In this document: in pieces, positions 1 through 64,000 of the stretch | Position numbering within the stretch: the first letter of the stretch is position 1 | Layout: each line of letters opens with the position of its first letter | DNA from: a virus | Taxonomy: Duplodnaviria > Caudoviricetes | Reading direction: 5' to 3' (one strand) | DNA: 64,000 nucleotides | Virus record (IMG/VR): IMGVR_UViG_3300032038_000044 | Coordinates: 1 to 64,000 of that record | The notes under the pieces: model-generated | What the model was told of the DNA's origin: nothing | Seen by the model: the letters and a program-made list of their open reading frames with translations, nothing else | Databases searched by the model: none | Made by a program: the position numbers and the translations under genes

Positions 1-41
1 TTCTTGATTTTCTATCCAAAACCACCAAGGCAACAGAACAC

Positions 42-78
42 AAAAAAAGACCTATGAAACATTTAATTTCATAGGTCT
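42..78 (-). terminator. Intrinsic terminator ending the long non-coding transcript
   Basis: Perfect 12-bp hairpin AGACCTATGAAA/TTTCATAGGTCT followed on the minus strand by a T7 run. Confidence 0.85.
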
Positions 79-84
79 GAAAGA

Positions 85-995
85 AAGGTAAAAGCCCTGT
101 TTATTCTTTTACTACCCAACAGAGAGGGTACTGAATGACTTTCTTTATTTGTACCTTGAAAGTTAAAGGCTAAACCATCTAAGAGGAGTCGGACCTCTTC
201 GAGTTACCATAAAGATGGTTATGTAGGCTGAGATTTTTGACCTACATCCTTGACATTCCTTGTCGTTTGAAACAAGTACCACAGTGTTGTTACACTAGTC
301 AAGAGCGTCAATAGTTTTGCGAAAACTATCAAAATCTTACTTGGAGTATTATAACTTTCCGTTCAATATATCCTTCCTTGCGAGATACACAGCTTGCGGG
401 CTGTTAGGGTTACATCTACTTGTAATCATTTACGCTTCACCTTGCGAGTTCCACGCATCAACATATTTCAGTTGAATAAGACGCTTTTCTACTTCCAAGT
501 CCTACACACTTTTGCTTAAATCATCTGTATTTTGTTTATACATTTAATTATTCACTGGCAATTGAATGTGTAAAAAATTTGAAGGCTGAACGATGGGGCA
601 TAGGTTTGACCATCCCTACCTTTTGAGTAAGGCAACTAGTCACCACCATTCTGTACTCCCTTACTATCGTTCGTACTCTCTGTTCACCACCTAGTTTCCA
701 CTTTAAGATGATTTCCGTTGTCAATTAAGCATTTGTTCGGTAGAACTCACACCTAAGAGTAATTAGCAATCTACGCATTTCTGCGACTTACTTTTTCTAG
801 CACCACCTGTGATGATGCCCATCCAATCTGCTCTCTTATCAGTTGACCTTGAGAGGTAGGAAAGGATGTATGCTAATTAGTTTTCCATCGAGCTATCCGA
901 GGAGAACCACGGTCGCCGCACACTACTTTGCCTTTTCGTATGCTTTACCCTTATCACTAAGGCTATTTTTAAAGGACATGAAACCTGCCCTTAGA
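85..995 (-). ncRNA. Large structured ncRNA candidate 2 (~900 nt; ROOL/GOLLD-class-like)
   Basis: No credible ORF; many hairpins with GCAA loops on the minus strand; shares ACAGGTGGTGCT, CTGTGTAT and ACTCCAAGTA with the neighbouring RNA; ends at the terminator. Boundaries approximate. Confidence 0.55.
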
Positions 996-1005
996 CTTTC
1001 AACCG

Positions 1006-1613
1006 AAGTTGTAAGCCTTGATAAAATAAATATATACTCCTTCGAGTTACTTTTATTATCACTACCAAACATTATTACGCTAATAGGAAGATGAATGTGA
1101 GCCAAAAGGAGCTACCTTATGGCTTTTTCACCCTGGTGTTAGACACCCAAGCCTATGCGGGACTGATATACCCGCACCTTTCACAGTTACTTTCACTTGT
1201 TTTTCTTTAATAATAACCTAATTATTAATTCAAGAAATTGGGACTTGTCATTCTGCTACTTGGAGTTCCATAGTTATGTTATACACAGATTTCTCTGTTT
1301 CACGACAAACTAGATTATTGGTTTTTCCTAAAGTTGCACCCCAGCACCACCTGTAGGCTCTTTAGGAGAGGTATCTCTTTCGAGGTACTTTTTATTGTTC
1401 TAGCCATAACCATTCTGCGCTATGCCATGATAATAAAAGTGCTACATCTTAACACTTGGTGCCTAGCCTTGTTACTCTCAGTTTCCATTGAGTAAAAGCA
1501 ATTTTTTTGAAGTATCCTTCTAAAAACAACTTTATTATCTGATGTACCCTACCATAGTTGTTGGACTATGTTTATCAATAGGTTAGATATTTATTTTATC
1601 AAGGTTCACAACT
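1006..1613 (-). ncRNA. Large structured ncRNA candidate 1 (~600 nt; ROOL-like)
   Basis: Starts just after a consensus promoter; 5' and 3' ends form a 28-position helix (1006-1033 with 1586-1613, one G-U, one mismatch); internal GAAA/GGAA hairpins; UUCG hairpin at the 3' end; size and tRNA-island context fit ROOL. Confidence 0.65.
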
Positions 1614-1634
1614 TTCAATTTTTATTACATATTT

Positions 1635-1663
1635 ATTATAACAAAAATTTTTCTGAAAGTCAA
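1635..1663 (-). promoter_or_regulatory. Sigma70/SigA promoter driving the large ncRNA region
   Basis: TTGACT-N17-TATAAT with extended -10 TG. Confidence 0.85.
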
Positions 1664-1672
1664 ATGGGATAG

Positions 1673-1743
1673 TGGCGGGTGTGGGACTTGAACCCACGTC
1701 TACGGGGCATGAACCCGTCAAGGAACCACTCCTCCAACCCGCT
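1673..1743 (-). tRNA. tRNA-Met(CAU), initiator-like
   Basis: Cloverleaf; loop TT-CAT-GC; GGG/CCC anticodon stem; 1:72 mismatch. Confidence 0.85.
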
Positions 1744-1747
1744 ATAG

Positions 1748-1819
1748 TCACCTAAACCAGATTTGCACTGATGTCTGCGCCTTGAGAGGGCGCCATCCTA
1801 ACTACTAGACGATTAGGCG
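1748..1819 (-). tRNA. tRNA-Glu(CUC)
   Basis: Stem GCGCC/GGCGC, loop CT-CTC-AA; atypical T loop TGCAAAT. Confidence 0.8.
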
Positions 1820-1824
1820 ATTCA

Positions 1825-2003
1825 ATTTTTATTTTAGTTTTAACATCAGCAAGGAATTTCAACCCACGAAGTTTGCTCCTTTGTTTTTATAGGTTTATCA
1901 ATCAAACCTCAGAACCGAAAGCTGGAACTTACACAGCAACTTAACTGAAACGGATTTAGTTTTTTGAAGAGGAACTATTCTGTAAAACTCTTAATTACTT
2001 TAC
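1825..2003 (-). ncRNA. Unassigned structured small RNA (family A/B, copy B)
   Basis: Own promoter at 2010-2038; motifs AGTTCCTC, AAATCCG, GCTGTGT, TTCCA, ACAAAGGA in the same order as in 5790-6015. Confidence 0.5.
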
Positions 2004-2052
2004 ATTAATATTATAACAAAAATTTTTCTTAATTTCAAATTTCTGTTAAGAG

Positions 2053-2124
2053 TGACTTGACCGAGAATCGAACTCAGGTTTCCTCAGTGAGAGTGAGGCG
2101 TCTTGACCGCTTGACCACCAAGCC
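2053..2124 (-). tRNA. tRNA-Glu(CUC)
   Basis: Stem CCTCA/TGAGG, loop CT-CTC-AC; T loop TTCGATT. Confidence 0.9.
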
Positions 2125-2271
2125 ATGCTACCTTAACCTCGGTAGTAGAGGGGCATTGTTTTTCTTTGTTATGGGGGTGAAAAGTATAGCCTGACTGATA
2201 TCCCCTACCATTTTAGAATCATTAGCTTATATAGTTTTTTAACTTCTGCTATTTACTATATAAGTTATAAG

Positions 2272-2345
2272 TCGGCGAAGAGGGATTCGAACCCTCAGAA
2301 GCGGGTACCTAAAGCCCGTGCGTCTGCCAGTTGCGCCATTCACCG
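2272..2345 (-). tRNA. tRNA-Leu(UAG) with short variable loop
   Basis: Loop TT-TAG-GT; Leu-type D loop; only 5-nt variable region. Confidence 0.8.
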
Positions 2346-2582
2346 ATTCTGTAAAGACAAAAGATTTCATTCCTTTTCCCAAGTCCTGACCTACTTTTTT
2401 ATCTTGGCTTTTGTTGCGCATCTCAGGAATTTCACTATCTTTGTCCTTCAAAGACTTTTCTACAAAGCGGAAATCTTTTTGAAGCCTTTTCGCGATTACT
2501 TCAAAATTTAACCTTTATCTTTTGTTTTTTCTTTACATTAATATTATAACAAAAATTTTTTTTATTTTCAAATTTGTTTTAC

Positions 2583-2655
2583 TACTCCGCCAGGGAGTCG
2601 AACCCTGATTGATGGATTAGAAATCCATTGTTCTGTTCCATTAAACTAACGGAGT
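2583..2655 (-). tRNA. tRNA-Arg(UCU)
   Basis: Stem ATGGA/TCCAT, loop TT-TCT-AA. Confidence 0.9.
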
Positions 2656-2729
2656 ATATTTTTCTTTTTCTTTCTTTTGTTTATATATAAATTATAACAA
2701 AAATTTTTTAAAATTTCAATTTTTGTTAT

Positions 2730-3089
2730 TTACCACCATAAAGCTCCAAACCATTCTACAAAAAGTTTAAGCCCTTCTTTTTCTTTTAACATATCTTCTT
2801 CATATCTAGTTTTATCAAATTCTCCAGTTGGAAGAAAATATTTATTAGCTACTTCAACAGATTCGATATGTAATTCAAAAGCTTTAATCATCTTATCAAT
2901 GATTTCATCCCATTTTTCAGGAGTATTTGCGTCGCCATGTCCAGGGTATCCATCATTTACCTTTTTGAATAATTTAAGTCTTGGAATAGCGAATTCCGCA
3001 AAAGTACAATCTAAACTCCAAGTATCTTTAATATTCACATAACGACCATTCTTTTTAAGCCATTTCTTTCTTACTCTCTTGTTTGCCAT
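2730..3089 (-). CDS. Hypothetical phage protein (119 aa; start MANKRV)
   Basis: SD AAGGAG before ATG at 3089; the longer ORF-track start overlaps tRNA-Leu. Confidence 0.75.
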   Translation of the reverse strand: MANKRVRKKWLKKNGRYVNIKDTWSLDCTFAEFAIPRLKLFKKVNDGYPGHGDANTPEKWDEIIDKMIKAFELHIESVEVANKYFLPTGEFDKTRYEEDMLKEKEGLKLFVEWFGALWW

Positions 3090-3106
3090 ACCCTTTCTCC
3101 TTAAAG

Positions 3107-3188
3107 TACACCCAGTGGGAGTCGAACCCACAAGCATTACTGCACGGGAGCTTAAATCCCGCGTGTTTTCCAGTTTCACCATGGGTGC
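3107..3188 (-). tRNA. tRNA-Leu(UAA)
   Basis: Loop TT-TAA-GC; long variable arm. Confidence 0.9.
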
Positions 3189-3197
3189 ATATATTAA

Positions 3198-3268
3198 AGC
3201 GGCGGGTGAGAGTCGAACTCACGCTCACGGAGTTGCAGTCCGTTGCCTTACCACTTGGCTACCGCCGC
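3198..3268 (-). tRNA. tRNA-Cys(GCA)
   Basis: Stem ACGGA/TCCGT, loop CT-GCA-AC; U73. Confidence 0.92.
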
Positions 3269-3274
3269 ATTGAG

Positions 3275-3347
3275 CAGGCGATGTGGGACTCGAACCCACA
3301 ACCCTCGGAATCAGAATCCGATGCTCTACCAATTAAGCTAACCGCCA
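3275..3347 (-). tRNA. tRNA-Gln(CUG)
   Basis: Stem TCGGA/TCCGA, loop TT-CTG-AT. Confidence 0.88.
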
Positions 3348-3354
3348 ATAAAAA

Positions 3355-3426
3355 TACTCGCAGTAGGACTCGAACCTACATTAAAGGGTTCGTAGCCCTT
3401 CGTTCTATCCATTGAACTATACGAGC
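3355..3426 (-). tRNA. tRNA-Arg(ACG)
   Basis: Stem AAGGG/CCCTT, loop CT-ACG-AA. Confidence 0.92.
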
Positions 3427-3431
3427 ATAAG

Positions 3432-3513
3432 TAGGCGGGGTGAGACTCGAACTCACGAAGACCGAAGCCAGCGGGTTTACAGCCCGCCGCAATTGCCGCT
3501 ATGCGACCCACCT
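3432..3513 (-). tRNA. tRNA-Tyr(GUA)
   Basis: Loop CT-GTA-AA; long variable arm. Confidence 0.92.
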
Positions 3514-3522
3514 ATGACAGAG

Positions 3523-3594
3523 TGGAGCTGGAGGGAATCGAACCCTCATCACTTGAGTGCAGGTCAAGCATTCTCCCATTAAACCTACAGCCCC
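3523..3594 (-). tRNA. tRNA-Ala(UGC)
   Basis: Loop CC-TGC-AC; G3-U70 identity pair. Confidence 0.92.
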
Positions 3595-3659
3595 ATGGAT
3601 ATAAGGATTTACGCTTGTTAAACCACCTTATATCGTTATTAGCTATTGCCTAGCCAAAG

Positions 3660-3732
3660 CAGCTCCTACCGGACTTGAACCGTGTATCTCAGCCTTGAAA
3701 GGGCTACATCCTTACCTTTAGACGAAGAAGCC
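3660..3732 (-). tRNA. tRNA-Glu(UUC)
   Basis: Loop CT-TTC-AA; cloverleaf with slightly irregular T stem. Confidence 0.85.
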
Positions 3733-3817
3733 ATATAATGAGCTTTAGGTCGCTCAACCACGTATCCAGAGTTCTTTTACCGAACCGAGAGGTCTGTATT
3801 TGTTAATTGAACTCGCG

Positions 3818-3897
3818 CATCTTAGACAGGAATCGAACCTGCAACCTCCCAGATTATTAATCCTAGGGCGTTCTCCCATTCATTGAACTACTAAGAT
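3818..3897 (-). tRNA. Atypical tRNA with extended anticodon arm (AAU anticodon if loop is centred; Ile-like or pseudo)
   Basis: Perfect acceptor ATCTTAG/CTAAGAT, normal D and T arms; 21-nt anticodon arm instead of 17. Confidence 0.6.
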
Positions 3898-3900
3898 GAG

Positions 3901-3971
3901 AGCCCGTGATGGGAATCGAACCCACGTGTACAGCTTGGAAGGCTGTCATTCTACCATTAAACTACACGGAC
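3901..3971 (-). tRNA. tRNA-Gly(UCC)
   Basis: Stem ACAGC/GCTGT, loop CT-TCC-AA. Confidence 0.92.
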
Positions 3972-4121
3972 ATTTGCTATTTGTTCTAAGCATCAAAGAG
4001 CTATTCGAATATCGCCCCCATCGCTAACATGTATTAGCATGTATTTTTTCGAACTTTATCTCATACGCCGCCTCGATAATCCCCTCACATGCGCACAAGA
4101 GTGGCTAATAGCTTAGCCTAG

Positions 4122-4168
4122 AGCTGGAAGAAGGAGTCGAACCTTCAACTTCCCGCTTACAGGGCGGA
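4122..4168 (-). pseudogene. tRNA-Thr(UGU)-like 3' two-thirds without a recognisable 5' acceptor strand or D arm
   Basis: Anticodon arm TCCGC-CCTGTAA-GCGGG, T arm GAAGG-TTCGACT-CCTTC, 3' strand TTCCAGC; no complementary GCTGGAA at the expected position. Confidence 0.5.
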
Positions 4169-4312
4169 CGGGAATCAATCCTTCTTTTACTTGCGCTTCG
4201 CAAAGTGTTTTATTATGTATAAACTACGTCCGAACAGTAGGATGTCAGCCCAAGCAGTTTGTACTCCTTTTGTCCTGGTGGGTCAAACTTTCTTGTAAAA
4301 ATTCATAACCTC

Positions 4313-4384
4313 TGCCTCGCCTGGGAATCGAACCCAACTACCTCAGGCTTCAACCGAGTGTAGTCACCAGACTACTTGAGAGGC
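4313..4384 (-). tRNA. tRNA-Phe(GAA)
   Basis: Loop TT-GAA-GC; cloverleaf. Confidence 0.85.
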
Positions 4385-4452
4385 TGGATAAAGTCAACTT
4401 CTGCTTTATCCTTGCTAAATCGTTCTCTCATATTTTTTCTCCTTGTTGTTAG

Positions 4453-4525
4453 TGGGGTGGAGGAGAGTCGAACTCCCGACACACGGTTTATAAGACCGCT
4501 GCTCTAACCCCTGAGCTACCACCCT
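4453..4525 (-). tRNA. tRNA-Ile(UAU)
   Basis: Stem GCGGT/ACCGT, loop CT-TAT-AA. Confidence 0.88.
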
Positions 4526-4591
4526 AGTGTAAGTAATCTAAGAGTGATATGTGTATTCGTTTCATATGTTTATCTCCTTTTTGTTCATCAG

Positions 4592-4662
4592 CGGGGGCAG
4601 TAGGAATTGAACCTACGTAGCACGGTTAACAGCCGTGTGCCAAGCCACTTGGCGATACCTCC
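4592..4662 (-). tRNA. tRNA-Asn(GUU)
   Basis: Stem CACGG/CCGTG, loop CT-GTT-AA. Confidence 0.9.
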
Positions 4663-4665
4663 AAA

Positions 4666-5032
4666 TTAATTATCTAAATAATGCTCTTCTGCATGACAAT
4701 TAGCACATAACAAATCGCATTTCATAACTTCATTTAAGTATTCCTGCCACGAACGAGTATTTCCGCTTTGAGAAAGACCAAAACTTTTTTCTTCTGGATT
4801 TCTATGATGGAATTGTAAAGCTTCGATACATTTATTATAGCCACATTTCTCACATTTTCCACCTCTTAATTCTATGGCACGTTTTTTCATAGCTCTTCTT
4901 AAAACTATTATTGAAGCGCTTCTTTCTTGCGAGGTAATATAAGAAGGACTACATTCATAACAATATTTTCTTGAATATCCATAGCTTTTTATTTCAAAAG
5001 GCTTATTACAGATTTCGCAATTTTTTTGTCAT
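4666..5032 (-). CDS. HNH endonuclease with N-terminal CxxC/CxxC zinc finger; start is out of frame at an A7 run (5021-5027)
   Basis: CEKCG...LQFHH...LLCANCHAEEH HNH motif; frame stays open upstream through CEIC...CYEC, but the SD/ATG at 5032 is offset by one base. Confidence 0.8.
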
Positions 5033-5107
5033 TATTTATCTCTTTTCTTTATGTATTTATTATATCAAAAATTTTTTAAATTTTCAATTAATAATAGTGG
5101 CTAACTT

Positions 5108-5215
5108 GAGTATAGCAAATCTACATTCAGGGCGTGCGCTGACAAGTCTAGCCTTGACTCAGCTTCCATTTCCTTGCGGGACCGCTCTGGTCGGTGTGAC
5201 CAACTACTTATACTC
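5108..5215 (-). ncRNA. Unassigned ~105-nt multi-stem RNA
   Basis: Closed by GAGTATA/TATACTC; internal TGGTC/GACCA, CC-GCAA-GG and GCTGA-GTC/GAC-TCAGC stems. Confidence 0.45.
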
Positions 5216-5225
5216 TTTTATTTAG

Positions 5226-5786
5226 TCCCCGGTATGGGAATCGAACCCATCTGATTTCTCGCGTGACTTAAATCATAAATTCAGTAAAACCTTTTCAGCT
5301 AAAAAATCACTTGCTTTTCTTTGATTGCTATTTCTAACTTCTTTTAGCCAAAATTTTGTTTCTTGTGTATCAAATACTGGAAAGATATAATACTGACCAT
5401 TATACTCTGTCATAAAATAATCAGTATCTTCTTTTGTATATTTTTGATGCTCGATACGCTGAGATTTTTCAACGTTTCTAACATCATACTTAGTTCTTAC
5501 TACAAAACTTTCACCCCCGTTTTGAGGGGTAGCGTGTTTTACTTGAATACGAGTAAACTTTCCATCCTTCTCAATAACTAAGTCATACTTTTGATAATTT
5601 CCGATTGGTAATAATACATTAAAACCATTTTCAATTAAATATAGTTGACATTTATATTCAGTTATTAATCCGACTTGAGAAGGGTTTAATATTACATCTG
5701 TCATATAAACTCCTTTCTCTGAAAAGATTTTACTACTTACTCTTCAAGACAGGCGAGCGTCCAACGCCATGTAGACCTACCGGAGA
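5226..5786 (-). tRNA. Split tRNA-Asp(GUC): 5' exon ~5748-5786, 3' exon ~5226-5264, 483-nt insert in the anticodon
   Basis: Joined halves give acceptor CTCCGGT/ACCGGGG, anticodon stem CTCGC/GCGAG and the canonical Asp loop CT-GTC-AC; GTC is duplicated at the insert ends. Confidence 0.88.
5273..5704 (-). CDS. PD-(D/E)XK endonuclease (group I intron-associated/I-Ssp6803I-like family) inside tRNA-Asp
   Basis: YDLVIE...RIQVK catalytic pattern; own SD GAAAGGAG. Confidence 0.85.
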   Translation of the reverse strand: MTDVILNPSQVGLITEYKCQLYLIENGFNVLLPIGNYQKYDLVIEKDGKFTRIQVKHATPQNGGESFVVRTKYDVRNVEKSQRIEHQKYTKEDTDYFMTEYNGQYYIFPVFDTQETKFWLKEVRNSNQRKASDFLAEKVLLNL

Positions 5787-5789
5787 TAT

Positions 5790-6015
5790 TAATGGGTAGA
5801 GGTGCACTCTCTACCGTAGTTCCTTTGTCCTCACCTGCCTCTTTCATCAGATGGAAACACACAGCGGATTTTTTATCCTTCATTTATCCTATGTACGATT
5901 CTCAGCATTCTTTGGTCTCTGAGGAACTACACTCTAAAGCCTATTGCCTTAAAGCCTTCATGAAGTAGTCAACTTCATTCCTTATACGTGCGATTGGTTG
6001 ACAAGACCTCGCACA
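5790..6015 (-). ncRNA. Unassigned structured small RNA (family A/B, copy A)
   Basis: Long-range helix GTAGTTCCT/AGGAACTAC, hairpin GGTAGAG/CTCTACC, motifs shared with 1825-2003. Confidence 0.55.
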
Positions 6016-6020
6016 TACAG

Positions 6021-6091
6021 AGCTTCCAGACGGACTCGAACCGCCATACCTTGATTACAGGTCAAGAGTACTACCATTGTACGATGGAAGC
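6021..6091 (-). tRNA. tRNA-Thr(UGU)
   Basis: Stem CTTGA/TCAAG, loop CC-TGT-AA. Confidence 0.92.
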
Positions 6092-6096
6092 ATAAG

Positions 6097-15158: not shown

Positions 15159-15938
15159 TTACTCTCCTATAAATACTCTATTATCAAGATACTTTCTGCC
15201 CTCACCCTTGAGCATAGGCATGTTAAGGTCAATCTTCCACTCTCCATCCTCGTAGATAACAGCGGTTCCGCGCTTCTTATAAATAGGAAAGTCATTCCAA
15301 TTAATACCAAACTTCTCATGAAGCATATCTTGAATCTTATTACAATTACAGTTCTCAAGCTCTTTATGTGAGAAGTAAGCTCTACCTACCATCTGTACAG
15401 AGTTTCTTGCTGCATCTAACTGTCTCCAATATACAAGGTTAGTAACCTCCTCTTTAGGAATGTTAAAGCATCTAGCATCAAACATAGCTCCCTTCTTAAC
15501 ACACTTCTCTAGTGTATCAAGATATGCCGTATCCTCTGGAGTAGATGTAACACCAAAATTTTTAAGATAAGCTTTCTCAAAAAGTCTATTGAAAATCATA
15601 GTAGCCATTGAAGCTGATATTGAACAAAGTTTTTGCACCTCATAATCAAACCATGCAGAACTATTTAACTTCTCATAATCTACAAGGATAAGTGTAATTT
15701 CATCAGACTGGGTATAGCCAAATACACATCCCTGGATATTCTTACAGAGATACTTGGTAGTCTCCTGCATAACCTCGATTAGTATATCATCAAAAGGCTT
15801 TTTTAGTCCTTTAGTAAACGTATGAAACGCCTTGCCATCAATACGGATAGCTACTGGTGTTCTTCTCATAAGCTTTGTTTTTGAAATACCCTCATAATAG
15901 GTTTTCATTCTTGTTCCTAAATCATCATGTACTGGCAT
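15159..15938 (-). CDS. thg1: tRNA(His) guanylyltransferase / Thg1-like protein
   Basis: RMKTYYE, RIDGKAFHTFT, YTQSDEI, FDAR, WRQLDA.RNS, WND.P..KRG. Confidence 0.92.
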   Translation of the reverse strand: MPVHDDLGTRMKTYYEGISKTKLMRRTPVAIRIDGKAFHTFTKGLKKPFDDILIEVMQETTKYLCKNIQGCVFGYTQSDEITLILVDYEKLNSSAWFDYEVQKLCSISASMATMIFNRLFEKAYLKNFGVTSTPEDTAYLDTLEKCVKKGAMFDARCFNIPKEEVTNLVYWRQLDAARNSVQMVGRAYFSHKELENCNCNKIQDMLHEKFGINWNDFPIYKKRGTAVIYEDGEWKIDLNMPMLKGEGRKYLDNRVFIGE

Positions 15939-15939
15939 A

Positions 15940-16155
15940 TTAATCTTCCTTTCTTTTTTCAAGTTGTTCTTTACACTCTTCTTCATTAAATGGTGCAACC
16001 CAAAATCTGTAATCAAAAGCTAGGTTGGTAATCACACCTTTAGGCTCTACATAATACTGTCTACGTCCCTGAGCATCAGGCAGCAATGTAGGGCTTACAA
16101 TCCAAGTATAATCCGGATATTTATTTGTAATATAATCTCCATTTGTCTTAAACAT
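15940..16155 (-). CDS. Hypothetical protein
   Basis: ORF after promoter. Confidence 0.65.
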   Translation of the reverse strand: MFKTNGDYITNKYPDYTWIVSPTLLPDAQGRRQYYVEPKGVITNLAFDYRFWVAPFNEEECKEQLEKRKED

Positions 16156-16212
16156 TTTTCTTTCCCTTTCTTTTTCTTTACATATTAATTATATCAAAAA
16201 ATTTTTAATAAA

Positions 16213-16761
16213 TCAATATGGAGAATATGGATATGTTTTACCCGTCTTTTTAATGTTTGAACCATCATGAGTAGCAAAAGTACCATCTGGAAATCTAATA
16301 AGATAATAAATGTTATCTTCACTGTCATATAAAACCTTATAAATAATTCCTATTTTTCCTTCGCGGTAAATGCCATTCTTTTCAAAGACAATTTCATCTC
16401 CAACTTTGAAGGTTCCATTATCTTTCTTTCTTTCATATGCTTTAATTTTATCTATAACTTTAGCTATTGTATATTTTTCAAAAATCTCATAACATTTTGT
16501 AGTACCAAAGATTTCTTTAAGCTTATCATATGGTATACCACCATCAGCCCAACCAATAACAATTTTCTTGCCATAATCCCAAGCGTCATTGAGACCTTTC
16601 TTATATGCTTGGCTTTTAATGATTATTTTTTCTTCGTCTGTAAGAAAGTCTAAATCATCATTATCTTTATCATAAAATCTTTCTCTATTAAATTCATCAA
16701 CAGGTACTATACCCTTATCAGTTACAGTAACTATATATTCTTTACCTAATTCAAAATTCAT
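16213..16761 (-). CDS. Hypothetical modular protein (G..DAW and VGDE...KTGKTYP modules)
   Basis: Motifs shared with 18827-19417 and 20959-21261. Confidence 0.7.
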   Translation of the reverse strand: MNFELGKEYIVTVTDKGIVPVDEFNRERFYDKDNDDLDFLTDEEKIIIKSQAYKKGLNDAWDYGKKIVIGWADGGIPYDKLKEIFGTTKCYEIFEKYTIAKVIDKIKAYERKKDNGTFKVGDEIVFEKNGIYREGKIGIIYKVLYDSEDNIYYLIRFPDGTFATHDGSNIKKTGKTYPYSPY

Positions 16762-16841
16762 TCTTTATTCCTCATCTTTCTTTTTCTTTATATAAATATT
16801 ATAACAAATTTTTTTAAATAAATCAAAAAAGAGGGATATTT

Positions 16842-17270
16842 CTATCCCTCTAACATACTTGCTACAATCTTGTTAGCAACCTTCATGTCCGCCTTGCCCT
16901 TTAGCGCACCCATAATCTTACCTCTATTTGGCTTAGCTAGTTCTATACCAAGAGAAGTGATGAATGATTTAATCTCCGCCTCATCTGTCATTAGCTTAGG
17001 CGCGAACTCGTCAATGATACCCATAACTACCTTATAACTCTCCAGAATGTCTGGACGGCTCTCTGGACAAGTATCAATCATCTCTTGACAAGTCTTCTTC
17101 TCCTTTAGGATAACCGCATCAATCTGCTCCTCAGTTACATTGTCCTTACATCTATTATCAATTCCAAACTTCTGTACTGCCTGGATAATACTTGAAATTG
17201 TTTCCTTGCGGACTCTATCCTTGTTCTTCATAGCGGAAACCATTTCCGCCTGTAATACCTCTAACTTCAT
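16842..17270 (-). CDS. GatB/YqeY-domain protein
   Basis: AMKNKD..RKETIS, EKKTCQE, P.LM.DE..I, GKIMG.LKGKADMK. Confidence 0.85.
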   Translation of the reverse strand: MKLEVLQAEMVSAMKNKDRVRKETISSIIQAVQKFGIDNRCKDNVTEEQIDAVILKEKKTCQEMIDTCPESRPDILESYKVVMGIIDEFAPKLMTDEAEIKSFITSLGIELAKPNRGKIMGALKGKADMKVANKIVASMLEG

Positions 17271-17666
17271 TTATTTTATCTCCTTTGATTCCTCTTCTTT
17301 TGTTAATTCTTTTATTTCATCTGTGATATAATCCACTACGTCCTTAGCGCTGTCCCCTAATATCTCGATGTTATGAGGTGTAATCTGGTTAACAACCATC
17401 ATTGTGTAGATAGTTTTCTTACTAGGCATTAAAACAAAAATTAAATATCCAACTAATAGAATAGGTAAACATATTTTGAATAACATCTTTTGAAAAGTCT
17501 TATTATCTTTTTCATCCAAAGGGCTATCAAATGACATAATACCCCAAATGATTATTAGAACTAGAAAGGCAGCGCTTGCAATAATGCCGACAGCTAAACC
17601 GATACTACCTAGCGATGGTAACACATCAGCAAAATAAATACTCCATGGGCTAATAATTGGTTCCAT
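17271..17666 (-). CDS. Membrane protein
   Basis: Two TM segments; PSKKTIY.M. Confidence 0.75.
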   Translation of the reverse strand: MEPIISPWSIYFADVLPSLGSIGLAVGIIASAAFLVLIIIWGIMSFDSPLDEKDNKTFQKMLFKICLPILLVGYLIFVLMPSKKTIYTMMVVNQITPHNIEILGDSAKDVVDYITDEIKELTKEEESKEIK

Positions 17667-18265
17667 TATTTATCCTCCTCAATCCTTGTGATTACTTCAA
17701 AACCATCTCTATCATAAAAGAATGTCATGCCATCAACTTCAATGCTATATTTATATCTGCCATCAGTTGATTTCTCTGGAAGGCGTTCATCTATATTAAT
17801 AATAACACCTAATGTACCTTTATCAAAAAGATGACAACTTGGATTATAGTCATTATATTCTTTGACTATCTTTACTATTGAACCTACTTTTACTGGTGCT
17901 TTTACAGGTTTAACAAGTTCAAGGTCTGCTGCTCCATAAAGATAAGTGCTAATCCTACCCCCATCATCCGCCTCAACATTATAAAGCATAATGTCATATT
18001 TCTCTGATTTATGTCTTTCCACAATAGTACCTACTGTTCCAACATTAAAAACTTTAATACCTTCCCAATCATAACTTGTAGTAGTACATACTTTATCTCC
18101 TACATTAAAAGCTGCACCTTCTTCTTCTAACTTCTTATGTCTATATGCTTCACCCCTATTAAAAGACTCCTGTCTACTTTCTCTTTTTCCAAATTTACAT
18201 CCATTCTCATATACTTTTGTTAATAATTCCTTTATAGTTTCTAACTCTTTATCAAAATCTGCCAT
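17666..18265 (-). CDS. Hypothetical protein with two KOW/SH3-like repeats
   Basis: FNVGDKV...GTVGTI and VKVGSIV...GTLGVI repeats. Confidence 0.7.
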   Translation of the reverse strand: MADFDKELETIKELLTKVYENGCKFGKRESRQESFNRGEAYRHKKLEEEGAAFNVGDKVCTTTSYDWEGIKVFNVGTVGTIVERHKSEKYDIMLYNVEADDGGRISTYLYGAADLELVKPVKAPVKVGSIVKIVKEYNDYNPSCHLFDKGTLGVIINIDERLPEKSTDGRYKYSIEVDGMTFFYDRDGFEVITRIEEDK

Positions 18266-18414
18266 TATTTCTTCTCTCCTAACTCTTTTATTTCAAGTGC
18301 AATAGAGGCTCCCGCCACTAAAATAGCAAAAGCTATCTTCTCTGTCTTATAATCTGTTGCTAATATTGCAATAAGATAACCAATTATCCAAACGTAATAA
18401 ACAAATTTCTGCAT
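18265..18414 (-). CDS. Small membrane protein (49 aa; not in ORF track)
   Basis: MQKFVYYVWIIGYLIAILA...; stop overlaps next start. Confidence 0.6.
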   Translation of the reverse strand: MQKFVYYVWIIGYLIAILATDYKTEKIAFAILVAGASIALEIKELGEKK

Positions 18415-18416
18415 TT

Positions 18417-18824
18417 CTAATTCCTTTCTCTTAAATCACGATATTGTACTACAACATCATGTATTTCACAAATCTTTTTAAATTCAACGTCATTAACTAC
18501 AAAGCCATGTTTTTGTGTGGGCTGCCCAAAAGCCATATAATTATCTCTACCTTTTTCTAAAAATAAATTAAGATTAGACTCATAATGATTCACGTATATA
18601 TTACTAAGCATAATGTTATCACGCATTACCTCAAAAGGCATATTGCATACTGAATCAAGGAAGACTTTTCCTGAAACAAAATGGGTTTGTCCTTTTAATG
18701 TGCGTCCTGTACGTTCAGTTGGCGTATCATAAGTCAAGGCTCTTACAAAAGTAATTTCAGTATGGTCTCCCCTTACTGCCAGAAAGAAAAAGCCTTTGCC
18801 ATCAACTCTATAGCTTTTATTCAT
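18417..18824 (-). CDS. Hypothetical protein (paralogue of 19392-19820)
   Basis: MNK.YRVDG.G.F.LA N-terminus. Confidence 0.7.
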   Translation of the reverse strand: MNKSYRVDGKGFFFLAVRGDHTEITFVRALTYDTPTERTGRTLKGQTHFVSGKVFLDSVCNMPFEVMRDNIMLSNIYVNHYESNLNLFLEKGRDNYMAFGQPTQKHGFVVNDVEFKKICEIHDVVVQYRDLRERN

Positions 18825-18826
18825 TC

Positions 18827-19417
18827 TTACCTCCCTAACTCATTAATTATCTTTTCTATGTCTGGATATGTCTTTCCTGTTTTAGTAAAATCACGAGGAT
18901 TTACATACCCAACATATCCGTTGCCCGTTTCTCCTTTGTCTGAATATATAACACTTGCATTAGTTTGAGTAGCAATATGTGTAATAATACATACTGTTTT
19001 ATCATTTTCTATCTCATCACCTACATGATATTCTGGATAGGTCTTCTCAGTAAAGTTACGACCATCTATACAAGAATCACATGGACATCCGGTAGGCCAC
19101 TGGGCGTCTTGGCTTCCATACCAGTTACACCTCTTACATTTCTGTTTTCTTCTGTACTTTTCTAAACCCTTTTTAGCTTCTTCTACAGTTAACGCGTCAA
19201 AAATTCCACTTTCATCTGAAATAGTTATAGAAAAAATATCTTCTAAATCAGAACAAGGGAAGTCAAGTAACTGACCCGCCAAATCCCAAGCTTCTTCCAT
19301 ACCCGCTTTAAATCCTTTATCATAGTATCTCTTGCTTTCATCTGTTACTGTAGCATCAAGCTCTACTTCTCCATATTCCACTGGATAATCATTAATCTTT
19401 ATACTGTACTTTTCCAT
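18827..19417 (-). CDS. Hypothetical modular protein with CxxC...CxCxxC insert
   Basis: EEAW, VGDE and KTGKTYP modules. Confidence 0.7.
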   Translation of the reverse strand: MEKYSIKINDYPVEYGEVELDATVTDESKRYYDKGFKAGMEEAWDLAGQLLDFPCSDLEDIFSITISDESGIFDALTVEEAKKGLEKYRRKQKCKRCNWYGSQDAQWPTGCPCDSCIDGRNFTEKTYPEYHVGDEIENDKTVCIITHIATQTNASVIYSDKGETGNGYVGYVNPRDFTKTGKTYPDIEKIINELGR

Positions 19418-19820
19418 ACCATGCCCTTTCTAAATCTTTCTCATAAGCGTATTCTACAACAACTTCATTTTCTTCACAGAGTTCTAAAAACATTCTTTCA
19501 TCTATTCCAAAATAATCTGTGCCACCAAATGAAAATGCTTCACCACCCTCTATTATGTTGAGGGATAAATTAGTTTCATAATGGTCTATATATATATTAT
19601 ACATATCTATTTCATTTACTGACACTGATAAAGGTTTCTTTTTAATAAGATTAAGAAAATCTTTACCAAACATAAAATGAGATTCTGAACCTCCAGCTAT
19701 TTGAGGTTCATCACCAAAATGGTCAGTTGCTATAAAAGTTAAACCGTATTCATCTTCTTTTTCATCAAATGCAAGAGCGAAATAACCCGCACCATCTACT
19801 CTATATTTTTCTTTATTCAT
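19392..19820 (-). CDS. Hypothetical protein (paralogue of 18417-18824)
   Basis: Shared YRVDG and Y...YE.NL.L motifs. Confidence 0.7.
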   Translation of the reverse strand: MNKEKYRVDGAGYFALAFDEKEDEYGLTFIATDHFGDEPQIAGGSESHFMFGKDFLNLIKKKPLSVSVNEIDMYNIYIDHYETNLSLNIIEGGEAFSFGGTDYFGIDERMFLELCEENEVVVEYAYEKDLERAWYGKVQYKD

Positions 19821-19821
19821 A

Positions 19822-19992
19822 TTATTCTTCTACCTCATCAAATAATTCACTTACTTCTATTGTTACGGTATCACATTTATCGCGTATCACATCTTCTGAT
19901 GACCATAACAATTCACTAGCTAAATTAAATGCATCATCGACATTATCTGCTTCAACTGTGATAAAACCTGTTATTGAAAAAGCGTATTTCAT
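19822..19992 (-). CDS. Small acidic hypothetical protein (56 aa; not in ORF track)
   Basis: MKYAFSITGFITVEADN...; SD GAGG. Confidence 0.6.
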   Translation of the reverse strand: MKYAFSITGFITVEADNVDDAFNLASELLWSSEDVIRDKCDTVTIEVSELFDEVEE

Positions 19993-20147
19993 GAATATAA
20001 CCTCACTTGCATATATTCATCTTCGTTTATAACAGGTTCGATAATCTCTCCATCAGGGGTGAATTCACCATCATAATCTCTTACCTGTATAGTAAAGTCT
20101 TCACATCCTCTTTCAACAGCCCAATCATATAAATCTTTAATTGTCAT
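19989..20147 (-). CDS. Small hypothetical protein (52 aa; not in ORF track)
   Basis: MTIKDLYDWA...; SD AAGGAG; ATGA overlap with next gene. Confidence 0.6.
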   Translation of the reverse strand: MTIKDLYDWAVERGCEDFTIQVRDYDGEFTPDGEIIEPVINEDEYMQVRLYS

Positions 20148-20521
20148 TATATTACTCCTTCTCTTGTTTGTGTTGTGCTTGTAAATGTTGCAAAACGCAT
20201 AAGTTTCTGATTATCATATTCATTAACATGAGTTACAAAAAGTCTTGATTGGCTCCAAATATGCTTAGCCGCTTTACCAGTTCTTGTCTTTTCCATCTCT
20301 TTATCTGTTCTTTTGTTAAGGTCATCTACATCAAGAAGACCATATCTAAGATTGTCCTGAAATGGATTAGGTACATTAGTAGCATTAACATGCTGACATA
20401 TATCTGGATGAAAAGCTTTACAATACTCTTTATAAAGCTTGTTTACATTATCCTTATCCTTAATAGGAAAGATGTCAGCATATTTAGTATTCGTAGAAAG
20501 TAGAACATCTATCTTTATCGT
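20147..20521 (-). pseudogene. 124-codon open frame starting at ACG: J-domain-like N-terminus fused to an adenylosuccinate-synthetase-like C-terminus
   Basis: LYKEYCKAFHPD then TNVPNPFQDNLRYGLLD; no ATG/GTG/TTG in the first ~75 codons. Confidence 0.5.
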
Positions 20522-20687
20522 CTTTCTTTTTACCTTTCTTTATATATAAATAAATAATATTTGCAATATTAATAAATGCAAATACATAATCTAATATGGC
20601 TGCCGCATCCTGCTCATTACATAGTTGTATAGTACCTACAATTAACCAACAAACAAGAGAAAAGAGATTGGCAAAAAACTCTAGCAC
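20484..20687 (-). CDS. Small membrane protein
   Basis: Two hydrophobic segments. Confidence 0.6.
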   Translation of the reverse strand: MLEFFANLFSLVCWLIVGTIQLCNEQDAAAILDYVFAFINIANIIYLYIKKGKKKDDKDRCSTFYEY

Positions 20688-20698
20688 GGTATCACCAC

Positions 20699-20968
20699 CT
20701 ATACACTATATGTAAAAGGTGAGATTGCGGGTGCCGGTTTAACCTCTTCAAACACGCCAATCCACTCCCAATCGCCTTTCCCGCGAAAGTTCTTGATTTC
20801 TTCTATTGTTTCAATAGTATCGGTAAGCATCGCTGGTCTAGGTAGTCCTTGGTCATCAATAATCTTACCATTAACAACATCATAGATTACCCCGGCAGTA
20901 AACCCGCAAGGATAGCCATTGGCAAATTTCTTAGGTCTAATACACTTAACCTGTTTCATTAATAACAC
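20699..20968 (-). CDS. Hypothetical protein
   Basis: ORF in operon. Confidence 0.7.
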   Translation of the reverse strand: MLLMKQVKCIRPKKFANGYPCGFTAGVIYDVVNGKIIDDQGLPRPAMLTDTIETIEEIKNFRGKGDWEWIGVFEEVKPAPAISPFTYSV

Positions 20969-21261
20969 CTTCCTTCTTTTACTTCATATGCGTCTATCTT
21001 TTCTTTGACTTCTTCAAAAGGTAGCTTTATAATTTCTGTAGCTGCAAAATCTCCAAATATACTAATTAAATCCTTTAAAGGCAATCCGCCATCCACTATA
21101 TTACAACATACCATCTGTGCATATTTCCAAGCATCTTCAACGCCCTTTTTATATGCTTCTGTAAGATACATTGTTTTTCCATATTTATAAATTTCTGTGC
21201 GCATTTGATTCGCAGTATAATTAAGTTTTAATGCTAATTCTTGTGGTATATAATCTGACAT
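20959..21261 (-). CDS. Hypothetical protein (G..DAW module family)
   Basis: YKKGVEDAW...DGGLP..DL..IFG similar to 16213-16761. Confidence 0.7.
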   Translation of the reverse strand: MSDYIPQELALKLNYTANQMRTEIYKYGKTMYLTEAYKKGVEDAWKYAQMVCCNIVDGGLPLKDLISIFGDFAATEIIKLPFEEVKEKIDAYEVKEGRCY

Positions 21262-21779
21262 TATTCTTTATCCTCTTTCTTTATTCCAAAATAATATTTC
21301 TTAATTCTATCTTCACCAACTGCTTTAATACAATCTTTAATATCATCTCTCGTTTTGAAAAAAATACCAGTATATTTAGAACAACGAGACCTACCAATGA
21401 GAATTGTATCACAAAGGATGTCGTAATAAAGATAATCATGATAGTTAATACCATCCCATCCAAAATCTTCAGGTTCTGCAAACTTCTTCATTTCATGAAT
21501 GACTTTAAGTCTTTCAACTTCAAATTTTGCTTCCTCTTCTGTTTTAAAACAGTTTCCCGTAGATATACGGTCTGCGTGAATATAAGATGTTGGATTATAA
21601 TATTCATAATCTATTTCTCCATCAGAAAGAAGGAAATAAAATTTATCCCCCTTTTTTGGAAAAGGAATTTCCTCTTTCTCTTCTTCCTTCTGCTCTTCTA
21701 TCTCACAAGCACCACCAAGTAATACTTTAATTGCATTAATCTGTTCATCTGTTAGGTTCTTAAATGTTATATCTTTCAT
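21261..21779 (-). CDS. Hypothetical phage protein
   Basis: GNCFKTEEEA; F.TRDD...CI..VGE.RI..Y. Confidence 0.75.
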   Translation of the reverse strand: MKDITFKNLTDEQINAIKVLLGGACEIEEQKEEEKEEIPFPKKGDKFYFLLSDGEIDYEYYNPTSYIHADRISTGNCFKTEEEAKFEVERLKVIHEMKKFAEPEDFGWDGINYHDYLYYDILCDTILIGRSRCSKYTGIFFKTRDDIKDCIKAVGEDRIKKYYFGIKKEDKE

Positions 21780-21853
21780 TTATTTATTTTCCTTTCTTTT
21801 TCTTTACATAAATATTATAACAAATTTTTTTTAATAAATCAAAAAAGAACTTA

Positions 21854-22198
21854 TTATACATAAGTTCTTTTTACGTTGCCACATTCTAATACTAATTGAT
21901 TATTATACAGTATATCAATAAACGTATTGTAATATCCATACCATACATAACACGGGACAAGTATGAAATGCGCAAATCCATCTTGGTCATAACAACCAAA
22001 TAGAAAGCCAAGTTCATCAATGTAGCGGAACTCTAATTCTTCATCAAAGTCATAATCGTAATTAATATCATTCTTACTTATGGCTTCAAAGTCCGCATAT
22101 ACTCTATCACCATGCGTAATATAACTTGAATCACTATAGGCGATAACATTACCATTATCAAATAATATCCTATCTTCATTTATGTCTACAATTTTCAT
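21854..22198 (-). CDS. Hypothetical protein
   Basis: ORF in operon. Confidence 0.7.
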   Translation of the reverse strand: MKIVDINEDRILFDNGNVIAYSDSSYITHGDRVYADFEAISKNDINYDYDFDEELEFRYIDELGFLFGCYDQDGFAHFILVPCYVWYGYYNTFIDILYNNQLVLECGNVKRTYV

Positions 22199-22219
22199 AC
22201 TATTACCTGCCTTTATATA

Positions 22220-23035
22220 TTATATGATATGTACGCTCCAATAACCCACTTCATCCGCATTATCAATCTGACAGTTCATGTGATAATGACCGAAGAACCA
22301 ATGCTCATAATCTACCTTATTCTTAATCTTACCTAAGAATTCTGATAATTTATGACAGTCCGCACCTGGGTCAATAGCATACTTACTTACTCTATGTAAA
22401 TCCTGAATAGGTGCTTCATGAGTAAGGATAATATCTACCTTGTTATCATGCGCATCAAGATTCTCAAGAGCATGAGCCATTTCCGCTGGTGTAGGCATTT
22501 CCTCTTTCCACCAACCGATACCTCTAGTACGGTAAAAGAGTCCCTCATTACGCAACTTAAAGATAGTCTCACTGTCGCCTGGGTCTACTACGCCCGCCGC
22601 ATAGTTCTCTCTTAATTCTTCATCTGTAGCAAGACCATTAATATCATGTGAAGGCGCTCCGCCAAAAGCAAAGATACTCTTACCATGAATATTAAAAATC
22701 TCACCTCTCATAAGATGCACAATATTCTTACGAATTCTATGCACTTTTCCGCCATTCCACTTTTCTATTGGGTACTTGAATAACTCATGGAAGTTCTCAT
22801 GGTTTCCATCAACAAAAGCAATAGTAATAGGCAATTCCGCAATTTCATCTAACTCCTTCTGTTGTCTTTCATATAAAGAATTATCCTCATTAAACCAGAT
22901 AAAACCAAAGTCGCCTGCTACGAGGAGACAATCTTCTTCTACATCTAGTCCATCTTCTTTGAAAAATCCCACGTTCTCTACTCTTGACCTAAGGTCAAAA
23001 AGGTCTCCGTGTAAATCTCCTGTCCAAGCTAACAT
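22220..23035 (-). CDS. Calcineurin-like metallophosphoesterase
   Basis: GDLHG, GDFG, GNHE, THEAP, GHYH. Confidence 0.9.
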   Translation of the reverse strand: MLAWTGDLHGDLFDLRSRVENVGFFKEDGLDVEEDCLLVAGDFGFIWFNEDNSLYERQQKELDEIAELPITIAFVDGNHENFHELFKYPIEKWNGGKVHRIRKNIVHLMRGEIFNIHGKSIFAFGGAPSHDINGLATDEELRENYAAGVVDPGDSETIFKLRNEGLFYRTRGIGWWKEEMPTPAEMAHALENLDAHDNKVDIILTHEAPIQDLHRVSKYAIDPGADCHKLSEFLGKIKNKVDYEHWFFGHYHMNCQIDNADEVGYWSVHII

Positions 23036-23094
23036 TTTAGTTTTCTCCTTTCTTTTTTATTACAAATTTATTATAACAAAAAATTTTTATAAAA

Positions 23095-23973
23095 TCAATT
23101 TTTTACATAAAAGTAGACTTCTTTATTAGAAATAGCCTCTATATAAATCTTACCAAATATATCTGTAAACTGTTCCAAGAAAACTATAAAACTTCCTACA
23201 CTATGTCCTATATTTGAAGTAACTCGATATTCAGTGCATCCATCCATTAGAGGGACATCCTCAGTCTTTGTTATAGAAAAATTACCTGACATTCCGTGCA
23301 TTATATTGTATCTAAGAACATCCTCAATATCTTTATTTGCCATAAATTTAAGATGTCTTAAATAATCAAAGTCACTTTTAGTTATATAGCGTTTTTGACC
23401 ATTACCTTTAACCCAATAATAATAAAACTTTTTATTTACCCCTGCTGTTACAGGATAGTCTAATGATAAATAATTATCATTTAATGGGCTATTAGGTGTA
23501 TCCATATAGATTGCATTAAAATCCTTTATATAATTTCCATTATCGAAATCCATAATCATTTTGTCAAAAAAACAATTTATTGATTTCTTTGTTAAAATAA
23601 TATCATTAATATTGATAATAAAATAACCTTTAATATCAGGTTTATTAAAAATTATATTTTTATCATAGGTACCATATATTTTTATTGAATGAATTATTGA
23701 TTGCCACTCTATATATTCTATTGCATCATTATAAGATAATGTTTCATTAATATCTTTGCCTATTAGCTTTTTACAGTCTTTGATATATTTTTCTAGTTTA
23801 TTCATAGTTTCTTCAAAATTATAATCATAACAATAAAAAGTCTTTTTTATCGGACAATCATTTATAATAACTAATACCTCATTAAGTTTATCTCCTTTTT
23901 TAAAGGTAACATCATTTTCATCTTCAAAGATTTTTCTTATAATATCAAATTTTTCCATAGTTCCGTTCCTCAC
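23095..23973 (-). CDS. Hypothetical protein
   Basis: 292-aa ORF. Confidence 0.7.
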   Translation of the reverse strand: MRNGTMEKFDIIRKIFEDENDVTFKKGDKLNEVLVIINDCPIKKTFYCYDYNFEETMNKLEKYIKDCKKLIGKDINETLSYNDAIEYIEWQSIIHSIKIYGTYDKNIIFNKPDIKGYFIININDIILTKKSINCFFDKMIMDFDNGNYIKDFNAIYMDTPNSPLNDNYLSLDYPVTAGVNKKFYYYWVKGNGQKRYITKSDFDYLRHLKFMANKDIEDVLRYNIMHGMSGNFSITKTEDVPLMDGCTEYRVTSNIGHSVGSFIVFLEQFTDIFGKIYIEAISNKEVYFYVKN

Positions 23974-23989
23974 AATCTAAAGGGCTAAA

Positions 23990-24823
23990 TTAATTATTAG
24001 CCCTTTTAATTACAACACCATTATCAACAAAAGTTACCATAGGCTTTTTGCCAAAGAGTGCTTCAACAGCATCCTTTTCATATAAGATAGAGGTAGCACT
24101 TTCGCCAATATCAGACTGAACTAAAAATTCACTTTTTCTACCCCTGTAGTTTGAAATATTATATTTACCCTTCATAGTATCTTTTATTTTTTCTGCAATC
24201 TCTACCTCATGACCATCTACCTCATCTTTTCTAAGATAAATACGAGCGCCATTCTTAGTCTTACGATAATAGTAAATATAATAGTATCTTTTCTCTTCTT
24301 CATCCCATACTTTAATATAGGCAAGGTCAAAGTAAGATGTATATGCTGACATTGGAGTTCTTGTAACATCTACATAGATTTCATCATAGTTAGAAAAAGC
24401 ATAACCAAACGTAAAGCAAGTTATAATATCATTAACCTCTATCTCAAGTCGCTTCTGGTTCTTAATTAAATTAAAATCGATTTTATACTTCATCTTTTCA
24501 CCAGTTGACTTTTTAATAATAGTGTAATCACCAGTAACAGCATCAATAGGACCAAAGTATCCACCATAGCCCTTAGCGGAAAGTGCCTTAATAAGCTCCA
24601 TTTTTGCGCGCTGTGGAGTGAATGGCTTACCTAATCCCTTAGAGTTAGCGATAATATCATTTATGATTTTATCATCTGTAAAGTTCGCCCATTTGTAATA
24701 TGTAGACACACCGCTTCCATAGTTTACAACTAAGCCTTTTCCAGAGTCCTTAATGTTTGAAATACCCTTTATATCTCTGTTCTTTAATTGTTCTTTAATA
24801 ACATCAATTCTTTTTATTGACAT
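23990..24823 (-). CDS. Hypothetical protein
   Basis: SD AAGGAG before MSIKR; loosely similar C-terminus to 23095-23973. Confidence 0.7.
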   Translation of the reverse strand: MSIKRIDVIKEQLKNRDIKGISNIKDSGKGLVVNYGSGVSTYYKWANFTDDKIINDIIANSKGLGKPFTPQRAKMELIKALSAKGYGGYFGPIDAVTGDYTIIKKSTGEKMKYKIDFNLIKNQKRLEIEVNDIITCFTFGYAFSNYDEIYVDVTRTPMSAYTSYFDLAYIKVWDEEEKRYYYIYYYRKTKNGARIYLRKDEVDGHEVEIAEKIKDTMKGKYNISNYRGRKSEFLVQSDIGESATSILYEKDAVEALFGKKPMVTFVDNGVVIKRANN

Positions 24824-25088
24824 AATTATTCTCCTTTTTTCTATTCCGTTCCCGCATAACAAGTGGAAATATTACTAAATCAACGCAGTCGGCGTTATGA
24901 AACCAACATAAATAGCCTTTCTCCAAATTAACAGCGTTATAAGCTTCACAAAAACAAAAATCACCAATTTCACTTAATTTTTTTGATATATCAATTAAAT
25001 TTGTTTTCATATAGTAAGCACCATTAAACATAAAACCTTGTCCTTGTTTAAGGTCGCCAAATTTAACTTCTTTATTTTTATACTCCAT
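24804..25088 (-). CDS. Hypothetical protein (paralogue of 25091-25327)
   Basis: V.FGDL..G..F motif. Confidence 0.65.
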   Translation of the reverse strand: MEYKNKEVKFGDLKQGQGFMFNGAYYMKTNLIDISKKLSEIGDFCFCEAYNAVNLEKGYLCWFHNADCVDLVIFPLVMRERNRKKENNYVNKKN

Positions 25089-25090
25089 AT

Positions 25091-25327
25091 CTATTCCTCT
25101 ACCACGACCGTGCAATCCACCATAGTAACTCTGTCATCAGCACAAAGATAACACAATGACTTATTTAAAAATGAAAATGCTGCATAAGTCTCTTTATTTG
25201 GTTCTGCTACCTTTAAGAATAAGCCTTCATCTTCATCATCTATAAAAAACATACACCCTACTGCTAGACTTCCAAAATTTGTCTGTTTATTTTTCTTTCT
25301 ATTATCTACTACTGTAACCATAATCAA
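25091..25327 (-). CDS. Hypothetical protein
   Basis: NFGSL.VG..F motif. Confidence 0.65.
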   Translation of the reverse strand: MIMVTVVDNRKKNKQTNFGSLAVGCMFFIDDEDEGLFLKVAEPNKETYAAFSFLNKSLCYLCADDRVTMVDCTVVVEE

Positions 25328-25339
25328 TCTCTCCTACTA

Positions 25340-25525
25340 TTAAAAAATAGAATCTTGTAATTTAAGAATGTATTTATCACCATCAGAATCAGCCTTATCT
25401 AAATAAAGACCTAAATCTTCATGTTGAAAAGTATGTGGATTAACAAAATCATACTTAATCTCTATTTCTTTATTATAATTATTTGTATCACTAATTATAC
25501 GCTGAGCTAATTCAATCGCTTTCAT
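25340..25525 (-). CDS. Hypothetical protein
   Basis: SD AAGGAG before MKAIELA. Confidence 0.65.
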   Translation of the reverse strand: MKAIELAQRIISDTNNYNKEIEIKYDFVNPHTFQHEDLGLYLDKADSDGDKYILKLQDSIF

Positions 25526-25701
25526 GTTTCTCCTTCTACATACTGTGAATAAGGGCATACCTTGTAATTCCAGCCACAACAAGCCAATGCCCTGAACTCT
25601 TCTTCAGTTAAATCCTCATTATCTCCGCATTGTTCCACACATTGTTCACCTATTAAATATCTGCAATTTTTTCTAATAGTTTCTTTTTTTAGTATGGTCA
25701 T
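25522..25701 (-). CDS. Small Cys-rich protein (59 aa; not in ORF track)
   Basis: C...C...C...CC...C pattern; SD AAGGAG; ATGA overlap. Confidence 0.6.
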   Translation of the reverse strand: MTILKKETIRKNCRYLIGEQCVEQCGDNEDLTEEEFRALACCGWNYKVCPYSQYVEGET

Positions 25702-25797
25702 AATTTATCACTCCTTTTTTTCTCTCTTATATATAAATTATATCAAATTTTTTTCAATAAATCAAAAAAAGACCTATCACCAAGATAGGTCTTATCA

Positions 25798-26715
25798 TTA
25801 TTCTCCTAATATAATATTCTTTGCTAACTTCATTGTAGTTGAACCACAAAACTTACCAAAATTTGGTATCATGGCTACAATTTCTGGCTCTTCCTTTAGA
25901 CAGTCATTGTAAAGTCTGTGCGGAAGGTCCCTAGCCACGATTGACATATCCTCAGGCGTCAATTCCGCAGGATAAACACCCTCGTCAATAGCCTTGCGAA
26001 TATTCTTTTCTACTCTTACTCTTGTTACAATAGTCTCAGTGAGCTTCTGAAGTCTTTCCTTTTCCGCCAATGCCTCAAGGTCAATTACCTTAGTCTTCAT
26101 AGTCTCCTTAAAGTCATCGTTGACAATCTTTAGGTATTTAGGCAGACGAATATTACCATCATTAAGCTTTGTCTGATTCTTAACAACGATACCCTCCTGT
26201 CTATCACCGTACATTGGTGAGTTCATGAAAGTCATACAATGCTCCCAAGAGATGAACTGACCTTCATAAAGCACATGAATATACTCAAGACCTGCCTTAT
26301 GTGCAAAAATCTTGACTGACTTCTGCGGAAGCCACTCTTCCTTCATTGTATCATAAATGTCATAGACATACCATCTCTTATAGAACTCCTTGTTGTAAAC
26401 AATCTTGTTCTTGTTACCCCACTCACCAAACACAATAAAGTTAGGATGCTTCTTAAACATATGTACTGCTGGCTCTGGTAATGTCATGATGAAATCATAG
26501 AATCCACCTAAGGTATTAGAAGGGTTAAGGTCCTGCTTTCTACTGCAAGCATGCATAGCCCCCGCTTCCGCATCCCAATAAGCTGATGCGTTAGAACCAT
26601 CCCACTTCTCTGTAATCTGGATTTCATCACCCACTTCAAAAGCACCGGTATTAGTCTTAACTAAACCGTTATCTCCTGACATTCTAATATGTTCAATATC
26701 AATAAAATGCTTCAT
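25798..26715 (-). CDS. ATP-dependent RNA ligase, Rnl2-like
   Basis: Motif I TEKWDGSNAS, FGEW, YVYDI, EGIVVK, KIV; helical C-terminal domain. Confidence 0.8.
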   Translation of the reverse strand: MKHFIDIEHIRMSGDNGLVKTNTGAFEVGDEIQITEKWDGSNASAYWDAEAGAMHACSRKQDLNPSNTLGGFYDFIMTLPEPAVHMFKKHPNFIVFGEWGNKNKIVYNKEFYKRWYVYDIYDTMKEEWLPQKSVKIFAHKAGLEYIHVLYEGQFISWEHCMTFMNSPMYGDRQEGIVVKNQTKLNDGNIRLPKYLKIVNDDFKETMKTKVIDLEALAEKERLQKLTETIVTRVRVEKNIRKAIDEGVYPAELTPEDMSIVARDLPHRLYNDCLKEEPEIVAMIPNFGKFCGSTTMKLAKNIILGE

Positions 26716-26838
26716 TATTCTTCCCTTTCTTTTCTTTATATATAAATTATATCAAAAATTTTATAAAAAATCAAAGAATGGTATATGTCAATACTATAAC
26801 GATTATTTGGATAATATGGATAATTGAATTAACCATAA

Positions 26839-27195
26839 TTAATGTACTCCATAAAATATTTCATCATCACCAATGGTGTAGTATATAGTGTTACCTTCTT
26901 TATCTATGATTTTAAGGCGGTCTTCACCTTCATAATGGATATTTCCGCTATATGAATGTATAAGATTGCCTTGCTTATCTGATATAGTTACAGATGTGTA
27001 TTCGTCTTGGCGGGCTTGTCTATTACCTTCTCGTATAACAGAATATACAAAAAGAATAAAGAAAATAGCCATAAAAACTCCAGCTATCTTTTGGACTTTT
27101 ACATTAGCACTATTCCCGCGTACACTATCACCACTAGCGCAACACTCAACAATAAAGCCTATAAATAAACCTAATATAGATATTAATATTAACAT
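26839..27195 (-). CDS. Membrane-anchored protein (2 TM plus small beta domain)
   Basis: Hydrophobic N-terminus; D..GN..YY tail. Confidence 0.7.
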   Translation of the reverse strand: MLILISILGLFIGFIVECCASGDSVRGNSANVKVQKIAGVFMAIFFILFVYSVIREGNRQARQDEYTSVTISDKQGNLIHSYSGNIHYEGEDRLKIIDKEGNTIYYTIGDDEIFYGVH

Positions 27196-27479
27196 TATTT
27201 TGTCTCCTTGATTATGTCTATGTAATAAGTTTTATTGGTTTCTGTATCTGTAAATTTGACGCGGTTTCCGCTACTCGTCATGACTACGGCGGTATAGGTA
27301 TTTTCTTTATCTCTCTCCTTGAAGTCCGCAATACCTAAAAAAACTATCATACCTACTAAAGATATGCAACAAGCGATTCCAGTAGTTTTCGCCATTTTAC
27401 TTGAGGTTGAGCATATGAATAAAGCAAAAAACACAAGGAAAAATATAAAACATATAAATGCAATACATTCTATAACCAT
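27195..27479 (-). CDS. Membrane-anchored protein
   Basis: Two TM segments then KTYY tail. Confidence 0.7.
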   Translation of the reverse strand: MVIECIAFICFIFFLVFFALFICSTSSKMAKTTGIACCISLVGMIVFLGIADFKERDKENTYTAVVMTSSGNRVKFTDTETNKTYYIDIIKETK

Positions 27480-27481
27480 AA

Positions 27482-27874
27482 TTACTTTACTCCTTTAACT
27501 ACGTTTTCGCCCTTATCAAAATAGTAATATACATCATTACCATTTGCATCTGTATAATGAATTCTATTATTTTCCGAATCTAAATATAAATCTTCACCTG
27601 AGAGTGAGTCTTTTAAAACACCCTTTTTATCATATACTTCTATTACTTTATAGGTATGGTTATATTCACTTACAGCAACAAAAGGTGCTAAAAATGTAAC
27701 TAATACACCAATTACGATGACCCCACCCGCAATTACTGTTACGATACGACTGAGAAAATTAAGAAATGCCGACATAGCGTCGTCCATACATTCTGCTATT
27801 TCAAGTAAACCGAATCCCGCACATAGAATAACAATACCTATCACAACTGCTAAAATAAAAATTAATACTGACAT
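27482..27874 (-). CDS. Membrane-anchored protein
   Basis: Two TM segments then DANGNDVYY tail. Confidence 0.7.
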   Translation of the reverse strand: MSVLIFILAVVIGIVILCAGFGLLEIAECMDDAMSAFLNFLSRIVTVIAGGVIVIGVLVTFLAPFVAVSEYNHTYKVIEVYDKKGVLKDSLSGEDLYLDSENNRIHYTDANGNDVYYYFDKGENVVKGVK

Positions 27875-28212
27875 TTTACTTTTTCACCTTTCTTTAATAC
27901 ATAATATTCGACATTCCCGCCCTCAAAAACTAACTTTACAGTATCCCCATCAACAGAATAAGAAGTTACATGATAGTTCTCTGTTACATCTTCTTTTTCT
28001 ATTGTTACTTTATAAGAGTCTGCCTTTGTATTATTTTCAACAATATAATGGAGTCCTTGGTTGACGAAAAATGAAGTTATTGCGGCACTGAGGACTATTA
28101 AAAATTTTCCTGCGAAACTGTCTATGTTTTCGTCAAAACCTAATGCAAAACATAAACCTACTACTATTGTGACAAGTCCAGGTATAAGTATATAAAGTAT
28201 TGTTCCCATCAC
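27862..28212 (-). CDS. Membrane-anchored protein
   Basis: Two TM segments then GGNVEYY tail. Confidence 0.7.
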   Translation of the reverse strand: MMGTILYILIPGLVTIVVGLCFALGFDENIDSFAGKFLIVLSAAITSFFVNQGLHYIVENNTKADSYKVTIEKEDVTENYHVTSYSVDGDTVKLVFEGGNVEYYVLKKGEKVKCQY

Positions 28213-28748
28213 TTCTCATCCTCCCAGTTCTTTACATCAATACAGTTTGCGGCGGCGACGGCTAATGCAGCCCTATGGTTGTCTGGGGTAGTCCCAGCCG
28301 TGGCGTCCGCATAAATAGTAATAGGTAAATGAGGGTACTGCGCACGAAGAATAAGGGCGTTACTGATGACGCAAATGTCTGTACACACGCCTACTATAAC
28401 GATACCATCACTCGGTTGAACAATATCAATATTAAAACTTCCAAAAGTTGCCTTTGGAATGAGTCTATGGCTTTTCGCAACTTCGGCGAGTTCGTCGACA
28501 ATTTGCCATCCCCATTCATGCATTACACAATGTGTTGGAATTCTCTTGCCCTCTTCCATATCTTTATAGAACTGCGGAACATGAGTATCGGCTGTAAAGA
28601 TAATACTCTGTCCTCTATTATGGAAATATTCAACTACATCTTTTACTACCGGAACGACCTTTCTGGTCTCATCTGTTGCAAGGAGAGCGTTAGGCTCCGG
28701 TCCCGCAAAATCATTCTGCATATCTATTACTATTAGTGTCTTATTCAT
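28209..28748 (-). CDS. pncA: Nicotinamidase/isochorismatase-family cysteine hydrolase
   Basis: IDMQNDF, DTH, HC, K, GVCTDICV. Confidence 0.8.
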   Translation of the reverse strand: MNKTLIVIDMQNDFAGPEPNALLATDETRKVVPVVKDVVEYFHNRGQSIIFTADTHVPQFYKDMEEGKRIPTHCVMHEWGWQIVDELAEVAKSHRLIPKATFGSFNIDIVQPSDGIVIVGVCTDICVISNALILRAQYPHLPITIYADATAGTTPDNHRAALAVAAANCIDVKNWEDEK

Positions 28749-29461
28749 TCGCGCCCTTTCTCCTTATAAAAATCTGGGTCTATTTTGTTTATTTCAGAAA
28801 CAATTTCTCTAGCTGTTCCCTTTTCGCATCCCCATTGTGTATGTAATGCAGTTACAGGGTCTAAATAAAAATGAATACCATTAGTACAAACATTAAATCT
28901 ATTAGAATCCCATAGATTTGCATATACATTATGTCCTACTGTATATTCTATATTTTGTCCTCTACTATGGAAACAATTGTGATAAATAGAATCATATTTT
29001 CCTATACCATATGTTTTATACTGCGATATTCTATAAATTGATATTACTTTAGCCTTTTCCGCCCTGCATTTCTCACAAACTCCATTATTTGCTCTTGGTG
29101 TTTCTGCATCAATCTGTAACTTAACTAAAAAGTCTAAATCATGAAACTCATTATAAAGTATTTTATATCCGTATATAACTTCATTCTGAGGACATTTTGA
29201 TGGAATAAGTTTATCTAAATATTCCTTTACTTCAGGATATTCTATTATTGTATCAAAGTCAATATGAATATCTTTTTTACAGCTTGATAAATCAAGATTA
29301 AAAGTACAGTTAGTGTATATATTGCCAGTTAAATAAACAAATGAAGGTTTATTTATTTCAAAATGACAATTATTAAAAATACAACATGTTATATCTACTC
29401 CTTCACCTGGTCTTGTAAGAGTTATTATTTCATCTTTAAATTCACAACCACAATAATTCAT
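28745..29461 (-). CDS. Pentapeptide-like repeat plus DUF5758-like protein
   Basis: NCTFN-type repeats; KCRAEKAKV; CTNGIHF; SD GGAGG before MNYC. Confidence 0.7.
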   Translation of the reverse strand: MNYCGCEFKDEIITLTRPGEGVDITCCIFNNCHFEINKPSFVYLTGNIYTNCTFNLDLSSCKKDIHIDFDTIIEYPEVKEYLDKLIPSKCPQNEVIYGYKILYNEFHDLDFLVKLQIDAETPRANNGVCEKCRAEKAKVISIYRISQYKTYGIGKYDSIYHNCFHSRGQNIEYTVGHNVYANLWDSNRFNVCTNGIHFYLDPVTALHTQWGCEKGTAREIVSEINKIDPDFYKEKGRE

Positions 29462-29474
29462 AAACTCACCTCCA

Positions 29475-29624
29475 TTACTCCCCGAGCGAAGCGAGGAAAC
29501 CGATACGTATTGCAACCTTGATAAACATAACCATAAGGTAGGTTTCTCCATCATTATAGATGAGTGATACTCCTAAACCTGCGTTCCCGCGGTTGAGATT
29601 GTTTACTTTTACTCCAAATTTCAT
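29475..29624 (-). CDS. Small hypothetical protein (49 aa)
   Basis: SD GAAAGGAG before MKFGVK, downstream of the promoter at 29694-29722. Confidence 0.55.
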   Translation of the reverse strand: MKFGVKVNNLNRGNAGLGVSLIYNDGETYLMVMFIKVAIRIGFLASLGE

Positions 29625-29789
29625 AAACTCGCTCCTTTCAGTCGCTCGTTGAGTGACTCTTTTACCTCTTTTTCTTATTTCTTTTATATATTTATTATAT
29701 AATAAATTTTTTTTAATTTCAAACTTTCCCGACCGAAGGGAGGAAACTACGTTGCTCATTGCGAGGTTGCGGGGAGGGTTGGTGATTTT

Positions 29790-30010
29790 GTCTGGTTTTT
29801 CATGATTTTTTGTTACATTTTCTTGAAGGGGAGATTGTAAAATTTATATAAAATTTTATTAATTTTTTATCTATTTTTTGTTGATATTTACATAACATTT
29901 TCTTGAGGTGGAGTCGAAATAGAGTTTTGTGCAAAGTGTATAAATTTTTGTTTAGAATTTAGTTAATTTTTAGTTATTTTTACATAACTTTTTATTGGGG
30001 TGGAGTGCGC
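29790..30010. repeat. Three degenerate ~85-90-bp T-rich tandem repeats
   Basis: TTACAT(AAC)..TTTTCTTGA.G.GGAG core near 29814, 29889 and 29980. Confidence 0.55.
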
Positions 30011-30404
30011 CTTCCTTAAGACCCCTTATATCGACCTACCCTAGCCCAGAATTACGTCACGGTTCGGCTCGGATTCCTAATGTCGCCAGTCTCTTCCTAC
30101 GAGCGTAGCGAGTGGTAGAGACGGAGACACAAAGCGGAAACGCTTGCGTTTTCGCGCCCTAGTCACGCATAGTAATCACTTGAAATTTATTAAAAATTAT
30201 GTTATAATTAAATGGGAGGCCTTTCTTAGCACGTAGAAATGTGACATTTTATTAACTGGGAGAGGAAAAATTTTTCCCGTGTTAATTAAAATAAGCACTT
30301 TTTAAAGCCAGGGTATATGAATTTTCTTAACACTTTCATACCAAGGGTGTAAATATCCCCTAGGAAGATTAGTTAGCCCCAGATCTAGATTAATATAGAC
30401 CCGG

Positions 30405-30620
30405 GTCCCGCAAGAAAAAGCAAGAGGGCAAATAGAAAACCCAAAGTAAAAAGTTGTAAAAAACTCAACTGGGTACGCAAGAAAAAAGTTGTAAATTTAT
30501 CAAACAGGTATAATATAAGCAGTTGAAAAAATTACAACTTTTTTCATGATTTCTCATGGAAAGAAAAATGCAATCTTTTTTTGTAACAAGAGGGAAAAAA
30601 TTGCATAAAAAGTTGGACAA
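30405..30620. repeat. Iteron-like AAAAGTTG(TAAA) repeats; putative replication origin
   Basis: AAAAAGTTGTAAA at 30448 and 30483, inverted TTACAACTTTT at 30532, AAAAAGTTGG at 30607. Confidence 0.5.
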
Positions 30621-30684
30621 TTTGCCTTTGCCCCCTATTACTAAAAATCATATTAAGTACAAAGTTCTATAAGGAGGAAAAAAT

Positions 30685-31374
30685 ATGAAAGAACTAAAAT
30701 TAGGTAAAGTAAGTTTAAAAGAACTTGCAGAGTGGTTTGGTAAAGGCTATAGCGCAATCGTTCATAATAAAGAAGAATATTATAAAAAACTAGAAACATA
30801 TTGTGATTTTGAAATTTTACCATCCGGAAAAGTTAATATTACAGCAATTCGTACCCCTACATTCTCAGGTAGCGGGAATAAGCAAATTATAAAAGATAAT
30901 TTTGTGAAAGAGTGGAATGATAATGGTTTAGACACTGCTAGAAATGTATCTGAGAAAATTTTTGATAATAATGAAGACGACTTAACTATTACCAGAAGTA
31001 CCGCATATACATACACATTACAAGCCCGCAACGAGCTTTATAATAAGCCATTCTGCGGAAGAGGGGAGAAAGGTTGCTGTGAGTACGTATGGTGTGTTGA
31101 CTTGGGAGAAGGGCAATTTAGAGAACTCAATGAGGATGAACAAAAGGTAAAAAATGACCTATTAAAGAAATATTTTGGCAACACAACAGAAAAGCAACTT
31201 ATGGTAGAAGCTATGGTAAAGGCAGGAGAGATTACCGAGGCAGAAGCATTTAGCGTTCTAAAAGAAATGACAGGGATGAATCAAGCAGGATTCTTTGGCT
31301 TCTTAAAAGAACTTAGTGCAACTCTACATTGTAGAGTAATAAAGGCTACTAAACTTATTAATTCAGCTTGGTGA
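30685..31374 (+). CDS. HTH DNA-binding protein, possible replication initiator
   Basis: Only plus-strand gene between 1 and 49.8 kb; SLKELAEWFG HTH-like N-terminus; SD AAGGAGG. Confidence 0.6.
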   Translation: MKELKLGKVSLKELAEWFGKGYSAIVHNKEEYYKKLETYCDFEILPSGKVNITAIRTPTFSGSGNKQIIKDNFVKEWNDNGLDTARNVSEKIFDNNEDDLTITRSTAYTYTLQARNELYNKPFCGRGEKGCCEYVWCVDLGEGQFRELNEDEQKVKNDLLKKYFGNTTEKQLMVEAMVKAGEITEAEAFSVLKEMTGMNQAGFFGFLKELSATLHCRVIKATKLINSAW

Positions 31375-31974
31375 GCGGGACAGGTCCGACACCAAGCTTA
31401 TAGTATACCATAGCGCCGCTTCCGCTCTTTCTTCTTTTCCTCTTGTTGAAACTCCGGACCGAGACAAACATCGACGGAGACATGCCGTTTTGTCCTTTCT
31501 GAATATGGTTTTTCTTTATAAACAGACGATTCTTCTCCTAATTCTTATTTCATTTCTCTCTTGTTTAGAACCTAGTAGATTTAAGAGGAGATTGAAAAAT
31601 GCCTCCCGTTCTATTATATCATATATTTTTTTATTTGTCAAGTAAGAATCTTACACCTACCCCTGGTCAAACAACTGGGCGGGATTGGCGTATATAGGGG
31701 TCCTTAGGAACCCGGTGAACTGCTGACGTAGGCTAATTCCGGGAAAATATAGGTAAAAGGGCGACAAACAACTAGGTGAAAAATGCGTATATAGGCTAGG
31801 TTGGGGAGGGAATGGGGGCTGAACCGATGGTTTACGCCCCGCCCAGCACATTTTAGGAACATAAAACCACAATTTTTGTGCAAATTTCACAAAAAAATAA
31901 TCCTAAAGTGCTAAAAATAACGAAAATACTGGCAGTTTTGCACAAAAACTGCCAGCCAGACGCAAAAAAGAGGT

Positions 31975-32313
31975 CTATTCAACCTCTTTTCCACCAAATT
32001 TCTCTACAAAATCCTGAAAACTGTTATAATCATAGTCATTTAGATAAAAATCTTCTAACTGGTTAAGTGTATAGTCTGTCTCAAAATAGTAAGCATAATA
32101 CCCGCCATTCTCATAAGCAGACTCCTCATCTTCGTCTATACACTCATAGCTCTCGATAAGACCCCATATAAGGTCGCCGCCAATATCTCGCGCAATCGCT
32201 GCAAAGCGGTCTGTAGGTTCATCTGGTTCAAGCTCTATAAACGTATAGTCATTGATACCATGTAGCCCCTGATAGTTACCCTCACAAGCTACTACAAACA
32301 AAATCTTATTCAT
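31975..32313 (-). CDS. Acidic hypothetical protein
   Basis: SD AGGAG. Confidence 0.7.
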   Translation of the reverse strand: MNKILFVVACEGNYQGLHGINDYTFIELEPDEPTDRFAAIARDIGGDLIWGLIESYECIDEDEESAYENGGYYAYYFETDYTLNQLEDFYLNDYDYNSFQDFVEKFGGKEVE

Positions 32314-32323
32314 ATCTTTTCTC

Positions 32324-32638
32324 CTAATCTAATTTCCTTATATTATCATATACCTCGTAATACTGGCGGAAGTCCTCGGTATAGAGTTCCAGCTCTTCCT
32401 CGGTGGGCTTGTCTGTTTGCGATACCCACACAAACCAGCCAGCATCTCTGGCAAGTCTGCGCTCCTTTTCTGACCTCGTATAATTCTTGATAAGGTCAGC
32501 CACTGTCATTATGCGCATGTCCGCATATCCGTACGTATCATAGATGAACCGCCATTCGCGCCAGTCCTTGTGTGTGCGCTTGAATCTATATGCTATTTTC
32601 TTCCACACCTTTCTCTTAGGTGTTTTACAACCGAACAT
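32324..32638 (-). CDS. Hypothetical protein
   Basis: SD AAGGAG. Confidence 0.7.
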   Translation of the reverse strand: MFGCKTPKRKVWKKIAYRFKRTHKDWREWRFIYDTYGYADMRIMTVADLIKNYTRSEKERRLARDAGWFVWVSQTDKPTEEELELYTEDFRQYYEVYDNIRKLD

Positions 32639-32663
32639 ATATTCTCCTTTTATAGGGGGCGCA

Positions 32664-33029
32664 TTACTTTGCGCCCTTAGCCTTTGGTGGTCTGTGCTTT
32701 GTCAACTTGAGTGTGTACTCTGTTGTACCTTGCTTAAATGATACCTCAACCTCGTTCTTAACTGATATATCCGTGACATCAGAGAACTGACCGAGGGTTT
32801 CCGCCATCTTCTCAATGAGAACTTTCTTCTCTTCGTCTATCTTGCGGACTACATTTCTTTTCTTCTTTTCTGTTGTTGCCTGAACATAGGTTTTAATCTC
32901 TGTCGCGCCCTGTTCCATCTTTGCCATCTCTAAGGCTTCTTCCCTAGTGACTGGCTCTCCATCCTCTTCACATTCTTTCATAATCTGTGTAACGAGAACT
33001 TCAATATCGACTTCTTTCTTCTTTGCCAT
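32664..33029 (-). CDS. Hypothetical protein
   Basis: ORF followed by hairpin GGGCGCA/TGCGCCC. Confidence 0.75.
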   Translation of the reverse strand: MAKKKEVDIEVLVTQIMKECEEDGEPVTREEALEMAKMEQGATEIKTYVQATTEKKKRNVVRKIDEEKKVLIEKMAETLGQFSDVTDISVKNEVEVSFKQGTTEYTLKLTKHRPPKAKGAK

Positions 33030-33139
33030 ATCCTATTTCCTTTCTTTTTTTATTTTCTAAAAATATTTTATCATATTTTCAAAAAATTTTCAATAGTAAA
33101 ATTGCACAAAAATTTTTTAATTTTTTGGTTGGGGAAGAT

Positions 33140-33862
33140 TTAATCTTCCCACAACAGTTTACGCATCTTCTTATGCTGACGATAGCAATATGCCATAATT
33201 TCCTTTTCTATCATTACATCTTCAAGCCCAGTATGAGCCTCTGTGAAGTCATTATCTCCACTAATGAAACGATATAGAATCTCTGCGGTGAATCTAGGCT
33301 TACCAGTCTTAGTTGCATATCCATTATCCTGGCAGAATCTGATATATGTAGGCATCTTACCCACAACATCCTTAGCCATCTTGAGCGTATCGCAAATCTT
33401 GATATTAGGGTTGAAGAAGTAGCGATACTTTGACTTTGTAAGCCATCTCTGGGTATTCTGAACTGTGCCATAATCAAATCGTGCATTGTGAGCATATATC
33501 TCCTCTACACCATACTTGGCAATAACTTCATTGAAGATTACCCAAATATTGTAAAATGATGTTAAAGTTCTACGACCTGCCTTAATATCTTCCCAATACA
33601 TAGGAACTTTACTTGCGTAGTATGCGGACTTCATTAATTCCTTTTCATTACAGAATATATCAGCATTAACAAATGAAAATGCTTCATATACGTTACCACG
33701 CTTATCAACTACTGCAAATCCAAAGTCGTATGTAAACATATTCCACGGACTTACCTCTGTTAAACCTCTATCGAGTGGACAAGTTTCTGTATCAAATACA
33801 ATCTTATATGAGATACGGTGGTCTATCCAACCATTGTGATGTTTGTTTTCAATTTTCTTCAT
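33140..33862 (-). CDS. DEDDh 3'-5' exonuclease (DnaQ-like)
   Basis: FDTET, AHNARFD, HTGLED. Confidence 0.88.
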   Translation of the reverse strand: MKKIENKHHNGWIDHRISYKIVFDTETCPLDRGLTEVSPWNMFTYDFGFAVVDKRGNVYEAFSFVNADIFCNEKELMKSAYYASKVPMYWEDIKAGRRTLTSFYNIWVIFNEVIAKYGVEEIYAHNARFDYGTVQNTQRWLTKSKYRYFFNPNIKICDTLKMAKDVVGKMPTYIRFCQDNGYATKTGKPRFTAEILYRFISGDNDFTEAHTGLEDVMIEKEIMAYCYRQHKKMRKLLWED

Positions 33863-34020
33863 TTCTTTTTTCTTATTCCTTTCTTTCTTTATATACTTAT
33901 TATAGCATATCTTGGAACTCTTGTCAACAACTTTTTTATTTCTTTTTTTTTGTTGTCCGTTCCTTTGTTTTCTATATTAGTATTGTACCATACTAGGTGA
34001 GGTTTGTATAGTAGGCAATT

Positions 34021-34135
34021 TGCACAAAATTTAGGGAAAATGGTTGAAAATTTTTGTGCATAATTGCCTCTTGACAAAATCCCAAGACTATGTTATAATG
34101 GAAAATACTCGCCTTTTTGTGTGCAAAACGGCGAG
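34021..34135 (+). promoter_or_regulatory. Intergenic cassette copy 1 (palindrome, antisense promoter, GC hairpin)
   Basis: TGCACAA 34021, TTGTGCA 34054, TTGACA 34071, TATAAT 34094, stem CTCGCC/GGCGAG. Confidence 0.8.
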
Positions 34136-34158
34136 GGCAGTATAACCCTCGCCCGTCA

Positions 34159-34452
34159 TTATCTAATCACGCTCCATTTTATAGGCTCTTCAATCTCAAT
34201 TTTTACATCAAAGACTACATTATACATACCATGATAACAATCATGTATTATATCCAAATCTTCTAAAACTTCTTCATCTGCTTCATTACATACTGTATAG
34301 ACATTATTATCTGATGTATTCAAATAACAATTATCAGTAATTTTTAAACATAAAGTATCAGGCTTATCATCCCAGACAAAGAAGCCACAATCTAGCTCAT
34401 AAAAAGCTTTTCTTTCAATTTTATTATCCTTTTTCTGTTCAAAATTTAACAT
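34159..34452 (-). CDS. Hypothetical protein
   Basis: SD AAGGAG. Confidence 0.7.
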   Translation of the reverse strand: MLNFEQKKDNKIERKAFYELDCGFFVWDDKPDTLCLKITDNCYLNTSDNNVYTVCNEADEEVLEDLDIIHDCYHGMYNVVFDVKIEIEEPIKWSVIR

Positions 34453-34464
34453 ATATTATCTCCT

Positions 34465-34908
34465 TTATTTCTGCTCAATTATATCCATAGGGTCTCTTTC
34501 ATCTAGAGATAGATGAATATTACCATCATAATCTCTTTTAAGATGGAAGTAACCTACTTCATCACACCCATTAGTCATCATAAGTGACTGTAAGTCGTTC
34601 TCAATTATCATCAATCTAACTGTTTTACCAATGCCATAGGCATATCCACATTCCCAGGCAGTACCTGTGTCTCCATATAGACCATGGCTAATAACCCAGA
34701 CCTCATCAGCTCGTTGTATATCTTCCACATCGTGCTGAAAGACCTTTAGCCCCCATTCCGCATTTGGCATATCCATTCCGCAGTCAACTTCAAAGTCCAT
34801 TGGGAATATAGGTGTAATATCCTCACGGGCGTCAAGTTCTGCTCTAAGGGTCTTTAGAATATCTCTTTCCGTATCATTGAAGAATGGACTAGCAATATAT
34901 ACTACCAT
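34465..34908 (-). CDS. Nucleoside 2-deoxyribosyltransferase-family protein
   Basis: VYIASPFFN, DV.DI..AD.V, DTGTAWECGYAYG. Confidence 0.88.
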   Translation of the reverse strand: MVVYIASPFFNDTERDILKTLRAELDAREDITPIFPMDFEVDCGMDMPNAEWGLKVFQHDVEDIQRADEVWVISHGLYGDTGTAWECGYAYGIGKTVRLMIIENDLQSLMMTNGCDEVGYFHLKRDYDGNIHLSLDERDPMDIIEQK

Positions 34909-35171
34909 TAGAATAAGCCCCCTTTCGTAAGCATTAGTGCGAGTGTTAGACCGGTAAATAATACATCCTTAATCTTATCACTCATAGGTCTGTTAAGTGA
35001 GAATGTTCTATATGACGCGATAATATTCGCTACCAAATAACAACCCTGACCTAACATATAGTTTTTACCAACGAGAACCTGCCCACATATTAGACCTATC
35101 ATAATAATATAGTTGAGATTCTCAAATGCGCGTCTTAAACGCTTTGCTTCACTTTCTTTTCTCTTGTTCAT
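34908..35171 (-). CDS. Small membrane protein
   Basis: Three hydrophobic segments. Confidence 0.7.
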   Translation of the reverse strand: MNKRKESEAKRLRRAFENLNYIIMIGLICGQVLVGKNYMLGQGCYLVANIIASYRTFSLNRPMSDKIKDVLFTGLTLALMLTKGGLF

Positions 35172-35288
35172 ACTTTCTTTTCCTTTCCTTTCTATGTATT
35201 TATTGTATCATAGGTTGATGTGTTTGTCTATTGTGCAAATTGTAGGAAAATGCGGACTTATTTTTGTGCAAAATTTAATTCAATTCCT

Positions 35289-35762
35289 TTATTTATCTTC
35301 TTCATTTCTTGCCCATTCTCCTAACTTCTCTAATATTTCCACAACACGTGGATGTTCATTTGCAAAGTACACAGCCCAAAAGGTTGCCGCCACTTCGTCA
35401 GGTAATTTAAAATATTCCGTCTTTAAAATAGCAACATAGCCATCTATATTATCATCTTCTAAGGCTTCAATAGCTTTTTCAATTTTCTCCTTTTCCGCCA
35501 TTATTTCTTCCTTTTGTTCATCAGATATTCTTGGAAGTGTTATTGAATGACCTATCTCGTGTAATATAGATAAAGCAAAAGGACAATTAACTTTATATCC
35601 AAAAGTTGATTCAATATCTTCATTGAAAGCCCTATCTTGAATTTCATCACAATTTACACGATATGTTAAAGTATCATCATTTTCATCATACTGAAAATCA
35701 TCTCCCTTAACCACATTCTTAATATTGAAATTGCGCTGGATGTATAATTCTAATGTATTCAT
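35289..35762 (-). CDS. HExxH metallopeptidase-like protein
   Basis: ILHEIGH ... PDEVAATFWA; paralogue of 39415-39927. Confidence 0.7.
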   Translation of the reverse strand: MNTLELYIQRNFNIKNVVKGDDFQYDENDDTLTYRVNCDEIQDRAFNEDIESTFGYKVNCPFALSILHEIGHSITLPRISDEQKEEIMAEKEKIEKAIEALEDDNIDGYVAILKTEYFKLPDEVAATFWAVYFANEHPRVVEILEKLGEWARNEEDK

Positions 35763-35828
35763 TTACTTATCTCCTTTCCTTATGTATTTATAATACCATA
35801 AAATTAAGGAAAATGCAACCTAAAAAAA

Positions 35829-35907
35829 TGCACAAAATCACATTTGAAATTTTGTTGAAACTGCCTATTGACAAAAAATTTTGCTCGACTCGAATGAAGT
35901 CGAGCAA
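35829..35907 (+). promoter_or_regulatory. Cassette copy 2 (degenerate; -10 absent)
   Basis: TGCACAA, TTGACA, then directly stem TTGCTCGAC/GTCGAGCAA. Confidence 0.65.
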
Positions 35908-35930
35908 CCCAAAGGTTGCTCTTACCTCAA

Positions 35931-37196
35931 TTAGAGTTCATTAATATGAAGATTGATGATTTCATCAATAGCCTCAATCATAGGTACATCTACTGAACTA
36001 ATATTTACATTGTTTCTATATCTAGCTTCAACAGTAGCACCCTGTTCCTTGTTGAAACGGCAAGTTAAATATGATTTATCTGGACTTCCAATCTTTCGTA
36101 TAAAATAGATATAATTTCTACCCTCAAGAATAGAGCCATCATAGTAATAACCAACACAGTTGTTCTGCTGACGACCCTCATCAATCTTTTCAGCTTGGTT
36201 CTGTGGTACAATTACTATATACCCATCAAGCTTATGAGTATTAATGAAGTTAAGCTTCTGTAACTGAGCGCTCAGTTCTTTATTTCTAAGATTTTCAAGT
36301 AAGTTTTCAGCGTTTCTAATATTTACCCCTAGCGTTCTATTTGTATCTAAAGTGAACTCAAGTTCTTCTTGTCGTAAATCATCTACAACATCTATGAGGT
36401 CTCTAAGAAGCTGACTTATACCATTTAATCTCTCAAAACATATTGTATTTTCAATTACTTTTAATAATTGACTAGGTGGTAATATATCAACCATATTTTT
36501 ATAATTGTTTCTTATATCAAGACACTGAAAGATAAAACCTCTCTCTTTAGCTGAATAGTTAGAATAATCTCTATCCACCTGACACCTAGAAATAGCTATG
36601 CGCCAATTTCTACCATGTATATCTAAATACCTAGAAAAATTTTTAGGCATAACTTTTGGGTCAAAATTGTTACTTTTTAGTTCTTCTATAATAGATTTAA
36701 CTTCTGTAAAGCTAGTTGCATAATTGAAAATCCATTCATAATCAAATAATTTAATAATATCATCAAAAGAATTAAAACCACAATCAACAGTCATTCTGTA
36801 ATTACCAAAGTCATTTTCTTTTGTGATAAAATCATAAGAAAACCGTCTAATCATGTGCATATTTTGAGCTTCAAAATTTAATATGTTCTTATTTTTATAA
36901 AATGACCTATAAGGATTAACTATAGCTATATCTTTAACTATCTCATGTAATGACTTCTTATTTGGGTCATGGTCAACTATATATTTAATAGGAGACGGAT
37001 ATTGTACCTTATATTCAACCTGAAGTCTCTCAAGACTTGCCTTTATTGCTGGAGCATTAACACTACTATGGTCTAACTGTTTACAACAACTCATAGAAAA
37101 TAATGCAACATCAGTTGTAGTAAAATCATTTACTCTTGAAATGATTACCTTTAACATATTATCCAATTCTTTCTTTTCATAATAATTTAATCCCAT
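35931..37196 (-). CDS. PcfJ-like domain protein
   Basis: VPQN..E.IDEGRQQNNCVGYY ... IYFIR C-terminal motif. Confidence 0.75.
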   Translation of the reverse strand: MGLNYYEKKELDNMLKVIISRVNDFTTTDVALFSMSCCKQLDHSSVNAPAIKASLERLQVEYKVQYPSPIKYIVDHDPNKKSLHEIVKDIAIVNPYRSFYKNKNILNFEAQNMHMIRRFSYDFITKENDFGNYRMTVDCGFNSFDDIIKLFDYEWIFNYATSFTEVKSIIEELKSNNFDPKVMPKNFSRYLDIHGRNWRIAISRCQVDRDYSNYSAKERGFIFQCLDIRNNYKNMVDILPPSQLLKVIENTICFERLNGISQLLRDLIDVVDDLRQEELEFTLDTNRTLGVNIRNAENLLENLRNKELSAQLQKLNFINTHKLDGYIVIVPQNQAEKIDEGRQQNNCVGYYYDGSILEGRNYIYFIRKIGSPDKSYLTCRFNKEQGATVEARYRNNVNISSVDVPMIEAIDEIINLHINEL

Positions 37197-37295
37197 TTTT
37201 TATTACCTATTTCCTTTCTTTTCTTGTAAAGATTTCTTACCTCTTCCTTATGTATTCATTATACTACCTCTACCCTCTAATGTCAAACAAAAAAA

Positions 37296-37407
37296 TGCAC
37301 AAATTGCGGGAAAACTTTTTGACATTTTTTATGCAAATTTCCTCTTGACAAAACCGCCTAGGTGTGGTACAATGTTGAATATTGGTCGCGACGCGCGCTA
37401 GCGACCA
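37296..37407 (+). promoter_or_regulatory. Cassette copy 3
   Basis: TGCACAA-N26-TTATGCA, TTGACA-17-TACAAT, stem TGGTCGC/GCGACCA. Confidence 0.8.
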
Positions 37408-37409
37408 AC

Positions 37410-37720
37410 GCAATAAAAAATAGCCACTATCCACCTATTGCAATCAGTGAATAATGACTATTAGTGCGTGGTAGCCAACCACTAGTATGCTCTTCAGCGC
37501 TATTAACCTATAACTAGGGCAGGTTTCGTCACGCAAGAAACCTACAAACTGCCTCAGTGACTTTAGCGAACACTGCTCCGCTGCCCCTATCTTATCCAAG
37601 TTGGCTAACGCTTGGATAACTGCTACTGTCAAGAAGTGTGAGGATTCGGACCTCTAATCCCATATATGACACCCCTAGTTTGTAAGGGGTAGGTAGTCAT
37701 TCCTACCCCTAGCACCTATG
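37410..37720 (-). ncRNA. Structured 3'-UTR or ncRNA candidate
   Basis: Dense hairpins (TTATCCAAG/CTTGGATAA, GGTTTC/GAAACC, AGGGGTAGG/CCTACCCCT) and a tRNA-like minidomain; no SD-led ORF. Confidence 0.45.
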
Positions 37721-37724
37721 AAGA

Positions 37725-38057
37725 TTACTCTGCGAGAGAGTAAGCTGACTTCTTAGCATCCTTTACGACCTTACCAGCCTTAATAAGTCTACCAAGAGAA
37801 GCTGTTACCTTTGGAACTGAGCCAAATGCTTCGACATCCTTTGCAAAGATATTTGTTGGTGACATAGGCTCTGTACCAAGTACGGCAAGTACCTTTTCAT
37901 CAATATTAGCCTGAGCCTCAGCTACCTTTTCAGACTTACCTGAATACTTCTTCACGATAGACTCCTTGAGTGCCTCAAGACGCTCCTTAACCTCTGCATC
38001 ATCAACAACCTCAATTGCTTTCTCAAGTGCTACTTTGTACGAAATTTTCTTTTCCAT
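37725..38057 (-). CDS. Winged-helix-like DNA-binding protein (paralogue of 40204-40542)
   Basis: PMSPTNIF...SVPKVTASLGRLIKAGKV. Confidence 0.7.
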   Translation of the reverse strand: MEKKISYKVALEKAIEVVDDAEVKERLEALKESIVKKYSGKSEKVAEAQANIDEKVLAVLGTEPMSPTNIFAKDVEAFGSVPKVTASLGRLIKAGKVVKDAKKSAYSLAE

Positions 38058-38143
38058 AGTTTTTTCTTCCTTTCTTTTTTGAAAAATGTTTTTGTTTCTT
38101 TACATCTTTATTATATCAGATGTTTTTTACTTTGTCAAGAGGT

Positions 38144-38189
38144 TTTTTGAAATTGTTTTCAAATCTCACTTTGGATTTGTTATCTTTTC
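38144..38189. repeat. 46-bp repeat, copy 1 (second copy at 49360-49406)
   Basis: TTTTTGAAATTGTTTTCAAATC-N3/4-CTTTGGATTTGTTATCTTTTC. Confidence 0.8.
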
Positions 38190-38336
38190 TTTACCTCTTT
38201 ACATTTACTATTATAGCAAATGTTTTGAAGTTTGTCAAGAACTTTTTTTATTTTTTTAATTTTTATTTTTAAGTTCTTTCCTTCACTTCTTGATTAAATT
38301 ATAGCAAAAAATTTTTCAAATTACAATTAGTAATGT

Positions 38337-38449
38337 TGCACAAATTTTAGGAAAAGCCATTGAAAAATTTTGTGCAATTTTTCACTTGACAAAAAGCCTG
38401 GGAGTGTGGTATAATGGAAATATTGCGCGTTTCTTGAGAAAACGCGCAA
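38337..38449 (+). promoter_or_regulatory. Cassette copy 4
   Basis: TGCACAA-N26-TTGTGCA, TTGACA-18-TATAAT, stem TTGCGCGTTT/AAACGCGCAA. Confidence 0.85.
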
Positions 38450-38479
38450 CCAAATAAAAAAGAGGGGTTACCCCCCTCT

Positions 38480-38680
38480 TTATCTGTATGTAACACACAT
38501 AATCTGTTCTATATCAATGTAAAGTGGCATACTACCTTTAAGCCCTTCAAACGAATAACCAGTAATCCTGCCATTAGTAAGGTCTACCTTAGCATAATTA
38601 CAACGTATGCGCAAAGACTTTCCATTTTTAAAAATGATTAATGCACTTTTTATCTTTTTATCTTTCTTTTTACCAAACAT
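38480..38680 (-). CDS. Hypothetical protein
   Basis: SD GAAGGA. Confidence 0.7.
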   Translation of the reverse strand: MFGKKKDKKIKSALIIFKNGKSLRIRCNYAKVDLTNGRITGYSFEGLKGSMPLYIDIEQIMCVTYR

Positions 38681-39192
38681 TAAAACATTCCTTCAAATCC
38701 AATAAGTTTAGCAAATTTTTTTGGCTCTTTTTGAATAAATCCATTATCCTGAAGAAACTCTTTACACTCTTCAATAGGTAGTCTTGATACTACCATATCT
38801 AATGTCCAATGCTCTAATACTATTACTTCTTTTTTGAATTGAAAAACATCATAAGGCTTAAACTTTGTAGTATATATACCAAAGTCATCAAACTCAGCAT
38901 AGTATTTTGGTTTACTTGAGAATAAACCAAATTTAACTTTTTTAGAAATGGTTATTTCTAATTTTTGCTCTAAAGCTGTTTTCCAATTAAAATAATCGTG
39001 GGCGGTATTATAATCACTTATATCTATACCAAGACCAAATAATTCTTTAGCAGGAATTAATTTTGTATCGAAGCTCTCTGGTATTTCTCCATAGCGTGTT
39101 TTTGTTGTAATTATGCTATCAACCCAATCTGATGAAATAAATTCACCATTTTTTAAAAGTTTAATTTCTGTATAATAAATTCCTTTACTCAT
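38680..39192 (-). CDS. Hypothetical protein
   Basis: ORF in operon. Confidence 0.7.
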   Translation of the reverse strand: MSKGIYYTEIKLLKNGEFISSDWVDSIITTKTRYGEIPESFDTKLIPAKELFGLGIDISDYNTAHDYFNWKTALEQKLEITISKKVKFGLFSSKPKYYAEFDDFGIYTTKFKPYDVFQFKKEVIVLEHWTLDMVVSRLPIEECKEFLQDNGFIQKEPKKFAKLIGFEGMF

Positions 39193-39373
39193 ATTCCCTT
39201 ATTTCCTTTCTTAATTTATCGCGGCGGCGACCCTTGCGCCCAGTCTTGTACTTTTCAGAGACCCAAGCGCCGTTTCCGCATTGGTATGGATTGAATTTTT
39301 CCATATCTATAAGTGACTTTTCAATACTATCCATCACTTGAATTGTTTCTCTTCTTTTTCTCTTGTGAGCCAT
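39185..39373 (-). CDS. Small basic hypothetical protein
   Basis: SD AAGGAG before MAHKRKRR. Confidence 0.65.
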   Translation of the reverse strand: MAHKRKRRETIQVMDSIEKSLIDMEKFNPYQCGNGAWVSEKYKTGRKGRRRDKLRKEIREYE

Positions 39374-39414
39374 AACCTTATCTCCTTTACATTTATAATT
39401 ATAGCATAATGCTT

Positions 39415-39927
39415 TTACTCTGTCAAGCACTTTCTATAAAATCTTTTTAATTCTTTTTTGATAAGATTGTCAAAGTGTAACACTTCTTTTCTGTTGTTGT
39501 GGATGTAGTCACAAGCCCACTGAGTAGCCATAAGCTCATCAGCCAAGTGCCAGTAGTAGTTACCTATACTTGGTGTCCATTTTGGTTGCTTACTTAACAT
39601 TTCCTTTACTTCATTACAGTAATCATCTTCACTACTTGTAAGATAATTCTGTGTCATAATGTGACCTACTTCGTGTAATAATGAAAGGGTAAAAATGTCA
39701 ACACCATCAATGTTAAATTCTTCTTTTACAAAGTCCTTAAAAGCCTCGTCAGCTTTATTCTTCATAAGAACAGTATAGAATATTGTATTTGCATCATCGT
39801 GGCAACAACATAAGAAATCATAACTGATTCCACCGCTATTACAACCAAAAGAAGTGATGTATCTATCGACAACCCTTGTAACCTTATGAAGTTCTTTACT
39901 AACCTTATTATCTATTCTCTTACTCAT
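39415..39927 (-). CDS. HExxH metallopeptidase-like protein
   Basis: LLHEVGH ... ADELMATQWA. Confidence 0.7.
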   Translation of the reverse strand: MSKRIDNKVSKELHKVTRVVDRYITSFGCNSGGISYDFLCCCHDDANTIFYTVLMKNKADEAFKDFVKEEFNIDGVDIFTLSLLHEVGHIMTQNYLTSSEDDYCNEVKEMLSKQPKWTPSIGNYYWHLADELMATQWACDYIHNNRKEVLHFDNLIKKELKRFYRKCLTE

Positions 39928-39993
39928 AGGTCTTATCTCCTTCCTTATGTAATCATTGTACTATGAATTGAGGGAATTGTCTAGTCGTCAGAT

Positions 39994-40072
39994 TGCACAA
40001 AGTTCAAATCAAAAATTTGTTGAAATTGCCTATTGACATGAAATACTGTCCGGCGCGCTTGACGTCGGACAG
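39994..40072 (+). promoter_or_regulatory. Cassette copy 5 (degenerate; -10 absent)
   Basis: TGCACAA, TTGACA-TG-AAATAC, stem CTGTCCG/CGGACAG. Confidence 0.7.
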
Positions 40073-40203
40073 CCCAAACCATCAAAGCCCCCTACATTGC
40101 GTAGGGGGCTCTGAAAGGAAGGTATAAGGTTTTTCGTGTTAGAAAAGTGGGGAGGGGAGTTGCACCCCTCTAGCTAGGACTTTCTTCCTCGCCCACCTAG
40201 ACA

Positions 40204-40542
40204 TTAGACAAGCTTGTAGCCTGTCTTTTTACCACTGATAGCAACCTTTTCAGCCTTGCCATCTGCAACAAGTCTTGTAAGTGATGCAGTAACCTTTGGT
40301 ACTGAACCAAGTGCCTCAGCATCCTTTGCGAAGATTGCAGTTGCTGACTGTGGCTCATCAGTAAGGACTGCAAGAACTGCCTCATCAACTGCTGACTGAG
40401 CCTGAGCGACCTTTTCTGACTTTCCTGAATACTTCTTGACGATTGATTCCTTGAGAGCCTCTAATCTCTCCCTTACTTCCCCGTCTGCTACTTCCTCGAT
40501 TGCCTTTTCAAGTGCTACCTTGTAACTCATTTTCTTCTCCAT
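40204..40542 (-). CDS. Winged-helix-like DNA-binding protein
   Basis: Closely similar to 37725-38057 over its full length. Confidence 0.7.
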   Translation of the reverse strand: MEKKMSYKVALEKAIEEVADGEVRERLEALKESIVKKYSGKSEKVAQAQSAVDEAVLAVLTDEPQSATAIFAKDAEALGSVPKVTASLTRLVADGKAEKVAISGKKTGYKLV

Positions 40543-40629
40543 TTTTAATTACCTCTCTTTCTTTTTTAATGGATTTCTTTTTGTTTACATCTTTATTATA
40601 GCAAATTTTTTTAAGTCTGTCAACACTTT

Positions 40630-40741
40630 TTTTTATTTTTTTTAACAGACTTTAGAGGACTGTCAACCACCTAAAACAGTTAGCGTAGCCAACTTCCCAC
40701 CGACCATCCTAGTAGTGCGGTTTCCGCATTTCCTCTTTACA
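40630..40741 (-). ncRNA. Small RNA candidate (~110 nt)
   Basis: Extended -10 TGtTATACT upstream; TGCG-GAAAC-CGCA hairpin; closing stem TTGACAG/CTGTTAA; no ORF. Confidence 0.4.
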
Positions 40742-40785
40742 TTTATAAGTATAACAAATTTTAATTTTCTTTTCTATTGTTAAAA

Positions 40786-40898
40786 TACACAAATTATAGG
40801 AAAAATCTTGGCTGTTTTTTGTGCAATTTTACTCTTGACAAAACTGCCAGGGTATGTTATAATGGTGAATACTGGGCATTTTGCGCGAAAATGCCCAG
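40786..40898 (+). promoter_or_regulatory. Cassette copy 6
   Basis: TACACAA-N26-TTGTGCA, TTGACA-17-TATAAT, stem CTGGGCATTTT/AAAATGCCCAG. Confidence 0.85.
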
Positions 40899-40922
40899 CC
40901 CACTAAAGGCTAGGCATTGGAT

Positions 40923-41318
40923 TTAATCATCATAGCTAAAGTAGTAAACATCAACAACCTTTGTTTTCTCGAATCTTTCTCCATCCTCAGAAGTATAAAC
41001 TACTGTTTCTTGTTTGCAATCACAATAACTTTTTTTAAGTCTTACCCTTTTATCTGGAAAGGCTTTCATTAAGGCTTTTCCAATTAAACTGAGTCTTTCT
41101 TTAGGATTAAAACTACGGTCATTGTCAATACTATTTTCTATTGTTTTTGATAGAACATAGTTACCAGTAAGTTTTGAAATATCTCTAGCAGTAAAATTCT
41201 GTGTATCGTCATTTTTTAGTTTCTTTAATGCAGATACTAATAAATCTAGTGTTTTTTCATTTATTTCTCTTAATGCTGTTCTTCTACTCATCCTCTTCAC
41301 ACTCCTCTTCATTATCAT
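40923..41318 (-). CDS. Hypothetical protein (possible wHTH)
   Basis: FTARDISKL; similar C-terminal beta tail to 41284-41850. Confidence 0.65.
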   Translation of the reverse strand: MIMKRSVKRMSRRTALREINEKTLDLLVSALKKLKNDDTQNFTARDISKLTGNYVLSKTIENSIDNDRSFNPKERLSLIGKALMKAFPDKRVRLKKSYCDCKQETVVYTSEDGERFEKTKVVDVYYFSYDD

Positions 41319-41850
41319 TATACACTTCTTTTACTTTTTTTACAGCGCAAAAACAGTGTTCACTCTTACCTCTAAAAAGTACACTTCCATCATCGCCATA
41401 ATATTTCTTTTTATTTGGCTTTAACTTGTATGTTACTTCATAACCGAGTTCTTCACTCTTCCAATAAGGAAGTTCACTTTGATGTATAAGTTTGCGCTCA
41501 AGTGTTTTAAGAGAAGTGAAACTAATGTTTGCATTTTTATAAATCTCTTCCGGTGTAAAATACTCGCTAGGATTCTTTGCTAAAAATTCAAGACATTTTT
41601 TGTTTTCATCCTTAAGTATCATACCTATGTACTCTGTAATCTCTGCCTCATTCATCTTAGTTAATAATGAAATAGTTGCAGGTTCAATATCATCTTCACC
41701 AACCCAAGCAGAAAAATTATCATCTTCTACTAAATATTCTACCCTATATGTATATTCAGTATCAGTAATTTTGACAATTTGCCCCTCTAATAATCTACCT
41801 ATTGACCTTGTCATAATAACTTCGTCATTTACTTCATATTGAATTTTCAT
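41284..41850 (-). CDS. Hypothetical protein (SH3-like plus wHTH-like)
   Basis: Start MKIQYEV after SD GAAAAGG. Confidence 0.65.
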   Translation of the reverse strand: MKIQYEVNDEVIMTRSIGRLLEGQIVKITDTEYTYRVEYLVEDDNFSAWVGEDDIEPATISLLTKMNEAEITEYIGMILKDENKKCLEFLAKNPSEYFTPEEIYKNANISFTSLKTLERKLIHQSELPYWKSEELGYEVTYKLKPNKKKYYGDDGSVLFRGKSEHCFCAVKKVKEVYNDNEEECEEDE

Positions 41851-41903
41851 ATTTTTTACCTTTTCCTTTCTTTCCTTTATTATACGCTCTTGGCTTGAGG
41901 TTG

Positions 41904-42365
41904 TCAAGCCAATTTGCGTAAAATTTCAATAATATTTTCATTTGCATCAATGGTGTCGCCATTTTTCCAATTAACTCGGTTTGGTTCTTCATCATCAACT
42001 AAGATGCCTGTACCATATCTCTCACAGATAGCACTCTTATCAGTTCCGTATGGAACTATGATGACTTCATCAAGTAAGTCCATTATGAGATACTTTCTTA
42101 ACCAATTCCTCTTTGCAAGGTCTATCTGCTGAGCATATATCTTATCACAACTTCTTGATAACCAAGATATAACTCCTAACTTATATCCCTTTGACTTGAG
42201 GTCAGCGAGAACTTCCAAGAACTCAACAAGAGGATAGATAACCTTTGCTTTAACGTATGGGCGGACACGCTTGTTATTGAGGTCGTCTAACCAACCATCT
42301 ACACCATAGAAGTCAGCGAGTGTACCATCCATATCAAACCATACCCATTTGCTTTCCTTATTCAT
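41904..42365 (-). CDS. HAD-superfamily 5'(3')-deoxyribonucleotidase-like protein
   Basis: FDMDGTLADF motif I; K; ILVDD motif IV. Confidence 0.85.
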   Translation of the reverse strand: MNKESKWVWFDMDGTLADFYGVDGWLDDLNNKRVRPYVKAKVIYPLVEFLEVLADLKSKGYKLGVISWLSRSCDKIYAQQIDLAKRNWLRKYLIMDLLDEVIIVPYGTDKSAICERYGTGILVDDEEPNRVNWKNGDTIDANENIIEILRKLA

Positions 42366-42447
42366 AACCCTTATCTCCTTTCCTTATCTTATGTACTCAT
42401 TATATACCCTTACACCCTACCCCGTCAAGCATTTTCACATAAAAAAT

Positions 42448-42560
42448 TGCACAAAATGCGGGAATGGCGGCGAGGGAACTTTGTGCAAGATTACCATTGA
42501 CAAAACACCAAAGGGGTGGTATAATTGAAAATACTGCCCGTTTGGAATGCGAACGGGCAG
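42448..42560 (+). promoter_or_regulatory. Cassette copy 7
   Basis: TGCACAA-N26-TTGTGCA, TTGACA-17-TATAAT, stem CTGCCCGTT/AACGGGCAG. Confidence 0.85.
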
Positions 42561-42585
42561 CCAATCACTCAAAAAAGGGGTAGAC

Positions 42586-42858
42586 CTAGGTCCAGCCCCT
42601 TTCCCGCTTTATTTCCTCATAGCGTTTCTCATTTTCTTCTTTTATCTTCTCTTGGTCATATACTCTCATCTTGAGCTTAGTGTAGCCATACTTGTAAAGG
42701 TCAGCTTTAGTCCAGTACCTCTTTTGACAAATCTTGCCAAGCGCCTTTGGCTTGTAGTCGATTCCTTTATTCTTCAACCATTCTTTTGTTGGTACTTCGA
42801 CTAATGTACTAACTGGCTTGTATCCTTTTGAACTAAAAACTGTAACCTGTACTTTCAT
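42586..42858 (-). CDS. Hypothetical basic protein
   Basis: SD AGAGG before MKVQV. Confidence 0.7.
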   Translation of the reverse strand: MKVQVTVFSSKGYKPVSTLVEVPTKEWLKNKGIDYKPKALGKICQKRYWTKADLYKYGYTKLKMRVYDQEKIKEENEKRYEEIKRERGWT

Positions 42859-42919
42859 TACTTTACCTCTTTTCTTTTGATAAATCAATTATACCATACT
42901 TTGAATAGGGTGTCAACCC

Positions 42920-43324
42920 CTATTCAAGTTCAATGTATTGTATCGCATCAGCAACCTTCTTTGAATAATGACATTTCATAAAAGGGCTATTCACTGAATA
43001 CTTGTAATTAGCAACCTTTTTGTTATACTCAGTAACCTTATCATAGAAAGTAGTTTTTGAAATATCTTCATAGGTTGATTTCATAGCTTTTGCCTGGGCT
43101 GTTAATGTTTGATACTCTACTTGATATTCTGTTATTGTTTTATCTTGATTATACTTTGTGTGTACGTCTATAATATCTAAGACACTTATTATAAGTACAG
43201 CACCAAAGATGATACCAAAAAAGAGACATATAGTAAACGTCATATCTGCATCATTATGATATGCCCTAAACATAAGTACAACCATTAATAAAACTGCAAT
43301 ACCTGATAAAATTTCAATTAACAT
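42920..43324 (-). CDS. Membrane-anchored protein
   Basis: Two TM segments plus coiled C-terminus. Confidence 0.7.
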   Translation of the reverse strand: MLIEILSGIAVLLMVVLMFRAYHNDADMTFTICLFFGIIFGAVLIISVLDIIDVHTKYNQDKTITEYQVEYQTLTAQAKAMKSTYEDISKTTFYDKVTEYNKKVANYKYSVNSPFMKCHYSKKVADAIQYIELE

Positions 43325-43339
43325 TTTCTTTACCTCACT

Positions 43340-43498
43340 TTACTTTTCATTCATTAAAGCCTTATATGTTCTATATATATAATCGGCTTTATGCGTATTT
43401 CTTACAAGTTCCTTAAACCATACAACCCTTATAGAGTTCGCGCCATACTTGGCAACTAGGTCATTTATCAATTCGTCTTTTGTTATTTTCTTTTTCAA
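43340..43498 (-). CDS. Small hypothetical protein (52 aa, TTG start; not in ORF track)
   Basis: SD GGAAGGTGG; KKKITKDELINDLVAKYG... Confidence 0.55.
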   Translation of the reverse strand: MKKKITKDELINDLVAKYGANSIRVVWFKELVRNTHKADYIYRTYKALMNEK

Positions 43499-43584
43499 TC
43501 TACCACCTTCCTTATTTTATTCTTCTTTCCTTACCTTATGTACCCATTATACACCCTCACCAATGTCATTACAAGGTGTAATAA

Positions 43585-43698
43585 TGCACAAAATTGCGGG
43601 AGTTTCATCACTAATCTTTGTGCAACTTTCTACTTGACAAAACCACCCAAACCATGTTATAATAGAATTTACTGGTCGTTTGGAAAGCGAACGACCAG
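43585..43698 (+). promoter_or_regulatory. Cassette copy 8
   Basis: TGCACAA-N26-TTGTGCA, TTGACA-18-TATAAT, stem CTGGTCGTT/AACGACCAG. Confidence 0.85.
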
Positions 43699-43723
43699 CC
43701 CAAGAAAGACTGGTCGTAATTCT

Positions 43724-44143
43724 TCATAAGCAAAGAAAACTAAGTGAGTAAATATGGTTTGGCTCTAAATTTTCAAATGCTTTGCTTGTGTTAGGAAAAG
43801 CTGGAAGCCAGACAACGTCATATCCCCAGATGCCACCATTAAGTGAAACATATCTTTGATTGTATAAAATTTGAAGAACATATTCAAAATTATTTTTTGG
43901 CGGTCTGCCTGGGCGATTCCTAGTTATTGGTTGTTTTAATTTTCTAATACCGGCAACTTTGTTTCTAAAAGGTGCAATAATATTCTTTATATATTCTCTC
44001 TCTTCTTCTGTGAGTACGTTTCTTCTTTCGCAAAGTGGAGCATCAAAGAAATTTTCTCTTGTATTACCATAGCGCCCCTCTTCTTTATCTTTTTTGGAGC
44101 GACCTTCATATCCAGTCCACTCGATGTATTCTTTTTCTTTCAT
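43724..44143 (-). CDS. Hypothetical protein (paralogue of 45174-45578)
   Basis: VL...E..Y....I.PFR.K ... LP.F ... Y.L..L.L. Confidence 0.7.
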   Translation of the reverse strand: MKEKEYIEWTGYEGRSKKDKEEGRYGNTRENFFDAPLCERRNVLTEEEREYIKNIIAPFRNKVAGIRKLKQPITRNRPGRPPKNNFEYVLQILYNQRYVSLNGGIWGYDVVWLPAFPNTSKAFENLEPNHIYSLSFLCL

Positions 44144-44413
44144 TTAAGCCACCACCTCTCTGCGTTCTGCCCTAAGTTCCTTAATTGACTTAGGACGCTC
44201 TTTCCACTTGCCAAGTTCATCATCGAGTATCTGCTCAAAGACGCTTGGTCTATACACAAAACCCTCTTTGGCAGGTGTAATCGGTTTAAACTTACCCTTA
44301 CAACCGAATGGCTCATTGACCGGTACTAACTTGACCTGTTTAACAGTATCATTAGCGACCTCATTATAATTTGTTGTTACATCATTACCCTTTACATAAA
44401 ATACAGTTCTCAT
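44144..44413 (-). CDS. Hypothetical protein
   Basis: SD GAGG. Confidence 0.7.
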   Translation of the reverse strand: MRTVFYVKGNDVTTNYNEVANDTVKQVKLVPVNEPFGCKGKFKPITPAKEGFVYRPSVFEQILDDELGKWKERPKSIKELRAERREVVA

Positions 44414-44469
44414 ACCTTAAATCCTCACTTTTATTTTTTTCTTTATTATATCATGGGGGTGACTAATTG

Positions 44470-44901
44470 TCAACCCTCATGTTCATTAATTTCTTTCTTA
44501 ATTGCATTGATAGCAATTAAAATCTGTTCTTCAATAGTCGCACAAGTATTCTCATAGCTGAAAGATGTTTCATCCTTTATAGCCTCGATATATGACATTA
44601 TCTCGCCAAGGTCGAAATAGTCCATCTCAAGCTTTGCAAGGTTAATACCCTTGACAATATCAAGACCATCTTCATCCTCACCCTCAAGGTATCCAACATA
44701 CATCCAACGAGCATCCTCTTCTGATTCATCATAGAATGTAATATACATTCCATCAAGAAGATTGTCTATAACGACTTTATTCTGTGCAACCTTTTTAGCA
44801 ATTTCTCTTAATAACTCACAAGCATTAACAAAAGCAACATTATATGCAAGTCTATCAAGCTCCTCATTATACTTCTTCATCATTTCTCCAAAAATACTCA
44901 T
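44470..44901 (-). CDS. Acidic hypothetical protein
   Basis: SD AAGGAAGG. Confidence 0.7.
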   Translation of the reverse strand: MSIFGEMMKKYNEELDRLAYNVAFVNACELLREIAKKVAQNKVVIDNLLDGMYITFYDESEEDARWMYVGYLEGEDEDGLDIVKGINLAKLEMDYFDLGEIMSYIEAIKDETSFSYENTCATIEEQILIAINAIKKEINEHEG

Positions 44902-44975
44902 AATTTTGTACCTTCCTTCCTTAACTTTGTAAGCTAATTATACACCCTAGCATGTAAATAAGTCATCTGACAAAA

Positions 44976-45090
44976 TCACCAAAATAATGGGAACTTGTTT
45001 GTTAAAATTTGTATAATTTTCCCTCTTGACAAAACACCCTAACCTGTGGTATAATAGAAGCACTGCGCGTTTGAAGTGAAAACGCGCAGC
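44976..45090 (+). promoter_or_regulatory. Cassette copy 9 (degenerate palindrome)
   Basis: TTGACA-18-TATAAT, stem CTGCGCGTTT/AAACGCGCAG. Confidence 0.8.
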
Positions 45091-45173
45091 CCAATCTCTC
45101 GGACTGCCTCGCTCTCACACGACTTATTTTTGGTTAGGTAGTCGCCAAACCTAGACCTTAAAGGCGGTCGCGC

Positions 45174-45578
45174 CTATAACCCGAGGTCTTTTAGTGTGTA
45201 CTTTGTTCCTATATCCATACCTTTATACATATTGCTTTTGCCACTAAAGTATGGAAGGCAAACATGGTCTTTCTGAAGTTTAATCAGTATATAGTATTCA
45301 CCAAAGCTGTGCTGTTTTGAAATGTATTCAATCTTACTTCTAAAAGGTCTGATAACATCACTTAGATATTTCTTCTCAACGGCGTCAAGCACCGGTGTGT
45401 GATATTCTTTGTTGAGAAAGTCCATTTCTCTTTTATCACAACTAACGCTATAACATCCATAATGCTCATCGTGACTACCCTCAATAACGCTCTTTAGAAC
45501 TTCTCCGTCTATGTTATAGGCTAACACTTCCTTTACAAACTGTGGATGTTCTTTGATAATTACTTCAAAATTTGTCAT
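45174..45578 (-). CDS. Hypothetical protein
   Basis: Paralogue of 43724-44143. Confidence 0.7.
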   Translation of the reverse strand: MTNFEVIIKEHPQFVKEVLAYNIDGEVLKSVIEGSHDEHYGCYSVSCDKREMDFLNKEYHTPVLDAVEKKYLSDVIRPFRSKIEYISKQHSFGEYYILIKLQKDHVCLPYFSGKSNMYKGMDIGTKYTLKDLGL

Positions 45579-45582
45579 TCTC

Positions 45583-45900
45583 TTATTCCTCACTCTCACT
45601 TAATAATGTGTATGATACATATTTATCATCACTTTTCTTTGCAGTATCTTCGCAATCGAGCTTAACTCGAACCTCTGCCCCACACTGAAGCTCGTCTGAG
45701 TCAAACTCAATACGTTCTCCGTTGTTAGCAAGTACAGTAATCCAACCATTAACGTCAGTGATAACTGTGCCATCAACGTATCTATAATCTGTGGTTGCCT
45801 TGTATAATCTGCCAACTACCCATAAACCAGCTACTAATACAATAGTAGTAATAACTATACTAATGATACCGAATACTCTGTCAACTTTCTTTGTTTCCAT
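45583..45900 (-). CDS. Membrane-anchored protein with small beta domain
   Basis: One N-terminal TM segment. Confidence 0.7.
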   Translation of the reverse strand: METKKVDRVFGIISIVITTIVLVAGLWVVGRLYKATTDYRYVDGTVITDVNGWITVLANNGERIEFDSDELQCGAEVRVKLDCEDTAKKSDDKYVSYTLLSESEE

Positions 45901-46068
45901 AACCTTACCTCACTTATTTTCTTTAATTTATTATAGCAAATTTTTTTAAGTTTGTCAACAAGGGAATTACTAAGGTTGACTTTTCAAACTATGCTACTGA
46001 GTGCCATTCTGTTCCCTCTTGACATTATTAAGTATAACAAAACAAGAGAGAGAATACTACTGGCAAAA

Positions 46069-46182
46069 TGCACAAAATTGCGGGAGGGGGCGACACCTAG
46101 GTTTGTGCATTTTTGCCATTGACAAAACCTCAGGACTGTGGTACAATGCAAATTACTGCACGCTTGGGGCGCGAGCGTGCAG
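46069..46182 (+). promoter_or_regulatory. Cassette copy 10
   Basis: TGCACAA-N27-TTGTGCA, TTGACA-17-TACAAT, stem CTGCACGCT/AGCGTGCAG. Confidence 0.85.
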
Positions 46183-46233
46183 CCCAATAAAAAATGGCTC
46201 GGAGTTTCACCGAGCCGTGGAGGAGGATTATGC

Positions 46234-46542
46234 CTAGCAGTAAACTAGGCTCATGTCTGCCCATTTTAGGATGCTGATTTGCTGACAATCTCTGCCGACT
46301 CTCAGCGCCTTTGTCTTGGTTGGTTCGCGGTGGCTTTTGTCGATGTAGTAAATGCCCTTGCTAAACCATACACCACAATTTCCATTGTATTCCTTGATGG
46401 CTTTCATAGCTTCCTCAGGTGTCTTGCACTCGACACCCTCTGTCGCTACTTGATAACCGGTCTTAAACTTAACGCGCTTACCATTCTTTAAAGTCATTCC
46501 GTCATCTTCCTTTAAGTTCTTAATACTTCTTACATTTATCAT
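46234..46542 (-). CDS. Hypothetical protein
   Basis: SD GGAAGG. Confidence 0.7.
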   Translation of the reverse strand: MINVRSIKNLKEDDGMTLKNGKRVKFKTGYQVATEGVECKTPEEAMKAIKEYNGNCGVWFSKGIYYIDKSHREPTKTKALRVGRDCQQISILKWADMSLVYC

Positions 46543-46615
46543 AGGTTTGTACCTTCCTTTCCTTACCTTGTAACTACATTATAGCACGACACCCCACCGA
46601 GGTCCATAGGCAGAT

Positions 46616-46728
46616 TGCACAAAAATCGGGATACCCTTTAGCCTAAGTTTGTGCAAAATGCCCCTTGACAAAACACCCTGGGTGTGTTATAATGTGCGGC
46701 ACTGCTCGCTGCGCAAGTTTGCGAGCAG
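46616..46728 (+). promoter_or_regulatory. Cassette copy 11
   Basis: TGCACAA-N26-TTGTGCA, TTGACA-17-TATAAT, stem CTGCTCGC/GCGAGCAG. Confidence 0.85.
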
Positions 46729-46864
46729 CCAAACAAAAAAATAGGCTCCCGCCTCAGCGAGTGCCTATAAATTAGTGGTTTTTATCCCAGCCCACCCTGG
46801 TGGCTCATACTCTGTTTTAGTTGCGCCGATTACCTGGCTACAACAATTTGGAAGGTAGGTTATG

Positions 46865-47008
46865 TCAACCCACAGGAAGAACCTGTGGTGTTGTATGCTT
46901 ATAGTAGTCCTTGAAGTCCTCTCTAGCCTTCTTCTCAACTCTTTCAGTTTCAAGCATTAAGAGCATCTTATCAAGTTCATCCATGTTATTATCAAATCCG
47001 TTCATCAT
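46865..47008 (-). CDS. Small protein (47 aa; DELDKML family)
   Basis: SD GAGG; near-duplicate at 47561-47701. Confidence 0.7.
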   Translation of the reverse strand: MMNGFDNNMDELDKMLLMLETERVEKKAREDFKDYYKHTTPQVLPVG

Positions 47009-47083
47009 AATTTTTATCCTCACTTTCTTCCTTAACCTTATGTCTACATTATACACTTTGTTGGGGGTGTTGTCAACACCTTT

Positions 47084-47302
47084 TTAGAAAATTCTTGTAA
47101 AACTTTTTCCGCTTTCAAAAGTACGGGTTGCACTGATTACCTTAGTTGTTGACTCATAACCAAGTACAGTAACCTTTCTGTTAGCTAATGCGCTAATGAA
47201 GTTGTCAGCATTGGCGTTAAGCTCCTTATTAGAGTTGAAGTTAATTCTCCTTGTCTTTATGCCGTTGCCATCTGTAAACTTAATAACTAAACTTGTCATC
47301 AT
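47084..47302 (-). CDS. Hypothetical protein
   Basis: SD GAAAGGTAGG. Confidence 0.7.
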   Translation of the reverse strand: MMTSLVIKFTDGNGIKTRRINFNSNKELNANADNFISALANRKVTVLGYESTTKVISATRTFESGKSFTRIF

Positions 47303-47374
47303 AACTGTTACCTACCTTTCCTTACCTTGTAACTACATTATAACAGAGGGTCAGAGCAAAATCCATATGTAAAT

Positions 47375-47488
47375 TGCACAAATTTCGGGATGGTTTTTGC
47401 TTTACTATTGTGCAAAATCAACAAACAAATATATCATATATCGCCTATATATCTAAAATGCGGCGCGTTTGGGGTGATAACGCGCCGC
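47375..47488 (+). promoter_or_regulatory. Cassette copy 12 (promoter degenerate)
   Basis: TGCACAA-N26-TTGTGCA; stem GCGGCGCGTT/AACGCGCCGC. Confidence 0.7.
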
Positions 47489-47560
47489 CAATCAAAAAAG
47501 GGCGCTATATGCGCCCCAGTGCGTGTTATTTGTTAGAGGTCACGCTCCCCGGAAGGTAGG

Positions 47561-47701
47561 TTATGCGCCAACCGGCAATATCACCGGTGTATGCTTCTTA
47601 GTATAGTCCTTGAAGTCCTCGCGCATCTTCTTCTCTACGCGCTCAGCCTCAAGCATCATCAACATTTTATCAAGTTCATCCATATTATCATTAGTAAACA
47701 T
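47561..47701 (-). CDS. Small protein (46 aa; DELDKML family; not in ORF track)
   Basis: MFTNDNMDELDKMLMMLEAERVEKKMREDFKDYTKKHTPVILPVGA. Confidence 0.7.
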   Translation of the reverse strand: MFTNDNMDELDKMLMMLEAERVEKKMREDFKDYTKKHTPVILPVGA

Positions 47702-47724
47702 ATTTTCAACCCTCTCTTCCTTAA

Positions 47725-47991
47725 TTATATTACATCTATATCTTTCAACTGCTCATATATATCCTTTAGAAAGTCTCTAGCCTCTTCTCTTGCCTTGTCT
47801 ATAGAAGCCTCACTGCCGTACGTCTCTGCAATATTCATTATTTCATTAATATAATGCTCAACTAAAGTTTCTATTTGTTCAAGACTTTCAAATGCTTTTG
47901 TATCATGATAAGTTTCACCTCTTGGTAATATAGTGCCATTTATTTTATCAACCATTTCAACTAAGTCATAATTTGTTAATATTCTGCTCAT
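47725..47991 (-). CDS. Hypothetical protein
   Basis: SD GGAAGAAGG. Confidence 0.7.
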   Translation of the reverse strand: MSRILTNYDLVEMVDKINGTILPRGETYHDTKAFESLEQIETLVEHYINEIMNIAETYGSEASIDKAREEARDFLKDIYEQLKDIDVI

Positions 47992-48042
47992 ATATAACCT
48001 TCTTCCTATCTATTGGTAGGTAGGGGCTTACGCCCCTAGCCT

Positions 48043-48192
48043 TTATATTGTCTTAACACTTATGAAGATACTTAGTGGCGCTACGCGCTGGAGCTGTGTC
48101 TGTCTAAGCACTTCCAGCTGTGCGAGTAAAATATCCTTTGTTACCATATAAACATTGTTTTTAACGTCTTTAACCTTATATAATTTATTCAT
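48043..48192 (-). CDS. Small hypothetical protein (49 aa; not in ORF track)
   Basis: MNKLYKVKDVKNNVYMV...; SD AAGGTG. Confidence 0.55.
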   Translation of the reverse strand: MNKLYKVKDVKNNVYMVTKDILLAQLEVLRQTQLQRVAPLSIFISVKTI

Positions 48193-48225
48193 AACCTTAT
48201 TCACCTTTCTTTGTGGATATATGCC

Positions 48226-48525
48226 TTATAAGCATATATCCTCTAATATATCGCAGAACATATCATTGAAGCTTTCAAGCTCATCAATATATTCCTGTGA
48301 AACACCCTTATCGCTAATACTAGATTCCATATATTCTATAATAGCATCACCATCAATGGCACTGTTCTGTTCTCTTATAGCATCCTCTATGAACTCTTTA
48401 AGAGTATCATATGATAGACTAAATGCCTTATAAGCATCTGAGTCGTGGTCGAACTCGCGTTCATTTTCATATATATTCGCTTTTTCCAAAAACATTTCTA
48501 GAAACAATCCTAGCAATTCTAACAT
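48226..48525 (-). CDS. Acidic hypothetical protein
   Basis: SD AAGGAG. Confidence 0.7.
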   Translation of the reverse strand: MLELLGLFLEMFLEKANIYENEREFDHDSDAYKAFSLSYDTLKEFIEDAIREQNSAIDGDAIIEYMESSISDKGVSQEYIDELESFNDMFCDILEDICL

Positions 48526-48583
48526 AACCTTATCTCCTTATTAATATCTATGTGGTAGGTAGAGGGCTTTCGCCCTCTAGCCT

Positions 48584-48979
48584 TTAGTATTCCATTGACT
48601 CAAGTTCATATGCCTCTAAGAGTGTAAGCTCTGACTTAACACACATTAAAGCATCAACTTCTGCTCTATATTTCAAAGTCTTTAACTTATTATTGTTACT
48701 TGGATTATAAAGAGCTAAGTCTATAAAACCCTCAAGTGCTCTCTTAGCCTCTTCAATAGCATTGCTAAGAGCTTCAAGAGCTTCCCATACCTCAAGCTCC
48801 TTGTCATCGTTAAAATATGGGTCTATATCGTCTTTATAATTAGATATTGCTATATATCTCGAGGCTCTAACCTCAGCTATTGCGCTGTCATCGCCAAAAG
48901 TGCGGACTGCGGCACGCCAAGCAAGTTCAGCTTCTTTGCTCATATTTTTTACAAGTTTCTGAATTGATTTCATTTCCAT
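48584..48979 (-). CDS. Hypothetical helical protein
   Basis: SD GAAAGGTAGG. Confidence 0.7.
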   Translation of the reverse strand: MEMKSIQKLVKNMSKEAELAWRAAVRTFGDDSAIAEVRASRYIAISNYKDDIDPYFNDDKELEVWEALEALSNAIEEAKRALEGFIDLALYNPSNNNKLKTLKYRAEVDALMCVKSELTLLEAYELESMEY

Positions 48980-49018
48980 AATATTATAACCTACCTTTCT
49001 TATCCTTAGTGGTAGAGG

Positions 49019-49252
49019 CTAAGCCTCTACCTTTATAAGTTTTTCTTCTATATCAAGCAATACGCTCTGTAAATCTACAAGAGTGTCGTTATATACAACC
49101 CCTAAATCGCTATATACTGCGCCGTCCTGGCAGTCTACATCGTCAAGGATCGCCTTGATAGCCTTAACGATTGGCTCAAGACTTGATTTAATGGCTTCAA
49201 GTTCTGCCTTTGTGTCTACACTTCTAACAATAGTTTTTAATTCTTTGCTCAT
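49019..49252 (-). CDS. Hypothetical helical protein
   Basis: First gene after the promoter near 49308-49336. Confidence 0.7.
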   Translation of the reverse strand: MSKELKTIVRSVDTKAELEAIKSSLEPIVKAIKAILDDVDCQDGAVYSDLGVVYNDTLVDLQSVLLDIEEKLIKVEA

Positions 49253-49359
49253 AATTTTGTACCTACCTTTTTAATTTTTTTTGTAGTACCTCTTTACTAC
49301 TCTTTAATTATACTGCTTTGTTTGTTGTTTGTCAACAACTTTTTATTTTTTATAAAGAT

Positions 49360-49406
49360 TTTTTGAAATTGTTTTCAAATCATCGCTTTGGATTTGTTAT
49401 CTTTTC
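49360..49406. repeat. 46-bp repeat, copy 2
   Basis: Near-identical to 38144-38189. Confidence 0.8.
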
Positions 49407-49786
49407 CTTATCTTTATGAGTTAATTATAACATCAACCTTTGACATTGTAAAGCACAAAAAAGCATTTTATGGCATTTTTTGTTGATTTCATCGCTTTTC
49501 ACAAAAACAACTATAACCTTTTGTGCATAATGCACAATCGTTCATCTGTTCGACTTTTTGAGGGCGGTCTCGCACAGCTGTTCGATGTTAGCAGAGGCTA
49601 ACACTACGCCCCATTCATGGGGGGCGTACCTTATAGGAAAAATGGCGTAAAATCAACGTTTTTGACTTTTCCTGACCAACTACAGCACCAAAAATTACAT
49701 CTGTAACAAGTTACGTCTGTTATTTCAATTACGATTCCTAATTACACCACAACAAAACGCAGTTTTGTTGTTTTTTCTATTTTCCT

Positions 49787-49815
49787 TGACATCCACCAAA
49801 ATTTTTGGTATACTA
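49787..49815 (+). promoter_or_regulatory. Promoter for the packaging/structural module
   Basis: TTGACA-17-TATACT. Confidence 0.75.
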
Positions 49816-49866
49816 TATATAGATGGTGAGATAAATATCCATCAATAAACAACAGGAGATAAAACA

Positions 49867-50913
49867 ATGACTAATTTAACACGTCTTGATTTTTCTCTAG
49901 AAACAGCTCAAGAAAGAATAGACCAGGTAAACGAAGTACTAGCCAATGAAGCAGAATCAGCTAGTCCTAACAGACTCGAGTACCTGGCAGATTATATATT
50001 AGATGCGCCTGATACTAGAGAAAAAACAAAACCAAAGAACAGAAAGAAAACTATAAGCGCTCATGAAATCTCATATGAAGGCTTAGTAACTAAGTTCGAG
50101 AATGGTGAAGATGGTCTCTACAATCTAACAATAGAGAATGATAAGAACATCATCCTCGCCCCAAAGACACCTATCACCCAAGAGGATATAGATGAAATTC
50201 CAGCCCTCAAAGAGCTAACAGATGCGATTGAGCAAATCAAATTAAAATGTAAAACTGCGAAAGGTACAACAGCCTACAACCTCCATCAGCAGTTAATCCA
50301 AATGTATAAAGACCGCTATGTAATTCGTAGTGCCTATAAACCAATAGGCTATTCAACAAATTACATTAAGTCAATATCAAACATTTCATTGGCGGGAACC
50401 GACGCTTGGGACGGTACTAAGGTAGAGTCAACCTCTGTTATCAGCCTTTACAACCGCGACCACGTATTATCCCTCCTAAATAACTATTCAAAAATAAAAG
50501 AAGATACCTACGGTGCCTTCTCAAAAGATATGCACTGGTTGATGGAAGACCTCGATACCTACATCGAAGAGGCCTTAGCGCCATTCCCGCTTTACAAACA
50601 AATCCTAATCTACAAAATAGATAAATGTACCAATGCGGAAATCCATAAGAAATTACAAGAAGAAACAGGTCAAACATATTCAGAAGAACATATAAGTAAT
50701 GTATGGTGTAATATAATTCCAAAATTAATAATAGAAAAAGCTACAGATGATTACCTCTCTTGGTATTACCTCAATAAAGAAAAAGGAAAGTACAAGAAAT
50801 GCTCTAAGTGCGGGCAAATTAAACTTGCGCTTCCTCGTTATTTTTCATTGAATAAAGGTTCCAAAGATGGTTTATATACAATTTGTAAAGAATGTAGGCG
50901 GAAAAGGGGCTAG
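49867..50913 (+). CDS. Hypothetical protein with HTH-like segment and C-terminal zinc finger (possible transcription factor)
   Basis: TNAEIHKKL...YSEEHISNVW; CSKC...SKDGLYTICKEC. Confidence 0.65.
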   Translation: MTNLTRLDFSLETAQERIDQVNEVLANEAESASPNRLEYLADYILDAPDTREKTKPKNRKKTISAHEISYEGLVTKFENGEDGLYNLTIENDKNIILAPKTPITQEDIDEIPALKELTDAIEQIKLKCKTAKGTTAYNLHQQLIQMYKDRYVIRSAYKPIGYSTNYIKSISNISLAGTDAWDGTKVESTSVISLYNRDHVLSLLNNYSKIKEDTYGAFSKDMHWLMEDLDTYIEEALAPFPLYKQILIYKIDKCTNAEIHKKLQEETGQTYSEEHISNVWCNIIPKLIIEKATDDYLSWYYLNKEKGKYKKCSKCGQIKLALPRYFSLNKGSKDGLYTICKECRRKRG

Positions 50914-50962
50914 ATAATAGTCCCTTCTTTGCGTTGAAGAAAAAGGAGTGATATTAAAATAA

Positions 50963-52213
50963 ATGGCAAATACAGAATTAGATAAAAGTAAAATATATTG
51001 TCCAAAGTGCGGAAAGACCATGGCGGGAACTAATTTCTACACTTTAAAGAATGGACAGAAGGTAGACCTATGTAAAGGTTGCTTAACTATGCACGTTAAT
51101 AACTGGGACCCAGAAACCTTCCTATGGATACTTGAGAAGTTTGATGTTCCCTACCTCCCATGGGAATGGAACAAGCTTCTAGATGAAGCATATAGAAAAG
51201 ACCCCTATAAGATTACAGGAATGAGCGTGCTTGGTAAATATTTAAGACTTATGAAATTAAAACAGCATCAGGAGTTTGGGTATGCGGATTCCGAGCGTTT
51301 ACAAGCAGAACACACAGAGGTGATTGCTACAAACTCTGAAAACCTCAACACGGCGGAAAGCGAAGCTAGTGTTAAGGCGGCTTATGAAAATGGCGAAATC
51401 TCAAAAGCACAATTTGAAACATACCAACATCTCAATGCCCATGCGGAACCGGCGGCTGTCCCTCTCACACCTATGTCAGAGGCACCCACACCTAGCACTT
51501 CCGCAGCTGCTTATCCAGTAAATGACCACCCATATGAAGTTGTTCAACTTGAGGATATGAGTAAATATTTAACTGAAGATGATAAGCGTTATATGGCTCT
51601 AAAGTGGGGAATTTTTTATACTGCGGAACAGTGGATAAAACTAGAAAAATTATATATTGACTTCACAGAGAGTTATACCATCGAGAATGCGGGAACCATC
51701 GACACACTAAAGCAAATCTGCAAGCTCTCTTTAAAATGTAACGAGGCACTTGACAGTGGAGATGTCGACAGTTATGCTAAGTTATCGAGACAATATGATG
51801 CCTTAATGAAGTCCGCAAAATTCACAGAAGCACAGAATAAAGAAGGTAAGGTCGATGCATTTGATTCAGTTGGTTCTATTGTTCTATTTTGCGAAAAGAA
51901 TGGCGGAAAGATTCCTAAATATGAAATTAAAGCAGACCTTGATGTTATTGATACTATCTTAAATGATAATAAGAAGTATCTTGATGAAGTTATAAAGAAT
52001 GACCCTAATATTGAGAACTTAATTGAAGAGCATATCAAGAAGATGGAACTCCAGGCTAAACTTAAAGAAGAACAGCGTATTGCTAAAGAAAGAGTTCTTA
52101 ATGGCGAACCTATTAAAACAATAGAAGAGTTAACTGAAGAATATGATGAGTTTGCGGAAAAGGAATTAGAAGACCTAGAAAAGGATAGGAGAACTCAAGA
52201 AAATGACGAATGA
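50963..52213 (+). CDS. Putative terminase small subunit / zinc-finger protein
   Basis: CPKC...CKGC N-terminus; helical body; directly upstream of and overlapping terL. Confidence 0.55.
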   Translation: MANTELDKSKIYCPKCGKTMAGTNFYTLKNGQKVDLCKGCLTMHVNNWDPETFLWILEKFDVPYLPWEWNKLLDEAYRKDPYKITGMSVLGKYLRLMKLKQHQEFGYADSERLQAEHTEVIATNSENLNTAESEASVKAAYENGEISKAQFETYQHLNAHAEPAAVPLTPMSEAPTPSTSAAAYPVNDHPYEVVQLEDMSKYLTEDDKRYMALKWGIFYTAEQWIKLEKLYIDFTESYTIENAGTIDTLKQICKLSLKCNEALDSGDVDSYAKLSRQYDALMKSAKFTEAQNKEGKVDAFDSVGSIVLFCEKNGGKIPKYEIKADLDVIDTILNDNKKYLDEVIKNDPNIENLIEEHIKKMELQAKLKEEQRIAKERVLNGEPIKTIEELTEEYDEFAEKELEDLEKDRRTQENDE

Positions 52214-54008
52214 TTATGAATATAGTAATAGTTTAAAAAGAATACTCTATGAAGATAGAGAATATGACTATTCTAGTTCACTTTGTCCTCTTGTTGGTTC
52301 TAACCTTCATAAAGTAGAAGTTACTGAAGAAAGAGTTAGAAGTTGTATGGATAGCATTAGAGATAAGATAGCTTTTTATAGAGTCTATCCTGATTTATTC
52401 ATTGACGACATAAAAGGACCGGAAAGCGTATTCAAGTTCTATGTTTATCAGAGAGTATTCCTCCGTGCGGTGATGCGTCATCGTTATGTCTACGCTACAT
52501 TCCCTCGTGCCTATTCAAAGTCGTTCCTAACCATGATGAGTCTCATGATTAAATGTATATTATATCCTAACTTACAGTGTGCGGTAACTACTGGTGGTAA
52601 GGAACAGGCGGCATCTATCACCATTGCTAAGATAGAAGAAATTTGTCGTCTTATTCCACCTCTTAGTAATGAAATTAACTGGGCGCGTGGTGCTTCAAAG
52701 AAATCAAGAGACACAGTTGAATATAAATTCAAGAATGGTTCAAGCATAGATATTTTGGCGGCAAAGGAAAGTTCCAGAGGTCAGCGTAGAAATGCACTTG
52801 TTATAGAGGAAAGTATTCTTATGGATGGTGACATCCTTCATGAAATTATTGTTCCTACAACAAACGTCGATAGATTCCTACCTGATGGCTCTAGAGACCC
52901 TAAAGAGATGGCAAATAAATCACAGGTATATATTACAACGGCGGGATGGAAGGGTACCTTCCCTTATGAGCAGATGATAGATACGTTAATCAACGCAGTA
53001 ATAGACCCTGAGCAATATTGTGTAATGGGTGGTACATTCGATACCCCTGTTAAAGAAGGCTTACTAGAAGAAGACTTCGTTACAAAGTTACAGTTAGAGG
53101 GTACGTTCAATGCCAGCTCCTTCGATAGAGAATATCGTAGTGTGTGGGCGGGAGATGCGGAAAATGCTTATTACTCATCAGAAGCCTTTGATAAATGCCG
53201 TGTTTTACAATTACCTGAATGGGAATATAGCGAGAGAAGTACAAAGACAAGTTATTATGTACTTGGAGTCGACGTTGGTAGACTTGGTTGTACTTCAGAA
53301 GTTGCTGTTATCAAGGTTGTACCACAAATAAATGGACCTTCATTGAAGTCATTGGTAAACTTTTACTCGATGGAGGCTAAAGACTTTGAGGAGCAAAGTA
53401 TTAAGTTAAAGCAGTTATATTATAAGTATAGAGCGCGAACAATAGCAATAGATGCTAATGGTGTTGGTGCGGGATTGGTCGATTTCTTAACTAAGACCCA
53501 GATTGACCCGGAGACTAACGAGGAATTACCTCCATTTGGCGTCGAAGGCGGAAACCATGATGACGCGGCAACTCCTTATAAGAATGTTAAGGGCGATGGT
53601 GTTATCAAAGATGCGCTTTATTTAATTAAGGCTAACTTACCTTTTAACTCAGAAGCACATACATATCTTCAGGCTCAAATCGTCAACAGAAAGATTAAAT
53701 TCTTAATTGACGAGAGAGAAGCTAAGATGAAGCTTATGGATACAAAACGTGGACAGCACATGAAGGAAGAAGACAGAATAGGTCGTATCCAACCTTATGT
53801 ATTAACTTCTATCCTTAAAGAGCAAATGATGAACTTAAAAGAAGATTCAGAACAAGGTGCATTAAATACAAGACTTAAACAAATATCTAAAAAGATACCG
53901 AAGGATAGATTCTCTGCTCTTGAGTATGGTTTATACTATGTCAAGCTGCAAGAGGACAATAAGAAACGTAAAAGAGTAAATATGGCTAAATTGTCATTAT
54001 TTAATTAA
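52203..54008 (+). CDS. terL: Terminase large subunit
   Basis: Walker A-like PRAYSKSF, Walker B LVIEE, coupling TTAG, RNase H-like LGVDVG and KDRFSALEY. Confidence 0.92.
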   Translation: MTNDYEYSNSLKRILYEDREYDYSSSLCPLVGSNLHKVEVTEERVRSCMDSIRDKIAFYRVYPDLFIDDIKGPESVFKFYVYQRVFLRAVMRHRYVYATFPRAYSKSFLTMMSLMIKCILYPNLQCAVTTGGKEQAASITIAKIEEICRLIPPLSNEINWARGASKKSRDTVEYKFKNGSSIDILAAKESSRGQRRNALVIEESILMDGDILHEIIVPTTNVDRFLPDGSRDPKEMANKSQVYITTAGWKGTFPYEQMIDTLINAVIDPEQYCVMGGTFDTPVKEGLLEEDFVTKLQLEGTFNASSFDREYRSVWAGDAENAYYSSEAFDKCRVLQLPEWEYSERSTKTSYYVLGVDVGRLGCTSEVAVIKVVPQINGPSLKSLVNFYSMEAKDFEEQSIKLKQLYYKYRARTIAIDANGVGAGLVDFLTKTQIDPETNEELPPFGVEGGNHDDAATPYKNVKGDGVIKDALYLIKANLPFNSEAHTYLQAQIVNRKIKFLIDEREAKMKLMDTKRGQHMKEEDRIGRIQPYVLTSILKEQMMNLKEDSEQGALNTRLKQISKKIPKDRFSALEYGLYYVKLQEDNKKRKRVNMAKLSLFN

Positions 54009-54080
54009 TGAATTCTTGGGCAGAGTCGTTTTAGACACTCTGCCTAATTTTCATATTACATATGGATAGGAGGAATTTAG

Positions 54081-54437
54081 ATGAGAGCCAGTAGAGGCGA
54101 GATTAAAATAGAAGAAATCTTACAAGAAAATGGATTTATATTTGAAGAAGAATACTCTTTTCCAGATTTAGTTGCGGAATCAGGTAGAGCGCTGAGATTT
54201 GACTTTGCAGTATTCACTGATGATGGAGATATAGATTTCCTTATCGAGTATCAAGGCGCGCAACATTATGAGTCTCGTAACCTTTATGGAGGTAAGAAGG
54301 GACTAATACAGCAACAGCATAATGATAAGAAGAAAGTGGAATATTGTCGTAGACATGGGTATAAGTTATTAGTTATACCTTATTGGGATATTTCATTTGT
54401 TGATTATGATTATATTGTAAAAGCGGCTTATAATTAA
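54081..54437 (+). CDS. Very-short-patch/DUF559-like PD-(D/E)XK endonuclease
   Basis: LRFDF...LIEYQGAQHY...DKKK. Confidence 0.75.
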   Translation: MRASRGEIKIEEILQENGFIFEEEYSFPDLVAESGRALRFDFAVFTDDGDIDFLIEYQGAQHYESRNLYGGKKGLIQQQHNDKKKVEYCRRHGYKLLVIPYWDISFVDYDYIVKAAYN

Positions 54438-54499
54438 AAGTGGGTTGACTTTTACCAAAATTTTTGATATAATAAAATAAGTAAGGGGGTAAGTATTCT

Positions 54500-56137
54500 T
54501 TGTATAACAGACTTGATGAAATTAAAAAAGAAGCTATTAAACAAAAAATCTCCTTAGACTTTGAAAAAATAAAAATGGGTATCCAAGAAGTTGATGATGC
54601 AGTCTTAAAACTTGGTTCTACACAAAAAGCTAGACCTAATCTAGCAACTAAAGAGGTTGTTCTAAAAGCAATCGCTGATAAGGATGTAACTAAGTTAAGA
54701 GAAATTTCTGAATACTTCTGTGCGGTAAGCGGTATCTACTCAAGAATATTACGTTACATGGCTAACATGTATAGATATGATTGGTACGTTACTCCTTATG
54801 TTCTAGATGACAAAGTTGACCAGAAGAAACTTGTTACTAAGTTTCAAGAGTCACTTAGATACTTTGATAATTTCAATGTCAAAAGACATTTTGGAGATAT
54901 AGCTTTTAAAGTTCTGCGTGAAGGAGTTTACTATGGATATAAAGTTCCAATGAAGAACTCTTTAGGAATTCAAGAGCTAGACCCTAACTACTGTCGTTCT
55001 AGAATCCTTGACAAGGACTGGAACCCAGTTATCGAGTTTAATATGAGATATTTTGATGACAAGTTCCCTGATGTGCAAGAGAGAATGAAAATTCTCAAAA
55101 TCTTCCCAAAGGAATTTGCCAAAGGATATATGGCTTACAAAAAGCAATCTGCACCAGATATACTTGGTAAGAAAGCTAATGGCTGGTATGTTTTAGACCC
55201 AGCTTGTACTGTAAAATTCTCTGCAACTGATAATGATATTCCATTATTCATTTCAGTTATCCCAATGCTCATTGACCTAGATGAAGCGCAGGGCATCAAT
55301 AGAAAGAGAATGTTACAAGAACTCTTAAAAATTGTCGTTCAAAAACTTCCACTTGATAAGAATGGTGAAATGATTTTTGACGAAGAAGAAATCCAACAAT
55401 TTCATAATAATGCGGTTTATATGCTTTCAAAAGCTATTAACGTAAATGTTCTAACTACACTGGCGGACGTCGAGGTTGAAGACTTGGCTAGCGACCGTTC
55501 AGTACAGAATGACGACCTTGAGACTGTTGAAAGACAGGTTTACAATGAGAGTGGTATTTCACAATTAATGTTTAACAGTACCGGTAATATTGCTCTTACA
55601 ATGTCAGAACTCAATGACGAGTCTACAATGTATAACTTAATCTTACAGTTCCAAGATTTCTTAAATGGAACAATTAAGGCATTTGATATTAAAAATAAAG
55701 TTAATTTTGGTATTCAGATACTTTTAACAACTTGGTACAATTACAAGGATATGGCTAAGGCTTACAAAGAGCAGACACAACTTGGTTTCTCTAAGATGTT
55801 ACCTGCTATTGCATTAGGTCAAAGTCAGAGTAGTATTTTAGCAACTGCTTACTTTGAGAATGATGTTCTTAACCTTGTAACTAAGTTCATTCCTCCATTA
55901 AGTTCTAACGTTATGAACGCGGAAGTGCTTGCAACACAAGGTCCTAATGGTCTAGGAACTGCGGCAACCGGTGGTAAGGGTATCAAAATCGAGAAACAGG
56001 ATACCACAAAGGAGAGTGGCAACTCTCCAGCCGCCGCACCTAAAGAACAACCTACAGGTGAAGGTGCCGGTAGACCAGAAAAACCTGATAATGAAAAGTC
56101 TACAAAGACTTTACAAAATATAGAGTCACAATCATAG
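54500..56137 (+). CDS. Portal protein
   Basis: 545 aa, position after terL, own promoter (TTGACT-17-TATAAT near 54446), TTG start. Confidence 0.75.
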   Translation: MYNRLDEIKKEAIKQKISLDFEKIKMGIQEVDDAVLKLGSTQKARPNLATKEVVLKAIADKDVTKLREISEYFCAVSGIYSRILRYMANMYRYDWYVTPYVLDDKVDQKKLVTKFQESLRYFDNFNVKRHFGDIAFKVLREGVYYGYKVPMKNSLGIQELDPNYCRSRILDKDWNPVIEFNMRYFDDKFPDVQERMKILKIFPKEFAKGYMAYKKQSAPDILGKKANGWYVLDPACTVKFSATDNDIPLFISVIPMLIDLDEAQGINRKRMLQELLKIVVQKLPLDKNGEMIFDEEEIQQFHNNAVYMLSKAINVNVLTTLADVEVEDLASDRSVQNDDLETVERQVYNESGISQLMFNSTGNIALTMSELNDESTMYNLILQFQDFLNGTIKAFDIKNKVNFGIQILLTTWYNYKDMAKAYKEQTQLGFSKMLPAIALGQSQSSILATAYFENDVLNLVTKFIPPLSSNVMNAEVLATQGPNGLGTAATGGKGIKIEKQDTTKESGNSPAAAPKEQPTGEGAGRPEKPDNEKSTKTLQNIESQS

Positions 56138-56150
56138 GAGGAACGTATTA

Positions 56151-57536
56151 ATGAGTTATCTTAATATGCAATGTATTGGTGACCCAGAGTTTATTAATGT
56201 TACTTCAGTAAGTCCCTTAATCTCCGAATGTGAGATTAAGGTACTTTACCTTGGTCAGAATAGAAATGGAAGCTTTATATCAAAGGAAGTAGCTACTAAA
56301 ATGGCTGAAACACTTCCTGGTAGTCCTATCGTAGGTCACTACATAGAGAACAAGCAAGATTTTGGTGACCATGGTGAGCAACTTATCATAGACGATGAAG
56401 GGTTACGCTTTAACAAATTAACAAAACCTTATGGATTTGTTGCTCCTACTGCTAGAATTTGGTTTCAGAAGTTTAATGAAACTGATATGATGGGTAATAC
56501 AGTTGAAAGAGAATATCTTATGACAACTGGTTATCTATGGACTGGTAAGTATCCAGAATGTAAAAGAGCGGTAGAAGAGGGAAATCCGCACTCAATGGAA
56601 TTAGATGAAGAAACTCTTGAAGGAACTTGGGCAACACAGCCTGATTCTTATATGGAATTTTTCATAATAAATGACGCAGTATTCTCTGCACTTTGCATTT
56701 TAGGTGAAGATGTAGAACCTTGTTTTGAAGGTAGTGAAGTTACTGCACCACAGATTAGTTCTAAGTTTTCTGCTGATAGTCAGTTTAATAAAGATTTAGC
56801 AACTATGATGACACAGTTAAAGAATTTTATGTTACAAGGAGGATTTGATAAAATGGAAAATCAGAACGCTGAAAACACTGTAGCGCTTGAAAATCCAGAT
56901 TCTTCTGCTATTGTTGATAATAACGCTGAATATACAGTTGAGGCTGCTCCAGTAGCACCTGCTGAGACTGCAACTCCAGCACCAGAAGCTGAAAATTTTT
57001 CTGCTGAACTGGGCAACGCAAATGAAACTGAAACAGCTAACGCTGAAGTTAATGTGACAGAGGATTTTGCTAAAGAAGACGATAAGAAGAAAGAAGAAGA
57101 CGACAAAAATTCTGAAAACAAAGAAGAGGATGATAAAAAAGAAGATGACAAGAAGAAAGAGGAAGAAGATAAATTCGCACTTCTTTCACAGTCATTAGAA
57201 GAGCAGAAAGCAGCTTATGCTGAACTTGAAGCTAAGTATCAGGCTCTTGTAGAGTTTAAGAATGAAGTAGACCTTGAGAAAAAGAATAAACTTATTTCTG
57301 AGTTTAGTTTCTTATCAGAAGAAGATTTAGCAGATGTTAAGGCTAATATTTCTAACTACAGCTTAGATGAAATTGAGTCAAAGCTTTCAGTTATTGCAGT
57401 TAGAAAGAAAGTTAATTTCTCTGCTATTGGTAATGATGATGAACAGGGCATTGTAAACCTTGACTCATTAAATAACATTGAAGATGATGGACAGCCTGCA
57501 TGGGTTAAAGCCGTTCAGGCACACTCAACTATTTAA
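56151..57536 (+). CDS. Prohead protease / scaffolding protein
   Basis: GQNRNGSFI, DFGDHG, HSMEL, LCILG..VEPCFEGS; acidic coiled C-terminus. Confidence 0.8.
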   Translation: MSYLNMQCIGDPEFINVTSVSPLISECEIKVLYLGQNRNGSFISKEVATKMAETLPGSPIVGHYIENKQDFGDHGEQLIIDDEGLRFNKLTKPYGFVAPTARIWFQKFNETDMMGNTVEREYLMTTGYLWTGKYPECKRAVEEGNPHSMELDEETLEGTWATQPDSYMEFFIINDAVFSALCILGEDVEPCFEGSEVTAPQISSKFSADSQFNKDLATMMTQLKNFMLQGGFDKMENQNAENTVALENPDSSAIVDNNAEYTVEAAPVAPAETATPAPEAENFSAELGNANETETANAEVNVTEDFAKEDDKKKEEDDKNSENKEEDDKKEDDKKKEEEDKFALLSQSLEEQKAAYAELEAKYQALVEFKNEVDLEKKNKLISEFSFLSEEDLADVKANISNYSLDEIESKLSVIAVRKKVNFSAIGNDDEQGIVNLDSLNNIEDDGQPAWVKAVQAHSTI

Positions 57537-57559
57537 TAATAATATAGGAGGAAATAATA

Positions 57560-58162
57560 ATGGCATTCACAAGAAATGGCTATGGACAGATTGAACCTAA
57601 TCAGTTATCTGCTCAGAAAACAGGTCAGATTTATGCTAGTCTTCCACTTGATAGCGCAGTATCAGTTCTTGAGAATGGTACATTTATGTACTATAACTAC
57701 GCAACTGGTAAAGTAACTGCTGATGGTGAAGGCGAGCCAATGTTAGTATATAACGAAATCAAGTTATATGATGATTGGAGAAATAGACTTAAAGACTTCG
57801 CTCTAATCAGAGTTGGTGATAACTATGTTACATCAGACTTAGTTACAGATGAAATGAAGTATGATTCTGGTATTAATCCAGACCCAGCACACACAGAAGC
57901 TCCATATAGAATGGATGGTTTCGCACCAAGACTTTTCAAGACAAATGTTGGTGATATCTACACAACAAACATGGTTAAGGTTGATGGTACTGTTGATTAC
58001 GCACAGGGCGATTACCTTGCACCAGTTAAGGATAGCGCAAAGAAAGTTCTTGTTCTTGAGAAGAAGGACAGCAAGCCAGCTTCAGGTATGGTTTGGGTAG
58101 TTGCAAAGAGATACACAATGCCTGACGGTCAGCCAGGTGTTAAGCTACAGAGAATTCAGTAA
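57560..58162 (+). CDS. Capsid decoration / head structural protein
   Basis: Between protease and capsid; GYGQIEPN.LSAQKTGQI. Confidence 0.7.
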   Translation: MAFTRNGYGQIEPNQLSAQKTGQIYASLPLDSAVSVLENGTFMYYNYATGKVTADGEGEPMLVYNEIKLYDDWRNRLKDFALIRVGDNYVTSDLVTDEMKYDSGINPDPAHTEAPYRMDGFAPRLFKTNVGDIYTTNMVKVDGTVDYAQGDYLAPVKDSAKKVLVLEKKDSKPASGMVWVVAKRYTMPDGQPGVKLQRIQ

Positions 58163-58178
58163 GGAGGAGGAAAAAGAA

Positions 58179-59222
58179 ATGGCTTTAGAATACGCACAGT
58201 TAGTAGAGCTTGCAAAGGCTACTGCAAAAGCAAATCCATCTGCTCCAACTTCTTATTCTTTTGGTGGAGCAAATCTTTCATATGAAGCTATGAACGCTAC
58301 TCTTCGTGAAGAGCTTGAAGGTCTTGCTAGTACATATTCTCTTTACAGAGAGAATAAGAACGTAATCTTCTCACTTATCGAAGAGACAATCAATGACGTT
58401 CTTCCAAAGAAGGTTCTTGATTCATATGGTCAGTTCGCTGAAATTAAAACATTTAATCAGGGTGACAAGCCTGTATTTACACAGAGAATTACTACAGCTT
58501 CTAAGCGTAGAGCAAAACAGTTCATCGGTAAAGTTGGTCTAGCTGGTCTTTACGAAGTATTCAGACTAGATGGTGCTACTTATGAAGTACCTACAAATGC
58601 TATCGGTGGTGCTGCACAGATTGGCTTCGAAGAGTTCCTTGATGGTAGAGTAAACTTCGCAGACGTTCTTGACATCGTTCTTGAGGGTCTTGATGAGTGC
58701 ATCTACCTTGAAATTGAGAAACAGCTTCTTGGCGCAATCAACAACATCCAGAGTGCAAATAAGGTATCTAAGAACACATTTGATGAAAAGGAAATGGATA
58801 GACTTATCGCTATCGCAGATTCATATGGTTCAAAGGCAGCTATTTATTGTACTTATGAGTTTGCTGCAACAATCGTTCCTGAGAGCGGTTGGGTTTCTGA
58901 TGAAATGAGAAACCAGAAGTGGGCAAACGGTTACCTTGCTAACTACAAGGGACATAAGGTTATTGTTCTTCCACAGTCATTTGAAGATGAAACAAATGAA
59001 ATCGAAGTAATTGACAATCAGTACGCTTGGATTATCCCACAGGGTACAGATAAGCCAATCAAGATTGCATTTGAAGGTGGAGCAATCGCTGAGGAGTATA
59101 CAAACTATGACAAGAGTAAAGAAATTCAGATTTACAAGAAAGTCGGTGTAAGAGCAATCTTCACTCCAGACATCTGCGTATATCAGAATACTTCTCTTGC
59201 TAGACCAGTATATTCTGTATAA
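58179..59222 (+). CDS. Major capsid protein (HK97 fold inferred)
   Basis: 347 aa; strong SD AAGGAGGAGG; highly expressed-type codon usage; position. Confidence 0.85.
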   Translation: MALEYAQLVELAKATAKANPSAPTSYSFGGANLSYEAMNATLREELEGLASTYSLYRENKNVIFSLIEETINDVLPKKVLDSYGQFAEIKTFNQGDKPVFTQRITTASKRRAKQFIGKVGLAGLYEVFRLDGATYEVPTNAIGGAAQIGFEEFLDGRVNFADVLDIVLEGLDECIYLEIEKQLLGAINNIQSANKVSKNTFDEKEMDRLIAIADSYGSKAAIYCTYEFAATIVPESGWVSDEMRNQKWANGYLANYKGHKVIVLPQSFEDETNEIEVIDNQYAWIIPQGTDKPIKIAFEGGAIAEEYTNYDKSKEIQIYKKVGVRAIFTPDICVYQNTSLARPVYSV

Positions 59223-59237
59223 GAGGTAAAATTGTAT

Positions 59238-59272
59238 AAGGGGAAGGATAGATATTCTTCCCCTTTTCTTTT
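59238..59272 (+). terminator. Intrinsic terminator after the capsid gene
   Basis: AAGGGGAAG...CTTCCCCTT followed by a T run. Confidence 0.75.
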
Positions 59273-59297
59273 TTGAGATTACAAGGAGATAAAAATT

Positions 59298-59876
59298 ATG
59301 ATAGATAAAATGAAACTAATTCCTGTTAGAAATAGAAACAATGGTAGAACTGGATATTACCTACCAAACTCAAGAGCTAACAGAACATGGGAAAAGATAG
59401 GACAGGTTATGAACATTCCATTTGGAGAACTCCAGGAACTTCAGTGGACAGATGGCGGAGACTTCATTCTAAAGAACCTTCTTGTTGTAGAAGATAAGGA
59501 AGCTCTAGCAGAACTTAATATGAATGTCGAGCCAGAATATTTCTTTGATGATGCAGAAATTAAAGAAATCTTGTTAGGAACAACTCAAGAAAGCTTAGAC
59601 AGACTTGAGGACTTATTAAACTTTGCACCAACTGGTGTAATTGAATTAGCAAAAGATTTAGCAGTTAGTTTACAGATACCTGATACAAGAAAAAGAGATT
59701 TAATCTCGAAGAAGACAGGTTTTAACGTAAACAAAGCTATTGAAATAAAGGTTACTTGCGCGCCAGAAGAGACTGCGGAAACTGCTCCTGCAAAGCCAGA
59801 GAGAAAGGCTACAGTAGAAAGCGCTAAGACAGAGACACCTTCCGCACCAACTAGAAAGGTTGTCATAAAGAAATAA
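59298..59876 (+). CDS. Virion-associated hypothetical protein
   Basis: Position after capsid; low-complexity C-terminus. Confidence 0.65.
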   Translation: MIDKMKLIPVRNRNNGRTGYYLPNSRANRTWEKIGQVMNIPFGELQELQWTDGGDFILKNLLVVEDKEALAELNMNVEPEYFFDDAEIKEILLGTTQESLDRLEDLLNFAPTGVIELAKDLAVSLQIPDTRKRDLISKKTGFNVNKAIEIKVTCAPEETAETAPAKPERKATVESAKTETPSAPTRKVVIKK

Positions 59877-59892
59877 TAAAGGAGGCAACGAT

Positions 59893-60456
59893 ATGGGTAC
59901 TACGTCTTTTACCGTTGTCTATGATAGTTTTTTTAACAGAGTAACAGATTCAATGTACGTTGATACTGATATGACAGAGGTTGAAGTTTTTGAACAGCTT
60001 CAACCTCTTTTAATAAATGGACTTCATAGATTTGAATTCCCTAGATTTGACCTTTATGATTATGAAGAGGGTCAGCTAGAAGATGTCGGTATCTACAATG
60101 GATACGAGTCTGACTATAAGGATGCTACTATCATAGCGTGGGTTGGCGGACAGTTCAATTCAGAACTAACACAAGAAGAGATTAACATTCTCGCTCTTTG
60201 TATGGTTGTTGAATGGTTTGAAACTCAGTTAGCCAATACTGAATTAACAAGAGAGAAATACTCTGGTTCAGATTTTAAGTTTACTTCTCAAGCTAATCAC
60301 ATGGCTAAGTTAAAGAATATGATAGAATATGCTGATAAAGACTTAAAGCATATGCAAAGACTTTACAAGAGAAGAGTAATGACTGAGAGCGGTGCTAAGT
60401 CTACTATGGCTATGATAATGCAGCCACCTACTTATGGTCTGGGAATAGACGAATAA
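59893..60456 (+). CDS. Head-tail adaptor (putative)
   Basis: DFKFTSQANH..KL motif; position. Confidence 0.65.
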   Translation: MGTTSFTVVYDSFFNRVTDSMYVDTDMTEVEVFEQLQPLLINGLHRFEFPRFDLYDYEEGQLEDVGIYNGYESDYKDATIIAWVGGQFNSELTQEEINILALCMVVEWFETQLANTELTREKYSGSDFKFTSQANHMAKLKNMIEYADKDLKHMQRLYKRRVMTESGAKSTMAMIMQPPTYGLGIDE

Positions 60457-60469
60457 GGAGGATTACATC

Positions 60470-60790
60470 ATGCACGTTACAATTTATAATGAGCCTATAA
60501 CAGATGCGGTTCTTCTTAACAACATAAATAGACTTAGTGATAGAATATTTAAACTTCTCCCTATGAGAGAAGAGGGCAGAGATTGGAACAACTCCTTACA
60601 TAATCTATTAATAGAGATTGTGGGATTAAATAAGATATTAGAAGAAAGCGGTCAAACAATCTTATTTAATGTAATAATAAAGTTAAAGGCATTAGAGACA
60701 CTCGATAAAGAAGATGATTTCTTTGATTTTAGAAAAGTTATCTTTGAGTGTTTAAGTCTAATGAACAAGTTGAAAAAATGGGTGGGTTAG
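60470..60790 (+). CDS. Hypothetical protein
   Basis: IFKLLPMREEG ... FRK.IFEC. Confidence 0.7.
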   Translation: MHVTIYNEPITDAVLLNNINRLSDRIFKLLPMREEGRDWNNSLHNLLIEIVGLNKILEESGQTILFNVIIKLKALETLDKEDDFFDFRKVIFECLSLMNKLKKWVG

Positions 60791-61668
60791 ATAACCTTAA
60801 ATTTAGGCTTGGCTATTTAGGTAATACGCAGGATGACCGCAACGTAAAGAAAAAGTTATTGTCTTTACAATCTGCATTAAAAAATAGTTACCAAGCAGAA
60901 TGGATACATTTAGATAATTCTGATGAAACTAAATGTAGATGTTTAATAAACCCCAATAAATTGACAGATGATATTGATAAGAAAATAATATCTATCGAGT
61001 TCTCTTATGGATTAAAAGAGGGCGACACTTTTTATTGGGATAGGACAGATAGTCATTGGCTGGTATATCTACAACAGTATACAGAGGAAGCTTATTTCAG
61101 AGCAAATATTGAACGTTGTGATTATCAGTTTGATGTTAATGATAATAAATATTGGGTATATGTAAGAGGTCCAGTAGAAACTGATTTAGAATGGATGTCA
61201 AAACACAATATTGCTTTTAACACAATGAACTATTCATTAGTATTAAATATCACAAAGAATGAAGAAACATTAGCTTTCTTCGACAGATTAAATATTGTCA
61301 AGTTTAATGGACATAATTGGAGAGTTGAGGCAACTGATAAATACTCACAGAAAGGTATCATTCAAGTATACCTAGGTGAATACCATGACAATGAAATGGC
61401 GGACGCCAAGGTTGAACCTCAACCAATAGAGAGTGAAATAAGCGGACCGCAGATAGTTCACTGTTACGACACTGGATTGGAGTATGCGGTGACTGGTGAG
61501 ACCGAAGGTAGATGGGAGGTCGCTCCCGCATCTAAAGCTGTCATTGTTTCATCTACTTCTTCCTCTTGTTCATTAGACATTATTGCTAGTAGAAAATGTA
61601 AGATTACATTATCTTATATAACAGATGATAGTAGGATTGATTTACCTATATCAGTAGAATCAATCTAA
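60778..61668 (+). CDS. Head-closure/neck protein (putative)
   Basis: Beta-rich; G..F.W....WLVY repeat pattern; position. Confidence 0.6.
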   Translation: MGGLDNLKFRLGYLGNTQDDRNVKKKLLSLQSALKNSYQAEWIHLDNSDETKCRCLINPNKLTDDIDKKIISIEFSYGLKEGDTFYWDRTDSHWLVYLQQYTEEAYFRANIERCDYQFDVNDNKYWVYVRGPVETDLEWMSKHNIAFNTMNYSLVLNITKNEETLAFFDRLNIVKFNGHNWRVEATDKYSQKGIIQVYLGEYHDNEMADAKVEPQPIESEISGPQIVHCYDTGLEYAVTGETEGRWEVAPASKAVIVSSTSSSCSLDIIASRKCKITLSYITDDSRIDLPISVESI

Positions 61669-61680
61669 AGGAGTGCGCTT

Positions 61681-62301
61681 ATGGGAAAAATGGGAAAATT
61701 CAATACTTATACAAATAGATTTGAGTCAACCTTTTTAAGTGCTAACAAGGACACAGAAGAGATAATTAAAAGATTATTTGTAGATAATCCTTACAAAGAA
61801 GACTTACTTCGTCTATTGGTGGTTAATACACCAGATTGCTTAACTGATAGAACTAATTCCGCTTATAAAGCAAAGATTAGAACTATGACACCGGCAAAAT
61901 TAAGACAAGATGGTTATCTAAAGTTATCTCCTAAGATTGGCTTAAAAGAGAACGAAGAAGCTAAAAGTTATATAATTATATCTTTTACAAGTTTTGTTCC
62001 AACTGATAATCACTATTATAGAGATTGCGTAATGACCATTGATATTCAATGTCCTATTGATGAATTTGAAATGGATAATTATGGTATAAGACCTCTAATG
62101 ATAGCTGGTTATATTGACGCTATCCTCAATGAAAGTAAACTATCGGGTATAGGTACTCTTCAATTTGTTGGTATGTCAGAAATCACACTAGAAGAAAATC
62201 TAGGTGGTTACTGTTTAATGTATCAATCTACACATGGTGCAGATGATGTAATCCCTATTGAGGATGGTGAAGAGGATGAAGACGAACTACCTTCTATATA
62301 A
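61681..62301 (+). CDS. Tail-completion/terminator-like protein (putative)
   Basis: Position; RPLMIAGYIDA.LN...L.GIG.LQF. Confidence 0.55.
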   Translation: MGKMGKFNTYTNRFESTFLSANKDTEEIIKRLFVDNPYKEDLLRLLVVNTPDCLTDRTNSAYKAKIRTMTPAKLRQDGYLKLSPKIGLKENEEAKSYIIISFTSFVPTDNHYYRDCVMTIDIQCPIDEFEMDNYGIRPLMIAGYIDAILNESKLSGIGTLQFVGMSEITLEENLGGYCLMYQSTHGADDVIPIEDGEEDEDELPSI

Positions 62302-63010
62302 CACAAAAATAGATATTCCTTTTGCTGAAATGGGTTGTAGTTTACACAACCCAACAGTAGAAGAGATAAGTCTTATAGGGGAAAGGGAGTTTCATATTGC
62401 GGTAGAGATGGTAATATCTATACCAAAAAATTTACTAGACCAGGGCAAAGCTGTTTCAGAGGACATAACAGACTTTGATATATTTATGACGATGATAAAC
62501 CATCAAGATTATAAAGAGTATAAAAACTGTGTCTTAATGTTGTTTAGTTTACTTTTTGTAAATTGTTCTATAAAGGTCTTAAAAGACCATATAGAAATTA
62601 TTGATGAAAATCAAGCAATTCATTTGCTAAATAAAACAAATTTTGAAGCTCTGCAAACCACATTCATTCATATGTTTAAGACAGAGAAAGAAGAAAAAGA
62701 AATGACAAAGCCCGCTGATGGGTTAGCAAAGAAGATTGCAGAAAAGATAGCCGCCGGTAAGAGAAAAAGAGAAGAAATAAAGGGGAAGAAAAACACCACT
62801 GATACTTCCGATATGAGTATCTATAAAAGATACGCATCTATTCTTGCTGTTGGTGAACAAAAGGATATTAATATCCTTTACAAATATACTCCTAAACAAT
62901 TAAAAGAGGAGTTTGAACGATATCAAAAGAAGATTGCTTTTGATAATTATGTTGCCGCTCGATTAGCTGGTGCGACTGATATAGACGAACCAGAGAATTG
63001 GATGGAATAA
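62276..63010 (+). CDS. Hypothetical tail-module protein
   Basis: ORF between neck genes and major tail gene. Confidence 0.6.
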   Translation: MKTNYLLYNTKIDIPFAEMGCSLHNPTVEEISLIGEREFHIAVEMVISIPKNLLDQGKAVSEDITDFDIFMTMINHQDYKEYKNCVLMLFSLLFVNCSIKVLKDHIEIIDENQAIHLLNKTNFEALQTTFIHMFKTEKEEKEMTKPADGLAKKIAEKIAAGKRKREEIKGKKNTTDTSDMSIYKRYASILAVGEQKDINILYKYTPKQLKEEFERYQKKIAFDNYVAARLAGATDIDEPENWME

Positions 63011-63072
63011 ACAGTAAATAATCTATAAAAGATTATTTCACATAACCTAAATACTTTAAGGAGGAAAATTGT

Positions 63073-64000
63073 ATGAAGTTTGGTTCAAGAGAGATTTGCG
63101 ACGTAACTTTTAAAGCTACTGCAAATGGACAGAAAATTGGTACAAAGACTTTCAAAGCAGGTCAGCCTTGCTTCGGTATTGATACAGGTAGAACTTCAAG
63201 CTTAGAGCAGGGTACAACAACTGTATATGCTCAGGGTGGTAAGGGTTATACAAGACTTATCGCTTGGGAAGGTGAGAAAACAATGACATTCACAATCGAG
63301 GATGCTCTTATCTCTCCTATGGGTCTTGCAGTTCTTTCAGGTGCTGGTCTTATTAAGAACGGTGGTAAGGCAGGTCACACACACGCTCACATTACAACTA
63401 CAGCTAACGTAGATGCTAATGGTGTTGCTAAGGTTGACTTATCTGCACTTCAGGACGAGACAGGTCTTACAGAGAAGACACAGCAGGGTTCAATCGTTGC
63501 TAAGACTTCTTTCAATGTATGTAAGACAACAGACGTTCCAGCTTACGCTACTGTACTTGACGGTTCAGGTGCTGGTATCGACTTTGTAGATAACATTACT
63601 ATCACAGGTCAGACATCAGAAGAGTTTGCAGACGCTATTCTTGTTGATGCAAACCACGATGCAACATTCACACTTGCTAACAATGAAGATTATGAAGGAA
63701 CTGGTAAGCAGTTTGCTAACAAGACAGTTCAGTTAGACTTCTATGTAATCTTAACTCAGGGTGTTACTGAGATTGAAATTAAGCCAGGTGACTTCGGTGG
63801 ATTCTTCTATATCGAGGCTTCAACTCTATTCCGTAGAGAAGATACAGGTCTTGACATGGCTGCTGAAATCATAATTCCAAAGGCTAAGGTTCAGTCTGGA
63901 TTCACATTCAGCATGGCTGCAACTGGTGACCCATCAACATTCACATTCACACTTGACTGCTTCCCAGGCTATACACAGTTTGATAAGACAGTAAAGAGAA
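63073..64000 (+). CDS. Major tail (tube) protein, truncated by the window end (not in ORF track)
   Basis: SD GAGGAGG; MKFGSREICDVTFK...AQGGKG...LIAWEGEKTMTFTIEDAL; open to the edge. Confidence 0.8.
   Translation, partial: MKFGSREICDVTFKATANGQKIGTKTFKAGQPCFGIDTGRTSSLEQGTTTVYAQGGKGYTRLIAWEGEKTMTFTIEDALISPMGLAVLSGAGLIKNGGKAGHTHAHITTTANVDANGVAKVDLSALQDETGLTEKTQQGSIVAKTSFNVCKTTDVPAYATVLDGSGAGIDFVDNITITGQTSEEFADAILVDANHDATFTLANNEDYEGTGKQFANKTVQLDFYVILTQGVTEIEIKPGDFGGFFYIEASTLFRREDTGLDMAAEIIIPKAKVQSGFTFSMAATGDPSTFTFTLDCFPGYTQFDKTVKR

Follow-up and report, generated by a model that had tools for sequence, protein, structure and literature searches.

A promoter-bearing ROOL RNA followed directly by a GOLLD RNA behind a phage tRNA array

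Introduction

Which RNA lies beyond the last gene of a phage tRNA array, how is it made, and what might it do there? These questions are raised by a 64,000-nt stretch of phage DNA (the window; positions 1 to 64,000 of IMG/VR record IMGVR_UViG_3300032038_000044), near one end of which the original prediction placed an ornate, promoter-driven, ROOL-like RNA. To our knowledge, natural nanocages made of RNA alone are formed by two families, ROOL and GOLLD, and the genomic niche that they share has prompted the idea that they do similar jobs. ROOL (RF03087) was described by Weinberg et al. in 2017 (PMC5737381), and GOLLD (RF02032) reportedly by Weinberg et al. in 2009.

ROOL and GOLLD each form closed homo-oligomers, of D4 and D7 symmetry, with the env-38 GOLLD building a 14-mer cage (PMC12286853). 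For ROOL, cages have been demonstrated by cryo-electron microscopy and mass photometry for three RNAs, those of env-120, E. faecalis and L. salivarius, and vary between hexamer and octamer (PMC12286853; PMC12990946). In the solved ROOLs the closing helix, P1, lies within the ordered structure, and in the env-120 ROOL the linker is disordered and directed toward the cage interior (PMC12286853).

Results

The region contains a full-length member of the ROOL family

A covariance-model search of the window with the Rfam ROOL model (RF03087) gave a minus-strand match at 1017-1606, which scored 261.5 bits (E = 1.4e-58; the gathering score is 99.1) and aligned model positions 1-574 of 574, with no truncation. 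This full-length match bears out the ROOL-like identity put forward in the original prediction, which had proposed a scan with Rfam models as its check, and covariation among homologues is present as well. Across six subclade members, RNAalifold found compensatory changes in 65 of the 117 predicted pairs. The minimum-free-energy (MFE) fold of 1001-1628 reaches -176.1 kcal/mol, compared with -134.3 +/- 5.5 kcal/mol for shuffled sequences (z = -7.58). The RNA at 1006-1614 on the minus strand is a genuine and ordinary member of the ROOL family, an identity that confirms rather than discovers. The elements of the locus are as follows.

1672-1743, minus strand: tRNA-Met(CAT), the final tRNA of the array, next to the ROOL promoter (ARAGORN)
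1635-1663, minus strand: sigma-A-type promoter of the putative ROOL-GOLLD unit, TTGACT-17 nt-TG-TATAAT, 11/12 matches, extended -10
1587-1620, minus strand: extended P1, 5' strand (L240 comparison, diagonal scan, MFE fold; covariation of alignment columns 3-32 with 670-699)
1006-1614, minus strand: ROOL RNA including the full closing helix P1 (RF03087 match, fold z, covariation)
1200-1270, minus strand: variable A/U-rich ROOL linker, the unstructured loop region of the model and the least conserved part of ROOL
1001-1033, minus strand: extended P1, 3' strand (L240 comparison, diagonal scan, RNAalifold, MFE fold)
991-1000, minus strand: spacer from the base of ROOL P1 to the first GOLLD hairpin, without a terminator
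225-990, minus strand: GOLLD RNA, with its 5' domain at ~990-652 and its conserved 3' domain at 651-225 (RF02032 and nhmmer)
48-78, minus strand: intrinsic terminator closing the unit, a 13-bp stem followed by a T-run

With its long P1, the RNA measures 609 nt, against a family mean of 581. Its score is 55-75 bits lower than the 318-335 bits of its relatives, and two small model hairpins are weakly formed or mismatched in the covariance-model alignment. That alignment is made without pseudoknots, of which the published ROOL consensus has three. The virus record to which the window belongs, 89,220 nt long and rated 61% complete by CheckV, contains this one ROOL. Protein coding was rejected, the open reading frames (ORFs) overlapping the ROOL region being random and of 60 aa or fewer. 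The OLE covariance model gave no match at E <= 1 in window positions 1-2700, and BLASTN of the same segment against 50,697 phage records returned a single 76-nt match, which indicates that the locus has no close cultured relative.

Several details of the original prediction required revision. It had drawn the RNA over 1006-1663; the RNA proper occupies 1006-1614, and 1635-1663 is promoter. Two of its nested helices, TTACTCA/TGAG.GTAA and TGCGGG/CCCGCA, fit the family model, but a third was wrongly paired. In the family model, the RNAalifold consensus and the MFE fold alike, the partner of ACTTTTATT is GATAATAAAAGT near 1057-1046 rather than the neighbouring AATAAAAAGT, so that in this same helix ACUUUUAUU pairs with GAUAAUAAAAGU near 1057-1046, not with the adjacent AAUAAAAAGU. 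Among the motifs that it likened to ROOL sequences, CAGGUGGUGCU and CUGUGUAU do sit at conserved ROOL positions (the GUGG loop and GUAUAAC), whereas CAAGUCCC is no family motif: it lies in the variable linker, and the conserved ROOL block is CAAGUAGC.

Promoter, closing helix and tRNA array

The consensus promoter expected at 1635-1663 is indeed near-consensus, with 11 of 12 matches and a TG extension. It is the last of six near-identical promoters that run across the tRNA array on the minus strand (7049, 5087, 2719, 2571, 2038 and 1663), as located by a simple and crude regular-expression scan. From its position, transcription would start at ~1629-1627, 7-9 nt before the P1 helix. The terminal helix was recovered where it had been predicted, with 1614-1587 facing 1033-1006 over 28 positions that comprise 27 pairs, one of them G.U, and one A.C mismatch; the MFE fold lengthens it to 32 pairs (1620-1587 with 1033-1001). 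P1 lengths among ROOLs were compared by an ungapped diagonal scan. RNAduplex on 200-nt flanks was discarded for this purpose, as it returned long A/U duplexes without meaning.

ARAGORN places 24 tRNA genes at 1672-7729, all on the same strand as ROOL, and the terminase of the phage has its relatives among large phages that infect Firmicutes. The setting foreseen for the RNA, beside a tRNA cluster in a Firmicute phage, agrees with both the 24 same-strand tRNAs and the terminase, which is closest to Firmicutes-host phages. Also within the array are two ORFs for PD-(D/E)XK endonucleases (PF11645; 5273-5704 and 6149-6910, minus strand), and a T4 Rnl1-type RNA ligase (PF09511) is encoded near it (13790-14869, minus strand).

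A GOLLD RNA follows ROOL

The RNA directly 3' of ROOL is GOLLD, an identification that goes beyond the first reading of the ROOL locus. The Rfam GOLLD model, which spans the conserved 3' domain only, matched 651-225 over model positions 1-416 of 416 with 108.5 bits (E = 5.6e-29), below its gathering score of 150. With 1005-1 as query, nhmmer matched ~80 IMG/VR loci, from a target set fetched by GOLLD motif, over query positions ~14-786 and with E-values down to 7e-49. Homology over ~775 nt points to a complete GOLLD of ~766 nt, starting near 990 and ~10-15 nt past the ROOL P1. The locus thus has the GOLLD architecture, namely a conserved 3' domain, a variable 5' domain, this length and a position next to tRNAs. 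Most of 31 near-full-length GOLLD relatives follow tRNA-Met(CAT) or tRNA-Asn, with a gap of ~17-20 nt in the junctions inspected, and the env-38 GOLLD likewise starts right after tRNA-Met (PMC12286853). In the window, a promoter-plus-ROOL module of ~666 nt fills exactly that tRNA-GOLLD junction.

When seven of the nhmmer GOLLD relatives were scanned with RF02032, four scored 76-92 bits and three had no match at E <= 1e-5. A sub-threshold GOLLD clade, comprising L047, L057, L068, L078 and ~75 further loci, belongs to uncultured phages of 80-190 kb and scores 76-108 bits against the required 150; threshold-based annotation would overlook it. Loci L065, L007 and L018 have no RF02032 match at E <= 1e-5, yet align by nhmmer over ~770 nt.

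Since ROOL and GOLLD lie on the same strand and no terminator precedes 78-48, they are most likely co-transcribed as one RNA of ~1.58 kb, from ~1628 to ~48, at the end of the 24-tRNA array. The site at 78-48 is the sole terminator-like site downstream of the ROOL promoter on the minus strand, and from ROOL to this terminator there is a single promoter-like site, a weak one (574-547, 10/12) inside GOLLD. Because the array has no internal terminators, read-through into the unit from upstream array promoters may also occur.

The two RNAs have short motifs in common, which we rejected as a sign of relationship. The 12-mer ACAGGTGGTGCT occurs in ROOL (1343-1354) and in the GOLLD 5' domain (799-810), where it forms one strand of a stem specific to the lineage; neither L240, the contig described below, nor any of 30 GOLLD relatives has it. 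Its sharing is most likely due to chance, and the other two motifs in common are so short that chance would be expected to produce them.

ROOL is under the strongest constraint at the locus

The order tRNA-Glu, tRNA-Met, promoter, ROOL, GOLLD recurs in L240, a metagenome contig of 1,284 nt with 86% identity to window positions 605-1834. Identities between the window and L240 differ by element.

tRNAs: 82-86%
Promoter plus leader (1614-1671): 98.3%
ROOL overall: 95.4%
ROOL 3' third: 98.5%
ROOL linker (1270-1200): 84.5%, against 96-98.5% for the rest of ROOL
GOLLD 5' domain: 74.9%

All substitutions in ROOL helices convert A-U to G.U and are compatible with pairing, and the remaining ROOL changes are limited to the linker and loops. 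Together with the contrast in identity, these changes point to ROOL as the most constrained element of the locus. The ROOL-GOLLD spacer of L240 (~385-412) contains an extra 28-nt hairpin, GAUUUAUAGC-UUCG-GUUAUAAAUC. It lacks a U-tract and is therefore not a terminator, and its presence indicates that the spacer tolerates insertion.

Further upstream, the array promoters at 2038-2010 and 2571-2543 are each followed by ~190 nt free of ORFs (1820-2003 and 2346-2536, minus strand) before the next tRNA. These segments could be small unannotated RNAs. In L240, the -10 box of the promoter lies only ~30 nt before tRNA-Glu, which makes the first segment an indel.

The window ROOL belongs to a subclade with a long P1

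The nearest relatives of the window ROOL are L125 (from phage G006), L141 (from phage G007), L204 and L119. G007 is complete at 115,863 nt, and L204 is a 31.6-kb fragment, 25% complete; subclade members with size information come from phages of ~115-145 kb, against the usual 40-75 kb. P1 measures 23-34 bp in the window, L125, L204 and L119 and ~22 bp in L141; in 94 further ROOLs from IMG/VR the median is 14 bp (range 11-19). The P1 extension covaries, as in GUGAACC/GGCUUAC, GCACC/GGUGC and GUUCU/GGAAC. A promoter-like site lies at most 120 nt upstream in three of the four long-P1 ROOLs (window, G006 and L204), and in L141, against none of the 94 others. Conversely, a tRNA abuts within 10 nt on at least one side in 51 of the 94 typical ROOLs and in none of the long-P1 group, a contrast that involves four long-P1 sequences (Fisher p = 0.049). 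A search with a subclade pattern retrieved only L125 and L141 from IMG/VR, one contig (L240) from the metagenome collection, and none from the genome collection.

Flanking tRNAs would allow RNase P and RNase Z to free typical ROOLs. The pattern is coherent, if drawn from a small sample: typical ROOLs appear to be punctuated by tRNAs, and long-P1 ROOLs to be free-standing units. A long P1 and a private promoter mark a recognisable ROOL subclade and suggest a processing route independent of flanking tRNAs.

Other features accompany these RNAs. Some 14 nt past the L141 ROOL, at 3500-3575, is a sequence that resembles a tRNA, uncalled by ARAGORN; it has an encoded CCA end, and one of its loops looks like a CAU anticodon loop. 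G006 (95354-95443) and L204 (7884-7958) each carry a tRNA with a CUA anticodon, an amber suppressor that ARAGORN labels Pyl; no CUA suppressor occurs among the window's 24 tRNAs. Phass-1, a related phage, has been assigned to a 'code 15' clade. Matches to group I introns lie near the tRNA and ornate-RNA regions of L141 (1320-1515, 59.5 bits, gathering score 50) and L078 (3533-3878, 37 bits, below that score).

ROOL and GOLLD rarely occur together

Whole-record covariance-model searches found ROOL in none of 55 GOLLD-bearing viral records, at least 23 of which are 90% or more complete, and GOLLD in one of 55 ROOL-bearing records, in a survey that is small at ~55 viral records each way. Profile-HMM scans of 112 GOLLD loci and 117 ROOL loci had the same outcome. 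Complete ROOL-bearing records are ~42-75 kb in length, and complete GOLLD-bearing records ~80-412 kb. A pattern spanning the ROOL-GOLLD junction retrieved nothing else in IMG/VR, and both RNAs are absent from five named terminase relatives, Enterococcus phages H1 and EF1, Phass-1, Geobacillus E3 and Lactococcus PMBT69. A genome with both ROOL and GOLLD finds no mention in PMC5737381, PMC12286853 or PMC12990946; other literature may contain one.

The exception is G006, a complete phage of 139,671 nt with terminal repeats. In its 30-tRNA array GOLLD (149.1 bits) comes first and ROOL (318.6 bits) second, with three tRNAs between them, which reverses the order seen in the window; each of the two RNAs has a separate promoter. 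G006 has 20 of 84 ORFs in common with the window's phage, at 25-51% amino-acid identity. The ROOLs of the two phages are each other's nearest relatives; the G006 GOLLD has no detectable nhmmer similarity to that of the window. With the GOLLDs dissimilar and the gene order different, inheritance of the pair from a common ancestor finds no support, and with few ORFs in common the two pairings were not simply inherited together. At 96931-97215 (minus strand), between the last tRNA and the ROOL promoter, G006 also has an ORF of ~45 codons with its own ribosome-binding-like site, which has no counterpart in the window.

Discussion

We consider it very probable that the locus encodes a ROOL-family RNA with its own promoter, which forms one unit with GOLLD and acts as a cage RNA clamped by P1. 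Judged from the anatomy of the locus, host sigma-A RNA polymerase would start at ~1628, only 7-9 nt before P1, read through ROOL, the ~10-15-nt spacer and a full-length GOLLD, and stop at 78-48. One precursor running from a single start to a terminator implies that ROOL and GOLLD would be made 1:1. By homology with the solved ROOLs, the ROOL monomer would fold flat with P1 clamping both of its ends; six or eight copies would then assemble, free of protein, into a hollow homo-oligomeric cage, and the linker at 1270-1200 would face inward. On this analogy we infer that the window ROOL forms a cage. The apical loop at 1114-1110, UAGCU, includes the self-complementary AGCU, which makes it a candidate for the symmetric L18 kissing loop (PMC12286853).

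How the two RNAs might be separated turns on P1. For most ROOLs, excision would fall to the enzymes that process the abutting tRNAs; the window ROOL has no abutting tRNA, and its 28-32-bp helix might combine the roles of a folding clamp and an RNase III-type processing stem, by which ROOL would be separated from GOLLD. Near-perfect duplexes of this length are textbook targets of RNase III, as in the leader-trailer stems of bacterial rRNA. That P1 replaces tRNA punctuation in this way is our working hypothesis, to which we give a little less than an even chance. The original prediction had named an RNase III stem as another possible reading of the helix, one that is consistent with the RNA being a ROOL. 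Alternatively, P1 could be a folding clamp only, insulating ROOL within a long polycistronic transcript, with release by other nucleases or through the native 5' end and a single cut in the spacer. A predicted start 7-9 nt before the helix would make a 5' cut unnecessary, and P1 is ordered in the solved ROOLs (PMC12286853); against this stand the suitability of so long and near-perfect a duplex for RNase III and the coincidence of P1 lengthening with the loss of abutting tRNAs. A clamp without a processing role is a serious possibility, if somewhat short of probable.

The closeness of ROOL and GOLLD also admits the reading that they are never separated, and instead make one covalent RNA of ~1.4-1.5 kb or co-assemble into a composite 'double-cage' RNA. 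The ~10-15 nt between P1 and the first GOLLD hairpin, which include neither a terminator nor a strong promoter, would suit such a fusion, as would the adjacency kept in L240 and the ability of GOLLD linkers to bear covalently attached tRNAs (PMC12286853). Yet G006 has the reverse order, three tRNAs between the two RNAs and a promoter for each, the L240 spacer accommodates a 28-nt hairpin, the 12-nt motif common to both RNAs is unconserved, and each family alone forms closed homo-oligomers, D4 and D7 (PMC12286853). We regard the composite as improbable. Still harder to sustain is the view that the window ROOL is a decaying, non-functional relic brought into the tRNA array by recombination. Its Rfam score, 55-75 bits under those of its relatives, and its two mismatched model hairpins could be signs of decay, and the absence of ROOL from 55 of 55 other GOLLD-bearing viral records implies that it is dispensable for such phages. 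But ROOL is the segment best conserved against L240 (95.4%, with flanks at 75-86%), its changes fall only in the linker, loops or G.U-compatible positions, its promoter is conserved, and 574 of 574 model positions are matched; a relic is thus very improbable.

The survey indicates that ROOL and GOLLD are almost never found in one phage and are split by phage size, at ~40-75 kb and 80-410 kb, respectively. Near mutual exclusion and the size split fit a functional equivalence of the two cages. Two exceptions to the exclusion, independent of each other, are the window lineage and one complete phage of 140 kb. It is conceivable, though unlikely, that the long-P1, promoter-bearing ROOL is an autonomous cassette that moved into the arrays of large GOLLD-type phages, where 1:1 cages would be complementary or interacting, so that an equivalence reflected in exclusion elsewhere would be broken here. 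What the cage does for the phage is a guess: given the array-end location and the phage's Rnl1-type RNA ligase, it might serve the tRNA or translation economy through storage, shielding or as a decoy.

A single promoter-to-terminator unit offers a natural construct with which to study whether one cage can stand in for the other, whether the two interact, and by what cuts a common precursor releases them. The unit itself, the near exclusion with its size partition, and the long-P1 subclade with its own promoter extend what is described in PMC5737381, PMC12286853 and PMC12990946. These leads are modest but usable, and they leave the nature of ROOL unchanged.

Among known systems, the window RNA is closest to its own family, with which it has in common the blocks GGAUAC, GUGG, CCAAUAA, GUAUAAC and CAAGUAGC, the size class, covarying helices, an internal linker of variable sequence and a place next to tRNA genes in a phage. 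It differs in its P1, which at 28-32 bp is about double the median of 14, in having its own promoter rather than directly abutting tRNAs, in a phage of ~145 kb (estimated from 89 kb at 61% completeness) against 40-75 kb, and in the GOLLD RNA immediately downstream. GOLLD is found in the same niche and likewise builds cages from RNA alone, but the two families are unrelated in fold and sequence. OLE resembles ROOL as a large, ornate, oligomerising bacterial RNA, but is a protein-associated dimer of extremophilic Firmicutes and no phage cage RNA. Leader-trailer stems of rRNA resemble P1 as long, near-perfect duplexes that flank a large RNA in a polycistronic transcript with tRNAs; unlike them, part of the helix here is ROOL's own P1, which is probably kept in the mature RNA.

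What the first reader, a model, noticed from the sequence alone, without database searches (positions are those of the whole stretch)
34021..47488. Twelve copies of an intergenic cassette firing an antisense SigA promoter into a covarying GC hairpin
Seen: between minus-strand genes, a fixed order recurs: minus-strand promoter, TGCACAA-N26-TTGTGCA, 9-10 nt, TTGACA-17/18-TA(T/C)AAT on the plus strand, ~8 nt, (A)CTG-stem-loop-stem-CAG-CC(C)AA, then the upstream gene's terminator. Stem sequences differ in almost every copy yet always pair (TCGCC, GCTCGAC, GGTCGC, GCGCG, GTCCG, GGGCA, GCCCG, GGTCG, GCGCG, GCACGC, GCTCGC, GCGCG), which is strong covariation. Copies 2 and 5 lost the -10 but kept the hairpin; copy 12 lost the promoter. 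No SD/ORF follows the plus-strand promoters. Established precedent: T4-type PeSL (promoter-early stem-loop) cassettes mediate gene shuffling, but there the promoter drives the gene. Inference: an array of ~40-70-nt hairpin sRNAs (decoys for defence or RNA-binding proteins, RNAP sinks or insulators), or DNA cruciform/recombination sites making each gene a swappable cassette.
Basis: partly seen in the sequence, partly recalled or inferred. Interest (0 to 1): 0.86.

Follow-up and report, generated by a model that had tools for sequence, protein, structure and literature searches.

The report
Backward promoter-hairpin boundary modules in phage
Between the early gene blocks of this uncultured rumen/gut phage sit 13 copies of a fixed module: a perfect host-type promoter that points backwards and has no gene behind it, fused to a 27-base GC hairpin. 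Hundreds of related phage sequences share the design, which most likely fences neighbouring transcription units off from each other, although no RNA data exist to show this.

Summary
There are 13 modules, not 12; the extra one is at 31929. Twelve hairpins are exactly 27 nt and are followed by CC(C)AA. Nine sit 6-8 nt behind a consensus plus-strand sigma-A promoter with an extended -10, which is preceded by TGCACAAA-N~26-TTTGTGCA. Pairing is kept through changes on both sides (0/500 shuffles).

The design belongs to a whole phage family. It occurs in 104 IMG/VR stretches and 55 gut/rumen Clostridia MAG contigs. About 60% of these "box" promoters fire straight into such a hairpin, always against the small-gene blocks.

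New here:
- A recurrent variant without a -10 turns the hairpin into a canonical gene-sense terminator.
- Face-to-face promoter pairs share one hairpin.
- There is no G·U versus A·C bias, and RNA stability is equal on both strands.

The hairpin therefore works in both senses. My best reading (about 40%) is a transcription-unit boundary: a fail-safe terminator plus a head-on promoter whose own short RNA is capped by the same hairpin. A functional small-RNA family (about 25%) and a recombination seam (about 8%) are not excluded.

No transcript data could be obtained. The scan has noted the same design before on other phage DNA. I found no published description; the closest known thing is the PeSL cassette of T4-type phages.

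The parts
31876..31955 (+). It has a TTTGTGCA-like box at 31876-31882, a decayed promoter and the 27-nt hairpin at 31929-31955, followed by CCAG.
   Evidence: flagged as terminator-like on the minus strand
31966..31990 (-). Gene-sense terminator T1 of module 0: an A-run, a hairpin and a T-run, so it could work in both directions.
34021..34135 (+). Module 1. Box inverted repeat at 34021-34060, backward promoter at 34071-34099, and an atypical 28-nt hairpin at 34108-34135 whose 3' arm overlaps the terminator of gene 34159-34452.
35829..35907 (+). Module 2, the variant without a -10. Left box at 35829-35835, TTGACA at 35868-35873, an A-run, and the hairpin at 35881-35907. On the minus strand it reads as hairpin plus AAUUUUUUGUC. 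It is the only terminator-like element behind gene 35931-37196.
   Evidence: (D14)
37296..37408 (+). Module 3. Box inverted repeat at 37296-37335, backward promoter at 37345-37373 and hairpin at 37382-37408. A forward 12/12 promoter at 37286-37258 abuts the left box.
38337..38449 (+). Module 4. Box inverted repeat at 38337-38376, backward promoter at 38386-38415 and hairpin at 38423-38449.
38459..38481 (-). Terminator T1 of module 4.
39994..40072 (+). Module 5, the variant without a -10. Left box at 39994-40000, TTGACA at 40033-40038 and hairpin at 40046-40072.
   Evidence: (D14)
40086..40110 (-). Terminator T1 of module 5.
40786..40898 (+). Module 6. Box inverted repeat at 40786-40825 (the left box has one mismatch), backward promoter at 40835-40863 and hairpin at 40872-40898. 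There is no T1, and the stop codon of gene 40923-41318 lies 24 nt away.
42448..42560 (+). Module 7. Box inverted repeat at 42448-42487, backward promoter at 42497-42525 and hairpin at 42534-42560.
42574..42602 (-). Terminator T1 of module 7.
43585..43698 (+). Module 8. Box inverted repeat at 43585-43624, backward promoter at 43634-43663 and hairpin at 43672-43698. There is no T1. A third arm, CTGGTCG at 43710-43716, can pair with the hairpin's 3' arm instead.
45026..45089 (+). Module 9. Backward promoter at 45026-45055 with decayed boxes, and hairpin at 45063-45089. There is no adjacent T1.
46069..46182 (+). Module 10. Box inverted repeat at 46069-46109, backward promoter at 46119-46147 and hairpin at 46156-46182.
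46194..46218 (-). Terminator T1 of module 10.
46616..46728 (+). Module 11. Box inverted repeat at 46616-46655, backward promoter at 46665-46693 and hairpin at 46702-46728.
46741..46768 (-). Terminator T1 of module 11 (a weak hairpin).
47375..47487 (+). Module 12. Box inverted repeat at 47375-47414, no consensus promoter, and hairpin at 47461-47487 (CGG...CCG, then CCAAT).
47500..47516 (-). Terminator T1 of module 12.

Best explanation
Each module is a boundary (insulator) between early transcription units that use the host sigma-A RNA polymerase.

Read in the direction of the genes (the minus strand), a gene block ends as follows:
- usually an ordinary terminator (T1);
- then UUGG(G);
- then the 27-nt GC palindrome;
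- then a U-rich stretch, which is the complement of the backward promoter's discriminator and -10 (typically AAUUUUCC-AUUAUA);
- then the backward promoter, the two TTTGTGCA boxes, and the forward promoter(s) of the next block.

Inferred mechanism:
(a) The palindrome acts as a fail-safe, or in four copies the only, terminator or attenuator for polymerases coming from the upstream genes.
(b) The consensus backward promoter loads polymerase head-on at the same spot. Read-through polymerases are then blocked or dislodged before they can occlude the next forward promoter.
(c) The backward transcript starts 0-3 nt before the palindrome. It therefore carries the same hairpin at its 5' end, has no ORF, and is short or harmless.

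Shown here: the anatomy, its fixed geometry, its conservation across a phage family, its backward orientation, and its symmetry between strands. Not shown: any transcript, any termination, any interference.
For: - Position and orientation. In the window and in related loci, every unit sits between blocks of one to five small genes and points against them.
- The hairpin survives loss of the promoter. Four of 13 copies in the window lack a working promoter yet keep 9-11 bp stems. Across relatives, 35 distinct copies have box + TTGACA + A-run + hairpin. They average 5.2 A in the 8 nt before the hairpin, which is a canonical U-tract in the gene sense.
- An independent scan flags the hairpins at 31929, 35881, 38423 and 45063 as terminator-like on the minus strand, and none on the plus strand.
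- Four copies (35881, 40872, 43672, 45063) are the only hairpin between the upstream stop codon and the next promoter.
- Symmetry between strands. G·T equals A·C, 9 against 9 among 830 pairs. Mean RNA folding energy is -16.8 kcal/mol in the plus sense and -16.6 in the gene sense over 163 copies, p = 0.37. This is expected if the hairpin must fold in transcripts of both directions.
- The stem sequences vary and have no long match elsewhere in the genome, so the RNA has no conserved seed.
- T1 is built for the gene sense only: 5.0 A upstream against 2.5 T downstream of 8. The backward RNA therefore has no dedicated terminator of its own.
- Established precedent: the stem-loops of PeSL cassettes act as terminators or attenuators between strong early promoters (PMC2839356).
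Against:
- In most copies that carry a promoter, the gene-sense U-tract is weak. Examples are UGCCGCAC at 46702 and tail scores of 0.9-3.0.
- Where T1 is present, a second terminator seems superfluous.
- A polymerase sitting on the backward promoter covers the palindrome DNA, so roles (a) and (b) compete rather than add.
- The promoter is as strong as a promoter can be, and it carries a special upstream box used mainly for hairpins (101 of 169). The hairpin centre sits at a fixed 20-21 nt after the -10. This looks like selection for making this RNA, not just for blocking.
- Face-to-face pairs lie in long non-coding stretches, for example L168 6998-7265, and are not simple gene ends.
Confidence: 0.4

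Rival explanations
1. The modules are genes for a family of small RNAs. A dedicated class of immediate-early "box" promoters makes abundant RNAs of about 35-80 nt. Their 5' hairpin protects them from 5'-end-dependent decay. They would act through their shape, as a decoy or sponge for a host or phage RNA-binding protein or nuclease, or as cis-antisense RNAs against the 3' end of the upstream message, as lambda OOP, RatA and SR4 do.
For: - The promoters match the consensus perfectly, with TG before the -10 and a GG discriminator.
- 101 of 169 distinct box promoters lead straight into a hairpin. Only 24 lead directly to a gene without one, and those use a different leader.
- The hairpin starts within about 3 nt of the predicted transcription start, with its centre 20-21 nt after the -10. 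This is the geometry known to stabilise RNA 5' ends (established knowledge, not tested here).
- Predicted RNAs fold into two hairpins with z-scores of -4.7 and -5.7.
- Some relatives share the loop motif C-R-A-C-C-C-A across different stems.
- In the window, 9 of 13 hairpins are more stable in the plus sense, by up to 5.4 kcal/mol.
Against: - No strand bias across the family.
- The stems differ in almost every copy, and no complementary target was found in the genome.
- There is no conserved 3' end and no plus-sense terminator.
- Copies without a promoter keep the hairpin.
- The strict backward orientation at gene-block ends is not needed for a trans-acting RNA.
Confidence: 0.25
2. The backward promoter exists for the sake of the promoter region itself. 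Back-to-back transcription around the two TTTGTGCA boxes keeps the forward promoter active, either through local negative supercoiling or through a shared box-binding factor. The hairpin merely neutralises the unwanted backward transcript.
For: - The back-to-back geometry is fixed, with the boxes 8-11 bp upstream of each -35 and 23-27 bp apart.
- Forward promoters next to the left box have weak -35 elements (TTGTAA, TAGACA, TGGACC).
- The non-coding promoter region is about 70-75% conserved across phages, about as well as the few coding stretches that also match.
Against: - Variants without a -10 kill the backward promoter, yet the boxes and forward promoters remain.
- Most gene blocks also have a second forward promoter, a full consensus match with an A-tract upstream element, that needs no help.
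- This reading gives no reason for a fixed 27-nt palindrome.
Confidence: 0.12
3. The modules work at the DNA level. The palindromes and repeated modules would be recombination seams that shuffle gene cassettes, as PeSL cassettes do. Alternatively they would be hairpin or cruciform sites recognised by a structure-specific enzyme, or primer or R-loop sites for replication.
For: - The arms are near-perfect Watson-Crick matches, about 98%. Such perfect arms fit a constraint acting on the DNA itself. From general knowledge, not tested here, DNA-level correction of quasi-palindromes could also maintain them.
- The paralogous genes 37725-38057 and 40204-40542 are flanked by modules that match other modules rather than each other (repeat families D1, D3 and D14).
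- Face-to-face pairs look like two modules joined at the palindrome.
Against: - No recombinase, integrase or HUH enzyme was seen in the region.
- There are no conserved core sites or extrahelical bases of the attC type.
- The tight coupling to the -10 and to the transcription start is unexplained by this reading.
- No relative is close enough to map breakpoints; the best match is 69% nucleotide identity.
Confidence: 0.08

Closest known systems
PeSL (promoter-early stem-loop) cassettes of T4-type phages RB49 and phi1 (Arbiol et al. 2010, PMC2839356)
   Same: Both are repeated intergenic cassettes in the plastic early region. Both combine a consensus host-type promoter with a stable stem-loop that is thought, and in one PeSL case shown, to stop upstream transcription. 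Both flank small genes of unknown function.
   Different: In PeSLs the promoter points forwards and drives the next gene, with an SD and ATG at its 3' end, and the stem-loop overlaps or precedes that promoter. Here the hairpin is joined to a promoter that points backwards and has no gene. It sits at a fixed distance after the -10, has a fixed 27-nt size, and comes with a TTTGTGCA box pair. The phage lineage (a large phage that shares its marker proteins with gut/rumen viral contigs and with contigs binned into Clostridia MAGs) and the host are unrelated.
Tandem or fail-safe intrinsic terminators
   Same: A GC hairpin lies behind a gene's stop codon and behind a first terminator, and is followed by a U-containing tract in the gene sense. 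The variant without a -10 is a textbook terminator.
   Different: Most copies have a weak, interrupted U-tract. The conserved 5' flank UUGG(G) and the fused antisense promoter are not terminator features.
3'-overlapping cis-antisense RNAs: lambda OOP against cII, and RatA/txpA and SR4/bsrG of Bacillus prophages
   Same: A strong promoter with no gene lies convergent to the 3' end of a gene, and the predicted RNA is short and structured.
   Different: Those are single loci in which a defined overlap forms the working duplex. Here there are 13 copies per genome, and the conserved part is a hairpin of variable sequence. Where T1 is present the overlap is often only the shared terminator.
Face-to-face (convergent) promoter pairs that act by transcriptional interference, such as coliphage 186 pR/pL
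   Same: Some related phages place two consensus promoters head to head with only the hairpin between their starts.
   Different: In this window the convergent partner is a whole gene block rather than a second nearby promoter. No switch function is evident.

Membership tests
PeSL cassette (T4-type phages) | Consensus sigma-70-type early promoter | tested here: met
   Nine plus-strand promoters match the consensus at 11-12 of 12 positions, all with TG before the -10.
PeSL cassette (T4-type phages) | The promoter drives the adjacent downstream gene (SD and start codon at the 3' end of the cassette) | tested here: not met
   No SD or ORF lies behind the backward promoters, and they point against the genes.
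PeSL cassette (T4-type phages) | The stem-loop terminates or attenuates transcription from upstream | tested here: inconclusive
   Four of 13 copies are terminator-like on the gene strand, and variants without a -10 are canonical terminators. No functional assay was possible.
PeSL cassette (T4-type phages) | Recombination between cassettes shuffles genes or makes mini-circles | not testable with these tools
   The only hint is modules exchanged around paralogous genes. No close relative was available.
Intrinsic (Rho-independent) terminator, gene sense | GC-rich hairpin directly followed by a U-rich tract | tested here: inconclusive
   The hairpins are very stable, -11 to -19 kcal/mol. The tract passes the scan in 4 of 13 copies, and tail scores range from 0.9 to 3.0.
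Cis-antisense small RNA of the OOP, RatA or SR4 type | Own promoter convergent to the target gene, and a defined transcript overlapping its 3' end | tested here: inconclusive
   The promoter is present. No dedicated plus-sense terminator exists: the mean is 2.5 T of 8 after T1. The extent of overlap is unknown without RNA data.
Integron attC site | Conserved R''/R' core (RYYYAAC / GTTRRRY), extrahelical bases, and a nearby tyrosine recombinase | tested here: not met
   The hairpin ends are YTG/CAR or CGG/CCG, and the stems are perfect. No integrase domain was found in the region.
REP/BIME elements with a RAYT transposase | Conserved palindrome sequence with a GTAG-type 5' tetranucleotide, and a RAYT gene | tested here: not met
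   Stem sequences differ in nearly every copy. No such gene was seen.
Promoter-proximal antitermination RNA (nut, put) or Q-type late promoter | Downstream operon on the same strand whose expression depends on read-through | tested here: not met
   There are no plus-strand genes until 49867, and these have their own consensus promoter at about 49788.
Any Rfam family | Match to a curated covariance model | tested here: not met
   Only one chance-level hit, E = 0.57, in 20 kb.

The most novel reading that the evidence does not exclude
A large family of gut and rumen phages, apparently of Clostridia, may own a dedicated class of immediate-early promoters, marked by the TTTGTGCA box. The main product of these promoters would not be a protein but a set of 5'-triphosphate, hairpin-capped small RNAs of fixed 27-nt geometry and free sequence. 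These RNAs would act through their shape, as decoys or sponges for a host RNA-sensing or RNA-degrading factor, or as cis-antisense destabilisers of every early message. That would be a new kind of phage small-RNA system, repeated 10-15 times per genome.
Probability: 0.2. Interest if true: 0.8.

Novelty: new variant of a known kind. Interest (0 to 1): 0.55.

Why it matters
If the boundary reading is right, these phages show a compact natural insulator that has not been described: terminator, palindrome and head-on promoter in about 110 bp. It would explain how dense arrays of maximal-strength promoters are kept from interfering with each other, and it could be reused in synthetic circuits for Firmicutes. 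If the RNA reading is right, it is a new and very widespread family of phage small RNAs.

Either way, the TTTGTGCA-box promoter class and the fixed 27-nt palindrome are easy markers for the early regions of a large uncultured phage group: 104 viral stretches and 55 MAG contigs matched one exact pattern. The question can be tested directly with a cloned module and a Bacillus or clostridial RNA polymerase.

Tried and rejected
- Close relatives: megablast of the region against cultured and deposited phages found nothing. A distant search with one module found only weak hits to the uncultured gut phage Phass-1 and to a fecal contig. No cultured phage carries the module.
- First collection scan: the promoter-only pattern was too unspecific and the scan was wasted.
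- Rfam: no match.
- Trans targets: no shared or complementary word of 10 nt or more between the hairpins and the rest of the genome, apart from box-like words in two loops.
- Thg1 idea: a hairpin with a recessed 5'-triphosphate end and a CCC overhang resembles a substrate for the phage's Thg1-like enzyme. However, only 1 of 5 related genomes with modules has a Thg1 homologue, and among those at least 90% complete only 1 of 4. Rejected.
- tRNA-minihelix or CCA-end mimicry: the tail alternates between CCCAA and CCAA, and nothing defines a 3' end. Not pursued.
- CRISPR-repeat mimic: the stems vary and the host is unknown. Not testable.
- Late-gene antitermination: the rightward genes have their own promoter. 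Rejected.
- Strand of function from wobble pairs and folding energy: no bias.
- Breakpoint mapping: no relative above about 70% nucleotide identity.
- The genome-contig scan returned only MAG and uncultured-bin contigs, no cultured isolate, so no model host was found.
- Pfam and PHROGs on 30 proteins gave no candidate hairpin-binding or box-binding protein.

Full report
**What the window is.** The window is the first 64 kb of an 89-kb IMG/VR viral contig estimated to be 61% complete. It has low GC, 24 tRNA genes, and a terminase about 45% identical to those of Enterococcus phages H1 and VRE9_4 and Geobacillus virus E3. From about 49.3 kb leftwards, essentially all genes lie on the minus strand. 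The rightward genes start at 49867 with a sigma-factor-like protein behind their own consensus promoter. The finding covers the first 16 kb or so of the leftward block. That stretch holds small genes, mostly of unknown function, among them a nucleoside deoxyribosyltransferase, a PcfJ-like protein and HAD-like proteins.

**Checking the observation.**
- The inverted repeat TGCACAA-N-TTGTGCA occurs 7 times exactly, all on the plus strand in the region, against 0.01 expected.
- Nine plus-strand promoters match the sigma-A consensus at 11-12 of 12 positions. All have a TG extension, and all begin TTGACAAAA.
- Each promoter is followed after 6-8 nt by a GC hairpin and then CC(C)AA.
- I found a 13th copy at 31929, outside the given range.
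- Twelve of the 13 hairpins are exactly 27 nt long.
- On an alignment of the 13 copies, 95.8% of cells pair and 8 of 10 pairs change on both sides. No shuffle out of 500 reaches the observed covariation, and shifting the register drops pairing to 34-48%.
- No plus-strand ORF with a ribosome-binding site follows the promoters, and Rfam has nothing.

**The module is a family trait.**
- The exact pattern box-N23-27-box-N8-11-TTGACA hits 104 stretches of IMG/VR contigs, mostly 80-400 kb long. It also hits 55 contigs binned into gut and rumen MAGs, chiefly Clostridia such as Acutalibacteraceae, Oscillospiraceae, Lachnospiraceae and Ruminococcus. None is a cultured isolate.
- In these loci the usual form is TATAAT-GGAAAATT-CG[stem-loop-stem]CG-CCAAA. 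Hairpin length peaks at 27 nt, with 25 and 29 nt next.
- The hairpin centre lies 20-21 nt after the -10.
- Positions 1-3 and 6-7 of the stem are semi-conserved. The consensus is CGG..CG; in this phage it is YTG..CG.
- Of 169 distinct box promoters, 101 fire straight into such a hairpin. Only 24 lead directly to a gene without a hairpin, and those use a different leader.
- In loci with several units (L225, L152, L130, L208), the units point against runs of one to five small genes.
- Two early proteins of the window (153 aa at 41904-42365 and 240 aa at 33140-33862) recur in 46 and 44 of these loci, so the phages are related.
- Earlier notes of this scan describe the same design in several other genomes.

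**The inverted repeat is two boxes.** TTTGTGCA sits 8-11 bp upstream of the backward -35. Its mirror copy sits the same distance upstream of a forward promoter, which is usually weaker in its -35 (TTGTAA, TAGACA, TGGACC; a full consensus at 37286). The core is therefore a back-to-back promoter pair. Most gene blocks have a further forward promoter with a full consensus match and an A-tract upstream element.

**New evidence on which strand matters.**
- Stems are 98% Watson-Crick. G·T and A·C mismatches are equally rare, 9 against 9 in 90 box units and 34 against 23 in all 186.
- Over 163 distinct promoter-linked hairpins, RNA folding energy is the same on both strands (-16.8 against -16.6 kcal/mol, p = 0.37). 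In this window 9 of 13 copies favour the plus sense.
- The hairpin outlives the promoter. Four copies in the window lack a working promoter but keep 9-11 bp stems.
- Copies 2 and 5 belong to a recurrent variant: box, TTGACA, 6-8 nt of A-rich sequence, then the hairpin. It has 35 distinct members across phages and reads in the gene sense as hairpin plus AUUUUUUGUCAA, a textbook terminator. The junction fits a deletion between the AAAAT words that follow the -35 and the -10 (inference).
- A simple scan calls four of the 13 hairpins terminator-like on the minus strand and none on the plus strand.
- Four copies are the only hairpin behind their gene.
- The ordinary terminator T1 next to the hairpin is built for the gene sense, with 5.0 A before it and 2.5 T after it, of 8. 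The backward RNA therefore has no reliable stop of its own.
- In other phages, 26 pairs of promoters face each other with only the hairpin between their predicted starts. There the palindrome begins both transcripts.

**Interpretation.** The hairpin is constrained in both orientations, is tied to gene-block ends, and survives without its promoter. This supports a role in stopping gene-sense transcription. The backward promoter is nevertheless clearly selected. It matches the consensus perfectly, has a special upstream box, and sits in fixed register, so that its RNA starts at the foot of the hairpin.

The reading that covers most facts is a boundary module: a fail-safe terminator fused to a head-on promoter, whose own RNA is hairpin-capped and goes nowhere. 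I hold this at about 40%, for four reasons:
- the U-tract is weak in many copies;
- a polymerase on the backward promoter would cover the palindrome;
- most box promoters serve hairpins, which looks like selection for the RNA itself;
- face-to-face pairs are not simple gene ends.

A functional small-RNA family, acting by shape as a decoy or as a cis-antisense RNA, stays at about 25%. Promoter coupling stays at about 12%, and DNA-level roles at about 8%.

**Comparison with known systems.** PeSL cassettes of T4-type phages are the closest precedent. They too are strong early promoters with stem-loops that attenuate upstream transcription in plastic regions. The defining forward promoter-gene link is not met here, however, so this is a new variant rather than a member. 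Intrinsic terminators, OOP-type antisense RNAs, attC, REP, nut/put/Q elements and Rfam families were each tested feature by feature; the results are in the membership table. Two full-text searches found no paper describing the TTTGTGCA box or the backward promoter-hairpin design.

**Limits.** All functional statements are inferences from sequence. No transcript data, no cultured host and no close relative were available.

Noticed in passing
Its hairpin at 31929-31955 has a centre reading TTTTGCACAAAA, which contains the box word itself. Its promoter has decayed, and a bidirectional terminator follows.
   Followed up: partly
window 35231-35271: A further inverted repeat, TTGTGCAAA-N24-TTTGTGCAA, lies in the opposite arrangement to the usual pair and has no hairpin. 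A forward promoter at 35230-35202 lies next to it.
   Followed up: no
window 35908-35921, 40909-40919, 43699-43716: In three of the four modules that lack a separate terminator, a third copy of the hairpin's 5' arm lies 6-15 nt beyond the hairpin and 4-10 nt from the upstream stop codon. This allows an alternative pairing like that of an attenuator. Across the family such third arms occur in 10 of 196 units, against 3 in each control.
   Followed up: partly
L168 6900-7300, and 25 other pairs in related loci: Face-to-face consensus promoters are separated only by the hairpin, with 33-38 bp between the -10 hexamers in most pairs. Some stand in tandem inside long non-coding stretches full of TTTGTGCA boxes.
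   Followed up: partly
window 37725-38057 and 40204-40542: These paralogous genes are 73% identical as DNA. The modules flanking them match other modules (35829-35913 with 39994-40078, and 37292-37426 with 40782-40916) rather than each other. This hints that genes and modules have been reshuffled.
   Followed up: no
window 49867-50913: The first rightward gene matches a phage sigma-factor family (E = 3e-47) and has a zinc-ribbon-like C-terminus. It sits behind a host-type promoter at about 49788. Homologues lie in 25 of the loci that carry modules.
   Followed up: partly
window 38143-38219 and 49360-49436: A conserved 77-nt leader lies behind forward promoters. The two copies are 70% identical, and similar stretches occur in many related phages. 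Its function is unknown.
   Followed up: no
window 48016-48042, 48556-48582, 49009-49031: A different repeated hairpin family (GGTAGGTAGGGGC...GCCCCTAGCC) lies between genes of the promoter-less leftward operon. It sits directly before each ribosome-binding site and has no U-tract in the gene sense. It may be an intercistronic processing or stabilising hairpin.
   Followed up: no
window 13790-16016 and 25798-26715: The phage encodes a Thg1-like protein (E = 3e-31), an Rnl1-type RNA ligase and a second RNA ligase. Only one of five related genomes that carry modules has a Thg1 homologue.
   Followed up: partly
related loci (e.g. L130, L135, L148, L152, L185, L188): A subfamily of hairpins in different phages shares the loop and closing motif GG-C(A/G)ACCCA-TC on otherwise different stems.
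   Followed up: no
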